Shown here: piece by piece, positions 1-64,000 of the stretch
Numbering within the stretch: the stretch's first letter is position 1
How the letters are laid out: every line of letters begins with the position of its first letter
Assembly: GCA_047602265.1 (NCBI GenBank)
Contig: JASGHU010000001.1
Coordinates: 2,691,546-2,755,545, forward strand
DNA length: 64,000 nucleotides
Source of the DNA: Spongiibacteraceae bacterium
GTDB taxonomy: Bacteria > Pseudomonadota > Gammaproteobacteria > Pseudomonadales > CAMLJR01
Direction: 5' to 3'
The notes under the pieces: model-generated
Databases searched by the model: none
What the model was told of the DNA's origin: nothing
Seen by the model: only the letters and a program-made list of their open reading frames with translations
Translations under genes and position numbers: made by a program

Positions 1-96
1 CCACGAATGTTCTACACAAAGGTATTTCCAACGAAGATCGTTTGTCCTTCACAAATATAATTCATTGGAAGACGGTTTTACTCAAGGAGAAATTTC

Positions 97-336
97 ATGC
101 TCGTTCTTTCCCGTAAAATCGGCGAAATTCTCAAAATTGGCGACGATATCGAAGTCCAGATTTTGGACATTAATCGTGGGCAGGTACGCATCGGTATCAG
201 CGCGCCCAAAAGCACCAATATTGTTCGCACGGAATTACTTGATAGGCCGCGCAACCCTGAAATGCCGATACCTGTAGCGGACACTGCTTCGGATCAAAAA
301 CCTCCTGTACGTATTTTGCGGCGCCGATCTTATTGA
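97..336 (+). CDS. csrA: Carbon storage regulator CsrA/RsmA-family RNA-binding protein (79 aa, extended C-terminal tail)
   Basis: MLVLSRKIGE.L.IGDDI.V.IL....GQVRIGI.APK matches the canonical CsrA N-terminus nearly position for position. A GGAG RBS lies about 8 nt upstream. Confidence 0.85.
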   Translation: MLVLSRKIGEILKIGDDIEVQILDINRGQVRIGISAPKSTNIVRTELLDRPRNPEMPIPVADTASDQKPPVRILRRRSY

Positions 337-373
337 GGCGGAATTAACAACTCCTGCTTCCGTAAATAAATGT

Positions 374-397
374 ATTTTCGCGGACGCGAAAATTTTC
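374..397 (+). terminator. Stem-loop ATTTTCGCG-GA-CGCGAAAAT followed by TTTC, between convergent csrA and kfrA-like genes
   Basis: Perfect 9-bp stem read directly at 374-382 and 385-393, with a T-run after it. It overlaps the stop of the minus-strand gene. Confidence 0.5.
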
Positions 398-1401
398 TAT
401 GCCTCTGTTGCCAGTGGTGCTCGTAGCGTTTGCAACACCTCGTCCTGCGCAAGAAGCTGCATTTCCGCTTTCACTAATGCCACAGCCGATTGCTGATTTT
501 TGTCGAGCTGCGCCTGCAATTGTTGCTTGATTTCATTTAGCGCATGCAGCAATTCGCCTTGTTGTTGCTGTGCGGCTTGTAGTTGCGTTTCCTGTTGCAG
601 CGATTTATCGCGCCACGACATCACTGCATCTTGAGCCGCCTGATAATCGACACGCAAACCGCTGAACTGCTTGTTGAGTGATCCCAATTCCGAGACCAGC
701 CGCGCGTTATCTTTATTGAGTTGCGTAATGTCGTTCTGCTTCACGATCAGCGTTTGTTGTAATTGACGCAACTCAGTTTGAATGTGTTGAAGTTGTTGCT
801 CGTGACGACGCTGTTCTTGATCACGTTGCTCTTTGACTGATTCCCGATAGTGCTCCAACGCTTCGCGTGCGTGCTGGTGTTTTTCTTCGAGCGACTGTCG
901 GTGTTTTTCATTTTCGGCGAGCCGGTCCTGCAAATCGGCAACGTGTTGACGCAGCCGCTGTGATTCGAGTTTTTCCTGTTGCCAGGATTCGCGGTGCTGG
1001 TCGCGCTCAGTGTTCGCGACAGCCAATGCAGCGGCTGTCGTATCGAGCTGTACGCGTGCCGCCTGAAGACTTGATTGCAACGCTTTTTCCTGCTCGACCC
1101 ACTGCACGCGCTGCGCGTCATGATGCTGTTGCGCTTCGGTGACCAGCGCGCCAGCCTCTTCACGTAGCTGTGCCGCTAGTCGAGACACCAACTCTTTGAG
1201 CGTATTGCTAAGTAGTGCTTCATCATCGAGCCGTGTGCCGTGTTCTTGCTCGATTTCGCGCAAATAGCGGTGAATTGTGGACTTGGAGCCCGTATTGCCC
1301 ATCTCGGTACGTATGGCATCGATCGAGGGATTGACTCCCCGTGCCATCAAGGTCTCCCGAGCCTGCAAAACATGAGCTTTATTGATACCCCCGCGCGCCA
1401 T
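397..1401 (-). CDS. kfrA: KfrA-like DNA-binding protein (KfrA_N-type HTH N-terminus plus a long Q/E/L-rich coiled coil)
   Basis: The N-terminus INKAHVLQARETLMARGVNPSIDAIRTEMGNTGSKSTIHRYLREIE resembles the plasmid KfrA N-terminal domain. The remaining ~270 aa are heptad-like and Q/E/R/L rich. Confidence 0.65.
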   Translation of the reverse strand: MARGGINKAHVLQARETLMARGVNPSIDAIRTEMGNTGSKSTIHRYLREIEQEHGTRLDDEALLSNTLKELVSRLAAQLREEAGALVTEAQQHHDAQRVQWVEQEKALQSSLQAARVQLDTTAAALAVANTERDQHRESWQQEKLESQRLRQHVADLQDRLAENEKHRQSLEEKHQHAREALEHYRESVKEQRDQEQRRHEQQLQHIQTELRQLQQTLIVKQNDITQLNKDNARLVSELGSLNKQFSGLRVDYQAAQDAVMSWRDKSLQQETQLQAAQQQQGELLHALNEIKQQLQAQLDKNQQSAVALVKAEMQLLAQDEVLQTLRAPLATEA

Positions 1402-1426
1402 ATGAAGCTCCTATTATTTCGTACCG

Positions 1427-1452
1427 TATTACGTAATATGTATATACATATT
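1427..1452. promoter_or_regulatory. Two overlapping perfect palindromes (TATTACGTAATA; AATATGTATATACATATT) 26-51 nt upstream of the kfrA-like start. Candidate autoregulatory operator.
   Basis: Palindromes read directly from the sequence. The operator function is inferred. Confidence 0.35.
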
Positions 1453-1658
1453 ATTTTTAGAGTCTTATGTCAAGAAATAAGATGGGTTAAGACGCGGGAT
1501 AATGCGGGATTACCCCGTGATAGATATTTTTTCGTCTCCAACTCTCCCCATTTCGGTACATTTTCCTCATTCCCCCTTGAAGTGTGCGATACCGCACCCA
1601 TTACGGTTCTTGGATAGATATTAACCACCATTAATAAAGTGATCTTGGGGAGAACCAC

Positions 1659-2825
1659 ATGTTTGCGGACTTGAAGGGGCCTTCATTCGTCTTTTGGCCG
1701 GTGGGTTGTGGCGACAGCACTACCATTGCTATTTCCGATAACGAAAACGTACAAATCGATCTCAACGACAGCCTCATGGCGGAAGATGACGATAACGAGA
1801 AAATTCCATTGGTTGACGAATTGGTCGCTAAGCTCCCTCAGCGAAATGGCAGACCATATCTATCCTGCTTCGTCCTCACGCATCCCGATCTGGATCACTG
1901 CAAAGGGTTTGAGGATCTGCTCAAGCGCGTCACCATCGGCGAGCTATGGCATACGCCACGCGTATTTCGCGAATATCACAAGGACATGTGTGCCGATGCC
2001 ATTGCTTTTAGAAAAGAAGCGAAGCGCCGTGTAAAAGAATCGATTAAAGCCGGTGGCGACCCCGGTGCCGGAAATCGCGTTCGCGTGGTTGGCTACGACG
2101 ATTTATTGCAAGAGGATGACTATCGCGGATTTCCTCGAGCATTCTTTACTATCCCGGGGCAATCCATTACCACGTTGGATGGTTTAAATGTCGCTGATCG
2201 CTTTAAAGCGTTCGTGCATGCACCCTTTAAAAATGACTCCGCCGAACAGCGCAACGAAACGAGTCTAGCGCTGCAAATTGTGATCGGTGGCGATGCATCG
2301 CCCATGGCCGGTTTGTTCTTTGGGGATTTAGCTTATCCAACCTTGCGCCGCGTTTTTGATGAGTCAAAAAATAGCGGCAATCTGGATAAGCTCAATTGGC
2401 ATGTATTGCTCGCACCGCATCACTGTTCGAAAAAAGTGATGTACGAAAAAGATGCTGAGGGCAACGATATCCTTAAGCAGGATATTTTAGATGACTTCAG
2501 CAGGCGCCAATATCGCGGCGGCTTTATCGTATCGTCTTCTTCTGCGATACCCGCGTCGAATTCGCCCGGCGATAATCCACCCCATGCTAAGGCAAAAAAT
2601 CGTTATCAAGAAATCGTTTCAGGCGATTTCCTGTGTACCGGTGAATACAGCACTTCGAAAAATATGCGTCCCATCATCTTCACTGTGACCAATGCAGGCG
2701 TGGAGTTGGTGAATAAAAATTACCCGCTTTCCGAAGAGTCTAAAGCCGATTTAGCCAAAGCGGTCGCTATAGCGCGTGGCACAAATACACCACCCAATAC
2801 TAAAGTGGGATTTGGTCAAAAGTGA
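1659..2825 (+). CDS. Metallo-beta-lactamase-fold hydrolase, ComEC/Rec2-like subtype (MBL-1)
   Basis: WPVGCGDSTTI strand, then THPDLDH (nt 1881-1898) and a later APHHCS motif, which is typical of ComEC-type MBL domains. The stop overlaps the next gene start (GTGA, 2822-2825). Confidence 0.7.
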   Translation: MFADLKGPSFVFWPVGCGDSTTIAISDNENVQIDLNDSLMAEDDDNEKIPLVDELVAKLPQRNGRPYLSCFVLTHPDLDHCKGFEDLLKRVTIGELWHTPRVFREYHKDMCADAIAFRKEAKRRVKESIKAGGDPGAGNRVRVVGYDDLLQEDDYRGFPRAFFTIPGQSITTLDGLNVADRFKAFVHAPFKNDSAEQRNETSLALQIVIGGDASPMAGLFFGDLAYPTLRRVFDESKNSGNLDKLNWHVLLAPHHCSKKVMYEKDAEGNDILKQDILDDFSRRQYRGGFIVSSSSAIPASNSPGDNPPHAKAKNRYQEIVSGDFLCTGEYSTSKNMRPIIFTVTNAGVELVNKNYPLSEESKADLAKAVAIARGTNTPPNTKVGFGQK

Positions 2826-5059
2826 TATCGAGCGGCCAAGCGTGGGCGTTCGAACAACTTGAAGAAATTGCCGCTGAATCGACTGGCACTTTAGAAATTG
2901 TTGAGCGCGTGGAGAACGAAAACGGATATTTAAAAATATCCGTTTCCATCGACTGCCGTCACTATGCATGGGCTGAAGGCGGTATTCGCTTCAGGCCACG
3001 CGAACGCTTTACGATTTTCATTCCATCATTATTTCCATTAGAGATACCCGAGCTTAGTTTTTCTCACAATGACTATGCGGATTTCCCGCACGTCCAATGG
3101 AGACGTTCAATTTGTCTTTATCAATCGAAAGAAACTGAGTGGCAGCCAGATGATGGAATGTTCGGCTTTATGCAACGCGTGCACGATTGGCTTACCGCCG
3201 GTGCAACTAATCAGCTTGAGCCCATCGGTCTGCCGCTGCATCCTCCCGTTGCTTATCCGCAAGAGTCAACTATTGCCGTCGTACCGACGCAAAATACACC
3301 CACGCCACAACCGCCTTGGTGGACCGGTTATGCAAAAATCGAAAGAGAAAATGATGATTGCATTGAGTTAGGTGAATGGCTGGAGTCCAATCAAGTTGCC
3401 ATAGGCACTCGCGTTGCTCCAGCTATTTTGCTTCCTCACGAGATGCCGTACGAATATCCCACGACCGTTGCAGCGCTAAAGACCGTATTAGAAAGCCGCG
3501 GCATCTCGATAGAAGTTGTTCGCTTACTTCTTTGCTGCGGCGCGCTCCACAATACGGAGAACAAAGCGCTTATTTTTCTATTAGGCGCGGCCATGCGAGG
3601 TATAGCCGGTGGTGAACGTCGTCAGCATCTCGCTGCATGGCAAATCAAACAAGAGCACGCACTAGAATTGCGAACAGCCGTGCTCGCTGCAACAAAAGAA
3701 AATCCAGTTGATGAGCAACTGTTTCGAGAATGGACCGAGCGAGCCACGATTAATTGGTGCTCAGTATTAGAAGATCGGCCAGAAATAGTTATCCAGCGTG
3801 ATACGGGTACACCTGCGCAATTCTGGCGCGGGAAACACGTCGCGATACTCGGTTGCGGTGCTATCGGCAGCACGCTCGCGATGCTCTTAGCCCGAGCAGG
3901 CGTTGGCAAACTTCAACTTTACGATAAGGCCTTGGTAAAGCCCGGTCTTCTCGTTCGGCAATTATTCGATAGATATCAAATCGGTTACGGAAAAGCTCGC
4001 GCAACGCGCATCAATGCCCGTTATATAAACCCGAAGATTGACGTTACTGCTCATCACAAAAATATTCTCAACTTATTAAGCAGTGAAGAATCGCTAAAAA
4101 CATTATTTGAGGCAGACATTATTATTGATGCAACCGCGTCGTCTCGCATCACGGGTGCGCTGGAATTTAATTTGCGCGATCGGTTACACAGCTATCCCCC
4201 CATTTTATCGATGGCCATTGGTCACAAAGCGGATATGGGTTTAATGACGTTGGCACAGAGTGATATCGCCGGCGTTGCATACGATCTTGATCGACGATTG
4301 AAATTAGAGTTCGCGGATTCATTCAATGGTCAACATTTTTTGGATGAGTTCTGGCCCACCAATAATCGAACTCAATTATTTCAACCAGAACCCGGGTGCT
4401 CCGATCCTACGTTTATTGGATCAGCAACCGATGTTACTGTTTTGGTCAGCCGCATGCTCAATGTGGCGAGTGGATGGCTTGCCCAAAATATCAAAGATCG
4501 CGCCTACGGTTTCGGGATGTATTTATCGTCAGCGCCGCACACAACGATTGGCATCCCGCCCGAAGCGGAATATATCTGGGAGCCCGACGATATTTATATC
4601 GATGGATTGCGCGGATATCAGATACGTGTTGCACCATCGGCTAAAGCGACGATGCTGAGTTGGATGCGAAAATCTGAGCGTCGGCGCGGAATGGATTTCG
4701 AGACCGGCGGTATTTTATTCGGTCAGATCAACGATTTTCTCAAAATCATTTGGGTTACTGCGGCTAGTGGCCCACCTCCCGACAGTATTGCGAGTCGCGA
4801 TCGATTCATTTGCGGGACTCGTGGCGTCCCTCAAATGAATACGGAATACGCCACGCGGTCGCGAGGTTCCGTTTCATTTATTGGAATGTGGCATACACAC
4901 CCCGGAAATAAACCCGATCCAAGTGCCGTAGATCGAGAATCAATGGCACAACTTTTCGCAAATCCTAATTTTAAAAGCCGCCACTTTCTGATGCTCATTA
5001 TTGGCGACTCCTCGGATAAGCCATCGTTCGGGGGAAGCCTGTTTGAACGAGAACTTTAA
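2822..5059 (+). CDS. Triple-fusion E2-like / E1-like (ThiF-MoeB adenylation fold) / JAB (JAMM) deubiquitinase-like protein, 745 aa
   Basis: E2-like FPHVQWRRSICLY with candidate catalytic Cys98 (nt 3113-3115). E1 Rossmann GKHVAILGCGAIGS (GxGxxG at nt 3851-3868), IIIDATAS, and EPGCSDP Cys526. JAMM signature E627...H691-T-H-x7-S-x2-D704 (nt 4892-4933). Confidence 0.85.
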   Translation: MISSGQAWAFEQLEEIAAESTGTLEIVERVENENGYLKISVSIDCRHYAWAEGGIRFRPRERFTIFIPSLFPLEIPELSFSHNDYADFPHVQWRRSICLYQSKETEWQPDDGMFGFMQRVHDWLTAGATNQLEPIGLPLHPPVAYPQESTIAVVPTQNTPTPQPPWWTGYAKIERENDDCIELGEWLESNQVAIGTRVAPAILLPHEMPYEYPTTVAALKTVLESRGISIEVVRLLLCCGALHNTENKALIFLLGAAMRGIAGGERRQHLAAWQIKQEHALELRTAVLAATKENPVDEQLFREWTERATINWCSVLEDRPEIVIQRDTGTPAQFWRGKHVAILGCGAIGSTLAMLLARAGVGKLQLYDKALVKPGLLVRQLFDRYQIGYGKARATRINARYINPKIDVTAHHKNILNLLSSEESLKTLFEADIIIDATASSRITGALEFNLRDRLHSYPPILSMAIGHKADMGLMTLAQSDIAGVAYDLDRRLKLEFADSFNGQHFLDEFWPTNNRTQLFQPEPGCSDPTFIGSATDVTVLVSRMLNVASGWLAQNIKDRAYGFGMYLSSAPHTTIGIPPEAEYIWEPDDIYIDGLRGYQIRVAPSAKATMLSWMRKSERRRGMDFETGGILFGQINDFLKIIWVTAASGPPPDSIASRDRFICGTRGVPQMNTEYATRSRGSVSFIGMWHTHPGNKPDPSAVDRESMAQLFANPNFKSRHFLMLIIGDSSDKPSFGGSLFEREL

Positions 5060-6239
5060 CGTTAGCAGCCCATCTCTCGGGCTTGCATTGTCAGGCGGTG
5101 GTTCACGTGCCATGGCTTTTCATCTTGGTTGTCTGCGCGCACTCCATGACATGAAGCTTTTAGACAAAGTGAATGTAGTCTCAACAGTCTCTGGTGGCAG
5201 TGTCATTGGTGCCTGTTTGGCCTACTGGGATTGCGATTTTGCAGAATTTGATCGGCGTATCGTTCAATTGTTGCGCAAAGGATTCAATGGCTCCATTGCA
5301 CGCTCTGTATTTTTCAGCCGTGAAACTCTCAAAATTCTGGCAACGATTTTGTGTACTGCATTACCAACCCCTGTAATCGGTTTTACACGAATCGCATTGA
5401 GATTAATTCGCTTTGTTACTCGATTACCGACGACTGCAATCGAACGGTGGCTTGCACAACTGTCGCGTTCATTACCAATCTGGGGCAGTTTAACCACGGC
5501 GTTTGAACATGCACTGCGTAAAACGGTTTTTGACAATGCTGCGTTGGTGGATGTTAAACGGCCTGGACTAGAAGTCATTATCAATGCCTGCGATTTAAGA
5601 ACAGGCACTGCTTTCCGATTTGGTTCACGCGTGTCTGGTGGTTGGCGATATGGACGCGTCCTCAACAATGATATTTCAGTAGCTAAGGCGGTTGCCGCAT
5701 CGGCCGCATTTCCTCTTTTACTGGCACCGCTTATTGAGAATTTTCGCTTCGAAAAAAATGGAATTGAAACCGAAGAAAAAGTGATTCTTACAGATGGCGG
5801 CGTATTTGAAAATCTCGGTGTAGCTGTTCTTGAGCCAGGTAGAAATTCCGATATCAGCGTAAATAATTTCGCAGCAACTCATATCATTAGTCTCAATGCC
5901 GGCGCAGGACAAATGAGTGGCGACACCAGTCCATTTTGGTGGTTGAGTCGCGTAGCGCAATCTTTCGAGATCGTTCATCGCAAAGTGCAGGATGCTACGT
6001 ACGCGCGGTTACATCAATTTATTAAAAGTGGTGTATTAAAAGGATTTGGCATGGTTTATTTAGGCCAGATCGATGCCAGTTTGCCTTACGCGCCAGCTGA
6101 TCTCGTTAAGCGAGAAACAGTAAAAGATTACCCGACGAATTTCTCGGCTATGTCGCAAAAAGATTTGGATAATCTTGCGTTAAGAGGAGAACAGCTTACA
6201 CAAATTATCGTTGGCCGCTATTTGTCAGCAGTTCTATAG
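5001..6239 (+). CDS. Patatin-like phospholipase (start uncertain; an in-frame TTG at 5043 would still overlap the upstream stop)
   Basis: Oxyanion loop LSGGGSRA, nucleophile elbow TVSGGS (Ser64, nt 5190-5192) and catalytic Asp motif LTDGGVFENLG (Asp at nt 5793-5795). Confidence 0.85.
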   Translation: MATPRISHRSGEACLNENFNVSSPSLGLALSGGGSRAMAFHLGCLRALHDMKLLDKVNVVSTVSGGSVIGACLAYWDCDFAEFDRRIVQLLRKGFNGSIARSVFFSRETLKILATILCTALPTPVIGFTRIALRLIRFVTRLPTTAIERWLAQLSRSLPIWGSLTTAFEHALRKTVFDNAALVDVKRPGLEVIINACDLRTGTAFRFGSRVSGGWRYGRVLNNDISVAKAVAASAAFPLLLAPLIENFRFEKNGIETEEKVILTDGGVFENLGVAVLEPGRNSDISVNNFAATHIISLNAGAGQMSGDTSPFWWLSRVAQSFEIVHRKVQDATYARLHQFIKSGVLKGFGMVYLGQIDASLPYAPADLVKRETVKDYPTNFSAMSQKDLDNLALRGEQLTQIIVGRYLSAVL

Positions 6240-6278
6240 GAAAAAAATTAATCTAATACTAAGTGAAGGAGCATTATC

Positions 6279-7223
6279 TTGACTGTTCAATCGATCGATA
6301 CCCGATTTCGGGCCTATCAACTCGGTTCCGCTGGCTCTTCGTATTCGTATTTCAGTGATGGTAGGTTTGTTCTTATTGAAGGACGTTACTGTGAGAATGA
6401 ACAAAGTATCCGACAAGAGTTAAGAATATGCGGGCTTGAACGAATCAACACTTTACATATTACCTCTTGGGACCAGGACCATTGTTCACCGTCTCAAGTA
6501 AAGCGAATCCTTGAGGATCTGAAGCCTAGCAAAATTGAGTATCCGGGTTATGAGCCACATACTGATTGTGGCAAAGAAAGCTTGAAAATTATCAAAGCGT
6601 ATCAGGCTAGTAGTTCCAGGCCTCAAGTTATCGCGGTGACTCCAGAATACATCGAGAGTTTGAAGGCCGCGTCCAGTTACGGCTATCGAAACATCATGTA
6701 CTGGCCTAAAGAAATTGATACAGAAAATGCGAATAATAATTCCACGGTGAAGCAGTTTCGAAGCGGAAGCTTCAATGTCCTCAGTTTGGGTGATGTTGAA
6801 TCGACGCAAATTTCATCATACCTCAGAAGAGCGAGCACGATTAATTCTGAGGTCGACGTTATGATCATGGCTCATCATGGTGCTGATAATGGTTTTACAA
6901 CTTCCACGTTTCTGAAAATTGTGAGGCCGACTCTCGCTATTGCTACTTCAAATTATGGAAATCATTTTGATCACCCGAAGCCAGAAATAAGAGAGCTTTT
7001 GCATAAACATGATGTGCATTTATTTACCACCAAAACTGGTGATGTGATTGTGAGGTCTATAGGAAAGCACACAGGTCAGTATGAGGTTATCAATCTCAAA
7101 GCAGGAAGTACGGAAGTCTCAAGCCGTTATGTGGGCAATGCTAGAAAGGGAAAGTATCTAAGCAACAACGAGGACACTTTGCGAGATCGTAGGACAACAC
7201 ACAATAAAGGGCCAAGGCGTTGA
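6279..7223 (+). CDS. Second metallo-beta-lactamase-fold hydrolase, ComEC-like subtype (MBL-2), TTG start
   Basis: HITSWDQDH (nt 6456-6482) and MAHHGADNG motifs. A strong GAAGGAG RBS lies 7 nt before the TTG. By eye, the gene is more AT-rich than its neighbours. Confidence 0.7.
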   Translation: MTVQSIDTRFRAYQLGSAGSSYSYFSDGRFVLIEGRYCENEQSIRQELRICGLERINTLHITSWDQDHCSPSQVKRILEDLKPSKIEYPGYEPHTDCGKESLKIIKAYQASSSRPQVIAVTPEYIESLKAASSYGYRNIMYWPKEIDTENANNNSTVKQFRSGSFNVLSLGDVESTQISSYLRRASTINSEVDVMIMAHHGADNGFTTSTFLKIVRPTLAIATSNYGNHFDHPKPEIRELLHKHDVHLFTTKTGDVIVRSIGKHTGQYEVINLKAGSTEVSSRYVGNARKGKYLSNNEDTLRDRRTTHNKGPRR

Positions 7224-7383
7224 GTTCATTAAAGAGCTAATATTTAACGCCACACCGGCCGTAAGTCGGGCAAAGTGGCCTATCGCTATCTAAGAAGCCT
7301 TATGGTTATTGCGGCAGCTATTCGATTGACGATCTTGCGGAATCGACCGGTTCCGTTAGTATAAAGGCAACCAACGCGCTTTC

Positions 7384-7770
7384 ATGACTATGGCTTATTC
7401 AACGTTCCGTAGATACATCGCTTACTTGTTGCTTGCGCTGCTCCCCTTTCAGGCGGCGGCAGCGAGCCGGTTAGCTTTGTGTGCCCATACGACGAACTCC
7501 TCCCATCCAGCTATGGAGGCAATGGATCATTGCGCGTCCATGGCAGCCGCTTCTGCTTCGGGTTCTAAGACGCAAACACCGTCGCAACCTGCGGGAAAAT
7601 CCTGCTGGCTCGGTTCTATCTGCATAGCCGGTGTTGTCGCAGCTGCGCTCCCCATGAAACAACAGTCCGCGCCGAGCGAGCGCACCGCAATTAGCTATAC
7701 CTCCTCCATACCTGTGCAATACCGCTCCATCATCCTCGACGACCCTCAGCGTCCACCAACAGTTCTCTGA
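7384..7770 (+). CDS. Secreted Cys/His/Met-containing small protein, possibly of the CzcI/DUF2946-like metal-island type
   Basis: Signal-like N-terminus (LLLALLPFQAAAA), then CAHTTNSSHPAMEAMDHC, with a C-terminal ...PQRPP motif. The family assignment is tentative. Confidence 0.4.
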   Translation: MTMAYSTFRRYIAYLLLALLPFQAAAASRLALCAHTTNSSHPAMEAMDHCASMAAASASGSKTQTPSQPAGKSCWLGSICIAGVVAAALPMKQQSAPSERTAISYTSSIPVQYRSIILDDPQRPPTVL

Positions 7771-7839
7771 CAACGATTGCAATCTCGCGCATGCACCGTC
7801 TGCGGTGCGTGTGATGTTTTCATTGTCTGGAGAATGACT

Positions 7840-8514
7840 ATGGTCACTCGAAAAACATCACTTCGGCGCGCGCCGAAGTGGTTGCTTCCTTTGCTATATC
7901 TGCCGCCAATTGCCTTGGCCGGTCCTATGGGATTTCAGGATTCCTGGATGACGATGGGCGATATCGGTCCAAACTGGCGAGAAGTATTCGTCAACTATGC
8001 GGTGACGCCGCGTGATGCTATCGGTATTTCGCAAACCTATATGCGAGCCGATGACGATAGCCGCTCGCGTGATCTGACCGAAGTGACGTACACGCGGTTA
8101 TTACATCGTTGGAACCAACCCGAAGCACAGGCCAATTTATGGTTTGTCGGCGGTATTGGTGATTTGCGCCGATACGATCGAGACACTGATCGGCGATCGA
8201 ATCAAACAGCGATTTCACCGGGCATTCAAGCGGATTACGAAACGACGCGTATTTATTTTTCTGCAATGCATCGACTCTATCGCGCGTCCGATCTTAATCA
8301 CGACTACAGCGCTGTTCGCGCTGGCTTTTCATTTTACGAATCGCATTACGAACAAACACAGCCGTGGTTGATCGTTGAAGCACGTTCAATGAATGGCCTC
8401 TCGGACAGTATTGAAGTCACGCCGATGATACGGCTGATTAATCGCAATTATTTCGTTGAAGCAGGTGCCAATAATTTTGGTCAGCCGCGCCTTAACTTCA
8501 TGTATATCTATTAA
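7840..8514 (+). CDS. Putative outer-membrane beta-barrel protein (start moved to the ATG at 7840, after the GGAGA RBS)
   Basis: Signal peptide (KWLLPLLYLPPIALAGP), an alternating hydrophobic/aromatic pattern and the C-terminal ...LNFMYIY aromatic terminus typical of OM barrels. Confidence 0.4.
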   Translation: MVTRKTSLRRAPKWLLPLLYLPPIALAGPMGFQDSWMTMGDIGPNWREVFVNYAVTPRDAIGISQTYMRADDDSRSRDLTEVTYTRLLHRWNQPEAQANLWFVGGIGDLRRYDRDTDRRSNQTAISPGIQADYETTRIYFSAMHRLYRASDLNHDYSAVRAGFSFYESHYEQTQPWLIVEARSMNGLSDSIEVTPMIRLINRNYFVEAGANNFGQPRLNFMYIY

Positions 8515-8531
8515 TTGATGAGGAATTTTTC

Positions 8532-8852
8532 ATGAAAACTGCATTGTTATTTTTATTATTAAGCGCCGCAACTGCCGCAAACGCCACGCAAACATTGATG
8601 GCCCAGGTCAACGGTATGGTGTGTGCCTTTTGCGCACAAGGTATCGAGAAAAAAGCGCGTACATTGCCGCAAACACAGGACGTTTATGTGAATCTTAAAA
8701 AGAAAATCGTCGCCGTGCAAATAAAGGATGGCGAGACATTGGAGGCAAAAATACTGAAGGATTTAGTGAAAGACGCAGGCTACGACGTGACCGAAATCAC
8801 CATTGTTGAAGAAACCACTGCTGCTATGCGCGCTCGCTTGGAGCACGAGTGA
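8532..8852 (+). CDS. Periplasmic heavy-metal-associated (HMA) domain protein, MerP-like
   Basis: Signal peptide plus GMVCAFC (the GMxCxxC metal-binding loop) in a ~70-aa ferredoxin-like domain. Confidence 0.8.
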   Translation: MKTALLFLLLSAATAANATQTLMAQVNGMVCAFCAQGIEKKARTLPQTQDVYVNLKKKIVAVQIKDGETLEAKILKDLVKDAGYDVTEITIVEETTAAMRARLEHE

Positions 8853-9232
8853 TGAACGATCTAAAGCCAACGCGAACGGTATCGCTTCTAACGCTGTTCG
8901 CAAGTAGCGGTACATTGATTTGCTGCGCATTACCGGCGTTATTGGTCGCGATAGGAGCAGGTGCGGCACTGTCGTCTTTGATTGCGACAATACCGCAACT
9001 CGTATGGTTTTCGGAGCACAAAATCGCAGTTTTTACAGCAGCGGGAATTATGTTGTTCGCGTCGGGCTTGTTGCAGTGGCGTGGGCGCTATTTGCCATGT
9101 CCTACCGATCCCGCCTTAGCGCAACTTTGTTATCGCACCCGTGTGCAATCGCTATGGATTTATTGCATATCGGTCACGATATTTTTAATAGGAGGATTTT
9201 TTGCTTTCATAGCGCCGAGATTACTTCAGTAA
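8849..9232 (+). CDS. MerT-like inner-membrane metal transport protein
   Basis: Three predicted TM segments. A vicinal CC sits in TM1 (GTLICCALPALLV) and a second Cys pair in a loop (LPCPTDPALAQLC), mirroring the MerT Cys24/25 and Cys76/82 layout. ATGA overlap with the MerP-like gene. Confidence 0.6.
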   Translation: MMNDLKPTRTVSLLTLFASSGTLICCALPALLVAIGAGAALSSLIATIPQLVWFSEHKIAVFTAAGIMLFASGLLQWRGRYLPCPTDPALAQLCYRTRVQSLWIYCISVTIFLIGGFFAFIAPRLLQ

Positions 9233-9275
9233 ACAATGGCGCCTTCGGGCGCCTTTTGCATTCTAATGACGTAGT

Positions 9276-9674
9276 TTATATCGCGCTCGAATTCAGCGAC
9301 TGCAAAATACCACACTGCTCGGCTTGTCGATGGGCGCTGCAGCTTTCTTGTAGTTTTAATAATTGCAGCTCCAACTGTTGCAACTGAACAATGCGCTGTC
9401 GAACCTGATCGATATGCGATGCAACGAGGTGGTTGACTTCATTGCACGTGCGATGAGGATTCTGTCGGTAGTCCAGCAAGCACCGAATTTCCGGCAGCGT
9501 TAAATCGAGTGATCGGCAATGCCGAATAAATTGCAATGTCTCACGATGCGCTGCGCCATATTGACGATAACCTTTCGGTGTTCGAGGTGGTGCCGTAAGC
9601 AGGCCTTCTTTCTCATAAAACCGAATAGTCGTAGCGTCTACACTCGCTGCCTTCGCCAACTCGCCGATTTGCAT
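9276..9674 (-). CDS. MerR-family metal-responsive transcriptional regulator (MerR/PbrR/CadR-like)
   Basis: N-terminal HTH MQIGELAKAASVDATTIRFYEKEGLL. Cys77/Cys112/Cys121 spacing (35, 9) equals that of MerR C82/C117/C126. Confidence 0.85.
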   Translation of the reverse strand: MQIGELAKAASVDATTIRFYEKEGLLTAPPRTPKGYRQYGAAHRETLQFIRHCRSLDLTLPEIRCLLDYRQNPHRTCNEVNHLVASHIDQVRQRIVQLQQLELQLLKLQESCSAHRQAEQCGILQSLNSSAI

Positions 9675-9693
9675 ACTCTGACCCTCCCATTGC

Positions 9694-9724
9694 TTGACCT
9701 TAGAGTAGCTAGAGGGTTTTTAAT
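9694..9724 (+). promoter_or_regulatory. MerR-type promoter: -35 TTGACC (9694-9699), 19-nt spacer with an imperfect dyad, -10 TTTAAT (9719-9724)
   Basis: CTTGACCTTAGAGTAGCTAGAGGGTTTTTAAT closely resembles, from memory, PbrR/CadR/ZntR operators (cttgactctatagtaactagagggtgttaaat). The overlong spacer is the MerR-family hallmark. Confidence 0.55.
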
Positions 9725-9729
9725 AGGCA

Positions 9730-10563
9730 ATGACTGTCATCGCCGCCGGACTCCCGATGCATAAGAGCTTGTTCGCCGTTCCCAAGATGGATTGCCCCTC
9801 CGAGGAGCGCATGATCCGTCTTGCCTTGGAGGGCACGCCGAATGTGATCAACCTGACATTTAATCTCGGCACGCGCCAAATGGAGGTTTTTCATAGCGGA
9901 GACCTCGGCGATATTGAGCCGAAGCTTATGGCTCTGGGGTTGGGCGCGCATCTCATTGAAACCCGAAGTGTGGAAAACCATCCAGTTTCCGAGGTGCCCG
10001 ATCCCGCATCATCTAAAACAGAAGCCCGCACGTTAAAAACATTGATGGCGATTAACGGGGCGATGTTCGTCGCTGAACTAGGCGTCGGTATAGGGGCACA
10101 ATCGACCGGTTTAATTGCCGACTCACTGGATATGTTTGCCGATGCGGCAGTTTATGGTCTTGCATTGTATGCCGTGGGTAAGAGCGTCGAGCACAAAGTC
10201 CGTGCAGCCCATCTGTCGGGCTGGTTTCAATTGCTGTTGGCACTGGGCGTTCTTATTGAAGTGGGACGCCGCTTTGTTTTCGGTAGTGAACCTGTCTCGG
10301 CACTGATGATGGGAATGGGCTGTTTAGCCCTCGTGGCGAACGTTGCTTGCCTGTATTTAATATCGGGGCAACGCGAGGGTGGCGCCCATATGAAAGCCAG
10401 CTGGATTTTCTCGACCAACGATGTCTTGGCGAATATCGGGGTGATAGCCGCTGGTGTATTGGTGGCTTGGACGGGTTCCCCGTATCCCGATCTTATTATC
10501 GGCACCGTTGTCGGTTGCATTGTATTGAATGGGGCGCGGCGAATTTTGGCGCTGAAACATTAA
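9730..10563 (+). CDS. Cation diffusion facilitator (CDF, CzcD-like) metal exporter with an N-terminal MDCPSEE metal-binding-like extension (start at 9730 or 9757)
   Basis: Six TM helices with the CDF signature region (ADSLDMFADAAVYGLAL... HLSGWF). Divergently placed from the MerR-family gene. Confidence 0.8.
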   Translation: MTVIAAGLPMHKSLFAVPKMDCPSEERMIRLALEGTPNVINLTFNLGTRQMEVFHSGDLGDIEPKLMALGLGAHLIETRSVENHPVSEVPDPASSKTEARTLKTLMAINGAMFVAELGVGIGAQSTGLIADSLDMFADAAVYGLALYAVGKSVEHKVRAAHLSGWFQLLLALGVLIEVGRRFVFGSEPVSALMMGMGCLALVANVACLYLISGQREGGAHMKASWIFSTNDVLANIGVIAAGVLVAWTGSPYPDLIIGTVVGCIVLNGARRILALKH

Positions 10564-10581
10564 TTCGCGAAGGCTGCTGGA

Positions 10582-10866
10582 ATGGAATTGGACATCGCCG
10601 CGCAAATCGAAACCTGGCTGGCAGAGCTCGACGCTGCATTAGCGCAAAGCTCCACGCGTGAGCGCCGCGATGCAGCCCAAGCAGTTTATGAAAAACTCCT
10701 CGCTTTGCGTGAGGAGATCGAGCCGCACGCAAGCACATCCTTGCGATCTCATATGGATAACGCGCTTGCTAAATCGCGACAGTTGCACGACGCGTTTCAT
10801 GCGGAGCTGCAACACGAATTGGAATGGGCCGCGTGCAACACTGGTGATCATGAACAAAATGCGTAA
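10582..10866 (+). CDS. Hypothetical small helical protein
   Basis: ORF only, with a coding-like composition. No recognisable motif. Confidence 0.35.
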   Translation: MELDIAAQIETWLAELDAALAQSSTRERRDAAQAVYEKLLALREEIEPHASTSLRSHMDNALAKSRQLHDAFHAELQHELEWAACNTGDHEQNA

Positions 10867-11218
10867 CTCTCGCTGGATTATCGGACTTCTGTGCCTACTG
10901 CTCATCGTAGTTCGCATCGGCGGAGCGCATTGGCATTTATGCCTGGACGGCAGCGAGCCGCCGCAAGCCATGGAAATGGGAAATGCGGATTGGCATGCCG
11001 ATGATGCTGATCATCACGATGTCGACCTCAAACTGATCGGCGAGGCATTGGCCAAAAACATTGGCGACGGTTTTGATGTCGATTTCCTTGCTGCTTTCGT
11101 ATTGCTGTGGTCATTTCAACTTTCTCAGCGACCGCTGCTTCTAACGCCGTATCGCGAAACGCTGTTTATTCCTCAAGTTTTACCCTTTCACGCGCCACCG
11201 CGCGCACCACCTCGCTAA
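10850..11218 (+). CDS. Membrane-anchored His/Asp-rich small protein, CzcI/DUF2946-like, directly upstream of czcCBA
   Basis: The internal ATG at 10850 gives MNKMRNSRWIIGLLCLLLIVV (signal/anchor), then HWHLC and HADDADHHD, with a C-terminal PPRAPPR. The long upstream extension of the track ORF is not protein-like. Confidence 0.4.
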   Translation: MNKMRNSRWIIGLLCLLLIVVRIGGAHWHLCLDGSEPPQAMEMGNADWHADDADHHDVDLKLIGEALAKNIGDGFDVDFLAAFVLLWSFQLSQRPLLLTPYRETLFIPQVLPFHAPPRAPPR

Positions 11219-11292
11219 TTCCACACCGTTACACCTTAATCGCTTGCGTACTCGCGCGGCTTTTTCGTGGATTTATTGGCTGGAAAAAAATT

Positions 11293-12570
11293 ATGGTTTC
11301 GTTTTTCGCACGTGGCGCGATCGTGTGTCTTTGTATTTTGGTCCCCGCCGCTAATGGCACGTATGCTGCCGAATTTATGGAACCGCGTGGCGAGTTGACA
11401 CTCAGCGCAGCCATCAATGCGGCACTTCAACGTAATCCCGCATTACAAAACGCGGCATTTGAAATTCGTGTTGCGGATGCACGCATCAAACAAGCGGGCC
11501 TACGACCCAATCCCGAATTGGGCATCACGCTGGAAAACTTTGGCGGTAATGGCAGCGTGAGCGGTACTGACGCGCTTGAATCGACTTTGAGTTTGAGCCA
11601 AGTGATCGAACTCGGCGGTAAACGCAATCGTCGGCTCGACGTTGCCCACTTTGGTCGCGATACCGTCTCGATTGAGCGTGAATCGGCACAGCTCGATGTA
11701 CTTGCCGAAGTGGCACGGCGTTTCATTGATGTGGCCGAGCAGCAAGAACAATTGCTGTTGGCGCGGCGTAACACTGAACTCGCTGATAAAACCGTGCGCG
11801 CGATTAACACGCGAGTCGAAGCGGCACGCTCTCCACTCGCGGAAAAAAGTCGTGCATCGATTGCGTTTAACCGCGCACGTCTCGACGAAAAAACCGCGCT
11901 GCAAAATTTATTGAGCTCGCGGCGTCGGCTTGCAGCACTCTGGGGTAGTACCGATCCGCGTTTTGGTGATGCCAAAACCGAATGGTTTGAATTACCGCCT
12001 GTGGCGGAATTCGATACGCTCGTTTCGCAGATGAAATCCAATCCCGATTTTCTGCGCTTTGCGAGTGAAGCGCGCATGCGCGATGCCGAATGGCAACTCG
12101 CGAAAGCGGAAGCAAAATCGAATGTCACGGTCGGTGCCGGTATTCGCCGTTTCGAAGAAACCGGCGATAAGGCATTCGTGGTGAATTTTTCGATGCCGCT
12201 TGCCTTTGGCAGCCGCAATCAAGGCGCGATTCGCGAAGCATCGATTCGACGCGAACAATTACAAAACGATGAGCAGGCTGCATTGATTAATGCACAGGCT
12301 AATCTGTTCGCGTTTTATCAATCACTCGAACTCGCTCGCAACGAAGTTGATCAACTTCGCAATCAAATCATCCCACAAGCCGAAACCGCCTTGAAGCAAA
12401 CACAGGACGGTTACGAGCGCGGACGTTTTTCGTATTTGGAATTGGCTGATGCGCAGCGTGAATTACTCGAATTACAACGCGCTGCGATCGCTGCTGCTGC
12501 CTCTTATCACCGCACGCTCGCCGAAATCGAGCGCTTGACCAACTCGCCGTTGATTGCGACCAAGGATTAA
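11293..12570 (+). CDS. czcC: Outer-membrane efflux protein of a heavy-metal RND system (CzcC/TolC family)
   Basis: A signal peptide begins at the ATG at 11293. Two repeated OEP-type helical halves (LTLSAAINAALQRNPALQ..., ...YERGRFSYLELADAQRELLE). Confidence 0.85.
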   Translation: MVSFFARGAIVCLCILVPAANGTYAAEFMEPRGELTLSAAINAALQRNPALQNAAFEIRVADARIKQAGLRPNPELGITLENFGGNGSVSGTDALESTLSLSQVIELGGKRNRRLDVAHFGRDTVSIERESAQLDVLAEVARRFIDVAEQQEQLLLARRNTELADKTVRAINTRVEAARSPLAEKSRASIAFNRARLDEKTALQNLLSSRRRLAALWGSTDPRFGDAKTEWFELPPVAEFDTLVSQMKSNPDFLRFASEARMRDAEWQLAKAEAKSNVTVGAGIRRFEETGDKAFVVNFSMPLAFGSRNQGAIREASIRREQLQNDEQAALINAQANLFAFYQSLELARNEVDQLRNQIIPQAETALKQTQDGYERGRFSYLELADAQRELLELQRAAIAAAASYHRTLAEIERLTNSPLIATKD

Positions 12571-12574
12571 CAAC

Positions 12575-13627
12575 ATGAAGAACTTGAATGTCCCATCACA
12601 TCCTATTGCGTTAGCACTACTCCTTGCATTTTCACTGCTAGGAGGCTGCGGCGATAAATCAAAAAGCGCGCAGCCCGCCGAAAGCTCTGAGAAAGAAGCC
12701 GGTCATCACGATGGCGATCATGCGGAAGCTGAAGGCGGCAAAGATAAACATGCTGCCGGTAAACACGACGAATCAGAACATAACCAGGGTGAGCATGAAG
12801 GTGGTGCTAAAGAAGAAAAAGTTTCACTGACGGAGGAGCAAATCAAAACAGCGGATATCGAATTTGCACAATCCGGTCCCGTCGCGATTCGCGAAACATT
12901 GCCGCTGTATGGCGTTATTGCTCCGAATGCGGAGCGCATGCGCGATGTTGCTGCGCGTTATGCCGGTGCTATCCGTCGTGTCGACAAAAAAATTGGCGAT
13001 GCGGTTAAACAAGGTGAAACACTCGCGATCGTTGAAAGTAACGAAAGCTTGCAGGCTTATTCGGTTACAGCGCCTTTAACTGGAATCATCACTGTGCGCA
13101 ATGCCAATGTCGGTGAGCAAACAACGGAAAAACCATTATTCACCGTTACTGACTTGTCCACGGTTTGGGTGGAGCTTTCATTATTTCCGCGCGATGTTGC
13201 CAAAGTTCGTGTCGGTCAAACAGCTCGCGTTAAAAGTACCGAGGCAGGATTATCAGCCGATGGCGTCATCGCTTATGTCGCGCCATTTGGTAGTAGCACT
13301 AATCAAACCGTAATGGCGCGTGTTGTTCTTGCAAATCCAGAGCATCGCTGGGCGCCTGGTCTTTATGTGACGGCTGACGTTGCGCTCTCGCAACAATCCG
13401 TAGCGATTGCTGTGCGTAACGACGCTATTCAAACGCTCGAAGGAAAGACCAGCGTTTTTGTCGAACATGACGATGGATTTGAGCCTCGTGCGGTGCGCTT
13501 GGGAAAAAGCGATGGCGAATACAGTGAGGTGTTGGAAGGCTTGGAAGCAGGCCAGCGTTATGCTACTCGCAACAGTTTTGTTTTGAAAGCCGAACTCAAA
13601 AAGGGGGAGGCTTCTCATGACGACTAA
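12575..13627 (+). CDS. czcB: RND membrane fusion protein (CzcB/CusB family) with a His-rich periplasmic N-terminal stretch
   Basis: Lipoprotein-like LLGGCG, the His-rich segment EAGHHDGDHAEAEGGKDKHAAGKHDESEHNQGEHEGG, then an HlyD/MFP barrel-sandwich core. Confidence 0.85.
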   Translation: MKNLNVPSHPIALALLLAFSLLGGCGDKSKSAQPAESSEKEAGHHDGDHAEAEGGKDKHAAGKHDESEHNQGEHEGGAKEEKVSLTEEQIKTADIEFAQSGPVAIRETLPLYGVIAPNAERMRDVAARYAGAIRRVDKKIGDAVKQGETLAIVESNESLQAYSVTAPLTGIITVRNANVGEQTTEKPLFTVTDLSTVWVELSLFPRDVAKVRVGQTARVKSTEAGLSADGVIAYVAPFGSSTNQTVMARVVLANPEHRWAPGLYVTADVALSQQSVAIAVRNDAIQTLEGKTSVFVEHDDGFEPRAVRLGKSDGEYSEVLEGLEAGQRYATRNSFVLKAELKKGEASHDD

Positions 13628-13635
13628 ATTAATAG

Positions 13636-16842
<3,207 letters not shown>

Positions 16843-17241
16843 TGTGACAGCGTAAGCAAAAATTTGCGGTAGATTTAATTAAATAGAAGCTCTGCTGCAA
16901 ACAACCGGTGCGCAAAACATATTGAGGTATTAACTCACCGGCTTTGGTTATGTGCAGCGATATTTGTGGTGCGATTGTAGCTTCGAAGAGATATTTATCA
17001 TGGTATTGCAGTCGGCAACAATTTTAACTATCGGCATTTCAAAATATCGAATGGCCGGTTTGGCCTAATATTGCCGATTTAGTTAACCGGCCGTCGCTGG
17101 TTCGACATATACGACTGTCGGAATAAGCGGTCGCGAATTATCAAATACCGTGAATAGATGTAACGCTGAGCTTTCAAAATTAATGACCCACATGGGCTGC
17201 TTAAAAACCGAAGCGCCGCGAGACATGCCTATTTCGCATCA

Positions 17242-17748
17242 TTAAAAATAAACCCCATGCTGTATTCGCTGCAGCGTTGTCGAAACAAATTCAACACCGG
17301 GCGCCAGCGCCAGTAACTCGATAGGTTTTCGGTAGCGCATCGATCGCGCCTCTGAGCACAACCAAATTTTTGCATTTTCGGGCGTTCCCATAACGCGTTG
17401 CGTGCGCATAAAAACCACGGCCAGTTGCCAAATTGCCGCACTTTGCGCCGACGATAACCGACCTCTGCGATTCGCAGTCAGGCAGCGCCGTTTAAGTGTT
17501 TGTTCCGTGATGGCAAGTGCCGTACTCAGTTCTTGAAATGTAAATCCTGTATGTTTCATCAACGCTCGAATCACCGTATTAGGCAATCCGCGTTTCAATA
17601 GATCGTATAACTCCAGATCCGACGCCAATTTCGGAAGCTGGGACGATATACCTAACAAACTGAGTACAGTGAATAACGATTCCGCGCGCGGATGCTGACA
17701 TTGCGCAATGAGTGCAGCCGCTATTGGAGAATTCAGTGTTGCTGTCAT
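17242..17748 (-). CDS. Xre-like HTH / DUF2384 (MbcA/ParS-type) antitoxin-like protein
   Basis: C-terminal GTPENAKIWL...RKPIELLALAPGVEFVSTTLQRIQHGVYF is the typical toxin-binding DUF2384 signature. The start shares a TGATG overlap with the helicase stop. Confidence 0.75.
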   Translation of the reverse strand: MTATLNSPIAAALIAQCQHPRAESLFTVLSLLGISSQLPKLASDLELYDLLKRGLPNTVIRALMKHTGFTFQELSTALAITEQTLKRRCLTANRRGRLSSAQSAAIWQLAVVFMRTQRVMGTPENAKIWLCSEARSMRYRKPIELLALAPGVEFVSTTLQRIQHGVYF

Positions 17749-19163
17749 TATGTAAGCGTCGGCCTGAAACGCAGCGACAAAATTTCCTGTTTGAATTTGC
17801 CAAACAAATTGATCGTTGAGTCGTACGATTGCGCGAGCGCGGAATACGATGAAGATTCTCGGGGCGGCGTTATTTGATCAGTCGACGGATAAACATCTGC
17901 GTCGATTGTCACGCTCAATGACGTATCTAATGTGGGGGTTGCCGTAGAGGACAGAGGTGTTGTCTCGTTCGGGCGCGGCCGTTTCGGCATGCGTTCGAAT
18001 CGAATAGTATCCATGGCCGGTATGTCGCTGGCGATGCGTTCGGCATATTGCGTCAGTGTCGGCTCCGCGGGCATATACAAATACGCGGTTTCATCGACGT
18101 CGCCGCTGGATCGCAAAATACGTCCCAGGACCTGTCGAAAATACAATTCAGTTTTGACACGCGTTAAATGGCAGCACACGCGCAAACGAGGAATATTTGT
18201 TCCCTCACTGATCATGCCGACAGAAATAATCCATTTTTGCGTACCTGTCTTGAACTCTCTGATGATATGTGTCGCATCATCCTCATAATACGTAGCAATC
18301 AACGCGTTCTCGTTGAGTGTCTTCTTTAACAAACGCGCAATTTGATGCGCATGCGCAACGGAGGCAGCGACAATGAGTCCGCCGGCGTTTGGAATCGTTT
18401 TTCGAAGTTCGTCTAATTTTTTATTGGCCTGACGAACGATATAGCCGATGAGAGCATCGTGTTCGAGTAATTGTTGATACGCGCAGCAGGATTCTTCTAA
18501 CACGGTTTTGATACTGTTAAATTGCCGTGAGCTGAAGCCTTCGTTAACGGTGATATGGTCATTATCGATGACGATGAATTTGGGAATACGGCAGACGCGG
18601 TCTTGAATGGATTGATAAAGCCCGTACTGGTAATCGCAGTGGATTTGCTGCGACTGCGAACAATAACGCGACAACACAATCGGAATACGATCGGAGCGCC
18701 ACGGTGTTCCTGTGAGGGCAAGCGTGCAGGCAGCGCGTCCCTGAATTTCACAAAGAATCTTTTCGCCCCACGCATTGGCAGTCTCTTGCGTGTGACCGGC
18801 GCAGTGATGAATTTCATCGAAAATCACGAACACGCGGTGACGTGAAAACAAGGTCCAAAAACTATCGGCCACACTGAGCATGGCCTGATACGTCATTGTG
18901 CAACCGCGTGAGCCGAGCAAACCATCCATGCGATGATCGGTTTGAATTTCTAATTCGGCGCGAAAATCATCGGCCACGATCACCGACGGCGCGAAACACA
19001 TGACCAGATCGATCATTCCCTCATCGAATAATTGTTTGGCGAGCAACGCCGCCATGCGCGTTTTACCGGCGCCCGGTGTCGCCAGGCAGAGAAAATCGGA
19101 TTGCCCACCTTCATATTGTTGATGCGCCTGTGCGATGCACTCGGCTTGCCAGCGACGAAGCAT
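17748..19163 (-). CDS. Superfamily-2 DEXH helicase (ResIII-like)
   Basis: Motif I ATPGAGKT, motif II DEIHH, motif III LTGTPWR and a C-terminal helicase lobe. The ~70 C-terminal residues are low-complexity. Confidence 0.75.
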   Translation of the reverse strand: MLRRWQAECIAQAHQQYEGGQSDFLCLATPGAGKTRMAALLAKQLFDEGMIDLVMCFAPSVIVADDFRAELEIQTDHRMDGLLGSRGCTMTYQAMLSVADSFWTLFSRHRVFVIFDEIHHCAGHTQETANAWGEKILCEIQGRAACTLALTGTPWRSDRIPIVLSRYCSQSQQIHCDYQYGLYQSIQDRVCRIPKFIVIDNDHITVNEGFSSRQFNSIKTVLEESCCAYQQLLEHDALIGYIVRQANKKLDELRKTIPNAGGLIVAASVAHAHQIARLLKKTLNENALIATYYEDDATHIIREFKTGTQKWIISVGMISEGTNIPRLRVCCHLTRVKTELYFRQVLGRILRSSGDVDETAYLYMPAEPTLTQYAERIASDIPAMDTIRFERMPKRPRPNETTPLSSTATPTLDTSLSVTIDADVYPSTDQITPPRESSSYSALAQSYDSTINLFGKFKQEILSLRFRPTLT

Positions 19164-19699
19164 CAGATGTGCTGCGCAGCCAGGTGATTCGAAAGAATCG
19201 ACTCCAATGCTTTGACGCGCCCCAACGTTTTGGAGCAGCGTTCGCGCGCGTCGTTATAGAGCGCTTGCACGGCGTTTTTTAGATGCGGAAGCTGCGTGCA
19301 AATGGCATCGTATTCTTCCGTTTCCCCGATCACGCTCAGCATTTCCTCTTTGTAGCTGTGCAATTTTTCTCTCAAACAACGCAGCGTTGCATCCTCATGC
19401 AAATCCTCATGGCTAGCCCTCGACTGTGGGGAGATCGCCACCGTATCCGTTGGCTCGCTAAGGCGGTAGCGCGCTTTTTCGCCGGGCCGCTCGGCTAAAC
19501 GCCGCAGCAATCCCTGGGTTTCCATGCGCTGGACGTGGCGATACACAAATTGCCAGGCGGCCTTGTCAGTGCGGTGGGGACATCCGGGCAGCGCCATGTA
19601 GGTGCTCTTGAGCTCAGAAACCGTGAAGTCATTCCATCGACCAGCCCCGAGTAAATTCAAAAGTTCTTGGCTGATTTTGCGCTTCTTCATAGTTTTCAA
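19163..19699 (-). CDS. Hypothetical protein, possible winged-helix N-terminus plus coiled-coil C-terminus. First gene of the helicase operon.
   Basis: ORF with a TGATG overlap onto the helicase start. The fold assignment is only a guess from ...WQFVYRHVQRMETQGLLRR... Confidence 0.4.
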   Translation of the reverse strand: MKTMKKRKISQELLNLLGAGRWNDFTVSELKSTYMALPGCPHRTDKAAWQFVYRHVQRMETQGLLRRLAERPGEKARYRLSEPTDTVAISPQSRASHEDLHEDATLRCLREKLHSYKEEMLSVIGETEEYDAICTQLPHLKNAVQALYNDARERCSKTLGRVKALESILSNHLAAQHI

Positions 19700-19803
19700 G
19701 GATTACTTATGCGTTTAGCTAATTTAAAATGGGTACTATATCCCGTGGAGCTATAGCCGGCAAATTGGAATAGTCACTGCTTTCGAGCAAGTGACCATTT
19801 CCC

Positions 19804-20013
19804 ATGGCCCGAAACCCTCTGGTTGAATTCGGCAAACGTGTCCGCGCGATACGTAAAGCGGCCGGCTTCTCCCAAGAAGCGTTGGCAGACTATGCCGATA
19901 TCGATCGCTCCTACCTCGGCGCGATTGAGCGTGGCGAGGTCAATCTCACCCTCATAAAAATCCATCAAATCGCCAAGGCGTTGCGTATCTCACCGAAAGA
20001 GTTTTTCTCCTAA
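19804..20013 (+). CDS. XRE-family helix-turn-helix transcriptional regulator (69 aa)
   Basis: FGKRVRAIRKAAGFSQEALADYADIDRSYLGAIERGEVNLTL is a canonical HTH_3/Cro-C1 motif. Confidence 0.8.
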   Translation: MARNPLVEFGKRVRAIRKAAGFSQEALADYADIDRSYLGAIERGEVNLTLIKIHQIAKALRISPKEFFS

Positions 20014-20089
20014 ATCAGCCCCGTCAGCGCACAGCGTTATTTTTGTGGTTATTTGATACAGTGCCTTTTTCAGGCCCCGGGATCGTCTC

Positions 20090-21088
20090 GTGAACGAACC
20101 TCTGCATGTCGATGACTACATCAGTGCTGCCACTGCTTCCAATACACGGCGCAGTTATCAATCGGCCATCCAACATTTTGAAATGGAGTGGCGCGGATTT
20201 TTACCCGCGACAGCCGACAGCATTGCGCGTTATCTCGCAGCCTATGCACCGACGCTCGCCCTTAACACATTAAAACAACGACTGGCAGCATTGGCGCAGT
20301 GGCATATCGAGCAGGGTTTTCCCGACCCCACCAAAGCCCCACTGGTTAAGAAAACCTTGAAAGGAATTCAGGCGCTGCATCCAGAACCCATTAAGCGAGC
20401 GAAGCCTTTCCAATTAAACCAATTGGATCATCTGGTGGCCTGGCTCGATCAGCGCATCGCTCTGGCAAGTAGCGCCGAACAACGTCCAACGCGATTAAAA
20501 GCCGCGCGCGATAAAGCGTTGGTATTGATTGGGTTCTGGCGAGGTTTTCGTAGCGATGAACTCGGGAGTTTGCGCGTAGAACATATCACCGCCATTCCTG
20601 ATGAAGGCATGACGCTGTTCGTGCCGTCAACGAAAACAGAGCGCAGCGGTTACGGCGCAACTTTTAAAACGCCAGCGTTATCGCGATTGTGTCCCGTCAC
20701 GGCGTATGCCCAATGGATTGCACTGAGTGAGTTATCGGAAGGACCTGTTTTCCGTCGCATCGATCGGTGGGGAAATATTGGCGATGAGGGCTTGCATCCG
20801 AATAGTTTTATTCCACTGCTGCGAGAATTATTTCGCATCGCAGGTATCGATGATCCCACGAGCTACAGCAGTCATTCGCTACGCCGCGGTTTTGCCACAT
20901 GGGCCAATGCCAATGGTTGGGATATTAAAACATTGATGGAGTACGTCGGCTGGAAAGACGTGCAATCGGCGATGCGCTATATCGATGTTGGCGATGCATT
21001 TGTACGTCAACGCATCGAACAGGCAATACTCCCGTCAATGCGACCACCGATAACGCAGCAGATTGAAGACGACCACACGCATAAATAA
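20090..21088 (+). CDS. Tyrosine site-specific recombinase/integrase
   Basis: SAM-like N-domain, then a catalytic domain with ...RGFRSDELGSL..., HSLRRGFATWA and ...GWKDVQSAMRYI (the R..HxxR..Y pattern). Confidence 0.85.
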   Translation: MNEPLHVDDYISAATASNTRRSYQSAIQHFEMEWRGFLPATADSIARYLAAYAPTLALNTLKQRLAALAQWHIEQGFPDPTKAPLVKKTLKGIQALHPEPIKRAKPFQLNQLDHLVAWLDQRIALASSAEQRPTRLKAARDKALVLIGFWRGFRSDELGSLRVEHITAIPDEGMTLFVPSTKTERSGYGATFKTPALSRLCPVTAYAQWIALSELSEGPVFRRIDRWGNIGDEGLHPNSFIPLLRELFRIAGIDDPTSYSSHSLRRGFATWANANGWDIKTLMEYVGWKDVQSAMRYIDVGDAFVRQRIEQAILPSMRPPITQQIEDDHTHK

Positions 21089-21118
21089 TTTTTTACGAAC
21101 ACTCAAATAATCGACGGC

Positions 21119-22207
21119 ATGAATATGAGTGAAGAGCTATTGGAAGGCGCTATCTGGTTGCCCGATTTTCCCTTTGAGGATTTGTGCGCAGTCAGCGAGT
21201 TACTGAAAACGGCGGATGTTTTCGTTCCGGGCTATATTCCTCCCGATCGCGGCGTCTACGATTTAGAAGAATTTCTTTATCGTCATATGATCGAGCAAGC
21301 AACCACCATTTTATTGCCCGATCGCAATATCGTTTCGAGAATCGCCCAGGTTGTTCAAGGCGAAGCAATGGATTCGCAGCGAAGGCTTGCGTGTGCGGTG
21401 TTGGCATTTGCTCAAGGTCTTGAGATCGACATCGAACCATCGATTGCTTATCACGAACTCGCGCATAAAAACGATAATGCGACGGCTCATATCGAACTCG
21501 GATGGTTTCGTCGCGGCGATGATTCCGTGTGCACACCCTGGCTCGATGCAGCGCTGGGGCGTAGCGATCGAGTACCACTTTCGCAAAATCCGGTATCGAG
21601 CGACTCTCTCGATTTAGCGCTGCCGTTAAAGCGTTGGCGGCGCAATTATATTGTCGCCCTAAAAATTGCCGCACTCGAATTGAGCGGCGCTCCCGCGTTA
21701 GAAAAAATGGTGAAATTGCTGGAATGGATGCGCGATGATTTTATTTTGGCGGGACCAGCGACGATGTTGGCAGCCGTGTATTTCGCGCCCATGTCGCCCC
21801 CGCGCAAGGGGCTGTTTAAACAACTGCGATCTTCCGATCGCGAACGTGCCATAGCAGGTGTGAGGAATGTGGCATGGGACATTACGCATTTGAGTGATTT
21901 TGTCGCTCGCGTTCAGAACGCATCCCATGACGAAGTACGTTATCTATTTGCCTCGTTCGATCATGGATTATGTACAGTCGCGAGGCTGCTGGTCTCGGAT
22001 AGTGAAAATATCGACGATTATTTGCTGCAGCAATTATCGCCGTGGTGGCCTGATAGCAATGTCGTCGTATTAGTCGAGCATATTGCGAGTGCGTTCAATA
22101 TTCAGCGGGATGCCGCATGGTTTCAGCGACAGCAATCCGATGTTAATAAAATCGATCAATTGATTGCCGAAGGGGAAGCTTTGATTCGCGAAACCACTTA
22201 CGCATAA
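21119..22207 (+). CDS. Hypothetical protein (362 aa)
   Basis: Long ORF with coding-like composition. No motif recognised. Confidence 0.45.
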   Translation: MNMSEELLEGAIWLPDFPFEDLCAVSELLKTADVFVPGYIPPDRGVYDLEEFLYRHMIEQATTILLPDRNIVSRIAQVVQGEAMDSQRRLACAVLAFAQGLEIDIEPSIAYHELAHKNDNATAHIELGWFRRGDDSVCTPWLDAALGRSDRVPLSQNPVSSDSLDLALPLKRWRRNYIVALKIAALELSGAPALEKMVKLLEWMRDDFILAGPATMLAAVYFAPMSPPRKGLFKQLRSSDRERAIAGVRNVAWDITHLSDFVARVQNASHDEVRYLFASFDHGLCTVARLLVSDSENIDDYLLQQLSPWWPDSNVVVLVEHIASAFNIQRDAAWFQRQQSDVNKIDQLIAEGEALIRETTYA

Positions 22208-22241
22208 AGGCAATTGAAATCGCGATAACATTCAATGAATG

Positions 22242-22751
22242 TTACGAACGTTGAATCGGCGTTGCATTCAACAATTGGTCGAGGCGACTTTCGACACGTT
22301 TTTTTAAAGAAGCATCCGCTTGAATGGCCTGCAAGAATCGCTGAGTAGCGCTGCCGAAATCTCTTATTAATACCGCCACACTGATCAACACTAAATCGCC
22401 GCCATCATGTTGGTGAGGACCGTTATCCACGTAGCCAAACTTTTTGGGCGCTGGCACTTTCTTGTGCAGATCTGCCAATGTTGCGAATGTATGGAGTACC
22501 GCGCAGCGCGCGGCGTACAGATCTTTCCCCACGTATTGGTAAGGCTGCTCATCCTCCGTTTTGAGGTAGGTATCCACCCATTCATAAAAATCATTCCGGG
22601 TTTGTCGATCGCGCTCAAGCGGTAGCGATAACCACGCGAACGTATCAATGCCGATATACACCATCGACAGCGCAGCAACCGTAGCGCCGACATCGTAGGC
22701 CGTGGAGATTTCGTTGACCAGATCCTGGATGGGTTTATAGCTCATCGTCAT
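22242..22751 (-). CDS. Hypothetical protein (start moved to the ATG after the GAGGGA RBS; the upstream extension overlaps regulatory repeats)
   Basis: ORF only. No motif recognised. Confidence 0.45.
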   Translation of the reverse strand: MTMSYKPIQDLVNEISTAYDVGATVAALSMVYIGIDTFAWLSLPLERDRQTRNDFYEWVDTYLKTEDEQPYQYVGKDLYAARCAVLHTFATLADLHKKVPAPKKFGYVDNGPHQHDGGDLVLISVAVLIRDFGSATQRFLQAIQADASLKKRVESRLDQLLNATPIQRS

Positions 22752-22776
22752 AACATCCCTCATGCACCTCTGGAAT

Positions 22777-22929
22777 ATCGTACGTTTAAAAATGGTACCG
22801 TAGGCAATCGGTGCCAAACGTACGATAATCCAACAAAGCGCTTAATCTGACCAATTAGATAAATTTTGGGAATAAAAAATGGATTATTTATATTCAATAA
22901 TTCAATTTTCTGGATCGTACGATCCAGAA
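22777..22929. promoter_or_regulatory. Divergent promoter region with three occurrences of an ATCGTACG core: inverted arms ATCGTACGTTT (22777-22787) and AAACGTACGAT (22816-22826), plus the perfect 22-bp palindrome TTCTGGATCGTACGATCCAGAA (22908-22929)
   Basis: Read directly from the sequence. The palindrome ends 18 nt before the sprT-like start. Confidence 0.5.
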
Positions 22930-22947
22930 TTGGTTATTCATTAATCA

Positions 22948-23781
22948 ATGAAAAAACCAACCGAAGTTTTGTACGGTCGGTTTCAAGAGGCCTATGACTT
23001 CTTCAACGACCGTTTATTTGAAAACAAGCTACCCGCTTGCGTGATCACGTTTCAGCGTCAAAAGCGCATTATGGGGTACGTATCGCTGGAGCGCTGGATC
23101 AATCAGCAGCAGGAGTATACCCACGAGTTGGCGATTAACCCAGAATACTTCGCGAATTACCCCCTGGTCGAAATCTGCCAAACCCTCTGCCATGAAATGG
23201 TCCACATCTGGCAAGCCCAATTCGGCAATGCCGGCCGGCGCGGTTATCACAACCGGCAGTGGGCGAACAAAATGATGGTCATCGGCCTCATGCCTTCCAC
23301 GACGGGCGAGCCCGGCGGTGACATTGTCGGTGAGCATGTGGGGGATTACATTCTTAATGATGGGCCTTTCATCAGGGCTTTTAATGAGCTGGCCTCGTCG
23401 GGATTTCATCTGGCCTGGATGGACCGCTATCCCGTCGTGCGAGAGGAAACCACGACTGTCATTTATACTCAGTCAGGAAAACCCGTCGAGCTCGATACCA
23501 AGGCACCTGCAGCCGCCAGTATGTTGATGGAGCGGCGCTCGGAACATTCCACGACACAATTGCCGTATTCGTTTGAAGAGCTAGATGCGGCGTTTACCTC
23601 TGCTTTTACGCCGCAATTGCTGCCGCCTGCACAGGTGGGCAGTGTGCCCACCACACGACCAAAAATATCCAGCAACAAACACAAATACCGCTGTCCGAAA
23701 TGCCATCTGCAGCTATGGGGAAAACCCGAGCTTTACGTTATTTGTGGCGAGTGCAATGCCGCGCTGGTCGAAAGCGAATAA
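22948..23781 (+). CDS. SprT-like zinc metalloprotease domain protein with a C-terminal zinc ribbon
   Basis: N-terminal SprT-like region with HEMVH (HExxH). C-terminal CPKC...CGEC ribbon. Confidence 0.8.
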   Translation: MKKPTEVLYGRFQEAYDFFNDRLFENKLPACVITFQRQKRIMGYVSLERWINQQQEYTHELAINPEYFANYPLVEICQTLCHEMVHIWQAQFGNAGRRGYHNRQWANKMMVIGLMPSTTGEPGGDIVGEHVGDYILNDGPFIRAFNELASSGFHLAWMDRYPVVREETTTVIYTQSGKPVELDTKAPAAASMLMERRSEHSTTQLPYSFEELDAAFTSAFTPQLLPPAQVGSVPTTRPKISSNKHKYRCPKCHLQLWGKPELYVICGECNAALVESE

Positions 23782-23782
23782 C

Positions 23783-26700
23783 CTATGTGCCGAGAATTTC
23801 CCGTAATAGGTCTTGAAGGTCCAGCCGCTTGCCGTCGAATGAAAAGGTATAGCTCCCATTGAAATTGATGTGCGTCCACGCCACGGGTGAACAGTGTTTC
23901 ATTTCTTCAAGCTTTACCAATTGATTGGTGCGTTCGAAACCTTGAACCAACAGCGACAAAATGCTCGAATTGAAATAGATCACACAGTTCGCAATTAAGC
24001 GACTGCATTCGTACCACAGCGAAATTTCCGCATCGGAATTACCACGAAATTGACTGCCATTCACTTCTTCGATGCGACGTAACAGCGCATGGTAGGACTC
24101 ACCACGGTTCAATGCGCGTTGCACATAACCACGAACACTGCTGTCATCGATAAAATCCAACAGATAAATGCATTTGATTAGTCGATCGTATTCGGCCAGT
24201 GCTTTGAATGGATTACTTTTGGCTTTGAAACGCGACATTTTGCGCACGAGATTGGCTTGCGATACCTCCTGACTATGTAAGCTGACCATGACCTGCTGAA
24301 TGAATGCCCAATTTTTCTCAATCAGGTCGTAGTTGATGGGTTTCAGTAAGGTCACCTCGCAACCATTCTCACTCTCTGTGTAGCCGAATAGACTCGCCAG
24401 AATTTTGCCCGGCCGTTTATACCGGGGAGCAAACTCCCAGCCGTGACAGTCCAAGATGGCGAAATTAAATTGATTCGCGCCATGCGTATCGGTCGAGATC
24501 ACATCGGGTTTAATCTCGGACGTATTGTTATAGAGCACGTCAAATAAATAATGCGATTCATGCGTGTACGGTTTCATGATCTCGGCATTGACGGGCACAT
24601 GGTTGGCACACAACGACACGGCCGACAGGCCTTTACCGCGCCCGAAATATTTTGAGGAGTAATGGGTACTGATAGTGTTGTAGCGGCTTTCGAAACGCTG
24701 GCCGTCAAAGCTTGCGTGCAGCACATTTTCTTGAATGTTGTAGTACTTAAAGATTTCCAATTGGGAGATGGCGTTGCTGATGACATCGTTAGCGGCATGA
24801 ATGGTTTCACCGCGCAGGTGATTTTTTTCTGCTTGCCGCAACTCATCGTAGGGAAGATTGCAAAGCGTCGCCATATGATGCGTACCGTAGCGCGTGCCAT
24901 TGGCGACGATACAGGCAATGATGGCGTTCAAATTGGATGGCGGTTTGCGCAGGCGAATATGGGTCAGCTGGGATGAGAAGTTAAGATTTCTTTCCGCAAA
25001 GGCAATAATGTCGCCAATGTGAAGCTGCTTAATTTGACTGTAGAAATCCTCGGATTTATCAACCTCATCCTTGGCGCGACGTTTGATAGTCCATTTTATT
25101 TTCCCGTTATTTTCAGTAAAAATCACGGAAGAGTTTTCGCCCGCACCGAGACGTGCTCCCACAGCCTTTCTTTTCTTCTCCAGCACCGCTTTTTTCTCAG
25201 CGAGTATTTCATTGATTGGCCGCTTTAGTGTTATGTAATTGCTCATCGCGACGAGCTCAGGAACATCCTCAGCCAGTACAAAATCATCTTCGTACCACTT
25301 ATACGATAAGCTGTCCTCAACATAAAATTTCAAGTCTTCAAGCCGGTCCTTGATGCGGATATACATCAACACTTCGGCGCGGATGAGATTGACGCCGCCA
25401 TCGCTGTCATCGGCATCGAATAATAAATAGGGTTTCAACTGCGGTTTAATGAGGCGAGCATCGAAATTCTGCATCTTTCCCGACGTTATCATTTCCTCTT
25501 TGGAGAGACGAACCTGGCGCAACAGCGGTTGAGCTGATTCATCGCGGGAATCGAATGTATGGCAGAGAAATAATTTTCGCAGTATGGTTTTTATGCGGCT
25601 GTGTTTCGCCTCGTAAAATTCCCATTGAAACTCTTTGTGGTCGGTTTTTATGCCGGCGATAAACTTGCTGACGCCAGGCATTTGGTCCTTGGGTAGAATT
25701 TCATAAGCTTTTTTCTGGGCAACAGAAAAAGCTGTCCTCCCTTTAATTTTTCCATCGTAGAAAATATCGATTAGAGGGCTGGCTTTTTTATATTTCTCAT
25801 CCATGTTTTTGAGTTCATTAAATTGTTTGTCCTTGCCATAGATCTCGGCTTCGTCCTCCAATTTGCGCACATGATAGATAAACCCCTGAATCAAAATATC
25901 GCTGATTTGGAAATAGCGTTGATAGAGAAAGCAGGATAAATACAGCGCAAAAGCGCCTGCGGACAATCTGCGTAATCGTGAAATCGAGTAGTAGGTAACC
26001 AGATATGCAAAATAATCGATGTTCTTTTTGGAGAGGCCAAGCGCTTCTACAGAGGCGCAAATGTTCGGAAATACTTCGCTTATTTTCTCAAAGACCTCAA
26101 TTTCCGCATAAATTTCTTTTTTCTGAAAACTTTTTGGTAGCTTTTTTATTTGCGTAATCAGTGGCTTTTTTTCTTCGGCGTAGGCCATTTGCTTAAGGGT
26201 TTCTACATCGCTATCGCCCAAAAAGAATAATATTTTCTCTTCGAGGGCTCGTTCCTCACTTTGGAGCCCCGCGGAAATTATTTTTTGAAGCGTGCTATAC
26301 GCTGGAATAGCTACCTTTTTCTCTGCTAGGTGATGTATACAGCTATCAAACACCTCGCGTGGTTCGACAATCTGAGCAGAAAGGCGGCGAACGAAATCAG
26401 TAAGCTGATGCTTGGCATCATCATAAATTTCATGGCCGTAAAAACCCAAAATAGAGGCATAGATGCGAGATTTTTGGGTACTGCTCAATTCGGCATGGGT
26501 TAATTTCACCGGGATTTGATACTTATTGCGTATATAGACGAGGTCGGTTTTCACCTCCGCGACGGTTGGATTCAGAACTACCGGCTTATATTTGAAATAA
26601 CCCAGCAGCAGGATACGGTAGGCATTGGTAATAGCGTCATTACGAGGGGAGAAAAGTGCTCGTTCAGCGTCATCTAATTCGAAGAAGAACTCTCGTTCGG

Positions 26701-26788
26701 CATCGGTGAATCGCGGTACGCAATAGAGTTCTTCCACCTCTGAGTTAGTCAGTATCTCAATTCTTTTATCATTGTCTGCCATGGTCAT
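23783..26788 (-). CDS. tnpA: Tn3-family DDE transposase
   Basis: N-terminus MTMADNDKRIEILTNSEVEELYCVPRFTDAEREFFFELDD (DUF4158-type), ~1000 aa, C-terminal DDE_Tn3 region. More AT-rich than the flanks by eye. Confidence 0.9.
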   Translation of the reverse strand: MTMADNDKRIEILTNSEVEELYCVPRFTDAEREFFFELDDAERALFSPRNDAITNAYRILLLGYFKYKPVVLNPTVAEVKTDLVYIRNKYQIPVKLTHAELSSTQKSRIYASILGFYGHEIYDDAKHQLTDFVRRLSAQIVEPREVFDSCIHHLAEKKVAIPAYSTLQKIISAGLQSEERALEEKILFFLGDSDVETLKQMAYAEEKKPLITQIKKLPKSFQKKEIYAEIEVFEKISEVFPNICASVEALGLSKKNIDYFAYLVTYYSISRLRRLSAGAFALYLSCFLYQRYFQISDILIQGFIYHVRKLEDEAEIYGKDKQFNELKNMDEKYKKASPLIDIFYDGKIKGRTAFSVAQKKAYEILPKDQMPGVSKFIAGIKTDHKEFQWEFYEAKHSRIKTILRKLFLCHTFDSRDESAQPLLRQVRLSKEEMITSGKMQNFDARLIKPQLKPYLLFDADDSDGGVNLIRAEVLMYIRIKDRLEDLKFYVEDSLSYKWYEDDFVLAEDVPELVAMSNYITLKRPINEILAEKKAVLEKKRKAVGARLGAGENSSVIFTENNGKIKWTIKRRAKDEVDKSEDFYSQIKQLHIGDIIAFAERNLNFSSQLTHIRLRKPPSNLNAIIACIVANGTRYGTHHMATLCNLPYDELRQAEKNHLRGETIHAANDVISNAISQLEIFKYYNIQENVLHASFDGQRFESRYNTISTHYSSKYFGRGKGLSAVSLCANHVPVNAEIMKPYTHESHYLFDVLYNNTSEIKPDVISTDTHGANQFNFAILDCHGWEFAPRYKRPGKILASLFGYTESENGCEVTLLKPINYDLIEKNWAFIQQVMVSLHSQEVSQANLVRKMSRFKAKSNPFKALAEYDRLIKCIYLLDFIDDSSVRGYVQRALNRGESYHALLRRIEEVNGSQFRGNSDAEISLWYECSRLIANCVIYFNSSILSLLVQGFERTNQLVKLEEMKHCSPVAWTHINFNGSYTFSFDGKRLDLQDLLREILGT

Positions 26789-27171
26789 CCGTCCCAAACA
26801 AAAAGGCCGAATTTTAACCAGGGCATGATGACGGCCAGCGTGCATGGCGCACGAAAGTTGGGACGCAAAGGGGCTGAGGCTAGAGAAGGGTCGAAAATGA
26901 CAGTTTTGGGGCAAAAACGCTGCCGGGTTTTTGGTCCCCGAGCCTAGAGCCTAGCGGTCTGCAGGGGCGATGTGTAGGATTTGGCGGAAACTATCTGGAA
27001 CCCCCACTTCCAAAAAATTCTATTTAAATTTTCACAAATCAGTCGCGCTAAACCAATTGATGGCTATAGACGGTTGACGCAACCCATAGAAGAAAACGAT
27101 CTTAGCTTATATCGTTTTTCGAAATCTTAACGCTCAATTATTTGGCATCTTTTTGAATAGGGGTAGATATC

Positions 27172-28098
27172 ATGGCCGAATCTGAAGCGCGTCTCGCCTT
27201 AGGCGACGCTGCGGCTAGACAGCTTGCAAATGCAACGAAGACACGTCCGCAGCTTTCTACAATCTCACCGCGCTGGCTCGTGAATTTTCTGCAATGGCTA
27301 CCGGTCGAAGCGGGTATTTACCGCGTAAACAAAGTTAAAAATCCCCTCAACGTCACCGTTGCCTGCACGCAACGCGACGAGTCGGAATTGCCGCAAACAT
27401 TCGTCGACTACGAAGAAAATCCGCGCGAATATTTTTTGAATTCGGTCACCACCGTGCTCGATGTACATACCCGCGTTTCAGATCTCTACAGCAGTCCTCA
27501 CGATCAGATTAAAGAGCAATTGCGTCTGACGATCGAAACGATCAAAGAACGCCAGGAAAGCGAACTTATCAACAATCCTGAGTACGGTTTGCTTGCCAGT
27601 ATTGCCGACGAACAACGCATTCCGACACTAACCGGCGCTCCTACGCCTGATGATATGGATGACTTGATTTCGAAAGTCTGGAAAGAGCCAGCGTTTTTCC
27701 TCACTCATCCACTGGCTATTGCCGCTTTTGGTCGTGAGTGCACACGCCGCGGTGTGCCACCTCCCACTGTGAGCTTGTTCGGTTCGCAATTTTTAACATG
27801 GCGTGGACTACCGCTGGTGCCGTCGGATAAATTCCCGATTGAAGACGGGAAAACTAAAATTTTGTTGATGCGCGTTGGTGAAAAGCGCCAAGGCGTAGTT
27901 GGTTTATTTCAACCAGGCTTGGCAGGCGAGCAAAGCCCCGGTCTATCGGTACGCTTCATGGGCATCGGTCGCAATGCTATCGCCTCGTATTTAATTTCGC
28001 TGTATTGCTCGCTTGCTGTCCTGACCGAAGACGCTCTCGCAGTTCTCGAAGATGTTGAAGTCGGTAAATATCATGAATACCCCGATACCTACCGCTAA
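27172..28098 (+). CDS. Family 2A encapsulin nanocompartment shell protein (SrpI-like)
   Basis: ~300 aa with no cNMP-binding insertion. The N-terminal ARQLANATKTRPQLSTISPRWLVNFLQWLPVEAGIYRVNKV resembles, from memory, the family 2 shell N-terminus. It sits directly upstream of, and overlaps, a cysteine desulfurase with a long disordered N-terminus. Confidence 0.75.
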   Translation: MAESEARLALGDAAARQLANATKTRPQLSTISPRWLVNFLQWLPVEAGIYRVNKVKNPLNVTVACTQRDESELPQTFVDYEENPREYFLNSVTTVLDVHTRVSDLYSSPHDQIKEQLRLTIETIKERQESELINNPEYGLLASIADEQRIPTLTGAPTPDDMDDLISKVWKEPAFFLTHPLAIAAFGRECTRRGVPPPTVSLFGSQFLTWRGLPLVPSDKFPIEDGKTKILLMRVGEKRQGVVGLFQPGLAGEQSPGLSVRFMGIGRNAIASYLISLYCSLAVLTEDALAVLEDVEVGKYHEYPDTYR

Positions 28099-30049
28099 CA
28101 GTCAGGCGGCTGCGCCTGAAGATAGTATCGGTGCGTTGACGACACTCGTGCCAAATGGCTTGCCCGATGAAAATATTCTCAATCGCTTAGCGAATGAGTT
28201 TTTTTCTGCAATACCGGGCCTGGCCTCGTCGAGTAATCCAAGCGCTGCTGCCACTGCACCTGTGCCATCCGCTGCGCAGGCAGGCACAGTTGCGCCAACG
28301 ACATTTGAGCCGCAAGCGACTCCAAGTCCGCGCGGTTCAAGCGTGACATCGACAGGTAACGGTGCACCCGATATCGCTTTGCAATCGGCTGCAGGTACAG
28401 GAAAGCCGGGTAATGCAATGCTCGGTATTCCAGAGGTATTCGCTGCAGCATTGCCGGTTATCGACGCGCCTGCATCGACAGAAAAATTCAGCGCAGGCCT
28501 GCCAGTTTCTCCACCCTCTTCGCCATTTTATTTTTTGGGTGAATCGAGTGCCTATTCGCAAAGCGCCCCAATACCGTTACCTGAAGCATCATCGATTACC
28601 AACCACGATCGCGTGATTGCACAGACATTCGGCTTACCGGGAACCGAAGAGCTCAATGCATTGCTCTCCACGATCGAATACAAACCGACGGCTGAGCACA
28701 CGGCAAAAAACTCACATACGACAAATTCACAAACTGAAAACAATGGCGGTTGGTTTTATTTTGTCGACGGCCTACACGCACGCAACGAAACATCGAACTC
28801 ATTGCCGCTCAGTGCGCACCCTGCATTTGATGTCAACGCAGTACGTCGCGATTTTCCGATTTTGCAGGAGCGCGTTAATGGCCGTCCGCTGATTTGGTTC
28901 GATAATGCGGCGACTACCCACAAGCCCCAAGCTGTCATCGATCGCCTCGCCTATTTTTACGCACATGAAAATTCGAATATCCATCGCGCTGCGCATGAGC
29001 TTGCCGCGCGCGCCACTGATGCCTACGAAGCGGCGCGTAATAAAGTGGCGAGATTTATCGGCGCCAGCTCGGTCGAAGAAATTATTTTCGTGCGCGGCGC
29101 TACCGAGGCGATCAATCTCGTCGCAAAAACCTGGGGCGAACAACACATCCAGGCCGGCGATGAAATTATCGTATCCAACCTCGAACATCACGCGAACATC
29201 GTACCGTGGCAACAACTCGTAGCGAAAACGGGTGCGAAGATTCGTGTGATTCCCGTCGATAACGACGGTCAAATTATTCTCGAGGAATACCAACGTCTGC
29301 TAAATCCGAGAACGAAGCTGGTTGCAATCACGCAGGTATCGAATGCGCTCGGTACGGTTACACCAGTGAAAGAAATTATCGATGCAGCGCATCGCAACGG
29401 TTCGTGCGTTTTAGTCGACGGCGCCCAATCGGTATCGCACATGCGTGTGAACGTGCAGGCACTCGACGCTGACTTCTTCGTATTTTCAGGCCACAAGATT
29501 TTCGCCCCGACCGGAATCGGCGTTGTTTATGGCAAGAAATCAATTCTCGATACGATGCAGCCATGGCAAGGCGGTGGCAATATGATCGAGGATGTCACGT
29601 TCGAGCATACGCGTTATCAACCTGCGCCAGCACGTTTTGAAGCTGGAACCGGCAATATCGCCGATGCAGTGGGACTCGGTGCGGCGCTCGATTATGTCGA
29701 GCGTATCGGCATCGAAAATATTGCGCGTTACGAACACGACTTACTTGCCTACGCAACACATGGGTTGAAAACCGTACCCGGTTTACGTTTGATCGGCACA
29801 GCGAAAGATAAAGCCAGTGTCGCTTCATTCGTACTCGATGGGCACACAACAGAAGAAGTGGGCAAGGCACTCAATCGCGAAGGTATCGCCGTACGTTCAG
29901 GGCACCATTGCGCGCAGCCGATTTTGCGACGTTTTGGTGTTGAAGCGACCGTCCGCCCTTCATTCGCTTTTTACAATACCTGTCAGGAAATCGATGTGAT
30001 GATCGCTACGCTGCATCGATTGCAAGCGTCCTATAAAGCAGGAAAATAG
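28073..30049 (+). CDS. Encapsulin cargo cysteine desulfurase (SufS/CsdA-like class V aminotransferase) with a ~250-aa disordered N-terminal targeting domain
   Basis: P/A/S-rich N-terminus containing LNRLANEFFS (nt 28178-28207). A SufS-like core follows from ~28830 (FPILQERVNGRPLIWFDNAATT... SGHKIFAPTGIGVVYG... RSGHHCAQP). The start may be 28052 or 28073. Confidence 0.85.
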   Translation: MNTPIPTANSQAAAPEDSIGALTTLVPNGLPDENILNRLANEFFSAIPGLASSSNPSAAATAPVPSAAQAGTVAPTTFEPQATPSPRGSSVTSTGNGAPDIALQSAAGTGKPGNAMLGIPEVFAAALPVIDAPASTEKFSAGLPVSPPSSPFYFLGESSAYSQSAPIPLPEASSITNHDRVIAQTFGLPGTEELNALLSTIEYKPTAEHTAKNSHTTNSQTENNGGWFYFVDGLHARNETSNSLPLSAHPAFDVNAVRRDFPILQERVNGRPLIWFDNAATTHKPQAVIDRLAYFYAHENSNIHRAAHELAARATDAYEAARNKVARFIGASSVEEIIFVRGATEAINLVAKTWGEQHIQAGDEIIVSNLEHHANIVPWQQLVAKTGAKIRVIPVDNDGQIILEEYQRLLNPRTKLVAITQVSNALGTVTPVKEIIDAAHRNGSCVLVDGAQSVSHMRVNVQALDADFFVFSGHKIFAPTGIGVVYGKKSILDTMQPWQGGGNMIEDVTFEHTRYQPAPARFEAGTGNIADAVGLGAALDYVERIGIENIARYEHDLLAYATHGLKTVPGLRLIGTAKDKASVASFVLDGHTTEEVGKALNREGIAVRSGHHCAQPILRRFGVEATVRPSFAFYNTCQEIDVMIATLHRLQASYKAGK

Positions 30050-30060
30050 CTATTAAAAAA

Positions 30061-30077
30061 GGCCGCATGTTGCGGCC
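30061..30077 (-). terminator. Hairpin GGCCGCA-TGT-TGCGGCC flanked by an A6 run (T-run on the minus strand). Terminator for cysA, possibly bidirectional.
   Basis: Read directly, between convergent genes. Confidence 0.6.
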
Positions 30078-30096
30078 TTGATTCTGCTATTACTTA

Positions 30097-31164
30097 TCAG
30101 TCATTCGTCACTTGATAAATGCGCGGATTGACAAGACGTATATAAACCTCATCGCCCGTCTGTACCTGCAATGCCTGAAATTCACGGCGAGAAATTTCCA
30201 CCTCGATCGATTCTTCGCGATCGTGATCGAGCACATCGAGCTCCAATTTAAATACCGAACCCGCGTTATGCACATGACGAATGCGCGCTGCCGGCAAATG
30301 CGGTTCGGCTTCGCGCGTTAAAAGCACATCGTGCGGGCGCACATACGCCGCGACTTGTTCGCGCGGCTCGGTACCGACAGGTGCTTCAACGCGCCAGCCA
30401 TCGATATCGAGATAACCGTGATCGAGGCGGCCGTGAAAAATATTCACATCACCGAGGAAGCGTGACACGAACGGACTGCGCGGATGCTCGTACACTTCTT
30501 CGGGTGTGCCGACCTGCTCGACCACGCCTTTATTCATCACCACGATGCGGCTCGATACTTCCATCGCCTCTTCCTGATCGTGCGTCACGAAAATACTGGT
30601 GACGTGCAATTCATCGTGCAGGCGACGCAACCAACGCCGTAATTCTTTGCGCACATTCGCATCGAGCGCGCCGAAAGGTTCGTCGAGCAGCAATACTTTC
30701 GGTTCAACCGCGAGTGCACGAGCGAGCGCAATCCGTTGGCGCTGACCGCCAGATAATTGATCGGGAAAACGATCGGCGAGCCAATCGAGTTGTACCAGCT
30801 TCAACAAATCGAAAACCTTCTTCTTGATTTGCGCTTCGCTCGGACGCTCCGGGCGTTTCTTCACACGCAGACCAAATGCAATGTTGTCGAACACGGTCAT
30901 GTGGCGAAACAGCGCGTAATGCTGAAACACGAAACCGATTTCGCGCTCGCGCACATGCGCGCTGGTTTGATCGACACCATTGAGTAGCACGCGACCTGAA
31001 TCGGGCTGTTCAAGCCCCGCGATCACGCGCAGCAACGAAGTCTTTCCGCAACCGGACGGGCCGAGCAGTGCGATAAGTTCGCCTTCGGGAATTTCCAGCG
31101 TGACATTATTCAGCGCGACAAAGTCGCCGAATTTTTTGTTGATGTTTTCTACTTTGATACTCAT
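30097..31164 (-). CDS. cysA: Sulfate/thiosulfate ABC transporter ATP-binding protein
   Basis: Walker [10 protein letters not shown], signature LSGGQRQR, Walker B LLLDEP, and a C-terminal TOBE-like domain. Confidence 0.9.
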
Positions 31165-31215
31165 ATCGGAAAATCCACTGAAATCGAATTCGATTTACTC
31201 GTTTGCACGTTCAGC

Positions 31216-32091
31216 TTACTGGTTCGCACTCACCGCTTTTGCTGCCTTTCGATCCTGCTCTTGCTTCCATTCGAAAATGCTTTTGAAGATCAATGTCGCC
31301 ACCGCCAACAACGCCAGCAGCGAAGCGACCGCGAACGAGGCCGCGAAGTTGTATTCGTTGTAGAGAATTTCCACGTGCAACGGCAGCGTATTGGTGAGCC
31401 CGCGAATATGACCGGATACCACCGACACCGCGCCGAACTCACCCATCGCACGCGCATTACAAAGAATCACGCCGTACAACAATGCCCACTTGATATTCGG
31501 CAGCGTCACTTTGAAAAACATTTGCCAACCGCTGGCGCCGAGCGAAAGCGCGGCCTCTTCTTCATCGCGCCCCTGCTCCTGCATCAGTGGAATCAATTCG
31601 CGCGCAACGAAAGGAAATGTCACAAAAATTGTCGCCAGCACCAATCCGGGGACGGCGAATAAAATTTTAATATCGTGCTCGCTGAGCCACGGCCCCAGCC
31701 AACCCTGACTGCCAAACACCAACACGTAAATCAAACCGGCGATAACAGGCGAAACCGAAAACGGCAGATCGATCAATGTCAGCAAGACATTCTTGCCGAT
31801 GAAATCGAAGCGCGCGATGACCCACGCAGCTGCAACACCGAATACCGTATTGAGTGGAACTGCAATCGCGGCAACGATCAGCGTCAATTTAATCGCCGCT
31901 AAGGTGTTGGGCTCGGTCAGCGCAGCGAAATAGACATCGACACCTTTGCGCAAGCCTTCGACGATCACCGTCAGCAGCGGCAATATCAAAAATAGTGCGA
32001 TCACGACCAGGGCCGAGCCGGTCAGTAACCAGCGTACCCAATCGATGCTCTGCCGCGGTTTTACGTAAGTCGCTTCGACAATATGACTCAT
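31216..32091 (-). CDS. cysW: Sulfate ABC transporter permease CysW
   Basis: Six-TM BPD permease with EAA-type loop [21 protein letters not shown]. The ATG lies 2 nt after the cysT stop. Confidence 0.85.
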
Positions 32092-32093
32092 GT

Positions 32094-32924
32094 TCACAGC
32101 GCTCCCGCGCGACGACGCGTCCACGCTTGCAACACATTGATCGCGAGCAGCAGGATGAAAGAAATGATCAACATGCCCATGCCGATCACCGTGGCACCGA
32201 CATAATCGTATTGTTCGAGTTTGGTCATGATGAGCAGCGGCACCACTTCCGAAACGAGCGGACGGTTACCTGCAATAAAAATCACCGAGCCGTATTCACC
32301 GATGCCGCGCGCAAATGCGAGTGCAAATCCCGTGAGCAGTGCGGGTAAAATATTCGGAAAAATAATTTTCTGAAAAACCTGCCAGCGCGATGCACCGAGA
32401 CTCGACGCCGCTTCTTCTTCGGCAGCGTCAAGATCTTCGAGCACGGGCTGCACCGTGCGCACCACGAATGGCAGACCGATAAATATCAGCGCGACCGTGA
32501 TACCCGTTGGCGTAAACGCCACCTGATAGCCGAGCGGTTCGAGATATTGACCGATCCAACCGTTCTTCGCGTAGATCGCCGTCAACACGATACCCGCGAC
32601 AGCGGTCGGCAACGCAAACGGCAAATCGATCAACGCATCGAACAGGCGTTTGAATGGCAATGGATAACGCACGAGCACCCACGCCAGCAGCAACCCCAAT
32701 GCAACATTGATCGAGGCCGCCAACAGCGATGTGGTTAAACTGACGCGAAACGAAGCGAGCACACGCGGGCTGGTCAGCAACGCCCACCACTGCGCCGGAC
32801 CATAACCCAGCGATTTCAACAGCAATGCTCCCAGCGGAATTAACACCAACAAGCTGAGATACAGCACCGTGAAGCCGAGTGCAGGCCGAAAGCCCGGCAG
32901 TAGTGAATGTTTGACCAGTGGCAT
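32094..32924 (-). CDS. cysT: Sulfate ABC transporter permease CysT (CysU)
   Basis: Permease with [21 protein letters not shown]. Paired with cysW and cysA. Confidence 0.85.
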
Positions 32925-33184
32925 TTATTAACTCGCTTCTGCTTTAGTTTTTTACTTCAAATCAACCGTGTTACTTCAGATAAATCTGACGGAGATGGCC
33001 GGCGCAATCGGTACCGCTGGAAGCTGCCGCAACCTGAATCGAACCGACATCGAAGGTAAGTGCGTCAAATAATTTCAGCGAACTTAATATGCGGAAAATG
33101 ATCTCGGGCAACCCGGTCGATCTAATAGCTTTGTTTGTGAGATATCGCATCGGCAGTCCGGTAGCGTGAATAGACGAAAGCGGA

Positions 33185-33364
33185 TTAGGTCAGTCTGATT
33201 TTGCGTTTGCTTTCGATTTGAGTGACACGGCCGTCGTGAACGGTTATCTCAACCGAGCCAAAACGAAGGTTGGCGAGCGCACGCGAAATTTCCTCTAGCA
33301 CTCGGCGATCGACCGTCGTGCCATCGGTATTGGAGAGAGGGTTCTCGTTGTCGTTTTCCGACAT
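33185..33364 (-). CDS. yezD: YezD-family (DUF2292) small protein, 59 aa. Absent from the supplied ORF track because it is under 60 aa.
   Basis: Manual translation: MSENDNENPLSNTDGTTVDRRVLEEISRALANLRFGSVEITVHDGRVTQIESKRKIRLT. The ...L.FGSV.I.VHDGRV.QIE... core is the family signature, and the family is typically linked to sulfate transport genes. Confidence 0.6.
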   Translation of the reverse strand: MSENDNENPLSNTDGTTVDRRVLEEISRALANLRFGSVEITVHDGRVTQIESKRKIRLT

Positions 33365-33660
33365 TGCCGCATAACTCGCTGATTTCTCGAACGCGGCAAC
33401 GATAAGGAAGTTTTAATAACTAAAAAAATACCATTTTCGACTTAGCTTATAACGCCACTGAAGCACCCCTAGCCCTGTAAGGGCTACAAAGACATAAAGC
33501 AACTGAGGCCAATAAAGCCGAATACCTGCGACGTTGACCGAGGAGCTGCAGAGAGTTCGCGATTGGCTCTTCATTTTCGCCTCTCGCTATCCTTCCCTTT
33601 TGACCTTTTTCCAAGGAGTGAATTTCCGTAACAGCTCTCTCCAATTGTTACTGGTCAACG

Positions 33661-33806
33661 ATGTGCATACTTTGCTTGGAAGGCTGTAGAGCGGACATAA
33701 AAAACCTTTTTATCTAAAAAATGTGCGTACTTTACTTGGAACCGGAAAATCTAAATCTATAAAAATCAATGATTTAGAAAATGGAAAATGTGCACACTTT
33801 GCTTGG
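33661..33806 (+). repeat. Three direct copies of a 19-bp motif ATGTGC(A/G)(T/C)ACTTT(G/A)CTTGG at 33661, 33721 and 33788
   Basis: Read directly. Spacings are 60 and 67 bp. The repeats lie immediately upstream of, or overlapping, the recombinase start. Confidence 0.75.
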
Positions 33807-34782
33807 TCGTCCAGCCTGGCCTTTTATGTCCTCGAATTTGACGATTTCCAACTCGACCGCCTTGATTGAATCGCCGATCGATAATCCCGCGCTAACTGAT
33901 AATCCAGCGGCTATGTACCTGGCGACTTTGGGCTCACAACAAAGTCGACGCGTCATGCAATCGCGGCTCAATCGCTTTGCGGGATTGTTGAAGCTCGATG
34001 ATTGGCGCCAAATTCCCTGGCGCGAATTCGATCGTCCATGGCTGTTGTTGGCTAAAGAAGCTTTGGTTGTCGATCAGCGTTCGCCGGATACGGTGAATGC
34101 CATGCTGTCGATGCTCAAAGGCGTCGCCTTGCAAGCCTGGGAATTAAAACTCATCAACGATCACACCTATCTACGCATTAAAAACACCAAAGCCATCCGC
34201 GGTCAGCGTGTACCCAAGCGGCGCTGGCTGGATAAAGGCGACATCGTCAAATTACTCGATCAATGTTTAAAAGATGATCGTTTACAAGGCTTACGCGATG
34301 CCGCGTTGCTCGCATTGCTTTATGGCTGCGGCTTGCGTCGCTCGGAGGTTGTCGGTATTGATCTGACGCATATCGATGAAAAAGAACGTGCGATTCGAAT
34401 TCTCGGTAAAGGTAATAAAGAAAGAATTGTGTATCCACCTGGACGCGCGTGGGAAATGATGAAGGAGTGGATAAAAGAAGGGCGCGGCGATGATGAAGGC
34501 CCCCTGCTCTGTCGTATTCGTAAAGGCGGCGTGGTGACACTGGAGCGACTCACCGATCAGGCCGTGTATTACGTTATTCAACGTTTAATTTTGCAGACGG
34601 GTGTCGATAGTTTTTCGCCGCACGATTTGCGTGGCTCGTTTATTTCTTATCTGCTCGACAATGGCGAAGATATTAAAACCGTTGCGGATATTGTTGGCCA
34701 CGCCGATGTGCGCACAACGGCTGGTTATGATCGGCGTGGTGAAGCGCGAAAAAAGGCAGCTAACCGGTCGATTGATTTATAA
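33781..34782 (+). CDS. Tyrosine recombinase/integrase, XerC/D-like (start 33781 or 33826)
   Basis: LRDAALLALLYGCGLRRSEV..., ILGKGNKERIVY, HDLRGSFISYLL and GHADVRTTAGYD give the R-K-HxxR-H-Y catalytic pattern. Confidence 0.85.
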   Translation: MENVHTLLGRPAWPFMSSNLTISNSTALIESPIDNPALTDNPAAMYLATLGSQQSRRVMQSRLNRFAGLLKLDDWRQIPWREFDRPWLLLAKEALVVDQRSPDTVNAMLSMLKGVALQAWELKLINDHTYLRIKNTKAIRGQRVPKRRWLDKGDIVKLLDQCLKDDRLQGLRDAALLALLYGCGLRRSEVVGIDLTHIDEKERAIRILGKGNKERIVYPPGRAWEMMKEWIKEGRGDDEGPLLCRIRKGGVVTLERLTDQAVYYVIQRLILQTGVDSFSPHDLRGSFISYLLDNGEDIKTVADIVGHADVRTTAGYDRRGEARKKAANRSIDL

Positions 34783-34814
34783 TCACAACCCTTCGGTTCA
34801 AATATGATCAAAAT

Positions 34815-35585
34815 TCAAGTTTTGGATTCATCGCTTTCTCTAAGCAAATATGTATCCATGATCCAGCCATTTTTTTCACGCGCATTTCTTCGCGCGTGCT
34901 CGATATTTTCGGCAACGTCCTTCAGTTTGCCAGACACTAAAATTTCGTCGGGCGTGCCGATATAAGCTCCCCAGTAAATATCCATGTCCTGATTGTCGAT
35001 GGCCTTGAATGCCATTTCTGCGTCAAGCATGACAACTGTCGTATCCGCATTGGCGGATAATCCGTTAGCAAGTTTTCTACCCGTAGTAATTTCCACCGAA
35101 CGACCAATGCGATTGAGCGGAATTTTATGGCGAGCGGTCAACGCCTGTACGCTAGTGATACCGGGGATGACTTCAAACTCGAATACGGCGCGACCGCTAT
35201 CGAGAATATCGCCAAGAATACGAATCGTGCTGTCGTACAACGAAGGGTCACCCCACACGAGAAACGCGCCGCACTCGCCATCTTCCAATTCATCGGTGAT
35301 TAACCGCTCGTAAACATCCTGCTTTTCGCGATTAAGATCATTAACACTGGCTTGATAATCCGCGACTCCACGTACACGCTCAGGAGTGACTGCTTCGGCG
35401 AAGCGATAATTTTTTGTATCGATGTATCTCTCGCAAATTTCGCGGCGAAGCTCGATAAGCTTGTGCTTGGATTCGCCTTTATCGAGAATAAAAAACACAT
35501 CGACTTTATTAAGTGCTTTCACCGCTTGAATCGTTACGTATTCGGGATCGCCCGCACCGATGCCAATCACCAGGATATTTTTCAT
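34815..35585 (-). CDS. cobF: Precorrin-6A synthase (deacetylating)
   Basis: [37 protein letters not shown]... is a TP-methylase fold of CobF length and pattern. ATGA overlap with the upstream gene. Confidence 0.8.
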   Translation of the reverse strand: MKNILVIGIGAGDPEYVTIQAVKALNKVDVFFILDKGESKHKLIELRREICERYIDTKNYRFAEAVTPERVRGVADYQASVNDLNREKQDVYERLITDELEDGECGAFLVWGDPSLYDSTIRILGDILDSGRAVFEFEVIPGITSVQALTARHKIPLNRIGRSVEITTGRKLANGLSANADTTVVMLDAEMAFKAIDNQDMDIYWGAYIGTPDEILVSGKLKDVAENIEHARRNAREKNGWIMDTYLLRESDESKT

Positions 35586-37363
35586 GATTTCTTCCCATAC
35601 CAACGCGGCGTATACACCCATTGCGCATTTTTCTTATCACCACGCATAAAACGTGTAGTGGTCGATGAACCGATAATCACCAAGGTACGCATATCGACTT
35701 GTTCGGAACGCAAATCAGCCAATGTCATCGTCGTCAATGCTTCGGCGGGACGGCCAATATCACGACCGAGCACGACGACGGTATCGGCACGGCGATGTCG
35801 GGCAACAATTTCGAGTGTGCGTGTCAATTGCCAAGGACGCGCTTTCGAAATTGGATTGTAAAACGCCAGCACAAAATCAGCCGCAGCAGCATGATCCAGT
35901 CGTTTCTCAATGATTTCCCACGGCTTGAGATTATCCGACAGCGACATCACGCAAAAATCATGACCTAGTGGTGCACCAGCGCGCGCAGCCGTCGCCAAGG
36001 CGGCGGAAACGCCAGGAAATATTTGCAGATCGACAGCATGCCAATCGCTATTATCGGATTCATGCAACGCTTCGAGCACAGCCGCCGCCATCGCAAAAAC
36101 ACCTGGATCACCCGAAGAAACCACAACAACACGCCGACCCTGTGCCGCCAATTCAAATGCGTGACGGGCGCGCTGCATTTCTTCACGGTTATCGGTGCAA
36201 TGCACGAGTTGATCGTCGCGAAACGGGCCTACCATCTTCACGTAGGTTTCATAACCCAGAATATCTTCGGCTTGTTGCAGCGCAATTTTTGCGGCGGGCA
36301 CCATAAACTCCGCTGCACCGGGACCGAGACCAACAACCGTTAACGAACCCCGGGCTTGACCGATCGCTAATGGATCAATCGGCGTATCGGCAACATGTAG
36401 CCTCACACGACCTAACGCATTTTGCCTGGCGACAATTTGTTCGGCGACCATTTTCTTGGCAACCGTTTTCTTAGTGACAACAGAAGGCAATGATTGAAGA
36501 TCTGCAACAAACCGAAGTGGCACGTTGAATTCATCTGCCACGTATTGCAATTGCAAATTTGAAATCGCCGATATGGGAGCAGCTATGCACGCCAGTGACA
36601 ATGGCGAAATGCTCGCTGCTTCCAACTCGTTGTGCACAGCAGCGATAAGATCTTCATGGCCTGAATTTTTTTCATCGACAGCCGCGATAACCGAACGTGG
36701 ATGAATCAATAATTCATTCACAGTTTCCGCACTCGTATTCGCAGTGACACGAATAATATGTTGTGCCGTACTATCCAATACTAAATTGGCATCACCGAGC
36801 CAATCGGCATTGCCTTCAATGCGAATCGTATTCCCGCCCAATAAGTCGGAGACAAATCGCTTACCCTGTTCGATATCGGCCAGGACATATCCGGGCGGCG
36901 GATTTAGCAGACAAGTACCAAAGCGTAACTCACCGCTCGTGGTAATCGCTGCCGATACCTGCAATGCCGCCGCAATATCGCGCGCCATCACATTGACACC
37001 TGACAACCCGCCAAGCAGTGGCACCACAGCACTGCCATCTTCCGCAACAGCCAACACCGATGGTTCCGCACCTTTCAATGCCAGCACGGGTGCCAAAGTA
37101 CGAATAACGATTCCTGCGGAACACAGCGCGATGAGTGCGGTATTACTCTGATATAAATCGCGCAGCGTTGCACCAAAATCCTGGTAAAACCGATCCGCAA
37201 ATTCGACGCGCGCCTGCAAACCATAAATCAACGCCGCCGGATACAGCGTTTTCATTTTTCTTGCGGTTTGCGCGCTGCCATTACCCAACATCACGATGGC
37301 AATGTTTTTATTCGGGATCGATTTAGTCCTATTCGGGTTATTAGTAGAGCTCATCCCTGCCAT
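35582..37363 (-). CDS. cobJ: Fusion of a CbiG-like domain with precorrin-3B C17-methyltransferase (CobJ). Start at 37363 or 37354.
   Basis: The C-terminal ~250 aa are a TP-methylase ([34 protein letters not shown]). The N-terminal ~330 aa are CbiG-like. Confidence 0.8.
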
Positions 37364-38082
37364 TTTTCACCCGGCACGATAATCAATGAAAAATACGGCG
37401 ATGCCATTGGATCAACATCATCAAACGGTACGATGCGTTGGTTAGCCATAGTCGCGCGTTCGACATACAACGCACGCTGTGTGAGATTTAATTCGCCGAG
37501 TACTTTCTTCACCTTATCGAAATTTCGACCGAGCTTCATGATCACCGCCGCATCGGCATCGGCCAAGCGGCGTTTTAATTCCGGCTCGGGCAAGACGCCG
37601 GAAAGTACCGACAAACTTTGATTGCGATACACCAGCGGAGCGCCCAATACCGCCGCACCGCCTAGCATTGAGCAAACACCCGGAATTACTTCGGTTTCGT
37701 AATGGCTGCCCATGCGATCGTGTAAATACATATACGACCCGTAAAAAAGCGGATCGCCCTCGCAGATCACCGCGACATCGCGACCACCATCCAGATGTTT
37801 GCCCAATTGCACCGCAGCCGTATCGTAAAAGTCGCTGATGATATTTTCATAAGACAGCGGCGGTTCCAGTTTTTCGGTCGTCACCGGATATACCAACGGC
37901 ACGGTGAGTTGCTGCTCATGCAGAAAATTTTCAATAATTCCGAAAGCGTTGCCCTTCTTTCCTTTAGCAACGAAATACGCGACCACCGGCGCCGCACGCA
38001 ATAAACGCAGCGCTTTAACGGTAATTAATTCGGGATCGCCGGGGCCGACACCGAGCCCAAATAAACGCCCTTTCGCTGTCAT
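37351..38082 (-). CDS. cobI: Precorrin-2 C20-methyltransferase
   Basis: [24 protein letters not shown]..., with CobI-type length and motifs. Confidence 0.85.
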
Positions 38083-38709
38083 TTATTCAACCTCCGTCGC
38101 CAGGGCATTCACTGCGGCGGCCGCCATTGCGCTGCCGCCGCGTCGACCGCGCACGATCACAAACGGCACACCGCAACTATCACTTGCCAATAATTCTTTG
38201 GATTCCGCAGCGCCGACAAAACCTACCGGAAAACCAAGAATCAATGCAGGCTTTGGCGCGCCGGCATCAAGCATTTCCAACAGATAGAACAATGCGGTTG
38301 GCGCATTGCCGATAACCACTACGCTACCGGCGAGATGATCGCGCCACCATTCCAGTGCGACTGCGGAACGCGTGTTGCCAAGCTCGCGCGCAAGCGCGGG
38401 CGTGCGCTCGTCGTGCAACGTGCACATCACACGATTATTCGCAGGCAGACGTGCGCGCGTGATGCCTTCAGCCACCATATGCGCATCGCAAAGAATCGGC
38501 GCTCCTGCCGCTAAAGCGGCGCGCCCGGCTGCACCCGCACCGACAGAAAAATGCAAATCATCAACAATATCGACCATGCCGCAGGCGTGTATCACCCGCA
38601 CCGCGAGCTTTTCCAAATCGGCAGGTATGCGTGCGAGATTCGCTTCGCTACGAATAATTGAAAACGACTGACGATAAATTTCCTGACCGTCGCGAATGTA
38701 ATTAAGCAT
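38083..38709 (-). CDS. cobH: Precorrin-8X methylmutase
   Basis: YIRDGQEIYRQSFSIIRSEANL...VIHACGM is a typical CobH/CbiC N-terminus. 208 aa. Confidence 0.85.
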   Translation of the reverse strand: MLNYIRDGQEIYRQSFSIIRSEANLARIPADLEKLAVRVIHACGMVDIVDDLHFSVGAGAAGRAALAAGAPILCDAHMVAEGITRARLPANNRVMCTLHDERTPALARELGNTRSAVALEWWRDHLAGSVVVIGNAPTALFYLLEMLDAGAPKPALILGFPVGFVGAAESKELLASDSCGVPFVIVRGRRGGSAMAAAAVNALATEVE

Positions 38710-40096
38710 CGGTAATATCCAATTTAAAGACGGGATTGATTAGTAGTTTCGACACATCATCGATTGTTACTGCAGTGGCGATTAGTCGGCCAAAGTGCGA
38801 CTTTTCTTCAGTTCGAGAGATGTTGTTATCGCGCACAAAGACATCGTAGCGCCCCGTCGCCACAGCCAGCAGCGTCATGGGTGCGACATGCGCAGCGGCG
38901 CACGCGCGTACGCAGCCGCTCAGATGCACATCGGTAATCGTGGAGTTTTCTTGCTTTGCTTTTTGCGAGCGCAAACTGCTCGCAAGCTGCAATGCATCCG
39001 CTTTCGTGTCGGCTAAACCTTTGGCGCAGCCGCGTGAGCCTGTGCAGGCAATCACATGTGCCAGCGCATCATCGGCATCGACGCCCAGTCCCAGTTTTTT
39101 CAACTTTTCTAAAACTGTTGCAGAAGATTCTTTCGGAATATTCGGCAGCAACACGCTCTGCCACGGAGTCAATCGCAGGCTGCTATCGCCGGACTCTTGC
39201 GCAATTTCCGCCAGTGTGTGTAATTGTTTGGCGTGTAAACGACCGAGCACCGGTACAGCACCGACGTAATTCAAGTCCCCTTGGTGTTGCGGTTGAATAC
39301 CGATGTGTAAATTCTGTTGCGCAGACGGCACGCATCTCCAATGGCTCATTGCTGCAACAAGCGGAAACGATAAACGTCTTTGCACAGAGTCGAGAAAAAT
39401 ATTGGCGGGTATCGTTGCCAGTAAATCCCGCATGCGATGCTGTGCTGGCGAGGCACAAGCTAAAAACGCGCTCAGCACTGCATCGATAAATTCAATTGCG
39501 CGCTGCACGGGTATTGCAGCTAACGCGTGATTTAATGCCGGGCAACCGGCGAAACCAACCGCAAACAGCGGTTGTTCAGCGTCGATGTACGACAACCACA
39601 CATCATGTGGATGTTCGCGCATGGCGAGACGTTCACCACCATCAAGCAACAATGCAAATTTCGGCGATAGCGCATGCAAATGCGTTTGTGTTTGCAATAA
39701 GGCGAGAATTTCGCGAGCGATAGGTGCGACATCGATCAACGCATCGATATCGATACCTGCCGTCGGGCTGACCATGAGATTACGCACATCGTCACCGCCC
39801 GGTGTGGTCGGTCCCAATCCGGCAGCAATTAATATTGTGACTAATGCGTCCGCGTGCGCAGCTTGCACACCGCGAATTTGGATATTGCTGCGATTGGTTA
39901 ATTCGATCACGCCGCTGGCATAACGCGTGGAAACATCGGCGATAACAGCGGCCTGCCTTGAGGTTAATTGTCCGCAAGGCAATTTAATCCGGCAAATACC
40001 GCCGTCGAGTGCGGATACGATGCGCGACAATCCCGGACACGCCGATGTGCGTACCGGAAAACTGTTCGAAGGTGATTTCGTCGGAGGGATATTCAC
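38702..40096 (-). CDS. cobG: Precorrin-3B synthase (oxygen-dependent; sulfite/nitrite-reductase-like ferredoxin fold), GTG start
   Basis: ACPGL...GGICRIKLPCGQLTSRQAAVIADVSTRYASGVIELTNRSNIQIRG, plus a C-terminal Cys cluster (CTGSRGCAKG...SGCVRAC). Confidence 0.8.
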   Translation of the reverse strand: MNIPPTKSPSNSFPVRTSACPGLSRIVSALDGGICRIKLPCGQLTSRQAAVIADVSTRYASGVIELTNRSNIQIRGVQAAHADALVTILIAAGLGPTTPGGDDVRNLMVSPTAGIDIDALIDVAPIAREILALLQTQTHLHALSPKFALLLDGGERLAMREHPHDVWLSYIDAEQPLFAVGFAGCPALNHALAAIPVQRAIEFIDAVLSAFLACASPAQHRMRDLLATIPANIFLDSVQRRLSFPLVAAMSHWRCVPSAQQNLHIGIQPQHQGDLNYVGAVPVLGRLHAKQLHTLAEIAQESGDSSLRLTPWQSVLLPNIPKESSATVLEKLKKLGLGVDADDALAHVIACTGSRGCAKGLADTKADALQLASSLRSQKAKQENSTITDVHLSGCVRACAAAHVAPMTLLAVATGRYDVFVRDNNISRTEEKSHFGRLIATAVTIDDVSKLLINPVFKLDITDA

Positions 40097-40149
40097 GCGG
40101 CCACCGTAAAACCATCGCGGCGACCCGACCAGATAGCGTAATGATTACG

Positions 40150-40375
40150 CTTTCGGCATCGGTACACCCCGCCCGATGTTGGCACTCGCGACTAACGACA
40201 TCGGCAGGTCTCCTGGCTCACAGATCACCGTTACTATGCGGCCTTCCCAGATTTATCGGATAAATCCAGTGACCATTAGTGCATAGCAACTCACTGCATA
40301 CAGTTGCGGGGGCAGCCACGTTTCGCCACCATAAAGACAATGGCGTTCGTATTCCCTCTTCGGCTCGCTATTCAA
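40150..40375 (-). promoter_or_regulatory. Cobalamin (AdoCbl) riboswitch in the cobG operon leader. Boundaries approximate.
   Basis: On the minus strand: GAAGAGGGAA..., GCTGCCCCCGCAACTGTA (rc of 40299-40316), GTCACTGG...CTGGGAAGGC, and the B12 box GAGCCAGGAGACCTGCC (rc of 40203-40219). Confidence 0.8.
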
Positions 40376-40445
40376 TTGATGAAGAACAGCGAGCACCGAC
40401 GAGCGGGTATTATGCCTAATTTACGCAACCAACGGCACCCTCGAA

Positions 40446-41717
40446 TTGAAAACAACTCCTATCGCAACAGCGTCAACAACTATCACTGCGCATATCACAA
40501 GCCCTTGGCTCACTGTGATCGGCATTGGTGAAGATGGCTATAGCGGGCTTGGTGATGCGGCGCGCAACGCCGTGAACGCCGCTTCGATTATTTTTGGCAG
40601 CGCTCGTCAAATTGCGTTGTTGCCTCAAACTATTTCCGCTTCCATTCGCGTATGGCCCAGTCCATTTTCGGTGACACCGCTGCTCAATCTACGCGACCAG
40701 AGCAATCGAAACGACAGCCCTGTCTGTGTACTCGCGAGTGGCGATCCTTTATTTTTTGGTATCGGCGCCACCCTGGCACGACAAATACCGATCAACGAAA
40801 TGACGATAATACCTGCGCCCTCTTCGTACTCATTGGCCGCTGCACGACTCGGCTGGGCGCTGCAAGATGTTGTCATGCTGTCGATGGTTGCGCGCCCTAT
40901 CGCCGCGTTGCACGCACAGATCTATCCGAATACGCGCATGCTGATTTTGAGTAACGACGGCAGCAGCCCTGCCGCTATTGCAAAATTATTGTGCTCCAGG
41001 GGTTTTGGTTCGAGCCACATCACAGTGCTTGAACATTTAGGTGGCGCGCACGAGGCACGCATTGATACAACCGCGCAGCAATGGTCCATCGACGCTGTTG
41101 CTGCACTCAACGTAGTGGCGGTGGAATGTATCGCCGATGACAACGCGCACTGTATGCCTCTCACCACTGGACTGCCCGACACGGCTTTTCGTCATGATGG
41201 CCAATTAACCAAGCGCGATGTACGCGCGCTGACATTAGCGCGGCTCGCCCCGATGCCTGGTGAATTATTGTGGGATGTCGGTGCAGGCTGCGGCTCAATC
41301 GGCATTGAATGGATGCGCGCACATCCGCGTTGTCGTGCCATCGCGATTGAGGCCGATGCAGACCGCCAACAATTTATCGAACACAATCGCGATGCGCTCG
41401 GCGTACCCGCATTGCAATTAATCAAAGGCGAAGCGCCCACTGCATTGGCTGGACTCGAACGTCCCGATGCCATTTTTATCGGCGGTGGCGTCACTGCTCC
41501 GGGTGTCTTGGAAAGTTGCTGGCAGCAATTGCGCAGCGGCGGACGCTTAGTGGCGAATGCTGTCACGCTGCAAAGCGAAATGGTATTGCAACAATGGCGC
41601 GCACAACACGGCGGTGAGCTGACGCGCATACAAATCGCACAGGCACAGCCATTGGGCGAATTCGACACCTGGCGCAGCGCGTTGCCCATCACCTTGCTCG
41701 AAGCGAGAAAAATTTAA
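40446..41717 (+). CDS. cobL: Precorrin-6Y C5,15-methyltransferase (decarboxylating), TTG start
   Basis: N-terminal TP-methylase half ([15 protein letters not shown]) plus a C-terminal SAM-MTase half ([15 protein letters not shown]). Confidence 0.85.
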
Positions 41718-42472
41718 TGCGCGCCGTTCACCACTCTCTTCGCCCCATAAAACGGGTGTTAGTGCTCGGCGGTACGCGCGAGGCATTAACACTCGCACGC
41801 AAATTACGCGCGCACGATGTTTACAGCCTCGCCGGACTCGGAAAAACACCGACGGATTTGGCGTGCAACGTGCGCGTCGGCGGCTTTGGCGGCAGCGAGG
41901 GCATGGCCGATTTTATTCGGCGCGAAAGTATCGACTTGCTGCTCGATCTCACGCATCCCTACGCTGCGCAAATCAGCGCGAATGCCGCAGCCGCTGCGCA
42001 AAAAACCGGAATCCCGTTTTGGCTTTTGCATCGCCCTGCGTGGTCTCCGCAACGCGGTGACGACTGGCGCGAATTCAGTCACTGGCCTGAGTTAATGTCA
42101 TTACTCACTGATTTTAAGCGCCCATTTTTTACTCTGGGGCGCGAACCGTTAGCACATCTCGACGAAATTCCCGCATCGCAATACTGGACGATTCGCTGCC
42201 TGGATGCTGAGCCCGGCAATCAACGAGCAATCGTCATCGGCGCGCGTGGACCATTTCATCTCGACGCAGAACGACAAATATTCGCAGAAAATAATTTCGA
42301 TGTATTAATCAGCAAAAATAGCGGCGGCAGCGCCACCGAGCCTAAATTGCAAGTCGCCCGCGAATTACGCATACCGGTGCTGATGCTAAAGCGCCCGCCG
42401 TTGCCTACTGCAACGCGAGCATTCGACTCCATTGCAGCCCTTACTGAGGCTCTGAACGAGATCGGCCTGTGA
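41717..42472 (+). CDS. cobK: Precorrin-6A reductase
   Basis: VLVLGGTREA..., ...THPYAAQIS..., ...LISKNSGG... are CobK/CbiJ-type motifs. 251 aa. Confidence 0.8.
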   Translation: MRAVHHSLRPIKRVLVLGGTREALTLARKLRAHDVYSLAGLGKTPTDLACNVRVGGFGGSEGMADFIRRESIDLLLDLTHPYAAQISANAAAAAQKTGIPFWLLHRPAWSPQRGDDWREFSHWPELMSLLTDFKRPFFTLGREPLAHLDEIPASQYWTIRCLDAEPGNQRAIVIGARGPFHLDAERQIFAENNFDVLISKNSGGSATEPKLQVARELRIPVLMLKRPPLPTATRAFDSIAALTEALNEIGL

Positions 42473-42921
42473 ATACCGAGATTTATTACGCGGGCTTTGG
42501 CTGTCGTCGCGGCTGCCCGGAAGAGTCTTTACGCGAATTACTTGAGCAGTCGCTACACGAGCAGTGTTTATCCGTCGCACAGCTAAGCGGCCTTGCCAGT
42601 ATCGACAGCAAGCACGATGAAGCGGGATTATGTGCATTGGCGCGCAGCTTGAATTTACCGCTGGTATTTTTTTCCGCCGCGCAATTATCAATTTTTGCCA
42701 ATCGCTGTGGCGAGTCGGCGCCGATTATTTTGCAAACCACAGGAGTCGCCAATGTTGCTGAGGCCAGTGCATTGGCGCTTGCGGAAACGCATAATGGCCA
42801 GCATGCCGAACTGATGATCCGCAAACGCAAAAGCAGCGATGCCACCGTTGCACTGGCTCGTACGCTTGGCACGACGCAAAAAAGCCCCGACATTTTAGCG
42901 AGCGCTAACGAAAAAAAATGA
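42469..42921 (+). CDS. cobE: CobE / CbiG C-terminal-domain-like cobalamin biosynthesis protein
   Basis: AGFGCRRGCPEESL...GLASIDSKHDEAGL...GVANVAEASALA is the typical CobE pattern. Overlapping start and stop with neighbours. Confidence 0.7.
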   Translation: MNTEIYYAGFGCRRGCPEESLRELLEQSLHEQCLSVAQLSGLASIDSKHDEAGLCALARSLNLPLVFFSAAQLSIFANRCGESAPIILQTTGVANVAEASALALAETHNGQHAELMIRKRKSSDATVALARTLGTTQKSPDILASANEKK

Positions 42922-43649
42922 CCGTTTATTTTATCGGCGCAGGACCCGGCGATCCCGACTTGATCACCGTACGCGGCCAGCGGCTGATTCGCAGCTGTGG
43001 GACGATTCTTTACGCAGGTTCACTCGTGCCTGCCGCCGTACTCGAAGGCCATTGCGCCGAAACGGTGATAAACACCGCCGAATTAAATCTCGATGAAATC
43101 GTTGCGCTGATCGAGGCCGCACATGCAAAAGGCCATGACATCGCCCGCGTGCATTCGGGCGATCCATCGTTGTATGGTGCCATCGGCGAACAAATTCGAC
43201 GCTTACGCCCATTGCATATCGACTATGAAATTGTTCCCGGCGTTACCGCTACTGCCGCGTGTGCAGCGCTGCTCGGCCTGGAGTTGACGCTGCCCGATAT
43301 TTCGCAAACGCTCATTCTTACGCGCTTCGCCAATAAAACCACGATGCCTGACGGCGAGCAATTGCACGATCTCGCGCGCCACCGCGCGACCATGGCCATT
43401 CATCTCGGCATTCCGCACCTGCACGCAATCGTAGAACAATTATTGCCGTCGTACGGTAACGATTGTCCGATCGCCGTGATTCATCGCGCGAGCTGGCCCG
43501 ATGAGGACTTTGTAATCGGCACGCTTGCGGATATTGAAAAAAAAGTCGCCGCCAAAGGATTTCAGCGCACAGCATTGATTTTGGTTGGGCGAGTGCTCAC
43601 CGCAAATAATTTTTCCGACTCTTCGCTTTATCGCATCAATAGCATATGA
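42918..43649 (+). CDS. cobM: Precorrin-4 C11-methyltransferase
   Basis: MTVYFIGAGPGDPDLITVRGQRLIRSCGTILYAGSLVP...VHSGDPSLYGAIGEQ. Confidence 0.9.
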   Translation: MTVYFIGAGPGDPDLITVRGQRLIRSCGTILYAGSLVPAAVLEGHCAETVINTAELNLDEIVALIEAAHAKGHDIARVHSGDPSLYGAIGEQIRRLRPLHIDYEIVPGVTATAACAALLGLELTLPDISQTLILTRFANKTTMPDGEQLHDLARHRATMAIHLGIPHLHAIVEQLLPSYGNDCPIAVIHRASWPDEDFVIGTLADIEKKVAAKGFQRTALILVGRVLTANNFSDSSLYRINSI

Positions 43650-43924
43650 GCATCCGCAGCCCTGATACCCGCCGCTTTTATTGGCGAGATGATATCGATT
43701 CGCTTGTGTTTCAGCCGGATAAACATGAGGGATTGTGTGCGATACATCGGCGAGCATTTCGGGTGTTATTGGCGACTGAGCCAACGCCTGAGAACTGCTG
43801 TAATTATTTTAAATGCGAGCACGCGCTTTTTCAGCACGCCGCACAGCAAAAAATCTCGCGTTGCCACATTTCCCCAACACAGAATTTTCATATAAATAGT
43901 CGCGATATTCGCCGAGCTGTTTGA
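43646..43924 (+). CDS. Hypothetical small Cys/His-containing protein, ATGA-coupled to cobM
   Basis: ORF with start/stop overlap. No confident family assignment. Confidence 0.35.
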   Translation: MSIRSPDTRRFYWRDDIDSLVFQPDKHEGLCAIHRRAFRVLLATEPTPENCCNYFKCEHALFQHAAQQKISRCHISPTQNFHINSRDIRRAV

Positions 43925-43957
43925 CCGCCCCGCCCTATCTCTTTATGATGCTCGCAG

Positions 43958-44172
43958 CTTCAGGTGCCCCGCAGAGAATCCTCTAACGGGTGAAACGGGA
44001 AGCCGGTGCGTTTCGATCTATCCAACGATAGCTCGCAACAAATCCGGCGCTGCCCCCGCAACGGTAAGCGAGTTAGATCACCTCATACGCCACTGCGTGC
44101 TATGCATGCGGGAAGGTTGGTGATTCGGGAGTTCAATAATTCCCCCTCGCAAGCCCGGAGACCGGCCTGAAG
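43958..44172 (+). promoter_or_regulatory. Cobalamin riboswitch in the cbtBA-cobWN leader
   Basis: P1 CTTCAGG (43958-43964) pairs with CCTGAAG (44166-44172). Also AACGGGAAGCCGGTGCG, AATCCGGCGCTGCCCCCGCAACGGTAAG, GCCACTG...GGGAAGG, and the B12 box AGCCCGGAGACCGGCC (44152-44167). Confidence 0.85.
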
Positions 44173-44304
44173 TTTTACGTACTGATCTGCGGTGGGCAGA
44201 GACGGGCTTGTTGGGCGCATGCTCATCCTGTTCCCTTTTTCTATTTCTCTCCCACGCTTGATTGTTATGGCGCTGTGCCAATCAGATTTTATGGAGAGAA
44301 CGCA

Positions 44305-44493
44305 ATGACCAACTCAACCAATACCACAAAAGTTATTGCCAGCCCCACTATGGATTCGCGTCAACTGGCATCCGGCTTTGCATCGATGCTACTTGGATCG
44401 TTGCTGATTGCGTTGATCGGCTTTGCGCCGATGCCAGCCGTACACAACGCCGCGCACGATACTCGACATAGTTCCGCGTTTCCTTGCCACTGA
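44305..44493 (+). CDS. cbtB: Cobalt transporter subunit CbtB
   Basis: 62 aa with one TM and the C-terminal HNAAHDTRHSSAFPCH signature. GGAGAG RBS before the ATG at 44305. Confidence 0.75.
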   Translation: MTNSTNTTKVIASPTMDSRQLASGFASMLLGSLLIALIGFAPMPAVHNAAHDTRHSSAFPCH

Positions 44494-44569
44494 TTTTCAA
44501 TCGAATCATTAATCGAACCCGATGCATCTGCTCGGGTTTGTTATTCGCTAAAAAACGAGCATCGAAAAT

Positions 44570-45424
44570 ATGTTTCGAGAAAATTTTTTATCGGCAAGTA
44601 TTGCCGGTGTCGCTGCCGCATTGATTCTGACATTGCTACAAACCGTCTGGATAACACCGCTGATTCTGCAAGCGGAAACTTACGAAGGCACTGCCGAACC
44701 AGCGGCCGAGTCATCGATACCATTTTCTGCACGGCAACAAATTTCCACGCCGCAAACATTTTCCGACCAACACGAATTTTCCGAACAAAACGAATTTTCC
44801 GAAAAACAGAGCAGTCACGAACACCACGCTGAGGCTCACGATCACGCGTCACTGGGCGATCACCACCACGAAGCAAATGACCATCACCACGCTAACGAAT
44901 GGAAACCTGCCGATGGTTTGCAACGCACGTTGTTCACACTGGCAAGCGATATTGTCATGGGCCTTGGTTATGCGCTTTTGTTGATTGGCGTGTATACATT
45001 GTGGCGCCGACCCACTGGCGCTGCGCAAGGATTGTTATTCGGTCTCGCCGGTTTCGTCGTGTTTTTTGCCGCGCCAGGGCTTGGCCTGCCGCCGGAATTA
45101 CCCGGCACGAAAGCGGCTGAGTTAACTGTGCGCCAGCAATGGTGGATCGGCACTGCTGTCGCAACCGCCACAGGCCTTGCGCTGATATTTATTCAGAAAA
45201 ACTGGATTGTGCGTGTCATCGGTGTCGCTGTGTTGATTGCACCACATATGATCGGCGCACCGCATCCCGCCATTGAGGGCGGATTAGCACCGGCTGATTT
45301 GCAAACGCATTTTCGCTTGGCAACCGTGATCACTAATGCCGTGTTTTGGCTGGTATTGGGCGCGATTTCCGCAATCGCATTGAAAAAATTTTCTGGCCCG
45401 TCAGCCAACGAATTAACCCAATAA
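44570..45424 (+). CDS. cbtA: Cobalt transporter subunit CbtA (with a His-rich loop)
   Basis: Multi-TM protein with the loop HEHHAEAHDHASLGDHHHEANDHHHANEW. Follows cbtB behind a B12 riboswitch. Confidence 0.75.
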   Translation: MFRENFLSASIAGVAAALILTLLQTVWITPLILQAETYEGTAEPAAESSIPFSARQQISTPQTFSDQHEFSEQNEFSEKQSSHEHHAEAHDHASLGDHHHEANDHHHANEWKPADGLQRTLFTLASDIVMGLGYALLLIGVYTLWRRPTGAAQGLLFGLAGFVVFFAAPGLGLPPELPGTKAAELTVRQQWWIGTAVATATGLALIFIQKNWIVRVIGVAVLIAPHMIGAPHPAIEGGLAPADLQTHFRLATVITNAVFWLVLGAISAIALKKFSGPSANELTQ

Positions 45425-45445
45425 ATCATGTTGACTCAATAAATC

Positions 45446-45853
45446 ATGAGTGCAGTTTCCAGCACAGATAAGCCTACCAGCACGACACTTTATGTCTGCG
45501 AGACCTGTCGTTATAACAAGGACTCGCGCGAACACGAAGGTCGCGAAGGCGGCTCGATATTGCTCGAACATTTACATCAACGCGCGGCCGAGATTGCAAT
45601 CAGCAATTTGCGCATCGTCGCTACGCGCTGTCTGATGGCATGCGCGCGCCATTGCACGGTGCATTTGCGTGCGCCCGGAAAAATTAATTACGTGATCGGT
45701 GACTTTGAGCCAACCGCTGAAAATGCCGAAACGGTTTTGGATTACGCCGCTAAATATCAACAATCCGCTACCGGGCAAGTGCCTTACAGCACATGGCCAC
45801 AAGGTATCAAAGGCCACTTCATTGCACGCACGCCGCCATTCGAGGACAGCTAA
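45446..45853 (+). CDS. DUF1636-type metal-binding (thioredoxin-like ferredoxin) protein associated with cob clusters
   Basis: LYVCETCRY...CLMACARHC Cys pattern, with a position immediately upstream of cobW. Confidence 0.6.
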   Translation: MSAVSSTDKPTSTTLYVCETCRYNKDSREHEGREGGSILLEHLHQRAAEIAISNLRIVATRCLMACARHCTVHLRAPGKINYVIGDFEPTAENAETVLDYAAKYQQSATGQVPYSTWPQGIKGHFIARTPPFEDS

Positions 45854-46915
45854 ATGTTAACCCCGAAAATTCCCGCCACCATCGTTACCGGATTTTTAGG
45901 CAGCGGCAAAACCACCTTGCTGCGCCACATTCTTGCCAACAACAACGGTTTGCGCATCGCGGTTATCATCAACGAATTTGGCGAACTCGGTATCGACCGC
46001 GAAATTCTCAAGGGTTGTGATATCGGCTGCGAGGAACAGGAAAGCGCTGGAAAACTCTACGAACTCGCCAATGGCTGTTTGTGCTGCACCGTGCAGGAAG
46101 AGTTTTTTCCGGTCATGCAACAACTCGCCGAACGCCGTGATCAGATCGATCATCTGCTCATTGAAACATCGGGATTGGCGCTGCCGAAACCATTGGTGCA
46201 AGCATTTAACTGGCCGGAAATTAAAAGCGCATTCACCGTTGATGCGGTCGTTACAGTGGTCGATGCACCCGCCACAGCCGAAGGCCAATTCGCGGAAAAC
46301 CCCGACGCCGTCGATGCACAGCGCCGCGCCGATCCCAATCTCGATCACGAATCGCCGCTGCACGAATTGTTTGCGGATCAACTCTCCGCGGCGGATTTGG
46401 TGATTTTAACCAAAACCGATTTAATCGATGCACAACAACGTCAACACATTGAAGAGCTTGTGCGCGAAGAGATTCCCGCATCCGTGAAAATCACGCAGGC
46501 AAATCACGGTGAAATCGATCTCGATATTCTATTGGGGCTGAATAGCGCCTCCGAAGACACGATTCATTTGCGCACCAGCCATCACGATCTTGAAGGCGAA
46601 GAAGATCACGATCATGACGAATTTGATTCGGTTGTCGTTGAGCTGCCTGCCGTCGATAAAGATAAATTATTAACAGCGTTGCGCGCGCTGGTCGAAACGC
46701 AGACGATTTATCGCGTCAAAGGGTTTGTTATGTTATCCGATAAGCCGCGTCGATTAGTCATACACGGCGTAGGTCGACGTTTCGACAGCTATTTCGACCG
46801 CGCCTGGCGCGACGACGAAACACCGCGCACGTCTATCGTGCTGATCGGGCAGGCACTCGATAAGACCGTTTTACAAAACGCTCTGCAAATTGCGGCGCTC
46901 GCTGAGACTGTGTAA
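45854..46915 (+). CDS. cobW: CobW (COG0523 G3E-family metallochaperone GTPase)
   Basis: P-loop GFLGSGKTTLL, the CxCC motif GCLCCT and a His/Asp-rich stretch HHDLEGEEDHDHDE. Confidence 0.85.
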   Translation: MLTPKIPATIVTGFLGSGKTTLLRHILANNNGLRIAVIINEFGELGIDREILKGCDIGCEEQESAGKLYELANGCLCCTVQEEFFPVMQQLAERRDQIDHLLIETSGLALPKPLVQAFNWPEIKSAFTVDAVVTVVDAPATAEGQFAENPDAVDAQRRADPNLDHESPLHELFADQLSAADLVILTKTDLIDAQQRQHIEELVREEIPASVKITQANHGEIDLDILLGLNSASEDTIHLRTSHHDLEGEEDHDHDEFDSVVVELPAVDKDKLLTALRALVETQTIYRVKGFVMLSDKPRRLVIHGVGRRFDSYFDRAWRDDETPRTSIVLIGQALDKTVLQNALQIAALAETV

Positions 46916-49900
46916 TGCATTTGCTGGCGACGCGGCCGGGCGGCATCGTCGATGATGCCGCAGGTTTTATTCGTGTCGAACAAGATCCGGCCGATATAGT
47001 TATTCTCACCTCCGCCGACACTACCCTCGCCTTACTGGCTGCCGCACATACCAAACTGCCCGCCGATTTCCCCAGCGTGCGGCTGTGTAATCTTCTGTAT
47101 TTACGCCAACCGGCAAGTGTCGATTTGTATATCGACGAAGTATTGCGCCACGCGCGTGTCATTATCGTCGATCATCTCGGCGGCGAATCGTACTGGCCTT
47201 ATGGTATTGAGCAACTCGCGCAACTAGCGCGTAGCCACAAGCAAACACTCGCGATGTTTTCGGGCGATCGTTGCGAAGACAGCAATCTGATTAACAAAAG
47301 CACGGCGACTGCTGCCGAGTGCCGCGAGCTGTGGACTTATCTGCGCGAAGGCGGCCCCGCTAACGCCTTGCAATTTTTTAATTTTATTGGTCAGCAGTTT
47401 TTAAATGTACCATTGTCCTCATCAAATGGACCGCTACTACCACCACGAACGCTGCCCACCATCGCGATTTATCACCCCGATCATGGCATCGCCGCACTCG
47501 ACGATTGGAAAGCCAGTTGGCAAGCCAATCAGCCAACGGTCGCGATTGTTTTTTATCGCTCGCATTTTCAATCGGGTAACACGCTTGTCTTCGATGCACT
47601 GTGCGCGGAATTACAAAAGCAGAAACTGAACCCGCTGCCGATTGCGCTGTATTCGTTAAAGGATGAATTGTGCCTGCAAACCTTACGGCAGCTTTGCAAA
47701 GACAATAATGTCGCGCTGTTATTGAACGGCACCGCGTTCTGTGCCGCGGAAATCGACGGTGAACAACTTTCACCATTGATCGGCCATGCACCGGTCTTGC
47801 AAATCATTCTGAGCGGAAGCGATCGCGAAACATGGCAGCAGGATACGCAGGGATTAAATTCGCGCGATATCGCCATGCAAATCGCGCTGCCCGAAGTTGA
47901 CGGCCGCATCATCACGCGCTCGATCAGTTTTAAAGGTATCGCTTATCGCTGCCCGCAGACACAAGCCGATGTCGTATGCTATCAGCCAGACGCCGAGCGT
48001 ATCGCATTTGTCACCGAGCTTGCCGCGCGCTGGTGTCGTTTACAGACGCTTGATAACAGCGACAAACGCATCGCTTTAATTCTCGCTAATTATCCCGCCA
48101 GAGAAGGCCGCATCGGTAATGGCGTCGGGCTCGACACCCCGAACTCGGCAATCAGCATTTTGCGCATGCTCGAAACCGAGGGTTATGCAACAAAAAATAT
48201 TCCCGGCGATGGCGATGCGTTGCTGGGTGAATTGCTGGGCGGCATTACCAACGATCCCGACAGTTGGATGCTGCGCCCCGCGCATCAGAGCTTTAGCCTC
48301 ACCGATTACTTGAAATTATTTTCGACGCTACCGGAAAAAAATCAGCGCGATATTATTGAACGCTGGGGCGAGCCCGCCAGCGACCCCATGCTACGCCGAG
48401 ATGCTACAGGATTACCGCGCTTCATGATCGCGGGTATTCGTTGCGGAAATATATTTGTCGGCATACAACCCGCGCGTAATTTTTCTTCTCACGACAAGCC
48501 TCTGGAACCCTACGCGACCTATCACAGCGCCGATCTGGTGCCACCACATTATTATCTCGCGTTTTATTTCTGGCTGCGCGGCGTATTCCATTGCGATGCC
48601 ATCGTGCATGTCGGCAAGCATGGCAATCTGGAATGGTTGCCCGGAAAAACCATCGCGCTGAGCAATGAATGCTGGCCCGATTTGATTCTCGGCCCGCTGC
48701 CGCATTTATATCCGTTTATTGTCAATGATCCCGGCGAAGGCAGTCAGGCCAAGCGCCGCACGCAAGCTGTGATTATCGATCACTTAATGCCTCCGCTGAC
48801 GCGCGCTGAAAATTACGGGCCGCTGAAAGATCTGGAGCGCCAGGTAGACGAATATTACGAAGCATTACTGGTCGATACCAAACGCGCACTGCTGCTGCGA
48901 AAAATGATTCTCGCCAATATTGTCGAAAATAATCTGCATCGCGATTTAGGTTTGGAGCTTCCGACTAACAGCAACGATGAAGAAGTTTTATTGACAAAAA
49001 CCGATGCGTATTTGTGCGAAGTCAAAGAATCGCAAATTCGCGATGGCCTGCATATTTTTGGACAATCGCCCATCGGCATACAACAGCGCGATACCTTGGT
49101 GGCACTCGCACGCTTTCCCCTCGCCAGCGGTACCATCGCCCGCGCCAAGACGATTGACGCACCAGGTAATATGAGCCTGCTGCAGGCCATCAGCCACGAC
49201 TTGCAACTACATGATGATTTCGACCCGCTCGATGCCGATTGGGCCGCGCCTTGGTCCGGCAAGAAACCTGAGCAGCTGCAATCAATCAGCGATGAGCCCT
49301 GGCGTCATAACGGCGATACGCGAGAGCGGTTGGAATTATTTGCTTCGCAGCTGATCGCAGAAACCATTGCGGATTTTAATGCTGGAAAACTTGACTCATG
49401 CCCTTCTGCACAGAGTCGTCAGTTACCGCAGACCGAACACGTATTACAACGTATTCGAAACATATTATTGCCAACCTTAAATCGCTGCGGCGAATCTGAA
49501 TTAAACGGACTGCGCGATGGCTTAAACGGATTATTCGTCGCCCCCGGCCCCAGCGGCTCACCCACACGGGGTCGCACGGATGTATTGCCGACCGGCCGCA
49601 ATTTTTATTCGGTCGATACGCGCGCCGTACCAACACCGACAGCGTGGCTGCTCGGTTTGAAATCGGCTGATTTATTACTCGAACGTTATTTGCAGGAGCA
49701 TGGCGATTATCCACGCGCGATTGGTTTGTCGGTGTGGGGAACCGCAACGATGCGCACGGGTGGCGACGATATTGCGCAGGCATTGGCATTGCTCGGCGCG
49801 CGACCGCAGTGGGCCCCAGGCAGCTATCGCGTTACCGGTGTTGAAATATTGCCGATGTCATTACTTGATCGTCCACGCATCGATGTGACATTGCGCGTCT

Positions 49901-50793
49901 CGGGTTTTTTTCGCGATGCTTTTGCCAATCTCATGCAGCTATTCGATAGCGCGGTGCAGGCGCTTATCGAACTCGACGAACCCGAATCGATTAATCCGAT
50001 ACGCGCGCGAGTATCGCTTGAGAAGGAAAAATTAATAGCGCAGGGATTCGCCGAAACTGAAGCGCAGCGACAAGCTGGGTTGCGAATTTTCGGCGCCAAA
50101 CCCGGTGCCTACGGCGCAGGTTTACAGACAATGATCGACCAAGGTAGCTGGAATGACGATACCGATCTCGCAACGGCTTATCGCAACTGGGGCGGCTACG
50201 CGTATTCCCCGCAGCATTACGGCGAACAGTTGCCCGATCGTTTTAGCGAACGCCTCGCCACAATCGATCTGGTTATACAGAATCAAGATAATCGCGAGCA
50301 CGATTTACTCGACTCCAACGACTATTACCAATTTCAGGGTGGCATGACCGCAGCCGTGCGATTTTTTAGTGGAGTTCAACCCACTATTTATTTTGGCGAT
50401 CACAGTAATCCCAATGCGCCGCGCGTCAACTCATTGCAAGAGGAAATCAGCCGTGTAATTCGTGCCCGCGTGGTTAATCCCAAATGGCTCGCAGGCGTGA
50501 AGCGCCACGGTTATAAAGGCGCGGCAGAAATGGCGGCAACGGTTGATTATTTATTCGGTTACGACGCCACTGCGCGCGTCGTCGGCGATTATCAATACGC
50601 CTTGGTGACCGATGCCTACGTCAACGATGCTGACAATCGGAAATTTATGCAGCAGCACAATCCTGCCGCATTTCGCGATATCTGCGAACGACTACTCGAA
50701 GCCATGCAACGCGGACTATGGCAAAACCCCGGTAACTATCGCGCGCAAGTTGAAAATCATTTGCTCGACAATGAGCAGATGCTGGAGCAATGA
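46915..50793 (+). CDS. cobN: Aerobic cobaltochelatase large subunit CobN
   Basis: 1292 aa with the CobN/Mg-chelatase H-family pattern (VHVGKHGNLEWLPGK, SGFFRDAF...). Confidence 0.9.
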   Translation: MHLLATRPGGIVDDAAGFIRVEQDPADIVILTSADTTLALLAAAHTKLPADFPSVRLCNLLYLRQPASVDLYIDEVLRHARVIIVDHLGGESYWPYGIEQLAQLARSHKQTLAMFSGDRCEDSNLINKSTATAAECRELWTYLREGGPANALQFFNFIGQQFLNVPLSSSNGPLLPPRTLPTIAIYHPDHGIAALDDWKASWQANQPTVAIVFYRSHFQSGNTLVFDALCAELQKQKLNPLPIALYSLKDELCLQTLRQLCKDNNVALLLNGTAFCAAEIDGEQLSPLIGHAPVLQIILSGSDRETWQQDTQGLNSRDIAMQIALPEVDGRIITRSISFKGIAYRCPQTQADVVCYQPDAERIAFVTELAARWCRLQTLDNSDKRIALILANYPAREGRIGNGVGLDTPNSAISILRMLETEGYATKNIPGDGDALLGELLGGITNDPDSWMLRPAHQSFSLTDYLKLFSTLPEKNQRDIIERWGEPASDPMLRRDATGLPRFMIAGIRCGNIFVGIQPARNFSSHDKPLEPYATYHSADLVPPHYYLAFYFWLRGVFHCDAIVHVGKHGNLEWLPGKTIALSNECWPDLILGPLPHLYPFIVNDPGEGSQAKRRTQAVIIDHLMPPLTRAENYGPLKDLERQVDEYYEALLVDTKRALLLRKMILANIVENNLHRDLGLELPTNSNDEEVLLTKTDAYLCEVKESQIRDGLHIFGQSPIGIQQRDTLVALARFPLASGTIARAKTIDAPGNMSLLQAISHDLQLHDDFDPLDADWAAPWSGKKPEQLQSISDEPWRHNGDTRERLELFASQLIAETIADFNAGKLDSCPSAQSRQLPQTEHVLQRIRNILLPTLNRCGESELNGLRDGLNGLFVAPGPSGSPTRGRTDVLPTGRNFYSVDTRAVPTPTAWLLGLKSADLLLERYLQEHGDYPRAIGLSVWGTATMRTGGDDIAQALALLGARPQWAPGSYRVTGVEILPMSLLDRPRIDVTLRVSGFFRDAFANLMQLFDSAVQALIELDEPESINPIRARVSLEKEKLIAQGFAETEAQRQAGLRIFGAKPGAYGAGLQTMIDQGSWNDDTDLATAYRNWGGYAYSPQHYGEQLPDRFSERLATIDLVIQNQDNREHDLLDSNDYYQFQGGMTAAVRFFSGVQPTIYFGDHSNPNAPRVNSLQEEISRVIRARVVNPKWLAGVKRHGYKGAAEMAATVDYLFGYDATARVVGDYQYALVTDAYVNDADNRKFMQQHNPAAFRDICERLLEAMQRGLWQNPGNYRAQVENHLLDNEQMLEQ

Positions 50794-50796
50794 GTT

Positions 50797-51852
50797 ATGA
50801 CTAAAGCGCTTTCCAAGCCATTATTTCCATTCAGCGCCCTGCTCGGCCAGGAAAATTTACAGCGCGCATTATTGTTGGCCGCCATCGATGCGAGTATCGG
50901 CGGCGTTCTCATCGAGGGCCCGCGCGGCACCGCTAAATCCACCAGTGCGCGCGCAATTTCCGAGTTATTACCGGAAGGCCATTTCGTCACGCTGCCGCTC
51001 GGTGCCAGCGAGGAACAATTGCTCGGCAGCCTCGATATCGAACGTGTTTTGCAAGCGGGAAAAGTACAATTTTCGCCGGGACTGTTAGCGAAAGCGCACG
51101 GCGGCGTGCTGTATGTCGATGAAGTGAATTTATTACCCGATGCGCTGGTCGATCAATTACTCGATGTAGCTGCCAGTCAGGTTAACGTGATCGAGCGCGA
51201 TGGAATTTCGCATTCGCATCCCGCGAAATTTGTATTGATCGGCACGATGAATCGCGAAGAAGGCGAGCTGCGCCCACAATTGCTCGATCGTTTTGGTCTG
51301 GCGCTCTCGCTCGAAAATTACGCTGACAGAGATCTTCGGCGAAATATCGTTAAATCACGTATTGAATTCGATGCCGCCCCTCACGCATTCCGAGAGCGAT
51401 TTTCAACGCAACAGAAAAGTCTGGCGGAAACTATTCAACGCGCGCGCGCTGATGTCGGAAAGCTAAACTTCAGCGATGCGATTTACGATCATGTCAGTGC
51501 ATTGTGTATTGCCGCCAATGTCGATGGCCTGCGCGCCGATCTGGTCATGTTGCGCGCTGCACGCGCATTGGCAGCACTTGAGGGCGCAGCTGAGATCACT
51601 GTCGCTCACGTCGATGCCGTCGCACAGCTCGCGCTCTACCATCGCCAAAACGGAGCACCGCCATCAGATACACACTCCGCGCAACCCAATATCAGCGACC
51701 GATCGTCTGTAGAAAATGCAGAAAACTTTAGTGCTGAAAGAAACAATACGGGCGTTGACGCTGAAAACGGGAGCTGGGGCGAAATGACGCAGCAACCTGT
51801 GCCTCCAATAGCCGTTAAAGGAGTGAAGCCGCTGCCGCTAAAAAAGCGCTAA
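50797..51852 (+). CDS. AAA+ chelatase ATPase subunit, ChlI/BchI-like
   Basis: FPFSALLGQENLQRALLLAAID...GGVLIEGPRGTAKST, Walker B VLYVDEVNLL and sensor motifs. Confidence 0.8.
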   Translation: MTKALSKPLFPFSALLGQENLQRALLLAAIDASIGGVLIEGPRGTAKSTSARAISELLPEGHFVTLPLGASEEQLLGSLDIERVLQAGKVQFSPGLLAKAHGGVLYVDEVNLLPDALVDQLLDVAASQVNVIERDGISHSHPAKFVLIGTMNREEGELRPQLLDRFGLALSLENYADRDLRRNIVKSRIEFDAAPHAFRERFSTQQKSLAETIQRARADVGKLNFSDAIYDHVSALCIAANVDGLRADLVMLRAARALAALEGAAEITVAHVDAVAQLALYHRQNGAPPSDTHSAQPNISDRSSVENAENFSAERNNTGVDAENGSWGEMTQQPVPPIAVKGVKPLPLKKR

Positions 51853-51866
51853 GCCATCCTCAACCG

Positions 51867-52565
51867 ATGGCAAAAAATTTGGCGCCACGCACAGCACGGC
51901 ACCCCACCGCTCGGAACGTACCTGGAAAGCAGCGCACTGCTTGGCGCGGTATTGATACCAAACAAATACATTGGTATCGCACGCTGCATTCAAAGCGGCA
52001 AAAAAAATTGACGCGAGAGCACCTGCGCTTTAAAACAAAAATTGCTCGCGGCAGTATTTTGCATTGTTTTGTCGTCGATTGTTCCGGCTCGATGTTAAGC
52101 CAGCAACAATTGGCACTCGCGCAAGGTGCGCTACTACAACTGCATCAGCGTGCCTATCAACAACGTGCGGATATTGCGCTGATCAGCTACGCCGGCAAAG
52201 CGGCCATAGTGCATATACGCCCAACAGCGGCGCGACCATTTAATGCTGGGCAGCTGATAAGTACGCCGCCATTAATCAATACGCTATCAACATTGCGTGG
52301 CGGTGGCGGCACCCCTTTTGCGCGCGGCATCGCCACCGCGAACGCGCTGCTTGCGGAAAATCGTCGCCGCAAACCCGAACAACAATCTTGGTTATGGTTG
52401 CTCAGCGATGGCCGCAGTAACGAAACACCAGAACGCCCGTCCGCTGCCGACGTGCTGATAATTATCGACTGCGAGCAACAACGCATCGCGCTCAATCGCT
52501 GCCGCACACTTGCTGAAGCGTGGCGCGCAGATTATCAAACACTGGATGATTGGTTACTGCCTTAA
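51867..52565 (+). CDS. von Willebrand factor A (vWA) domain protein, ChlD C-terminal-like chelatase subunit without an AAA module
   Basis: MIDAS-type DCSGSM in FVVDCSGSMLS, ...ALISYAG..., ...GGGTPFARG.... Confidence 0.7.
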   Translation: MAKNLAPRTARHPTARNVPGKQRTAWRGIDTKQIHWYRTLHSKRQKKLTREHLRFKTKIARGSILHCFVVDCSGSMLSQQQLALAQGALLQLHQRAYQQRADIALISYAGKAAIVHIRPTAARPFNAGQLISTPPLINTLSTLRGGGGTPFARGIATANALLAENRRRKPEQQSWLWLLSDGRSNETPERPSAADVLIIIDCEQQRIALNRCRTLAEAWRADYQTLDDWLLP

Positions 52566-52626
52566 TCGATTTGATAAAGCCTTGAATCTCGAAAGCTGCG
52601 AATCAAAAGAATTAGCTTTAGTAAAT

Positions 52627-53409
52627 TTATATGGCGTTCGAAATCGCTTTTTCAGAATTGCCAGATTCACCATTGGCAAGCTCGTGAAGCCAATCGATAT
52701 TTAAAATTTCGATCTCCCGATTACTGGAATTAAGTAATCCTATCTTCTGAAATCGACTAATAATTCGACTCACGGTTTCGATAGTTAATCCTAGATAATT
52801 TCCAATATCGGTACGCGACATCGGTACTCGAATTTTTCTGGCAGATAACTTTCTTTTTATTTGATAGCGCGAAAGTGTTTCCAAAAAAAAGGCGATACGA
52901 CGGTCAGCCGAGTATTTTCCAAGCATCATAATCATCTCCTGTTCGGAGACGATGGCTTGACTCATGAGTTGAAACATGTGGCGCTGCAACATGGGAAGCG
53001 CCCCGCTAAGTTTTTGCAGATGCTCGAATGGAATGGCGCAAACGGAACTCGTTTCTAGCGCCACCACGGAAGTCGCATATCGATTGCTGCTGAGACCATC
53101 CATGCCGAGGATTTCGCCAGGCAAATAAAATTGTGTAATTTGCTCTTCACCACTTTCCGAAACGGAATAGGCTTTGAAAGACCCCGAGCGCACGGCGTAG
53201 ATCGTAGTGAAAGGCTGTCCTGCGCGAATAATGTATTCGTCCTTGCGCAGCGGCTTTTCCCTCTGCACGATCGCATCGAAGGTCGCGATATTGGGGGATT
53301 CCATGGCAATCGGAAAGCAGCTGCCCTTGAGCATGCATTCGGTACAGGCAATGACGGGGTGAGTGATTCGATCGCTACCGATGACACGTATAGTGCCTGA
53401 ATTTTTCAT
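52627..53409 (-). CDS. fnr: FNR/ANR-type oxygen-sensing Crp-family regulator
   Basis: N-terminal C-x2-C-x5-C (CTECMLKGSC) plus a central Cys (SSVCAIP), a cNMP-like beta-roll and the HTH recognition helix ETVSR. Confidence 0.85.
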   Translation of the reverse strand: MKNSGTIRVIGSDRITHPVIACTECMLKGSCFPIAMESPNIATFDAIVQREKPLRKDEYIIRAGQPFTTIYAVRSGSFKAYSVSESGEEQITQFYLPGEILGMDGLSSNRYATSVVALETSSVCAIPFEHLQKLSGALPMLQRHMFQLMSQAIVSEQEMIMMLGKYSADRRIAFFLETLSRYQIKRKLSARKIRVPMSRTDIGNYLGLTIETVSRIISRFQKIGLLNSSNREIEILNIDWLHELANGESGNSEKAISNAI

Positions 53410-53556
53410 GATGCCCGATCCAATTATTGAACGTTGGAATCAGGTTAAAACCGGCCGCCGCCAAATCAAATATCCTGATACATATATTCTGCACTACCGG
53501 TTTTCAGGTATTGGCGGTGCTTATTTTCCCTAATGTTGAAAAGGCTGTGTGGAAGC

Positions 53557-54189
53557 TCACAGCGAAGTGATGCCTTCGCGAATTGCGTACTTGGTCAATT
53601 CCGCGATGGTGTGCAAATCGAGCTTGCGCATGATATTGCGACGGTGTACTTCGACGGTTCCCGACGAAATGTACAGGCGATCCGCAATATCCTGCGTGCG
53701 CAAACCTTCGGCCAGCAAACGCAGAACTTCGCGCTCGCGGCGACCGAGCTGAGTTTGACTGTCCGTACCGTTTTGTACGCCATCGACCAGAGCATTGGCA
53801 ACTTCGGCACCGACATAATGTTTACCGACCGCAACAGCGCGTATCGCACTGAGCAATTCCGTGCTGGCTGCCGTTTTGGTGACATATCCCGAGGCGCCCG
53901 CCTTCAGCATTTCCATCACGAAGCGCTTGTCGGAGTGCATCGATAGCGCAAGAACCTTGATTGTCGAATGATTGGCTTTGATTTGGGCCGCAATATCTAC
54001 ACCGCTCATTTCGCATAAGCTGATATCCAGAACTACCACATCCGGTTTTAACTCTGCGATCAAATGCAACGCAGAATGCCCGTCCCCCGCTTCGCCAACA
54101 ATCTCGATATCGACTTCTTTTTCGAGTTTTTCTCGCAACGCCTCGCGCAATAAATAATGATCGTCGACGAGAATGACACGGATGGCCAT
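53557..54189 (-). CDS. NarL/FixJ-family response regulator (REC plus LuxR-type HTH)
   Basis: IRVILVDDH..., ...DVVVLDISL..., and C-terminal REREVLRLLAEGLRTQDIADRLYISSGTVEVHRRNIMRKL. Confidence 0.9.
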   Translation of the reverse strand: MAIRVILVDDHYLLREALREKLEKEVDIEIVGEAGDGHSALHLIAELKPDVVVLDISLCEMSGVDIAAQIKANHSTIKVLALSMHSDKRFVMEMLKAGASGYVTKTAASTELLSAIRAVAVGKHYVGAEVANALVDGVQNGTDSQTQLGRREREVLRLLAEGLRTQDIADRLYISSGTVEVHRRNIMRKLDLHTIAELTKYAIREGITSL

Positions 54190-54197
54190 TTTTTTAC

Positions 54198-55322
54198 CTA
54201 ACTGATATGGGTTAATGGCGCCAGGATGACAGCCTTGGTACCGACATTGCGGCGGCTGTCGATGTGAATTCGTCCACCGATATACGCCAACCGCTCACGT
54301 ACATTTATGAGGCCGAATCCACCCTTCGACGTTCTCTTCAAATTATGGGGATCAAAGCCTTCACCGCTATCGGTAACAGTAATTTGCAGTTGTTTTCCAT
54401 CATTATTTATTAGTGAAACATCGATACTCACCGGGTTGGCTGCGACATTGGCATGCTTAACAATATTGAGCAATAGTTCGCGCACAACCCTAAACAATAT
54501 CGCGCGAATGTTCTGATCGAGCGGGTCGATCCCACTATCGGCAGTGATATTGCAATGCAAATCGAAGTCGCGTGCCATTTGTTCCGCCAACCATTCCAGT
54601 GCAGGCAGTAAACCCAAATCATATAGAACCGGCGGTGTCAGTTGTTCGGCCAACGAACGTACAGCGTCATTACTCTGATCAATCAACTTATCCACAACGG
54701 CAATGATCGATACCACTTCTGCACTCAATGTATTCATGGACAAGGTGCCCAATTTTATCTTCGCGATTGCGAGAGTCTGCCCTAATCCATCGTGCAAATC
54801 TCTTGCAATCGCCTGCCGCTCCCGCTCTTCTGCCTTGCTTAGCTCGAACGCCATAGCGCGTAATTGGGCGGTACGCTTGTGTACACGCTGCTCCAGATCG
54901 TTATTGAGACGATGAATTTCTTCTTCAGCGCGACGACGCTCGGTAACATCGCGAATCGCTGCCGAGACCATCGCATCGTTGAGGATTCGCATTGGACTCA
55001 AGCTGATTTCAATGGGAAATTCGCTACCGTCCTTGCGCTGACCGAATAGCTCCAGCCCTGCTCCCATCGGTCGTGCTTTTGCTGAATTGACAAAGTAATG
55101 GCGATGACGGACATGCTGCTGCCGAAAACGATCCGGCATTAGACATTCGATCGTTTTTCCTAATAATTCGTCGCGAGCATAGCCGAAAAGTTTTTCCACC
55201 TGCGCATTGACCAAAACAATACAGCCATCCGCATCGACGATCATCATCGCATCTGGCGCAGTTTCTACGACCTCGCGAAAGGGATTTTGCGCAACATCAG
55301 AGCTTGAAAAATAATTGTCCAT
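54198..55322 (-). CDS. PAS-domain sensor histidine kinase (HisKA_3/NarX-type)
   Basis: PAS (APDAMMIVDADGCIVLVNAQVEKLFGY), H-box RDLHDGLGQTL and an HATPase_c C-terminus (VTDSGEGF...GGFGL). Confidence 0.85.
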   Translation of the reverse strand: MDNYFSSSDVAQNPFREVVETAPDAMMIVDADGCIVLVNAQVEKLFGYARDELLGKTIECLMPDRFRQQHVRHRHYFVNSAKARPMGAGLELFGQRKDGSEFPIEISLSPMRILNDAMVSAAIRDVTERRRAEEEIHRLNNDLEQRVHKRTAQLRAMAFELSKAEERERQAIARDLHDGLGQTLAIAKIKLGTLSMNTLSAEVVSIIAVVDKLIDQSNDAVRSLAEQLTPPVLYDLGLLPALEWLAEQMARDFDLHCNITADSGIDPLDQNIRAILFRVVRELLLNIVKHANVAANPVSIDVSLINNDGKQLQITVTDSGEGFDPHNLKRTSKGGFGLINVRERLAYIGGRIHIDSRRNVGTKAVILAPLTHIS

Positions 55323-55374
55323 GATCAATCGATCGTAAGTTGAGGAAGGTGCGATCAAAAGCTCTGCGGTACGG

Positions 55375-55794
55375 CTATAAATCTTTGGCGCGACTGGCTA
55401 TGAACTCTTTGGTATGACTGGCGGTGAATGTATTGATACGGCTATGAATGAAGAACTGCTTATCCGCATAAGAGCTTAGGCCGCTTATACAGCCTCGACT
55501 TTGCTTGATGATTTTATCAACAGTGGAGAACGTAGCAAAGAAAATAATCGAGAAAGCTACTTTTCTATTATGGGCAATAGCAATTCTTAAGCCTGTCTTA
55601 AGCTTGACTGCCAGCGATACATAAAAATGAAGCGTCGCGCTACCGAATGCACTCTTGACCTTAACCAACTCGCATCGCGCAGCAGCGCATGCGCGAAATA
55701 GCGCCGACACAGGCAAGCGCAAATCTGCCGCACGATTCGCCACGCCGAAACCTTCGCTCGTATTTAAATAATTCCCACCTACCATATGCGTCAT
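55375..55794 (-). CDS. Hypothetical protein (139 aa). Its coding status is uncertain.
   Basis: ORF only. It sits between the pncB remnant and the kinase on the same strand. Confidence 0.3.
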   Translation of the reverse strand: MTHMVGGNYLNTSEGFGVANRAADLRLPVSALFRACAAARCELVKVKSAFGSATLHFYVSLAVKLKTGLRIAIAHNRKVAFSIIFFATFSTVDKIIKQSRGCISGLSSYADKQFFIHSRINTFTASHTKEFIASRAKDL

Positions 55795-55829
55795 CGATTT
55801 CCTTCATCGTTACTTCGCATATTCGAAAC

Positions 55830-57185
55830 TCAACCGAAGATGACATCGACATGATTCGCCAATGCCTTCACATCGTCGGCGATGTGCACGCTATACGGCG
55901 TAGCGTCATTCAATTTTCGCAACTCGGTTGGCAGCAGACTCATTTGAGCGGCGCAATAGGTTCGCGATTCCGTCACCGTTGCCGCTTGATGCAAACGCTT
56001 TCCGCCGCGCATGACTGGCTGTAGCAACGCTTCGCCCGAATAACCGATTGCGCTTTCCAGCGCCAATACATCGTGCGAAAACAGACCACTCGCATCGTAA
56101 AAACGAAACACCTGCTTGCGGCCAGGCCAGGTGCTTTTGCCTGAAGAACGCTTGCGACGCGCAACGCCTGCGTACTCTTGCAGTTTTTACGCGCAATCCA
56201 ACGCCGGTGCATCGCTCGCCACCGTGAGCGCCGTGCCCACACCAAAACCGTCGATGGGCGCACCATTTTTTCGCAATGCTGCAACGGACATTTCATCGAG
56301 CCCGCCCGATGCGAAAATTTGAATGTCATTGAATCCGGCGACATCGAAGCGCGAACGCACGCTCCGACTCAACGCATCGAGATCGCCGCTGTCGAGACGA
56401 ACGGCGCGCACCGCTACTCCCATCGCGCGCAACTGCGGAATTAATGCAACGACCCGCTCAGCACCGCGCACGGTGTCGTAGGTATCGATCAGCAGCGTGC
56501 AATTTTCCGGGTGGTTGCGTGCAAATGCGACAAACGCTTCGCTCTCGCTGCGATGCGCCTGCACGTAGGAGTGAGCCATGGTGCCGAAGGTCGGCACGCC
56601 GTATTCGCGCTCTGCCAATACGGTGGCGGTGCCATCGAAACCTGCGAGATAACTGGCACGTGCGGCAAAAAGCGCGGCTTCTGCGCCATGTGCTCGCCGC
56701 ATGCCGAAATCGATGAGGCGCTTGCCCGCTGCCGCCAGTACACAGCGCGCCGCTTTCGAAGCGATCAGAATTTGATAATGCAAAATATTGATGAGACGGC
56801 TTTCGATCAGCTGAGCCTGCGCGATCGGCGCGGTAATACGTACTACCGGCTCATCGGCAAAAAAAGGTGTACCTTCGGGCATCGCATCGACATCGCCTTG
56901 AAAACGTAAGTTCGCCAAATAATCTGCACATTCCCGATCGCAATGACCAGCAGCGACAAGCCAATCGATTTCATCTTTTCCAAAGCGCCACGTACTTAAA
57001 TAATCGAGCAGCTGTTCAAGCCCGGCGGCGATGAGAAAATTTCTGTGCGGCGGCATGCGGCGCACGAAAAACTCGAACACCGCCGTCTCGTTCATCCGTT
57101 CGCGACGGTAACTATTCAGCATGGTCAGCTGATACAGGTCGGTAAGTAATTCGATTCGGTCTGACCAGAACATATTTACGCGCAA
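55830..57185 (-). pseudogene. pncB: Nicotinate phosphoribosyltransferase interrupted by a single in-frame TAA (56187-56189)
   Basis: The 332-aa ORF (LTDLYQLTMLNSY...GVGTALTVASDAPALDCA*) and the 93-aa ORF are in the same frame. Manual read-through gives LDCA*KLQEYAGVARRKRSSGKSTWPGRKQVFRFYDASG. The stop sits where this family has Tyr (D..YKL). Combined length is 452 codons. Confidence 0.75.
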
Positions 57186-57805
57186 ATATCGTCAGCGTGG
57201 AGATCGTTCAATGTGATTTCCTTGGCACCGAGCTGGCGCAGCTGATCCAATGCTTTCGCACCGTCGTCCGCATGGCGATCCACTGCCCGCATCGCATCGG
57301 TCAAGAGCACGACGTCGTAGCCTTCTCGGCACGCAGCAGCGGCGGTTTGCAACACGCAATAATCGGTGGCCAGACCGCCGATGAATAGGCGCAGGCAATG
57401 TTGCCGCTCCAAGATCTGCCACAATTGCAATTGATCGAATGCGGAATATCCCGGGTCATCGGCAACTGTTCCTTTATCGATGATGAAAGTATTTTTGGGC
57501 AATTTAAGCCGCTTCGAAAATGCCGCGCCCGGACTGTGCTGAACGCAATGCACCGGCCACACGCCACCGTTTTTTGAAAACGAGCCGTGATCGGATGGGT
57601 GCCAATCGCGCGTTGCGATGATGGGTAACCGACAATGCGAAAATATATCGATATATCGATTTAGCGTCGGAATGATTTCGTCGCCATGCGGAATTGATAG
57701 CGAACCTCCAGCTAAAAAATCATTCTGGACATCGATAATCATCAAGGCGTCGTGAATCTCGAGTTGCACAAACGAATCAGCGTCGGCCAACGATTGCTTT
57801 TTCAT
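57176..57805 (-). CDS. pncA: Nicotinamidase/pyrazinamidase (isochorismatase family)
   Basis: ALMIIDVQNDFLAGGSL...ATRDWHPSDHGSF...GLATDYCV, with the catalytic Asp/Lys/Cys triad pattern. Confidence 0.85.
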   Translation of the reverse strand: MKKQSLADADSFVQLEIHDALMIIDVQNDFLAGGSLSIPHGDEIIPTLNRYIDIFSHCRLPIIATRDWHPSDHGSFSKNGGVWPVHCVQHSPGAAFSKRLKLPKNTFIIDKGTVADDPGYSAFDQLQLWQILERQHCLRLFIGGLATDYCVLQTAAAACREGYDVVLLTDAMRAVDRHADDGAKALDQLRQLGAKEITLNDLHADDICA

Positions 57806-57820
57806 AACTCACTCCGAAGA

Positions 57821-58888
57821 TTATTTCGCATGCAGCGATTTACTCGCATGCTCAGCCATCCCGATATAAATAAGCGCACGCTCGTACCAGTGTTGACGGT
57901 CCGGCACGGATGGATCATCGAGATGCCAAATCGCCAATACGGCGCGCGTTAAGGCGCGATGCGCTTGATAAAAAGCGATGAGCGCGCTCGAAGCCCTGTC
58001 GCCCGTAATACTTCGGTAAAGTCGCAACACCGCTCTTCCGACATGAGATGCGCCAAGACGTGTACACTCAAGCGCGAGAAAGGCCAGTTCATCGACCGGA
58101 TCGAGTTCGCGCAGTTTGGCCTCGAATTCGAGGCAGTCGATAATCTGAATCGATTTTCCCAGATAAATATGTTCAGGCCGTAAATCGCCGTGCGCGTCGA
58201 CGACATGATTGGCACGCTCGCTCAACTCGGTGGAGTTATTGACATAATCGAGCAACACATTGCTGATAGCGCCGACACGTCCCACTGGCAAGTTGTAACG
58301 CAGCACGGCAAGCTGTTTGTGATGGCTGTTGATGGCGTCGGCAAGACGATCGAGGTAATGATCGGCAAGCAATTCTACTTTGTACGCGCTCCGGTAAAAG
58401 TCGGTCATCTTCAATAGCAATGAACGGATATCGCGTGGAGCAAGCGTTCGCGTGCGCAATTTATGGTCCAGCATTTTCTCAGCGGGCAGACGCACCATCT
58501 TGACGAGGTAATCGACGATATCGCCTGCACTGCTTTTCATTCGCAGCGGATCATTCATTCGTAACTGACCGTCGAGGCCGCGCCGGATAGGAACGACATC
58601 GAGATAAACACTCGCGGCGAGGCGTCGATTCAACTTCAACTCCTCCCGGCAATAATATTCACGCGCAGTCAATGTGCTGAAATCGAGATACGGTCGGTGT
58701 ACCGGCTTTTTCAGCTTGTACGCAAATTGCGGGGTCAGAAAAACCCACGACATATGCGTTTCGATGCGCTCGATGAGGCCCGTTTCAAGCCCGTAAAATT
58801 TTGCGCATGACAATACCTCGACTTTCTCGGCCAATTCGAATTTAGCATTGTGAGTCATGCTATTCATAATCAAGCGGATTAAATCCAC
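57821..58888 (-). CDS. Aminoglycoside-phosphotransferase-like kinase-fold protein (COG2187-like)
   Basis: ETHMSWVFLTPQFAYKLKKPV...LDFSTL..R...C..E..LNRRLA..VYLDV and HGDLRPEHIYL. Confidence 0.6.
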   Translation of the reverse strand: MDLIRLIMNSMTHNAKFELAEKVEVLSCAKFYGLETGLIERIETHMSWVFLTPQFAYKLKKPVHRPYLDFSTLTAREYYCREELKLNRRLAASVYLDVVPIRRGLDGQLRMNDPLRMKSSAGDIVDYLVKMVRLPAEKMLDHKLRTRTLAPRDIRSLLLKMTDFYRSAYKVELLADHYLDRLADAINSHHKQLAVLRYNLPVGRVGAISNVLLDYVNNSTELSERANHVVDAHGDLRPEHIYLGKSIQIIDCLEFEAKLRELDPVDELAFLALECTRLGASHVGRAVLRLYRSITGDRASSALIAFYQAHRALTRAVLAIWHLDDPSVPDRQHWYERALIYIGMAEHASKSLHAK

Positions 58889-58951
58889 GATTGCCTGCAG
58901 GCAACTATTGAAAGCTTTTTGTTATCGTGAATTAAAAATCCAAAGACGGGC

Positions 58952-58965
58952 TTGACCTGCATCAA
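58952..58965. promoter_or_regulatory. FNR/ANR-type box TTGAC-CTGC-ATCAA in the divergent promoter between the kinase-like/pncA operon and prs
   Basis: One mismatch to TTGAT-N4-ATCAA. An FNR with an ETVSR recognition helix is encoded about 5.5 kb away. Confidence 0.45.
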
Positions 58966-59062
58966 AGTCAACCACAGCGATTTTTTAAAAAATAGCCGTG
59001 TTACTACGCAACTTTATGAACGGTCTGGAAACTGGCGCCATCAAACCGGTAATTCGTCTCTC

Positions 59063-60019
59063 ATGCGACCATTATCATTGTTCTGTCTAAATACGAGCCG
59101 GACTTATTCAAGTCGGGTGGCAGCACATCTGGGTATTGAACTCGCCGATCACGAGGAAAGACATTTTGAGGACGGCGAGCACAAATGCCGCTCGCTCATC
59201 GATGTGTGCGGCCACGACGTTTACGTCGTCCATTCGCTGCATGGAGACAGCAGCGAAAGCGTCGATAAGAAGTTATGCAAATTGTTGTTTTTCATTGGCT
59301 CGCTCAAAGACGTGGGAGCGCATCGCGTGACGGCGGTTATGCCCTATCTCTGCTATTCGCGAAAAGATCAGCGCACCCAGCCTCACGATCCGACAACGAC
59401 CCGCTACGTCGCCGCGATGTTCGAAGCCGTGGGTGTCGACAGAGTGGCTACCATCGACGTTCACAATGTCGCGGCATACGAAAATGCCTTTCGCTGTCGT
59501 CGCAAAAATCTGAAAGCCAAACCGCTATTCATTGCGCATTTCAGCGAGCTGGCGAGAAGCCAGAACGTCGTGGTGGTGGCTCCCGATTTCGGCGGCGCCA
59601 AGCGCGCGGAGGATTTTCGCAAAGACCTCGCGCAGACTATCGGCTCGCCGATCGAATTGGCCGTCATGGAAAAGCACCGCAGCGGCGGCGTGGTTAGCGG
59701 CTCCGCGCTGAGCGGCGATGTCGCGGGAAAAACCGCGATCATTCTCGATGATTTGATCAGTACCGGCGGCACATTGCGCCGCGCCGCGCATGCGTGCCGC
59801 GCCGGCGGAGCGAATCGCGTTTATGCGGCGGCCACCCACGGTTTATTCATGCCGGGCGCCAGCGAATTGTTGGCAGACACCGCTATCGATGCCATCGTAG
59901 TCACCGACACAATCACGCCTGACCGTCTCGATATAACGCAATACGGCGGACGACTAAAAACGCTGGAATCGAGCAAGCTGATTGCCGATGCGATAAAACG
60001 TTGGCATGAAAACGATTGA
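59063..60019 (+). CDS. prs: Ribose-phosphate pyrophosphokinase (PRPP synthetase)
   Basis: FEDGEHKCRSL...YVVHSL..., ...PYLCYSRKDQ..., PRPP loop AIILDDLISTGGTL. The start is moved to the ATG at 59063. Confidence 0.85.
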   Translation: MRPLSLFCLNTSRTYSSRVAAHLGIELADHEERHFEDGEHKCRSLIDVCGHDVYVVHSLHGDSSESVDKKLCKLLFFIGSLKDVGAHRVTAVMPYLCYSRKDQRTQPHDPTTTRYVAAMFEAVGVDRVATIDVHNVAAYENAFRCRRKNLKAKPLFIAHFSELARSQNVVVVAPDFGGAKRAEDFRKDLAQTIGSPIELAVMEKHRSGGVVSGSALSGDVAGKTAIILDDLISTGGTLRRAAHACRAGGANRVYAAATHGLFMPGASELLADTAIDAIVVTDTITPDRLDITQYGGRLKTLESSKLIADAIKRWHEND

Positions 60020-60084
60020 AGCGATTCATCGTTTAGTTGTTTTTATTTTTATATTTATTTGAATTTTTCTTAACCGTAAGCGTA

Positions 60085-61905
60085 CTAAATCCGGCAGCCG
60101 TCACATAGAATCTGCGAGGGGTCGGTCGCGAGCCGCGACATGACTGCCGCCGATTTTTCGTTGGCGCGAAACGCGGTGACTCCCTTGAGACCCAGCTGCC
60201 ACGCCTGAAAATACAAATCCTTGAATTGCCCGAAGGGATAACCGGCAGGAACGTTGATCGTTTTCGAAATGCCCGCATCGATATACGGCGCGAGTTGCGC
60301 CGCCATGAGCAAATGATCGACCGGATTTATCTGCCAGGCATCGACAAATTGCTGCGGTAAGGTTGCCGTTGCATCGATATGCTTTCGAAAATAACGAAAG
60401 GCGTAATCCTCGACCGCATATTGTTGCGATTCCTGTTCGCTGATTTTCTTTCTGCGGTAATAACTCCACGCGAATGCCGGTTCAATGCCGCTCGATACAT
60501 TGTCGGCAAAGGCAAGCGAAATGCTGCCTGCCGGAGCAATCGACAGCAAATGCGAATTGCGAATACCGCAGCGCTGAATTTTTTCCTGTAGCGATAATGG
60601 CAGACGCGAGATGAAAGGCGCTTTGACGTAGTTGCCCGCGTCAAATTTTGGAAACGGTCCACGCTCTTGCGCCAGTTCTATGGATTGCAGATAAACCGTG
60701 TTGCGCAGAGTCTCCGTAATATTCGCCGCCAACGTACGACCGGCTGCACTATCGTAGCGAGCGCCCAGCATGATGAGCGCATCGGCCAAGCCGGTCATGC
60801 CCAACCCTATGCGTCGCGTAGCCAGTGCAACTTCGCGTTGCACCGGCAAAGGCCATGGGGTGATGTCGATGACATTATCGAGCATTCTCACCGCAGCCAT
60901 GCTCGCAGCAATCATTCGCGGAAAATGAAACTGTGCGCGGGATGAAAACGCATGCTCGACAAAAGCAGTGAGATTGAGACTGCCCAGGCAGCAACTTCCA
61001 TACGCCGGCAGCGGTTGTTCACCGCACGGATTGGTTGCCTGAATATGCTCGCAATACGACAAATTGTTTTCGCGGTTGACGCGATCGATGAACAACACGC
61101 CGGGCTCGGCGCATGCGTAAGCGGCTTGCGCGATGTGCATCCATAACTGCCGCGCCTTGACTGTGCGATACACCCAGAAGCCGTCATCGCGTCGGTATGC
61201 GCCATTCGCAATTTGACTGACATTCGGCGTGGCTTTGTGCACCAGCGCGAAATTGCCGTCGTGCTCGACACACCGCATGAACACATCGCTGATGCCGACC
61301 GAAAAATTAAACGTGGTAAAGCGCCCCCACTCGCGCTTGGCATCGATAAAATCGAAAATATCGGGATGCGCGACATCGAGCACCGCCATTTGCGCGCCGC
61401 GACGCGAATCGACATTTTCCAGCGTCACGCAACTGCGCTCGAAAATATCCATGTACGACAACGGCCCGCTCGCAAGCGCTCCGGTGCTCGAAACTATCGC
61501 ACCGCGCGGCCGCAACGCGCTGAAGTTATAACCGACGCCGCCACCCCGCCGCATCGTTTCCGCAGCTTCGGCGAGAGCGGTATAAATACCGGGAGACAAT
61601 TCCGTTCTTTCTGCGATCGAATCGCTGATCGGCTGCACAAAACAATTCAGCAGTGTCGATTGCAATGCTGTGCCCGCATTCGCACAAATGCGACCGCCAG
61701 GGATAAAACCGTCGCGCAACGCCTGCAGAAACACATCGCGGTAATATTCCTGCCGGTCGGATGCCTCTGCGCACGCCAACGCCGTGGCGATGCGTGCGTA
61801 GACATCGTCAATCGAGTTTTCGCCTGCTCGCAAATATTTTTCTTGCAGCACATCGCGGGCGATCCGCTGCATGGGAAATGGATGTGCCGACAGTGAGGAT
61901 GTCAC
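60085..61905 (-). CDS. nrdJ: Class II (adenosylcobalamin-dependent) ribonucleotide reductase
   Basis: 606 aa in a single chain. Active-site ATNPCGEQPLPAYGSCCLGSLNL and a C-terminal Cys pair (LCDGC). Start is the GTG at 61905 or the ATG at 61872. Confidence 0.8.
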   Translation of the reverse strand: MTSSLSAHPFPMQRIARDVLQEKYLRAGENSIDDVYARIATALACAEASDRQEYYRDVFLQALRDGFIPGGRICANAGTALQSTLLNCFVQPISDSIAERTELSPGIYTALAEAAETMRRGGGVGYNFSALRPRGAIVSSTGALASGPLSYMDIFERSCVTLENVDSRRGAQMAVLDVAHPDIFDFIDAKREWGRFTTFNFSVGISDVFMRCVEHDGNFALVHKATPNVSQIANGAYRRDDGFWVYRTVKARQLWMHIAQAAYACAEPGVLFIDRVNRENNLSYCEHIQATNPCGEQPLPAYGSCCLGSLNLTAFVEHAFSSRAQFHFPRMIAASMAAVRMLDNVIDITPWPLPVQREVALATRRIGLGMTGLADALIMLGARYDSAAGRTLAANITETLRNTVYLQSIELAQERGPFPKFDAGNYVKAPFISRLPLSLQEKIQRCGIRNSHLLSIAPAGSISLAFADNVSSGIEPAFAWSYYRRKKISEQESQQYAVEDYAFRYFRKHIDATATLPQQFVDAWQINPVDHLLMAAQLAPYIDAGISKTINVPAGYPFGQFKDLYFQAWQLGLKGVTAFRANEKSAAVMSRLATDPSQILCDGCRI

Positions 61906-62588
61906 GTTCGCATTCCGCGTGAAGATTCGAGCCAGTCGCGCGATCGCCGCAACAAATCGACGACTTCGCTATCATCGACCTGCGCGAAATCGCTATAAAA
62001 CGCGCCGACACCAGGAAAATACTCTGGCGATTGCAAACACACGATGCTGTCGACAGCGCGCTTCAATTCCTCAAGCGATTCACGCGGCGCCACCGGAATG
62101 GCGAGTATCAGCGCATCCGGTTTGCGTGCTTTCAGCGCATGCAAGGCAACACGCATCGTCGCGCCCGTGGCGATGCCATCGTCGACCACAATGGCGGATT
62201 TTCCCTGCAGCAATGCAGGCGATGCCGCAACACCGTAGAGATCGCGACGCCGTTTGATTTCATCGAGTTGGCGAGCAGTTTCTTGCTGAATATACGATTG
62301 GCGCACACCCAATGCCGATACCAACTGCGGGTCGATAAAAATGTGCGGAGGATTTCCATCGGTAATCGCGCCGATGGCCAACTCTTTTTGCATCGGTGCA
62401 CCGATTTTCCGCACCAGCACGACATCGAGCGGCGCGCGCAATGCGCTGGCGATTTCGAATGCAACGGGAACGCCGCCGCGCGGCAGCGCGAATACGATGG
62501 GATTTCTCCAGGCGCGCTCGCGCAAACGCGCTGCCAATTCCGCGCCGGCTTCTTCACGGTTGCTGAACGGGCCTCGGATTCGCAGCAT
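61902..62588 (-). CDS. Phosphoribosyltransferase-family protein
   Basis: PRPP-binding motif AIVVDDGIATGATM, with an N-terminal ...FALPRGGVPVA.... Confidence 0.75.
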   Translation of the reverse strand: MLRIRGPFSNREEAGAELAARLRERAWRNPIVFALPRGGVPVAFEIASALRAPLDVVLVRKIGAPMQKELAIGAITDGNPPHIFIDPQLVSALGVRQSYIQQETARQLDEIKRRRDLYGVAASPALLQGKSAIVVDDGIATGATMRVALHALKARKPDALILAIPVAPRESLEELKRAVDSIVCLQSPEYFPGVGAFYSDFAQVDDSEVVDLLRRSRDWLESSRGMRT

Positions 62589-62592
62589 CGGT

Positions 62593-63033
62593 TCACCTCA
62601 AACGCGATTGCGCAGTCACGTAATTCGATATTTCATGAATCGTGCAGGCGACCAGATCCTTGGCGATCGAGCCGGCCACATGCGCATGCACAGTATCCGT
62701 GAGCGCATTGCGCAATTCGCCGAGAAATTCCGGCGCTGCGACCAGTACCAATTTCGCAAAGCGTTGCTGCGAATATTCGCTCTGCAAGTAATGCGAAAGT
62801 TCCGCAGCGAATGCATGCTGCTCTTTTTCTCTCGGCGATGTGGCGGATTCCATTCCATGCCGTGTACCGCTCTTCGCAGCAAAAATATGGCCTTTGGGAT
62901 TATCGCCCGCGTTCGCTTTCTGCGGATGCGAAAAATCCGCCACCTCCGCCCACTCGCTGTGTTCATCGCCCGCGAAGACTCTAGCCCTGCGCGAGTCGGC
63001 AACCAAAATCCAGGTATTTTCAACGGAACCCAT
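62593..63033 (-). CDS. Host-attachment-protein-family protein
   Basis: WILVADSRRARVF...LVLVAAPEFLGELR...IAKDL pattern. The start is set at the ATG 7 nt after the GGAGG. Confidence 0.65.
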   Translation of the reverse strand: MGSVENTWILVADSRRARVFAGDEHSEWAEVADFSHPQKANAGDNPKGHIFAAKSGTRHGMESATSPREKEQHAFAAELSHYLQSEYSQQRFAKLVLVAAPEFLGELRNALTDTVHAHVAGSIAKDLVACTIHEISNYVTAQSRLR

Positions 63034-63050
63034 GTTCGACACCTCCTGCC

Positions 63051-63071
63051 AATCGTGAATCGTGAATCGTG
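63051..63071. repeat. Tandem heptamer (AATCGTG)x3
   Basis: Read directly. It lies 18 nt upstream of the host-attachment gene start. Confidence 0.7.
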
Positions 63072-63104
63072 AATTTACGTTAACGGTATTTTGCTACGCA
63101 CGAT

Positions 63105-63118
63105 TTGATCGAAATCAT
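63105..63118. promoter_or_regulatory. FNR/ANR-type box TTGAT-CGAA-ATCAT in the divergent promoter (host-attachment/PRT/nrdJ operon versus the glucan phosphorylase)
   Basis: One mismatch to TTGAT-N4-ATCAA. Confidence 0.45.
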
Positions 63119-63176
63119 TGGAAGGGAATGTGTTTTCACTAGGATGAGATCTCATCTTCCGAGGTTGGAGAATCGC

Positions 63177-64000
63177 ATGCTCTCTGAGTTTCTGATTCGC
63201 GAGCGTATCGCCTATTTCACAATGGAAATCGCCTTGGAGTCGTCTATTCCGACCTACGCGGGCGGTCTCGGCATTTTGGCGGGTGACACCGTGCGCTCGG
63301 CTGCGGATTTGCAAGTGCCGTTGGTTGCGGTGAGCTTGGTGAGTCAGTCGGGTTATTTTCGCCAGGAATTAACCGATCAAGGATCCCAATTGGAATATCC
63401 GGATCCGTGGGACCCTTCACAACGGTTACGCCGTCTGGGTGCAAAAATCGTTTTACTGATAGAGAATCGCGAAGTGTGGGTAAGCGCCTGGCTATACGTA
63501 GTGCAAGCCCATCTCGGCGGTTCGATTCCCGTTGTTTTACTCGATACCGATCTGCCTGAAAACGCAGTGGAGGATCGAGAAATCAGTCATGTGCTCTACG
63601 GTGGCGACAGCACTTATCGATTCAAACAGGAAATGGTGCTCGGTATCGGTGGAGTGCGCATGCTGCAAGCGTTGGGATTTCGTATCAGAAAGTATCATTT
63701 GAATGAAGGACATGCTGCGCTGTTAGCGCTCGAACTATTGCGTCACACATTGCGCCCCGCATCCGATGTGCGTCCAGGCGAATTACCCTACGATTTTCTG
63801 GAAGTTCGCGAACACTGCGATTTCACCACACACACGCCGGTAGAAGCAGGCCACGATCATTTCGACTATGCGTTAGTGGATCGATTGCTCGGCGCTTTTC
63901 TCGATAAAACGACGTTGCGTCAACTCGGCGGCACTCCGATGCTGAATATGACCAATCTCGCGCTCAATTTAAGCGGCTACGTCAATGGCGTCGCTAAACA
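63177..64000 (+). CDS. glgP: Alpha-glucan (glycogen/maltodextrin) phosphorylase, 5' partial. It runs off the window and is not in the ORF track.
   Basis: Manual translation from the ATG at 63177 (GGTTGGAG RBS): MLSEFLIRERIAYFTMEIALESSIPTYAGGLGILAGDTVRSAADL...HLNEGHAALLALE. This is the typical GT35 glgP-like N-terminus. Confidence 0.8.
   Translation, partial: MLSEFLIRERIAYFTMEIALESSIPTYAGGLGILAGDTVRSAADLQVPLVAVSLVSQSGYFRQELTDQGSQLEYPDPWDPSQRLRRLGAKIVLLIENREVWVSAWLYVVQAHLGGSIPVVLLDTDLPENAVEDREISHVLYGGDSTYRFKQEMVLGIGGVRMLQALGFRIRKYHLNEGHAALLALELLRHTLRPASDVRPGELPYDFLEVREHCDFTTHTPVEAGHDHFDYALVDRLLGAFLDKTTLRQLGGTPMLNMTNLALNLSGYVNGVAK

Follow-up and report, generated by a model that had tools for sequence, protein, structure and literature searches.

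A probable divergent 6A-MBL operon with patatin and second MBL genes in a Spongiibacteraceae bacterium

Operons that place an E2-E1-JAB protein beside a specialised MBL were set out as operon type 6a by Iyer, Burroughs and Aravind (2006), and row 6a of that survey is the older account of MBL-fold partners that the original prediction for the present locus had mentioned. The 6A-MBL system, as described, usually comprises two genes, and van den Berg et al. (2024) are cited for its validation as a defence system in Pseudomonas aeruginosa. In PMC11601596, reference 27 is the source given for MBL pathways in which a fused E2-E1 conjugates the enzyme.

Here we describe four forward-strand (+) genes at 1659-7223 of a 64,000-nt stretch of Spongiibacteraceae DNA (the window). 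They encode MBL-1 (1659-2825, 388 aa), a Cap2/Cap3-like E2-E1-JAB fusion (2822-5059, 745 aa), a patatin-like phospholipase (5043-6239) and MBL-2 (6279-7223, 314 aa). The core, MBL-1 plus the fusion, almost certainly belongs to the anti-phage 6A-MBL family, and the cassette probably falls in a divergent clade of that family, one that carries a gene for a patatin effector and, at this locus, a further ComEC-like MBL.

Gene layout and the 6A-MBL core

The four genes are co-directional and either translationally coupled or tightly spaced. The GTG start of the fusion (2822-2824) overlaps the TGA stop of MBL-1 (2823-2825) as GTGA in the DNA, and the fusion stop (5057-5059) is overlapped by both candidate starts of the patatin gene. 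One of these, TTG 5043, lies 6 nt after GGGGAA and fits the N-termini of homologues better than the alternative, TTG 5001, which opens the longest ORF (5001-6239). MBL-2 begins 39 nt past the patatin stop at a TTG with a strong RBS, GAAGGAG, 6 nt upstream; this is the widest intergenic gap in 1659-7223 and contains no terminator-like site. The packed order and the two overlaps agree with what had been predicted, and packing this tight leaves no room for a CD-NTase or Ubl gene.

Pfam placed Prok-E2_A (~2909-3283), ThiF (~3827-4501) and Prok-JAB (~4604-5023) on the fusion in the order E2, E1, JAB. The fusion scored 412.2 bits against NCBIfam NF058523 over residues 54-726 (equivalog cut-off 320 bits) and MBL-1 scored 312.3 bits against NF058524 (cut-off 220 bits); because both exceed their equivalog cut-offs, we assign the core to 6A-MBL. 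The PADLOC E1-E2 model also matched the fusion (237 bits), as did the PADLOC JAB, Cap2 and Cap3 models. C98, G344xG346 of the GxGxxG motif, C526, E627, H691xH693, S701 and D704 were invariant in 10 aligned fusions sharing 31-61% identity with the window fusion. To judge from the aligned sequences, E2 Cys98, the E1 ATP site with Cys526 and the JAMM site are thus intact, as had been claimed for all three catalytic signatures, and the locus combines these residues with an ordered E2/E1/JAB protein and an adjacent MBL.

Described 6A-MBL loci share with this one a triple-domain fusion directly after the MBL, both proteins scoring above curated cut-offs, a glycine tail at the MBL C-terminus and a mobile-element setting. 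The present fusion differs in its lower score (412 bits versus 531-651 bits in loci L101, L103, L109 and L112, all closer to the seed of the model), and the MBL tail reads VGFG in place of APRAG. This locus also has a conserved patatin and a further ComEC-like MBL, and it has no WYL regulator.

The glycine tail of MBL-1 and the downstream slot

MBL-1, the MBL-fold enzyme of the 6A-MBL system, is a ComEC-type metallo-hydrolase with a disordered tail that carries an invariant VGFG. Pfam searches returned no domain for MBL-1 or MBL-2. The top Foldseek match of the AlphaFold model of MBL-1 (pLDDT 88.4, pTM 0.90) was the ComEC beta-lactamase-like domain 9ic4 (E 6e-12), followed by RNase J. Across 56 homologues, the WPVGxGD motif (W13, P14, G16, G18, D19), the residues H75xD77xD79H80, H187, D223 and H254-H255, and the tail residues V383, G384, F385 and G386 were all invariant.

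The tail itself (ARGTNTPPNTKVGFG-QK, encoded at 2772-2822) resembles a ubiquitin-like handle that JAB would presumably cut after Gly386, and residues 377-388 are disordered in the AlphaFold model. Our comparative set comprised about 115 loci, and its metagenome sample, the top 80 of over 453 matches, is skewed to sequences related to the window protein. Within the set an MBL-1-type gene lay upstream of the fusion in 81/86 loci, and every readable upstream enzyme (83/83) closed with ARGxxxPPxxxVG[F/Y]G followed by 0-7 residues. This tail survives even replacement of the catalytic domain (L020-L023, L076). Upstream enzymes of a second clade end in APRAG plus 0-4 residues, and the C-terminus falls exactly at the tail glycine in four VGFG-clade proteins as well as in L103 and L109 of the APRAG clade. 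By analogy with cGAS in type II CBASS, we consider it likely that MBL-1 is conjugated via its glycine tail.

The third gene matched Pfam PF01734 (Patatin) at 68.9 bits. Its SGGGxR oxyanion motif, S64-G-G and D265-G-G were at least 97% conserved among 67 patatins, so that the Ser-Asp dyad reads as intact and the active site stands as first described. The PADLOC phospholipase effector model matched only at E 0.0023, and none of the NCBIfam CBASS models matched. Patatin followed the fusion directly in 73/84 related loci, the slot being held in others by a small membrane protein (5) or a fused Metallophos domain (phosphoesterase; 3), or left empty. Enterobacterial plasmid versions of 6A-MBL lack patatin, which is therefore dispensable for the existence of the core; at this locus it is probably an effector of the system.

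MBL-2 and the extent of the operon

MBL-2, too, is an MBL of ComEC type, and its metal ligands are conserved. Its AlphaFold model (pLDDT 81.2) likewise had ComEC domain 9ic4 as top Foldseek match (E 8e-14), TIGR00361 (ComEC) matched it partially (51 bits), and S63-W-D65-x-D67-H68 was invariant among homologues; the expectation that both MBLs are ComEC-type with intact active sites was thus borne out. The gene appears to be of a PDC-M48B-like family. PDC-M48, a candidate system in PADLOC, consists of a membrane protein (M48A) and a ComEC-like MBL (M48B), and close homologues of MBL-2 pair with genuine PDC-M48A (E 1.6e-55), whereas no PDC-M48A homologue was found in the whole 64,000-nt window. 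The PDC-M48B match of MBL-2 itself was weak (E 2e-8; PDLC04675, 31.8 bits), and was equally weak for a 79% identical homologue paired with a true M48A. Strong PDC-M48B genes lie inside other 6A-MBL loci (L091, E 1e-91; L065).

It is possible, though we do not favour it, that the functional unit is three genes (1659-6239) and that MBL-2 stands apart from it, as a defence gene of its own or as a PDC-M48 remnant minus M48A, in a shared defence island. MBL-2 homologues usually follow PDC-M48A without a nearby fusion (L099, L105, L107, L108, L111, L113), the orientation of MBL-2 relative to the operon varies in other loci, and MBL-2 shows no glycine tail in the homologue alignment. The gene is also absent from at least 90 related loci. 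Finally, genes in unrelated contexts match MBL-2 at 88% identity, compared with only 46-47% for the MBL-2 of the nearest relatives, and MBL-2 has a lower GC content (0.43 vs 0.49); these much closer relatives elsewhere and the lower GC mark it as a separate acquisition.

Separate acquisition notwithstanding, the MBL-2 family adjoins 6A-MBL operons in 7/14 independent contexts (the window, L019, L020, L101, L103, L109 and L112), far more often than chance would predict for a system this rare. Those of its contexts without PDC-M48A always have an adjacent 6A-MBL fusion or patatin (the window, L019, L020, L103, L109, L110, L112), and in L112 the MBL-2-family gene lies directly after the fusion, across a 14-nt gap, in the slot held elsewhere by patatin. 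The close same-strand spacing behind patatin in the window, with no intervening terminator-like site, also argues against a three-gene unit. On balance we lean towards a functional link between MBL-2 and the operon, in which it would serve as a second effector or accessory.

Proposed mechanism and alternative readings

By analogy with Cap2, Cap3 and cGAS in type II CBASS, JAB would trim Q387-K388 from MBL-1 and expose Gly386. E1 would adenylate this glycine and take up MBL-1 in thioester linkage on Cys526, from where MBL-1 would move to Cys98 of E2. E2 would ligate MBL-1 to some target, as Cap2 does with cGAS, and this conjugation would prime MBL-1, while JAB may also undo conjugates and so keep the system quiet. 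Upon infection, primed MBL-1 would act and the genes of the downstream slot would kill or arrest the cell, patatin perhaps through membrane damage and MBL-2 through nucleic acid attack.

Alternatively, MBL-1 could be a nuclease effector switched on by conjugation, with patatin a parallel, separately triggered effector. This reading has some appeal but seems to us the less probable. The ComEC MBL domain, nearest in structure to MBL-1 and ahead of RNase J, is a proposed DNase, and enterobacterial plasmids commonly carry a two-gene version that consists of the MBL and the fusion (257 PLSDB records). Yet even these plasmid versions have a small multi-pass membrane protein beside a WYL regulator, and the swappable slot (patatin, membrane protein, phosphoesterase, MBL-2) resembles the effector slot of signalling systems. 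A tentative and rather doubtful extension of the tail-primed mechanism is that 6A-MBL is CBASS-like signalling without a cyclase, in which primed MBL makes a hydrolysis-derived signal or directly recruits swappable effectors. We know of no signal-making enzyme among ComEC-type MBLs. If true, the effectors would be patatin, small membrane proteins, phosphoesterase or PDC-M48B nucleases, and the PDC-M48B module would be common to two systems, controlled by M48A or by the 6A-MBL core.

CsrA and KfrA genes precede the cassette and a metal-resistance island follows it. The island in which the cassette sits also carries integrases and a Tn3 transposase, and relatives of the cassette occur on plasmids and ICEs, in keeping with the mobile, defence-like setting first proposed. 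Such surroundings would suit a cassette whose role is not phage defence but service to the mobile element, by addiction or by keeping rival elements out. We regard this as unlikely: the 6A-MBL family is cited as anti-phage, its neighbours are typical defence genes, and only 1 of 2.9 million viral contigs carries it. WYL/BrxR-like regulators flank relatives, and neighbours include AbiE, prophages, ICEs and, by eye, type I RM-like ORFs.

The original prediction also put the locus forward as a candidate undescribed conflict system; that it is a categorically new one is now very improbable. No description of MBL, E2-E1-JAB, patatin and second MBL together was found in the literature searched, but the core exceeds curated equivalog cut-offs, its architecture is already catalogued as 6A-MBL, and this type of operon has been in print since 2006, with a defence role cited for it. 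Novelty may survive for the conserved patatin and the PDC-M48B-like MBL, which fall outside the 6A-MBL description in the parts of the sources available. New here are the tail motif (83/83), patatin (73/84) and the MBL-2 family beside 6A-MBL (7/14).

Bil and Bub share with this locus E1, E2 and JAB chemistry and C-terminal glycine processing, but theirs involves a separate ubiquitin-like protein, whereas here the enzyme bears the tail. No separate ubiquitin-like (beta-grasp) gene was found, flanking small ORFs having no Pfam match, nor was a Ubl-sized free ORF, PDC-M48A or WYL regulator found in the window. With type II CBASS it shares Cap2-like E2-E1, Cap3-like JAB, patatin, a variable effector slot and, probably, conjugation of an enzyme's C-terminus; it differs in that JAB is fused to E2-E1, the presumably conjugated enzyme is a hydrolase, the patatin does not appear to belong to the CapV family, and both a CD-NTase and any known nucleotide signal are lacking. 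Searches by tblastn gave no CD-NTase match across the whole window, upholding the predicted lack of both cyclase and Ubl. The reading of the locus as a type II CBASS operon stripped of its CD-NTase is hardly credible, despite the Cap2 and Cap3 matches and patatin being a common CBASS effector, given a patatin that does not appear CapV-like, an MBL always at the CD-NTase position, and 0/98 related operons with a CD-NTase to mark the locus as a deletion derivative. The sole CD-NTase near a related locus (L091) is part of a distinct CBASS some 3 kb upstream.

The four-gene cassette and its family

At the level of sequence, the NCBIfam models settle the core of the cassette as 6A-MBL. Both are equivalog models: MBL-1 scores 312.3 bits against NF058524 ('anti-phage 6A-MBL system MBL-fold protein'; cut-off 220 bits), and the E2-E1-JAB fusion scores 412.2 bits against NF058523 ('anti-phage 6A-MBL system cap2_3 protein'; cut-off 320 bits). 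The 6A-MBL core is operon type 6a as defined by Iyer, Burroughs and Aravind (2006); later papers cite van den Berg et al. 2024 for its validation in Pseudomonas aeruginosa and place it among jumbo-phage defences. A preprint (PMC11601596, whose reference 27 is van den Berg et al. 2024) groups type II CBASS with Pycsar and MBL pathways as systems in which a fused E2-E1 conjugates the enzyme. Apart from this one remark on conjugation of the enzyme in MBL pathways, the reachable literature gave no mechanism for 6A-MBL, and our literature search found no paper connecting a patatin with it. The cassette belongs to the known 6A-MBL family, as a variant that also has a patatin and an MBL resembling PDC-M48B of the PADLOC candidate system PDC-M48; we did not find this variant described. 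The four-gene observation is confirmed; the original prediction of an undescribed defence system is partly supported and does not hold for the core, where both proteins score above the model cut-offs. NCBIfam scores of 10 fusions from the window's clade (286-430 bits) did not distinguish subclades with a patatin from those lacking one.

A CBASS remnant that had lost its CD-NTase was rejected as an explanation: whereas type II CBASS carries a CD-NTase in its operon, the cassette and its relatives carry an MBL instead, and none of the related loci collected includes a CD-NTase among its operon genes. No CD-NTase was found in the whole 64-kb window, as had been predicted for the cassette, nor was a WYL regulator or PDC-M48A homologue. 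One related locus (L091) has a separate CBASS, with a CD-NTase and a CapV-like patatin (L091:2967-4774), about 3 kb upstream of its 6A-MBL operon (L091:6877-12393).

The four genes are co-directional on the + strand: MBL-1 (1659-2825, 388 aa), the fusion (2822-5059, 745 aa), the patatin (longest ORF 5001-6239) and MBL-2 (6279-7223, 314 aa). The GTG of the fusion (2822-2824) overlaps the TGA of MBL-1 (2823-2825), the fusion stop (5057-5059) is overlapped by the patatin gene with either of its candidate starts, and 39 nt separate the patatin stop from the start of MBL-2, which is preceded by a GAAGGAG ribosome-binding site. The preferred patatin start is TTG 5043, 6 nt 3' of GGGGAA, which fits homologue N-termini better than TTG 5001. 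GC content declines along the cassette, from 0.49 for MBL-1 and the fusion through 0.45 for the patatin to 0.43 for MBL-2. The patatin and MBL-2 (5043-7223) have a GC3 of 0.38-0.41, and the drop hints that these two are of separate origin from MBL-1 and the fusion. A promoter and terminator scan of 1300-7700 gave sites no more numerous than in shuffled sequence and no + strand promoter 5' of MBL-1. The public MAG annotation gives MBL-1 as 349 aa, starting 39 residues late (window 1659-1775) and lacking the invariant WPVGxGD contained in homologues and the NCBIfam model.

Pfam recognised Prok-E2_A, ThiF and Prok-JAB in the fusion and Patatin in the third gene, with no match in either MBL or in the small leftover ORFs. 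Confident AlphaFold models of MBL-1 (pLDDT 88.4, pTM 0.90) and MBL-2 (pLDDT 81.2) both had the ComEC beta-lactamase-like domain of Moorella glycerini (9ic4) as top PDB match (E 6e-12, TM 0.70 and E 8e-14, TM 0.71, respectively; TM on target), and both are therefore ComEC-type. Pce esterase ranked next for both, followed by RNase J for MBL-1 (from rank 7) and at lower rank for MBL-2. By PDB sequence search, the fusion matched E1 domains only (UBA5, Cap2) plus one JAB-type peptidase chain (9ild), and the patatin had no match.

Fusion residues C98, G344xG346, C526 (in PEPGCSxPTF), E627, H691xH693, S701 and D704 were invariant in 10 fusions 31-61% identical to that of the window, and across 67 distinct homologues of the patatin its SGGGxR, S64-G-G and D265-G-G motifs showed conservation of 97% or more. 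Homologue comparison defined conserved sets in MBL-1 (WPVGxGD, H75xDxDH80, H187, D223, H254-H255) and MBL-2 (H60, S63-W-D65-x-D67-H68, D172, H199-H200, H232). The gene layout and junctions, the catalytic residues of the fusion and the ComEC-type assignment of both MBLs in the original prediction were all borne out.

The C-terminal tail of the upstream MBL

Relatives of the fusion came from genomes (13 loci), metagenomes (80 loci, the top 80 among more than 453 matches), plasmids (several loci) and a single viral contig; a further 15 loci were centred on MBL-2 homologues. The gene 5' of the fusion was MBL-1-like in 81 of the 86 loci with enough sequence. At five loci (L020-L023 and L076) MBL-1 gives way to another ComEC-type MBL, of 307 aa (TIGR00361, 95 bits; L020:6752-7678, L021:3824-4747, L076:1213-2148), that keeps an ARGxxxPPxxKVGFG tail; the domain has been swapped around a fixed, putative conjugation handle.

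The tail, ARGxxxPPxxxVG[F/Y]G plus 0-7 residues (usually 1-3), ends all 83 readable upstream proteins, four of which stop exactly at its Gly. In the AlphaFold model of MBL-1 it is disordered (residues 377-388) and follows a terminal helix. In a second clade the MBL ends in APRAG (L103, L109) or APRAG-VSNQ (E. coli pAMSC6). Judged by their sequences, the two tail types, each Gly-ended with or without a short extension, have the appearance of a ubiquitin-like precursor, and the VGFG or APRAG tail, surviving domain swaps, should be the element recognised by E1 and JAB. When the 49-aa tail was used by itself in an exhaustive search, nothing came back except pieces of MBL-1 homologues and a single chance match to a repeat protein; no new cargo types emerged. 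In Methylomonas koyamae (L101:7181-10588), MBL-1, E2, E1 and JAB form one 1135-aa polypeptide matching both NCBIfam 6A-MBL models, in which the MBL C-terminus would be internal unless cleaved.

The downstream slot, PDC-M48 and a proposed mechanism

Among 84 loci with at least 1.3 kb 3' of the fusion, a patatin lay downstream in 73, one of them with a PDC-M48B MBL between; this 87% describes the window's part of the family rather than the entire family, because the metagenome loci are the top 80 among more than 453 matches. Five others had a small membrane protein, three had nothing recognisable, and three had a calcineurin-like phosphoesterase fused onto the end of the fusion protein. These last (L064:3285-6761, L065, L066) carry an extra C-terminal Pfam Metallophos domain where other loci have the patatin gene.

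Only the window's closest relatives (L019, L020) also have MBL-2 after the patatin, with a remnant in L001. The MBL-2 family is large and includes genes from Methylomonas, Iodobacter, Aquitalea and Aeromonas, with identity to the window's copy reaching 88%. Its members are normally preceded by a multi-pass membrane protein of about 165 aa, PADLOC PDC-M48A (E 1.6e-55). Whereas M48A usually lies 5' of the MBL in PDC-M48, the window's MBL-2 lacks it. Seven of 14 independent contexts of the family adjoin a 6A-MBL operon (the window, L019, L020, L101, L103, L109, L112), in L112 with the gene 14 nt 3' of the fusion, in the usual place of the patatin, and all seven copies without M48A adjoin a 6A-MBL fusion or patatin. 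Further 6A-MBL loci (L091, L065) contain strong PDC-M48B genes, that of L091 between fusion and patatin. The association looks like repeated recruitment, not inheritance, because MBL-2 is only 46-47% identical to the L019/L020 copies, against 69-82% for the other three cassette genes, and has a GC content of 0.43 versus 0.49. On balance, we lean slightly towards a functional link between MBL-2 and the cassette. The uncharacterised candidate PDC-M48 shares this MBL family with 6A-MBL; as a small multi-pass membrane protein plus ComEC-like MBL (L099, L105, L107, L108, L111, L113), it occurs in settings that include a Mu-like prophage, a P2-like element and an AbiE neighbour.

Beyond the gene order, gene coupling, folds, active sites and tail shown here, a mechanism can be proposed by analogy with type II CBASS. 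JAB would trim MBL-1 after Gly386, E1 would adenylate that Gly, and Cys526 and then Cys98 would carry MBL-1 as a thioester for ligation to some target. Conjugation would prime MBL-1, with patatin and MBL-2 as putative effectors of an abortive-infection response. Because the downstream slot is swappable (patatin, membrane protein, phosphoesterase, MBL-2), MBL-1 is suggested not to be the sole killing activity. The cassette and its relatives offer three testable handles, the conjugation tail, the variable downstream effector slot and the PDC-M48 link, as useful leads on a system for which we found no published mechanism.

Plasmid relatives and genomic setting

Four loci of the second, APRAG-tailed clade (L103, L109, L112, L101) score 531-651 bits on NF058523 and so lie nearer the model seed. 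This clade is present on 257 PLSDB plasmid records, mostly from Klebsiella and Escherichia, for example E. coli pAMSC6 (L115, 49636-53042) and K. pneumoniae pKpn-431cz (L116), so a better understanding of the family is relevant to phage therapy directed at these hosts. Megablast of window 1400-7400 against PLSDB gave no match. The enterobacterial plasmid version lacks the patatin; it encodes a WYL regulator, transcribed divergently, and a multi-pass membrane protein of 172 aa. Its genes are still annotated 'hypothetical' or 'ThiF family'.

The first ~27 kb of the window is an island, followed by core genes; no tRNA gene was found in the window. Pfam places CsrA and KfrA upstream of the cassette, and the island also holds MerR, a CDF transporter, an HMA protein, czcCBA metal genes, a ResIII helicase, an integrase and a Tn3 transposase. 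The right-hand side of this island, with its cassette and czc metal genes, is probably marked by the stretch at 17748-26914, which has the ResIII/helicase protein, an SprT-like protein and the Tn3-family transposase. The stretch also contains a single Pfam-confirmed tyrosine recombinase (20090-21088), followed by an unassigned 362-aa ORF without a Pfam match (21119-22207). The fusion protein is 100% identical to a Spongiibacteraceae MAG protein.

What the first reader, a model, noticed from the sequence alone, without database searches (positions are those of the whole stretch)
17242..19699. Translationally coupled wHTH / SF2 helicase / DUF2384 antitoxin-like operon lacking the expected RES toxin
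Three minus-strand genes are linked by identical TGATG stop-start overlaps at 19163 and 17748. The last gene encodes an Xre/DUF2384 (MbcA/ParS-type) protein. In characterised systems that protein neutralises a RES-domain or ParT toxin encoded immediately downstream. Here no RES-like ORF follows, and the antitoxin-like gene is instead welded to a DEXH helicase.

Either the helicase (or the 178-aa protein) is the partner controlled by the DUF2384 domain, which would be a non-canonical toxin-antitoxin or abortive-infection-like arrangement. Or the toxin was lost and the antitoxin retained. The operon sits next to an XRE regulator and an integrase, which is typical defence-island territory.
Basis: partly seen in the sequence, partly recalled or inferred. 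Interest (0 to 1): 0.6.

Follow-up and report, generated by a model that had tools for sequence, protein, structure and literature searches.

The report
Helicase operon carrying orphan antitoxin-like gene
A regulator-plus-helicase gene pair that is common on bacterial mobile elements has here acquired an antitoxin-like third gene whose usual toxin partner was never found in any relative examined, and the operon's real fourth gene, a small exonuclease, has been cut off by a rearrangement.

Summary
The three minus-strand genes are real and overlap stop-to-start, as TGATG at 19163 but TAATG at 17748. Gene 1 is a VspR-family winged-helix protein. Gene 2 is a RadD/XPB-like SF2 ATPase. Gene 3 is a genuine Xre/DUF2384 antitoxin-type protein.

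No RES toxin exists anywhere in the 64 kb, nor in any related locus. Its first ~21 codons are the start of a DEDDh exonuclease-like fourth gene, which continues for at least 102 codons to the contig end in a 93%-identical metagenomic relative. Homology breaks at 17166, next to a czcCBA cluster.

The conserved unit is a divergent XRE gene facing VspR-helicase. The pair was found in 79 of 83 loci, on plasmids and islands next to integrases, R-M systems and Tn3 transposases. DUF2384-type genes are a rare but recurrent add-on to this unit, never with RES, and under purifying selection (dN/dS 0.16).

Best reading: this is an accessory regulator or partner-binding subunit of a mobile-element helicase cassette, not a decayed RES-Xre pair. 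A helicase/exonuclease "toxin" model stays open. It is a new variant of known kinds and of moderate interest.

The parts
19163..19690 (-). VspR-family regulator-like protein (175 aa from the ATG at 19690; the TTG at 19699 gives 178 aa). It has an N-terminal winged HTH, a disordered linker and a C-terminal helical hairpin.
   Evidence: The identical protein P0126 carries precomputed PF27213 VspR_N and PF27192 VspR_C, as do orthologues in L086, L087 and L088. The AlphaFold model has pLDDT 80.8 with an H-E-H-H-E-E wing followed by two long helices. Its best PDB folds are PadR/VanR wHTH regulators, E 2e-4. The local Pfam and PADLOC copies give no hit.
17748..19163 (-). SF2 DExH ATPase/helicase of the RadD/XPB/restriction-motor type. 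It is translationally coupled to gene 1 by a TGATG overlap.
   Evidence: It matches ResIII (E 1.3e-10) and Helicase_C (E 3.3e-6). GAGKT, DEIHH, TGTP and QvLGRiLR are invariant across 22 homologues. The NCBIfam RadD hit is far below cut-off. The fold search places RadD first (E 6e-14), then SauUSI, XPB and HsdR. dN/dS is 0.047 against L089.
17242..17748 (-). Xre/DUF2384 (MbcA/ParS-type) antitoxin-like protein of 168 aa. It has a lineage-specific N-terminal extension (QCQHPRAESLF) and a TAATG overlap with the helicase stop.
   Evidence: It matches PF20432 and PF09722, TIGR02293 above cut-off and NF049845 at 84.9 bits against a cut-off of 90. In the PDB it matches 8gug_B (E 4e-6) and the P. putida Xre antitoxin 6gw6_B. 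dN/dS is 0.16 against L089 and 0.15 between L084 and L096.
17083..17226 (-). Truncated remnant of a fourth gene (DEDDh / RNase T-DnaQ-like exonuclease family). Only about 21 codons (17226-17166) are homologous; the rest is read-through into unrelated DNA.
   Evidence: L089 carries the same ORF uninterrupted for at least 102 codons. The window reads MSRGASVFKQPMWVINFESSAL|..., against L089 MPRDTSVFEQPMWVIDFESSGLHRSSYPIEVG.... Full-length plasmid homologues of 167-176 aa carry the Exo I/II/III motifs. L093 hits PF00929 RNase_T at E 1.3e-4, and the L089 fragment hits DnaQ 8h18 at E 0.04. The Exo I Asp is Asn in the window, with 6 non-synonymous and 3 synonymous changes in 21 codons.
17165..17166 (.). 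Rearrangement breakpoint: the end of homology with the intact four-gene relative.
   Evidence: blastn shows window 19704-17166 matching L089 1-2539 at 93.2% identity, with nothing beyond. The 323 bp at 16843-17165 match no other locus and nothing else in the window.
19700..19803 (.). Divergent control region between the VspR-like gene and the XRE gene. It carries three copies of a ~10-nt operator-like motif (19727-19737, 19769-19778, 19790-19800) and a sigma-70-like promoter on the minus strand (19763-19735).
   Evidence: The inverted repeats are I2 and I3. The promoter-like site reads TTGCCG-17-TATAGT; promoter-like sites are not enriched over shuffles in the region. The region is nearly identical to that of L087, although the proteins are only 50-66% identical.
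19804..20013 (+). Divergently transcribed XRE-family HTH regulator (69 aa), the third member of the conserved cassette.
   Evidence: It matches HTH_3 at E 6.9e-15. A homologue sits in the same divergent position in at least 24 related loci and in plasmids L001-L003.
20090..21088 (+). Tyrosine recombinase, possibly a TnpS-type resolvase of the surrounding Tn3-family element. This is context, not part of the operon.
   Evidence: It matches Phage_integrase at E 1.1e-13. Homologues lie next to the cassette in 9 loci. In five of them the recombinase lies divergent to a homologue of the KfrA_N protein at window 397-1401.

Best explanation
**The conserved unit (shown).** The locus is one copy of a widespread, horizontally mobile cassette. 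An XRE repressor-type gene faces a translationally coupled pair: a VspR-family winged-helix protein and a RadD/XPB-like SF2 DNA-dependent ATPase. An operator-rich divergent promoter region lies between them.

**The add-on genes (shown).** In one narrow sub-lineage the operon gained extra genes downstream. These are one or two Xre/DUF2384-type genes, a short ~128-aa form and a long ~168-aa form. In the nearest relative there is also a small DEDDh exonuclease-like gene. In this window the exonuclease gene was truncated after about 21 codons by a rearrangement at 17166, which abuts a czcCBA metal-efflux cluster. This leaves VspR-helicase-DUF2384.

**Not a decayed RES-Xre pair (shown).** No RES was found next to any examined member of this DUF2384 subfamily, and the gene is intact and under purifying selection.

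**Mechanism (inferred).**
- XRE and the VspR-like protein bind the repeated motifs and set expression of the operon.
- The VspR-like protein works physically with the helicase. A natural fusion of the two exists.
- The helicase translocates on DNA, originally together with a nuclease or phosphoesterase encoded in the variable downstream slot.
- The DUF2384 protein uses its Xre-like HTH to bind DNA.
- Its MbcA/ParS-type C-terminal domain holds a protein partner from the operon, either the helicase or the exonuclease. It would thus act as an accessory regulator or inhibitor rather than as the antidote of an NAD+-degrading toxin.
For: **Cassette conservation**
- The helicase has at least 3698 database relatives. 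346 hits were confirmed in species-representative genomes.
- The VspR-like gene lies directly upstream in 79 of 83 loci, and a divergent XRE gene in at least 24.
- The same trio occurs on Alteromonas, Klebsiella and Pseudomonas plasmids.
- A natural VspR-helicase fusion exists: L016/P0063, 668 aa.
- The VspR assignment comes, and the wHTH fold. The helicase fold is RadD/SauUSI/XPB-like.
- Operator-like repeats lie in a conserved control region.

**Fourth gene and breakpoint**

**No RES**
- Pfam on the downstream frames found nothing.
- A RES HMM was built from four RES genes adjacent to the nearest plasmid DUF2384 homologues. It recovers a frameshifted RES in L101, but nothing in the window or in any helicase locus.

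**Recurrence of DUF2384-type genes at the cassette**
- L089, L084 and L096 carry the long form with a stop/start overlap.
- L088 and L103 carry the short form, also overlapping.
- L078/L082, L076, L040 and L021 are further cases.
- All five hits in the genome loci lie within 1.1 kb of the cassette. None lie in the 547 kb further out.

**Selection**
- dN/dS is 0.16 for the DUF2384 gene.

**Redundant forms**
- Decay is reciprocal: L088 keeps the short form plus a remnant of the long form, and L090 the reverse. This suggests the two forms are interchangeable.
Against: - No direct evidence of any protein-protein contact exists.
- There are no DUF2384-helicase fusions among the 150 best of 1504 relatives; the longest is 331 aa.
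- About 90% of cassette copies lack a DUF2384 gene, so it is dispensable for the core function.
- The slot after the helicase is variable: HAD/NT5C, Metallophos, DUF6957, integrase. DUF2384 could therefore be unrelated cargo.
- The gene after DUF2384 differs between lineages. It is an exonuclease in L089, an unknown ORF in L084/L096 and an unannotated 157-aa ORF in the P0123 contig.
- The next-nearest subfamily member (P0155/L104) has neither a helicase nor a RES gene beside it.
- The proximity enrichment rests on four or five partly related loci (p about 0.02-0.04).
- The function of the cassette itself is unknown, and no paper on it was found.
Confidence: 0.5

Rival explanations
1. Orphan antitoxin as independent cargo. 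The DUF2384 gene is a solitary antitoxin-type gene that landed in the variable slot behind the helicase. It could act as an anti-addiction factor against RES/ParT toxins of competing elements, or as a plain transcription factor. It uses the operon's transcription but has no functional tie to the helicase.
For: - The slot after the helicase holds many unrelated genes.
- Most cassettes lack DUF2384.
- The nearest outgroup, P0155/L104, is an orphan beside a MazE-like gene with no helicase.
- L090 has the long form with no helicase visible on a short contig.
- The protein keeps all the canonical antitoxin features seen in bona fide Xre partners of RES.
Against: - The stop/start overlap with the helicase is conserved for two different DUF2384 forms.
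- The association recurs in several helicase lineages and only close to the cassette.
- No RES was detected in the 64-kb window that it could counteract in cis. A trans target cannot be excluded.
Confidence: 0.25
2. Non-canonical toxin-antitoxin or abortive-infection module. The helicase, with or without the exonuclease, is a toxic effector. The DUF2384 protein holds it in check and releases it on phage infection or loss of the element.
For: - The gene order matches type II TA logic in reverse, with translational coupling.
- The DUF2384 C-domain is a toxin-binding module in MbcA/ParS/Xre (Pfam PF09722; PDB matches).
- Neighbours are rich in defence and mobile-element genes: CBASS in L002, a DNA methyltransferase and a second DEAD/DEAH helicase in L003, type I R-M components among cassette neighbours in the 80 genome loci, KAP NTPase in L001, an OLD-like AAA_15 ATPase in L087, nSTAND and Fic in L086, and E2/E1/JAB-patatin in the window.
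- The helicase fold is nearest to restriction motors and RadD.
Against: - About 90% of helicase copies exist without any DUF2384, so the helicase is not inherently toxic.
- The window copy lost the exonuclease yet kept DUF2384 under constraint.
- No PADLOC defence family matches the set beyond generic helicase-domain hits.
- Small DEDDh homologues stand alone on plasmids without a DUF2384 neighbour.
Confidence: 0.15
3. Classical RES-Xre (or ParST) pair whose toxin gene was deleted or decayed in place.
For: - The nearest plasmid homologues (31-36% identity) are canonical Xre-RES pairs in 4 of 5 cases examined.
- A downstream gene was truncated here.
Against: - The truncated gene is exonuclease-like, not RES.
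- Only 323 bp remain beyond it, and they carry no RES signal.
- None of the six other subfamily contexts examined shows a RES gene.
- The RES HMM detects even a frameshifted RES in L101, so the search is sensitive.
Confidence: 0.03
4. Recombination-directionality or element-control factor. The DUF2384 HTH protein assists or regulates the adjacent tyrosine recombinase or Tn3-family element, and the helicase operon merely provides expression.
For: - A tyrosine recombinase lies 400 bp from the operon start.
- Integrases are the commonest neighbours of the cassette: 14 of the 109 nearest ORFs.
- One published ICE-annotation pipeline used the DUF2384 profile among its excisionase markers (PMC8138268).
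Against: - No experimental basis for DUF2384 acting as an excisionase was found.
- The DUF2384 gene is coupled to the helicase, not to the recombinase.
- Most integrase-linked cassettes lack it.
Confidence: 0.07

Closest known systems
Xre-RES / MbcA-MbcT / ParS-ParT type II toxin-antitoxin antitoxins (COG5642, DUF2384, TIGR02293)
   Same: It has the same two-domain build, an Xre-like HTH plus a C-terminal toxin-binding domain, and it aligns end to end with solved antitoxins 8gug_B and 6gw6_B. It is also of similar size and has a stop/start overlap with a neighbouring gene.
   Different: - No RES/ParT gene lies beside it, in the window, or beside any subfamily member.
- It is the last gene of a helicase operon rather than the first gene of a two-gene module.
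- It has an extra conserved N-terminal segment, QCQHPxAExLF.
- It scores just under the NCBIfam Xre_ParS_antitoxin cut-off.
VspR (VC0177), repressor of the CBASS operon on Vibrio cholerae island VSP-1
   Same: Gene 1 carries the two Pfam domains named after VspR and has a winged-HTH fold. It lies on a mobile island with an XRE-type gene next to it. A homologous cassette lies directly beside a capV-dncV-cap2 CBASS on a Klebsiella plasmid. VspR is described as a negative regulator of CBASS genes (PMC10653837).
   Different: - Here it is translationally coupled to an SF2 helicase. The VSP-1 papers read do not mention this.
- Direct similarity to the V. cholerae protein was not measured.
- The PADLOC-DB copy used gave no hit.
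- No CD-NTase CBASS is present in the window.
RadD, XPB(-Bax1) and restriction-enzyme SF2 motors (SauUSI, HsdR)
   Same: It has a two-RecA-lobe DExH core with all motifs, and these are its best structural matches. XPB works with a dedicated nuclease partner, as the intact four-gene operon might.
   Different: - It is far below the RadD equivalog cut-off, 46.8 bits against 720.
- It has no fused nuclease domain.
- It has its own insertion at about residues 150-235, and a conserved C-terminal helix after a disordered linker.
Toxin-antitoxin passenger modules of Tn3-family transposons (Lima-Mendez et al. 2020, PMC7157771)
   Same: An antitoxin-type gene lies in a Tn3-family context close to the recombinase gene. 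A Tn3 transposase (NF033527, 619 bits) lies 4 kb away. The cassette recurs with tnpA and SprT-like genes in L086, L087 and L015.
   Different: That paper lists complete TA pairs and mentions neither DUF2384, Xre nor a helicase. Here no toxin exists, and only one transposon end was found.

Membership tests
Xre/MbcA/ParS (DUF2384) antitoxin family | N-terminal Xre-like HTH domain (PF20432) | tested here: met
   E 2.4e-8, 34.6 bits against a cut-off of 25.8, residues 47-110.
Xre/MbcA/ParS (DUF2384) antitoxin family | C-terminal toxin-binding domain (PF09722) and a whole-protein family model | tested here: met
   PF09722 scores 26.5 bits against 24.5. TIGR02293 scores 68.1 against 57. NF049845 scores 84.9 against 90, just below cut-off. 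PDB 8gug_B matches at E 4e-6.
Xre/MbcA/ParS (DUF2384) antitoxin family | Cognate RES-domain or ParT toxin encoded immediately adjacent | tested here: not met
   No Pfam hit in the three frames of 16843-17241. The RES HMM with --max over six frames of the window and all loci finds none, while detecting the positives and a frameshifted RES. The adjacent ORF is an exonuclease remnant.
Xre/MbcA/ParS (DUF2384) antitoxin family | Neutralises its toxin and autoregulates the operon | not testable with these tools
   This needs co-expression and EMSA experiments.
VspR family regulators | VspR_N (PF27213) plus VspR_C (PF27192) architecture | tested here: met
   The 100%-identical protein P0126 and 27 further homologues carry both domains in the precomputed Pfam table. 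The local Pfam copy lacks these models.
VspR family regulators | Winged-helix DNA-binding fold | tested here: met
   In the AlphaFold model, residues 5-77 form H-E-H-H-E-E. Foldseek hits PadR/VanR wHTH regulators at E 2e-4 to 1e-3.
VspR family regulators | Represses neighbouring island genes (CBASS in VSP-1) | not testable with these tools
   There is only positional evidence: operator-like repeats in the divergent region and CBASS next to the cassette in L002.
SF2 helicase, RadD/XPB-like | Walker A, DExH, motif III and motif VI, with ResIII + Helicase_C domains | tested here: met
   fold matches.
RadD (NCBIfam NF053632 equivalog) | Score above the equivalog cut-off | tested here: not met
   46.8 bits against 720. 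It is RadD-like in fold only.
DEDDh (RNase T / DnaQ-like) exonuclease, for ORF 17226-17083 | Exo I, II and III motifs in one intact reading frame | tested here: not met
   Only the Exo I region survives, and its Asp is Asn (VINFESS). Homology ends at 17166. Intact relatives show all the motifs.
Known anti-phage defence systems (PADLOC-DB 2.0.0) | Significant whole-protein match of the components to one system's models | tested here: not met
   Only partial helicase-domain hits (PbeA, mREase_IV, type IV DinG). The VspR-like and DUF2384 proteins give nothing.
Tn3-family transposon (context) | Tn3 transposase plus a pair of terminal inverted repeats enclosing the operon | tested here: inconclusive
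   The transposase is met (NF033527, 619 bits). One IR-like end lies at 27005-26977, but no partner lies in the window.

The most novel reading that the evidence does not exclude
The XRE | VspR-helicase cassette is an uncharacterised, very widespread mobile-element system, either defensive or controlling the element. In this reading the helicase works with an exchangeable downstream nuclease or phosphoesterase. Candidates are a DEDDh exonuclease, NT5C/HAD or Metallophos. In some lineages a DUF2384 protein has been re-purposed from RES antitoxin to inhibitor or adaptor of that helicase-nuclease effector. This would be the first non-RES partner for the MbcA/ParS toxin-binding domain.
Probability: 0.2. 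Interest if true: 0.7.

Novelty: new variant of a known kind. Interest (0 to 1): 0.45.

Why it matters
- DUF2384/MbcA/ParS antitoxins are known only as partners of RES/ParT NAD+-targeting toxins. A conserved, selected subfamily that never sits next to RES and is welded to a helicase operon would widen what that binding domain can control.
- The analysis also exposes a very common but undescribed three-gene cassette: an XRE gene, a VspR-family protein and a RadD-like helicase. It lies on plasmids, islands and Tn3-type elements next to CBASS, R-M and other conflict systems.
- VspR is so far known only as a CBASS repressor in V. cholerae. Its usual pairing with a helicase suggests a regulatory or effector mechanism that has not been studied.
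- For genome annotation, the result warns against calling such genes 'antitoxin with missing toxin'.

Tried and rejected
- **RES/ParT remnant downstream.** Pfam on three frames and a custom RES HMM over six frames were both negative.
- **Exact-sequence look-ups.** Look-ups of the window helicase and of P0121 found nothing on record.
- **DNA similarity to plasmids.** Only short 70-75% patches inside the helicase gene matched.
- **Phages.** The helicase has only distant phage relatives (<=33% identity), so this is not a phage replication module in any obvious way.
- **DUF2384 + exonuclease as a recurrent pair.** Five plasmid homologues of the exonuclease have no DUF2384 neighbour.
- **DUF2384 fused to a helicase.** None among the best 150 relatives.
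- **Second Tn3 inverted repeat, or a source for the 323-bp junction segment.** Not found.
- **Upstream cluster at 1659-6239 as a CBASS matching the VspR link.** It has E2/E1/JAB and patatin but no CD-NTase hit; its first ORF looks MBL-like.
- **Metagenome scan for more DUF2384 relatives.** It gave one locus only, L096.
- **Literature.** Searches for VspR + helicase and for DUF2384 + helicase found no relevant paper.
- **PADLOC 'VSPR'.** It is a non-defence category in the published pipelines, but the library copy used gave no hit to gene 1.


Full report
**Observation**

Three co-directional minus-strand ORFs occupy 19699-17242. The first junction is TGATG and the second is TAATG. Both are one-base stop/start overlaps, but they are not identical as claimed.

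Pfam confirms ResIII and Helicase_C for the 471-aa protein. It confirms Xre-like-HTH plus Xre_MbcA_ParS_C for the 168-aa protein. NCBIfam places the 168-aa protein in TIGR02293, above cut-off, and just under the cut-off of the RES/Xre antitoxin subfamily. It aligns over its whole length with the solved DUF2384 chain 8gug_B (a DUF2384 domain-containing protein) and with the Xre antitoxin 6gw6_B.

The 178-aa protein had no hit in the local Pfam, NCBIfam or PADLOC copies. Its true start is probably the ATG at 19690, and the 175-aa product is identical to protein P0126 of a Spongiibacteraceae MAG. P0126 carries the precomputed domains VspR_N and VspR_C. An AlphaFold model (pLDDT 80.8) shows a winged HTH, a disordered linker and a long helical hairpin. 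PadR/VanR regulators are its best PDB folds.

**What lies downstream**

In fact an ORF of 47 codons starts 15 nt after the DUF2384 stop.

A metagenomic contig, L089, is 93.2% identical to window 19704-17166 and carries the same three genes. It also carries a fourth gene that runs at least 102 codons to the contig end. The window ORF matches it for about 21 codons (MSRGASVFKQPMWVINFESSAL) and then diverges. Homology ends at 17166.

The fourth gene belongs to a family of 167-176-aa proteins with Exo I (DxE), Exo II and Exo III (H-x4-D) motifs.
- One member hits RNase_T (PF00929) over its full length, at E 1.3e-4.
- The L089 fragment weakly matches a solved DnaQ, at E 0.04.

In the window the Exo I Asp is Asn, and the remnant shows 6 non-synonymous against 3 synonymous changes. 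The 323 bp between the break and the czcA stop match nothing else. So a downstream gene was lost, but it was an exonuclease-like gene.

**No RES**

Pfam found nothing in the three downstream frames, even at E 10. I took four RES genes that overlap the nearest plasmid DUF2384 homologues and built an HMM from them. I searched every stop-to-stop segment of the window and of all loci with the filters off.

The HMM found the four positives and a frameshifted RES pseudogene in S. meliloti (L101). It found nothing in the window or in any helicase locus.

Other members of this DUF2384 subfamily also lack a RES gene:
- L084 and L096.
- L090, where the downstream gene is convergent.
- The P0123 contig, where the downstream 157-aa gene has no Pfam family on record.
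- L104.

The subfamily is small. Only two 50%-identity clusters reach E <= 1e-30 among 1.84 billion representatives.

**The conserved unit**

The helicase has thousands of relatives of about 470 aa. In 80 genome loci plus three plasmids, the VspR-like gene lies directly upstream in 79 of 83 cases. It usually overlaps the helicase start. A divergent XRE gene is detectable in at least 24.

One genome encodes the two as a single 668-aa fusion, which argues that they act together.

The 104-bp divergent region holds three copies of a 10-nt motif and a promoter-like site. It is almost identical in L087, although the proteins are only 50-66% identical.

The helicase model resembles RadD first, then SauUSI, XPB and HsdR.

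The nearest neighbours of the cassette are integrases (14 of 109 ORFs), type I R-M genes, Tn3 transposases, and HAD/NT5C and Metallophos enzymes. Individual loci show:
- CBASS (L002).
- A DNA methyltransferase with a second helicase (L003).
- A KAP NTPase (L001).
- RHS/PoNi (L085).
- nSTAND and Fic (L086).
- An OLD-like ATPase (L087).

No paper describing the cassette was found. VspR itself is known as the repressor of the VSP-1 CBASS genes (PMC10653837).

**How DUF2384 relates to the cassette**

With the window protein as query, only one of the 83 loci (the 80 genome loci plus three plasmid loci) showed a homologue. Closer relatives and profile searches give a fuller picture.

| Form and position | Loci | Helicase identity |
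|---|---|---|
| Long form (168 aa), overlaps the helicase stop | L089, L084/L096 | 97%, 73% |
| Short form (128-129 aa) with PF09722, same overlapping position | L088, L103 | 84%, 81% |
| No DUF2384 gene | L085, L086, L087 | 66-78% |

L088 also keeps a 48-codon remnant of the long form, and L090 keeps the long form plus a remnant of the short one.

Distant helicase lineages carry other DUF2384-type genes within 1.1 kb of the cassette:
- L078/L082 (149 aa).
- L076 (136 aa).
- L040 (161 aa, opposite strand).
- L021 (162 aa, upstream).

None lies in the 547 kb of flank further than 3 kb away.

The gene is under purifying selection: dN/dS is 0.16 against L089 and 0.15 between L084 and L096. The helicase gives 0.047.

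So the pairing is recurrent but rare, at about 6-10% of copies. The slot behind the helicase also holds HAD/NT5C, Metallophos and DUF6957 genes.

**Interpretation**

Shown:
- The cassette itself and the VspR identity of gene 1.
- The add-on status of DUF2384.
- The truncated exonuclease gene.
- The absence of RES.
- The selective constraint on the DUF2384 gene.

Inferred: the DUF2384 protein serves the operon as a DNA-binding and partner-binding accessory factor. Support comes from the conserved coupling, the recurrence close to the cassette, and the apparent interchangeability of the two forms.

Against this:
- There is no interaction evidence.
- No fusions exist.
- Most cassettes do without it.
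- An orphan outgroup exists.

The main rival is independent orphan-antitoxin cargo. A decayed RES-Xre pair is effectively excluded.

**Context**

The window appears to come from a Spongiibacteraceae MAG. The operon lies in a mosaic island of about 27 kb. Its contents, in window order, are:
- CsrA and a KfrA_N protein (97-1401).
- An E2/E1/JAB-patatin cluster (1659-7223).
- A CDF transporter and czcCBA-like genes (9730-16842).
- The cassette itself.
- A tyrosine recombinase.
- Two unknown genes.
- SprT-like and Tn3 transposase genes (22948-26914).

Encapsulin and sulfur-metabolism genes follow. L087 carries many of the same blocks in a different order. This fits transposon-mediated rearrangement as the cause of the break at 17166, but only one IR-like end was found.

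**Verdict**

The locus is a new variant built from known parts: an Xre/DUF2384 antitoxin-type protein, with no RES partner found in any relative examined, attached to a widespread but unstudied VspR-helicase cassette. Interest is moderate. The cassette itself may be the more rewarding target.

Noticed in passing
window 1659-7223: A conflict-system-like cluster. It comprises a 745-aa fusion of Prok-E2_A, ThiF (E1) and Prok-JAB, a patatin phospholipase, and two flanking ORFs with MBL-like HxHxDH motifs (read by eye, no Pfam hit). It resembles ubiquitin-like/CBASS-accessory systems, but no CD-NTase was detected.
   Followed up: partly
window 97-336 and 397-1401: A CsrA homologue, then a KfrA_N-domain protein on the minus strand. 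Homologues of the KfrA_N protein lie divergently next to the integrase homologue in L040, L048, L057, L071 and L077. That is the TnpT/TnpS layout of some Tn3-family elements. In the window the two genes are 18.7 kb apart.
   Followed up: partly
window 22948-26914 and 26977-27005: A SprT-like metalloprotease gene converges on a Tn3-family transposase gene. The same pair recurs beside the cassette in L086, L087, L015, L062 and L064. One IR-like end (GGGGGTTCCAGATAGTTTCC...) lies 63 bp beyond the tnpA start, with no partner in the window.
   Followed up: partly
window 9730-16842; L078 10382-13510: A CDF transporter plus OEP/HlyD/RND (czcCBA-like) efflux genes. An RND gene also lies convergent to the helicase operon in a Pseudoalteromonas locus, so metal-efflux clusters repeatedly neighbour this cassette; czcA homologues occur in 13 loci.
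   Followed up: partly
L016 4666-6672 (protein P0063): A natural fusion of the VspR-like protein and the helicase into one 668-aa protein in a gammaproteobacterial MAG.
   Followed up: partly
downstream of the helicase in L004-L083: The gene slot after the helicase is variable but repeatedly holds nucleotide or nucleic-acid enzymes: HAD/NT5C-type (6 of 64), calcineurin-like phosphoesterase (3), DUF6957 (3), HAD_SAK_2.
   Followed up: partly
window 17748-18050 (helicase residues ~396-471): The helicase ends in a low-confidence P/S/T-rich linker followed by a conserved helix (residues 442-464; L443, Y447, G455 and F457 are invariant in 22 homologues). This looks like a docking motif.
   Followed up: no
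L088 2064-2654; L090 1-730: Short (128 aa) and long (168-172 aa) DUF2384 forms occur in tandem with reciprocal decay. L088 has an intact short form plus a 48-codon remnant of the long form. L090 has an intact long form plus a stop-interrupted remnant of the short form.
   Followed up: partly
window 17673-17703 (DUF2384 residues 16-26): An invariant N-terminal motif, QCQH(P)xA(E/Q)xLF, is shared by all five subfamily members and absent from canonical Xre antitoxins.
   Followed up: no
window 27172-30049: A type 2A encapsulin shell protein (SrpI-like, E 1e-104) is followed by a 665-aa cysteine desulfurase with an N-terminal extension, next to sulfate ABC transporter genes.
   Followed up: no
L084 1826-1923; L096 ~4466-4686: A conserved ORF of unknown family (MxxxLRDHLxQITxIGDxTKHRGKIIALAYLHPH...) follows the DUF2384 gene in the L084/L096 lineage, in place of the exonuclease. 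It has no Pfam hit.
   Followed up: partly

Follow-up and report, generated by a model that had tools for sequence, protein, structure and literature searches.

A probable Family 2A desulfurase encapsulin gene pair beside a Tn3-family transposon end in a Spongiibacteraceae bacterium

The overlapping gene pair described here very probably (we put the probability at about 0.93) encodes a Family 2A desulfurase encapsulin, present in the window – the whole 64,000-nucleotide stretch of Spongiibacteraceae DNA that was analysed – as a promoter, shell and cargo module only (27057-30049), a Tn3-family end standing where every close relative has rhodanese, CysK-like, serine acetyltransferase and XRE genes. 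A shell and cargo pair of this kind is already known. The system is not novel, because counterparts from Synechococcus, Acinetobacter baumannii and Mycobacterium smegmatis are already characterised and both proteins are correctly named in NCBI; definition of the family dates from 2021, and structures of shell and cargo, together with a sulfur-storage function, appeared between 2021 and 2024 (PMC8049743, PMC10836720, PMC11659603). The module and its surroundings comprise the following features.

23783-26788, minus strand: Tn3-family transposase gene; the reading frame reaches 26914 from an upstream TTG
26979-27005, minus strand: Tn3-family terminal inverted repeat GGGGTTCCAGATAGTTTCCGCCAAAT, outer end at 27004/27005
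27057-27103, plus strand: candidate promoter/operator block TTGATGGCTATAGACGGTTGACG, conserved across species
27172-28098, plus strand: gene for the predicted Family 2A encapsulin shell protein, 308 aa, HK97-type, without a cNMP domain
28073-30049, plus strand: gene for the predicted Family 2A cargo cysteine desulfurase, overlapping the shell gene by 26 nt
30059-30079, no strand assigned: GC-rich hairpin separating the convergent stop codons of cysA and the cargo gene
30097-33364, minus strand: cysA, cysW and cysT with a small DUF2292 reading frame; sulfate ABC transporter, convergent with the operon and outside it

In profile searches the shell reading frame scores 539 bits against NCBIfam NF041162 (E=2e-162, cutoff 380) and 349 bits against Pfam PF19307 (E=1e-104), while a search of the 308-aa protein for the cNMP-binding domain PF00027 gave no match at E<=0.01; this is the SrpI-type Family 2A shell of ~300 aa without a cNMP domain that the sequence-only reading had proposed. 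An entry with 100% identity is on record at NCBI: P0121, 'family 2A encapsulin nanocompartment shell protein [Spongiibacteraceae bacterium]'. The alignment with the Acinetobacter shell 8T6R, a cryo-EM structure, runs from one end of the protein to the other (581 bits, ~85% identity), that with SrpI (6X8M, 509 bits) also spans the full length, and the solved structures 8WOL and 9KSL match as well. We infer the HK97 fold from this full-length identity to solved shells, because the AlphaFold2 model of the shell itself – computed from a shallow alignment of 27 sequences, none below 84% identity – has a pLDDT of 33. Judged by sequence, the shell gene product belongs to the Family 2A encapsulins of HK97 type, and nothing contradicts that assignment.

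The cargo reading frame spans 28052-30049 on the plus strand and offers two starts: the first ATG gives 665 aa and a 47-nt overlap with the shell gene, the ATG at 28073 gives 658 aa and an overlap of 26 nt. An overlap of 26-47 nt had been suggested; the overlap is real, but its length is 26 nt and the start at 28052 falls away. The true start is 28073, because the protein is 100% identical to NCBI P0001, the 658-aa form, because the 26-nt overlap recurs in relatives (L001, L083, L085 and L087), and because the N-terminus so defined, MxxPxPTxN, is conserved among homologues. This conserved N-terminus is dual-coded with the C-terminus of the shell. Against the encapsulin-cargo model NF041166 the protein scores 931 bits (E=5e-280, cutoff 800), so that the profile check suggested at the outset places shell and cargo alike above the cutoffs of their Family 2A models, and likewise above those of Pfam PF19307 (shell) and PF00266 (cargo). 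Scores against TIGR01979 (SufS) and PF00266 are 569 (cutoff 475) and 495 bits, and that against the SufS equivalog NF006791 is 507, under the cutoff of 661. Among solved structures the catalytic domain is nearest to 8KG1 (635 bits), the encapsulin cargo desulfurase of M. smegmatis. The PLP lysine (K475, in SGHK) and the catalytic cysteine (C613, in SGHHCAQP) align with FSGHK and GHHCA of E. coli SufS and are invariant in a 64-sequence alignment; by these residues the catalytic machinery, PLP lysine and persulfide-forming cysteine alike, is intact.

A critical question is whether the two genes could belong to something other than a Family 2A encapsulin. Encapsulin shells share the HK97 fold, PF19307 searches need phage matches filtered out, and two tyrosine recombinases and a Tn3 transposase lie at 17 to 35 kb of the window: the shell might accordingly be the HK97-type major capsid protein of a phage or prophage in a region rich in mobile elements, with an unrelated desulfurase beside it. 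This is effectively refuted. The Family 2A equivalog cutoff is exceeded, as is that of the dedicated cargo model; the shell shares ~85% identity with a solved encapsulin shell; terminase, portal and protease reading frames were sought nearby and none was found; and the pair recurs with its 26-nt overlap in more than 80 genomes. A Family 2B system has just as negligible a claim. NF041163 does return a score of 426, above its cutoff of 400, but only positions 211-449 of the 450 in that profile, its C-terminal half, are matched, the shell protein, at 308 aa, lacks a PF00027 match, and the 2A model scores higher (539). Scarcely less improbable is a housekeeping SufS, serving Fe-S cluster biogenesis outside any shell and carrying a low-complexity extension. 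The TIGR01979 score and ~50% identity to E. coli SufS are what such an enzyme would give, but this one falls under the NF006791 cutoff while passing that of NF041166, has no adjacent sufBCDE genes, carries published loading motifs in its extension, and is encoded by a gene that overlaps the shell gene.

The Family 2A reading draws further support from the cargo's N-terminal domain. Its ~250 aa comprise 55% P+A+S+T+G, as against 33% in the catalytic domain, and in the AlphaFold2 model pLDDT lies below 50 at residues 1-27, 50-159, 161-190 and 202-249, in line with the sequence-only reading, which had described a SufS-like enzyme with a long, P/A/S-rich disordered N-terminus. The domain has diverged far faster than the catalytic domain (39-74% versus 80-97% identity), yet discrete islands are kept.

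28157-28219, plus strand: putative cargo-loading motif 1, GLPDENILNRLANEFFSAIPG (aa 29-49), which contains LNRLANEFFS
28424-28456, plus strand: conserved island GIPEVFAAALP (aa 118-128), consensus GVPEAYAA.LP, 80-99% conserved in 118 homologues
28502-28555, plus strand: putative cargo-loading motif 2, PVSPPSSPFYFLGESSAY (aa 144-161), consensus PVSPPGSPYYFLGEAS.Y in 118 homologues
28610-28666, plus strand: conserved island RVIAQTFGLPGTEELNALL (aa 180-198), consensus RVVAQSFGLPG..EL.ALL
28745-28771, plus strand: conserved island GGWFYFVDG (aa 225-233), consensus G.FYFLD

Motif 1 is the best conserved island of the domain among the 118 homologues. LNRLANEFFS is encoded at 28178-28207 (aa 36-45), exactly where it had been placed, and matches LARLANEFFS, the cargo-loading motif to which it had been likened and which Nichols et al. 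2021 give in just this form (PMC8049743). Two helices are predicted by AlphaFold2, one at aa 33-45 (pLDDT 63-71, surroundings below 50) and one at aa 191-199 (pLDDT ~66), and they fall at the two best-scoring motif islands. SPFYFLGES and GGWFYFVDG had been put forward as possible additional shell-binding motifs. Both are conserved – Y229 and F230 of the second are invariant in the 64-sequence alignment – but SPFYFLGES (28520-28546; SSPFYFLGES is aa 149-158) is not new: it is the counterpart of the published AASPYYFLDG, by itself insufficient for loading (PMC8049743). Several short loading motifs have already been reported and tested in other desulfurase encapsulins (PMC11659603 among them). 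The gain here is comparative: for the beta/gammaproteobacterial clade, the loading domain of the cargo now has a clean map of seven motif islands.

How such a system would operate, from assembly and cargo loading to the storage of sulfur and induction when sulfur runs short, can be sketched from work on Synechococcus, Acinetobacter and Mycobacterium. Homology suggests a T=1 shell of ~24 nm built of 60 copies of the 308-aa protein; such assembly (~22-24 nm, 60-mer) has been shown for orthologues (PMC10836720, PMC11659603). A dimer of the cysteine desulfurase would be tethered inside through short hydrophobic motifs strung along the ~250-aa disordered domain – the LNRLANEFFS helix, SPFYFLGE, GIPEVFAAALP, FGLPG..EL..LL and WFYFVD – which are presumed to bind to non-polar patches on the inside of the shell. 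Conversion of L-cysteine to L-alanine by the PLP enzyme would leave sulfur to build up within the shell, protected there in elemental form or as polysulfide, and the compartment may thus serve under sulfur limitation as a sulfur store, possibly also as a cysteine-detoxifying device. Direct demonstrations of encapsulation through the N-terminal domain, and of sulfur deposition inside the shell, are confined to the systems of Synechococcus, Acinetobacter and M. smegmatis (PMC8049743, PMC10836720, PMC11659603).

The nearest of these is the desulfurase encapsulin of A. baumannii 118362 (8T6R; Benisch et al. 2024, PMC10836720), likewise from a gammaproteobacterium. End-to-end identity between the two Family 2A shells is ~85%, and the A. 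baumannii cargo is likewise of SufS type, with a P/G/S-rich disordered loading domain of ~225-250 aa and several short motifs; a 1.78 A structure, functional data, sulfur storage and induction by sulfur starvation are reported there. Its operon is rhodanese-SAT-Enc-CD, whereas the window has only Enc-CD, beside a Tn3-family end; the window's closest relatives add XRE/HTH_31 and CysK-like genes, outside the four operon components named in the available text. SrpI/CyD of Synechococcus elongatus PCC 7942 (6X8M/6X8T; Nichols et al. 2021, PMC8049743) has LARLANEFFS and AASPYYFLDG where the window has LNRLANEFFS and SSPFYFLGES, but SrpI is cyanobacterial and the window cargo carries at least five further islands typical of the beta/gammaproteobacterial clade. 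The Mmp1/Enc-CD system of M. smegmatis (8WOL, 8WON, 8KG1; Tang et al. 2024, PMC11659603) also depends for loading on several motifs in a disordered N-terminal stretch, none sufficient singly, though that stretch, at 155 aa, is the shorter one and the motifs were derived from mycobacterial sequences. With the type II cysteine desulfurase SufS/CsdB of E. coli (1JF9, 6NDN) the cargo has the PLP fold and active-site motifs in common over 400 aligned residues; SufS, however, has no N-terminal loading domain and partners SufE/SufBCD, and the window cargo lies under the SufS equivalog cutoff. Two general remarks of the sequence-only reading do not survive these comparisons. The family was said to be rarely annotated correctly, which is out of date given dedicated NCBIfam models and the correct NCBI names of P0121 and P0001. 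It was also said to be little studied in proteobacteria, which is wrong: they are the largest host group, with 813 of 1281 Family 2A desulfurase systems (PMC8346489), and the A. baumannii system has been studied by experiment.

Upstream of the shell gene, the block at 27057-27103 (core GCTATAGC) is a candidate promoter by virtue of its conservation across species. It consists of a near-palindrome, GCTATAGA, at 27063-27070, a -35-like TTGACG at 27074-27079, an 18-nt spacer and a -10-like GATCTT at 27098-27103. A sigma-70 consensus scan upstream of the shell gene found no promoter, and a sigma-54 reading of the block was rejected, the spacing from GG to TTG being two bases too long and the GC at -12 absent; nor were RNA elements found upstream at Rfam gathering thresholds, the window having only two cobalamin riboswitches, both elsewhere. 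Across loci the consensus is TTGaTGGCTATAGCatGTTGA-N17/18-GAnACT, located 82-165 nt upstream of the shell ATG, and the window keeps it with only 1-2 changes. A second comparative gain is the co-occurrence of this promoter/operator element with a regulator gene: the block is present in 44 of the 46 loci with an XRE/HTH_31 gene upstream of the shell and in none of the 32 without one. Other matches to the consensus in 2.4 Mb all have three mismatches, bar one perfect copy in L081.

It is conceivable, though we hold the idea only tentatively and rate it somewhat below even odds, that TTGATGGCTATAGC..GTTGA, whose centre lies ~43 nt before the predicted transcription start, is the operator of the small XRE/HTH_31 protein that is encoded just upstream of the shell elsewhere; its gene precedes the shell in roughly half of the sampled beta/gammaproteobacterial operons. 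Our search of the literature found no description of a regulatory layer of this kind. If the operator reading is true then the window holds a natural 'orphan operator', the Tn3-family element having taken the regulator together with the rhodanese and cysteine-synthesis genes and spared the promoter, and shell and cargo would be constitutive or silenced, uncoupled from the proposed rhodanese-based remobilisation of sulfur.

The absence of upstream partners sets the locus apart. A rhodanese gene stands directly upstream of the shell in 70 of 71 comparable loci (those whose upstream sequence extends to 3.2 kb or more, the window included); the sole exception is the window, throughout the 64 kb of which tblastn at E<=10 found no rhodanese. 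In relatives the rhodanese is usually accompanied by a serine acetyltransferase and often by an XRE regulator, and the order in the four closest is sigma54 activator-rhodanese-PALP-SAT-HTH-Enc-CD. In L087 the position of the sigma54 activator is held by an end-cut gene without a Pfam record. Nucleotide homology to the closest relative, L001, is confined to 27057-30028 and so begins exactly at the block; the end of the Tn3-family repeat, at 27004/5, is 52 nt before it. Accessory-gene loss through insertion of the transposon or an associated rearrangement is the most likely explanation. Rhodanese and its companions are accessory rather than family-defining, because only ~50% of all desulfurase encapsulin operons carry a rhodanese; the two-gene Enc-CD operon is a recognised functional type. 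Accessory genes or a second complete operon may sit elsewhere on the 3.54-Mb contig, of which 64 kb was covered.

The repeat block has been conserved in three related elements (L093, L088 and L089), where it lies upstream of tnpA. Searches for a second copy of GGGGTTCCAGATAGTTTCCGCCAAAT in the window and for a repeat pair in related loci found neither. For an element end at 26939 (GGGGACC...) no partner repeat was found either, and alignment with related elements gave 26979-27005 instead. The transposase scores 619 bits against NF033527 (cutoff 500) and also matches PF01526 and PF13700; the convergent SprT-like gene at 22948-23781 adjoins tnpA in related elements too. A plasmid database search with the transposase region gave nothing better than weak matches, at 65% and covering 9% of the query. 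A small XRE reading frame at 19804-20013 was considered as the displaced regulator of the operon and rejected: it is 40-52% identical to encapsulin-linked HTH proteins, where shell and catalytic domain are 97% identical to those of L001, and it adjoins a recombinase gene.

It could be argued that what is left is a decaying or silent remnant following transposon-associated loss of rhodanese, SAT and XRE. The window is, after all, the only one among the 71 loci without upstream accessory genes, the repeat ends close to the promoter block, and the XRE gene that accompanies that block elsewhere is missing; if its product is an activator then the promoter would be off, and loss of XRE and accessory genes could mean altered expression in this host, or none. 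We nonetheless regard decay as unlikely. Both reading frames are full length and without frameshifts, motifs and catalytic residues are all intact, the promoter-like block is retained, and two-gene Enc-CD operons, with rhodanese in only about half of all operons, are reckoned functional. Moreover, at a nucleotide identity to L001 of only 79.5%, shell and catalytic domain each retain 97% at the protein level, a sign of continued purifying selection. The Family 2A locus would thus be a natural variant that lost regulator and accessory genes at a transposon end while its shell and cargo module stayed under selection, and it could help to show whether such a system is of use only with rhodanese.

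Downstream, the convergent sulfate transporter genes score 397 (TIGR00968, cutoff 343), 416 (TIGR02140, cutoff 329) and 396 bits (TIGR02139, cutoff 246), and the DUF2292 reading frame 61 bits against PF10055. Conserved linkage to sulfate transport was rejected, cysTW(A) lying within 9 kb of the shell in just 4 of the 80 relatives. With cysTWA next to it here, a connection of the operon with sulfur starvation, as in the Synechococcus system, is plausible. The hairpin at 30059-30079, picked up in a terminator scan, has a 9-bp stem and a T-run on the minus strand.

The encapsulin shell and cargo pair is real, was rightly interpreted by the sequence-only reading, and is already known; the remaining points of interest are an apparent transposon-associated truncation and an undescribed link between an XRE gene and a putative operator block. 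The listing of open reading frames confirmed that the pair comprises two overlapping ORFs:

27172-28098, + strand: shell ORF, 308 aa
28052-30049, + strand: cargo ORF, 665 aa counted from the first ATG

The shell protein matches the SrpI-like family (PF19307, 349 bits in a Pfam profile search), and profile checks against the family 2A models exceeded both cutoffs – the NCBIfam equivalog for the shell (NF041162, 539 bits; cutoff 380) and the cargo-specific model (NF041166, 931 bits; cutoff 800). A Family 2B model also matches the shell (426 bits; cutoff 400), covering only the C-terminal half of its profile; because the match is so confined, and because a profile search found no cNMP-binding domain in the protein, the shell is assigned to 2A, as had been claimed. 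Among solved structures, the Family 2A shell of Acinetobacter baumannii (8T6R) aligns with the protein from end to end (581 bits, ~85% identity); further matches are SrpI (6X8M/6X8T, 509 bits) and three mycobacterial shells, 9KSL, 8WOL and 8WON. The predicted HK97 fold is assigned by homology to these solved shells; AlphaFold2, given a shallow alignment, returned a pLDDT of 33.

The description of the cargo as a SufS-like cysteine desulfurase held equally well: the protein lies above the cutoff of the SufS subfamily model and, at 507 bits, under that of the housekeeping SufS equivalog (661). The solved structure nearest to its catalytic domain (residues ~251-658) is 8KG1 (635 bits), the N-terminally truncated cargo desulfurase of an M. 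smegmatis encapsulin (Tang et al. 2024, PMC11659603). The PLP lysine K475 (SGHK) and persulfide cysteine C613 (GHHCA) align with their E. coli SufS counterparts, and both are unchanged throughout 64 homologues. The NCBI entry for the cargo (P0001) is 658 aa long, which places the start at 28073. The genes thus overlap by 26 nt, as they also do in the four closest related loci (L001, L083, L085 and L087), or by 47 nt if the start at 28052 is used, the range originally proposed. The cargo N-terminus, MxxPxPTxN, is kept across 118 homologues; at 28073-28098, however, cargo codons 1-9 (MNTPIPTAN) occupy the same nucleotides as the final eight codons of the shell gene (HEYPDTYR) and its stop, in a different frame. 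Apparent conservation here may reflect dual coding, and because of this confounding the first N-terminal island should not, as it stands, be taken for a shell-binding motif.

The N-terminal extension is, as originally described, ~250 aa long, P/A/S-rich and disordered. Residues 1-~250 contain 55% P/A/S/T/G (33% in the catalytic domain) and no cysteine; in an AlphaFold2 model built with 64 homologues, pLDDT is below 50 at residues 1-27, 50-159, 161-190 and 202-249, whereas most of the catalytic domain is modelled at moderate to high confidence, with means over 10-residue blocks lying mostly at 70-96. Two short helices are predicted, at residues 33-45 over the LNRLANEFF motif (pLDDT 63-71) and at residues 191-199 (EELNALL, ~66). 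Identity to relatives is 39-74% in this domain against 80-97% in the catalytic domain, and among the 118 homologues its conservation is concentrated in islands:

28178-28207, + strand: encodes LNRLANEFFS, within the island at residues 29-49
28520-28546, + strand: encodes SPFYFLGES, within the island at residues 144-161
28745-28771, + strand: encodes GGWFYFVDG, the conserved island at residues 225-233
residues 29-49: island GLPDE..LNRLANEFFSAIPG
residues 98-100: island APD
residues 118-128: island GIPEVFAAALP
residues 144-161: island PVSPPSSPFYFLGESSAY
residues 180-198: island RVIAQTFGLPGTEELNALL

LNRLANEFFS lies exactly where it was reported, and LARLANEFFS was correctly given as the loading motif, since Nichols et al. 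2021 (PMC8049743) print it alongside AASPYYFLDG, which alone gave no cargo loading. SPFYFLGES and GGWFYFVDG, suggested as additional shell-binding motifs, are conserved; SPFYFLGES, however, corresponds to the second motif of Nichols et al., and extra binding islands have already been proposed in the literature. Benisch et al. 2024 (PMC10836720) describe five partly conserved cargo motifs and see discontiguous densities over non-polar patches, both at the three-fold pores and at the A-domains; Tang et al. 2024 (PMC11659603) found that several motifs are needed, single ones being insufficient.

By analogy with characterised orthologues, sixty shell subunits would form a T=1 compartment in which the multivalent disordered domain tethers desulfurase dimers; pores would admit cysteine, to be desulfurised inside, and the sulfur would build up as protected elemental sulfur. 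In A. baumannii (PMC10836720), expression rises ~10-fold under sulfur limitation. A gammaproteobacterial system has thus received detailed study, and Proteobacteria are the largest host group, with 813 of 1281 Family 2A desulfurase operons (PMC8346489): the family can hardly be called little studied there. Nor is it rarely annotated correctly, given that NCBI holds both proteins at 100% identity, on a 3.54-Mb contig of a Spongiibacteraceae MAG, as 'family 2A encapsulin nanocompartment shell protein' and '...cargo protein cysteine desulfurase'.

The surroundings of the pair are less usual. Our comparison set comprised 80 related loci from species-representative genomes and five found by exact protein match, the upstream count being restricted to the 71 loci in which 3.2 kb or more lies 5′ of the shell gene. 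A rhodanese gene lies directly 5′ of the shell gene in 70 of these; the sole exception is the window.

Genes upstream of the shell gene in 71 loci (SAT, serine acetyltransferase; PALP, CysK-like; HTH, small regulator)
Rhodanese-SAT-HTH: 27
Rhodanese-SAT: 25
Rhodanese-PALP-SAT-HTH: 9
Rhodanese-HTH: 6
Rhodanese-PALP-SAT: 2
Rhodanese only: 1
None of these: 1 (the window)

Across the whole 64 kb of the window, a tblastn search (E<=10) gave no match to rhodanese, SAT or CysK-like proteins. All four closest relatives (shells 96-97% identical) carry rhodanese, PALP, SAT, HTH_31, shell and cargo genes, two unrelated genes separating rhodanese from PALP in L085. A sigma54 activator gene (371-373 aa) directly 5′ of rhodanese in three of them (L001 4719-5840, L083 4571-5692, L085 1980-3095) suggests that the accessory genes may be under sigma-54 control; in L087 its position is taken by an end-cut gene without a Pfam record. 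The window and L001 are homologous at the nucleotide level only over 27057-30028 (79.5%), and on the left the module is adjoined by a full-length Tn3-family transposase (NF033527, 619 bits):

22948-26914: Tn3-family element, transposase and convergent SprT-like gene
26979-27005, - strand: terminal repeat GGGGTTCCAGATAGTTTCCGCCAAAT, outer end 27004/27005
27057-27103: conserved block TTGATGGCTATAGACGGTTGACG-N18-GATCTT, at the left edge of the module

The repeat was revealed by aligning the transposase 5′ flank with three related metagenome elements (L088, L089, L093); the SprT-like gene is a passenger conserved among such elements. The window holds no second copy of the repeat, so the element's other end was not located. 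We infer that the upstream genes were lost or split off when a transposon inserted, or through a deletion or rearrangement linked to it; since the visible sequence spans only 64 kb, they could persist elsewhere in the genome.

The block has the consensus TTGaTGGCTATAGCatGTTGA, then GAnACT after 17-18 nt, and lies 82-165 nt 5′ of the shell ATG in relatives including L001 (8988-9045), L083, L085, L087 and ~40 other loci; an 8-bp palindromic core, GCTATAGC, sits just 5′ of a TTGA resembling a -35 box. The block occurs in 44 of the 46 loci with an XRE/HTH_31 gene immediately 5′ of the shell gene – small, and between the SAT and shell genes – and in none of 32 loci without that gene; the window is the sole locus with the block yet without the HTH gene. 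Across 2.4 Mb, both strands, other matches were chance ones with three mismatches, except a perfect copy in L081 (Ca. Accumulibacter affinis). There (L081 5973-8000), ~1.7 kb of fragmented DDE-transposase-like ORFs lie between that copy and the shell gene, a second, independent mobile-element disruption of the same intergenic region. Two readings of the co-occurrence stand on an equal footing: loci containing the HTH gene may need a separate promoter for shell and cargo, or the palindrome may serve as operator for the XRE protein. The literature searched contained no description of an XRE-family regulator tied to a desulfurase encapsulin.

Just 3′ of the cargo stop, a GC-rich hairpin precedes genes convergent to the cargo:

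30059-30079: GC-rich hairpin
30097-33364, - strand: small DUF2292 ORF, upstream of cysT, then cysT, cysW and cysA

The cysTWA neighbours fit a sulfur-acquisition theme, but this arrangement is not conserved across such systems: cysTW(A) occurs within 9 kb of the shell gene in only 4 of 80 relatives. The cysTWA genes lack an adjacent gene for a sulfate-binding protein (sbp/cysP), and the ~260-nt DUF2292-cysT gap holds no ORF of at least 60 aa. Three direct copies of the 19-nt ATGTGCAYACTTTRCTTGG (33661-33806, spacing 60 and 67 nt) lie just 5′ of, and overlap, the start of a tyrosine recombinase ORF (33781-34782); they may serve as arm sites for the recombinase or as iterons. That ORF and 17242-22817 form a mobile-element-like patch between an AcrB-type efflux gene (13657-16842) and cobF (34815-35621), containing an Xre/MbcA-type antitoxin-like ORF, a helicase, an XRE HTH (19804-20013) and two tyrosine recombinases; ORFs 21119-22207 and 22242-22817 had no family match, and neither a tRNA gene nor a flanking direct repeat was found around it. 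Two cobalamin riboswitches (RF00174), at 40186-40415 (- strand, 99 bits) and 43945-44184 (+ strand, 111 bits), lie among cobalamin biosynthesis genes.
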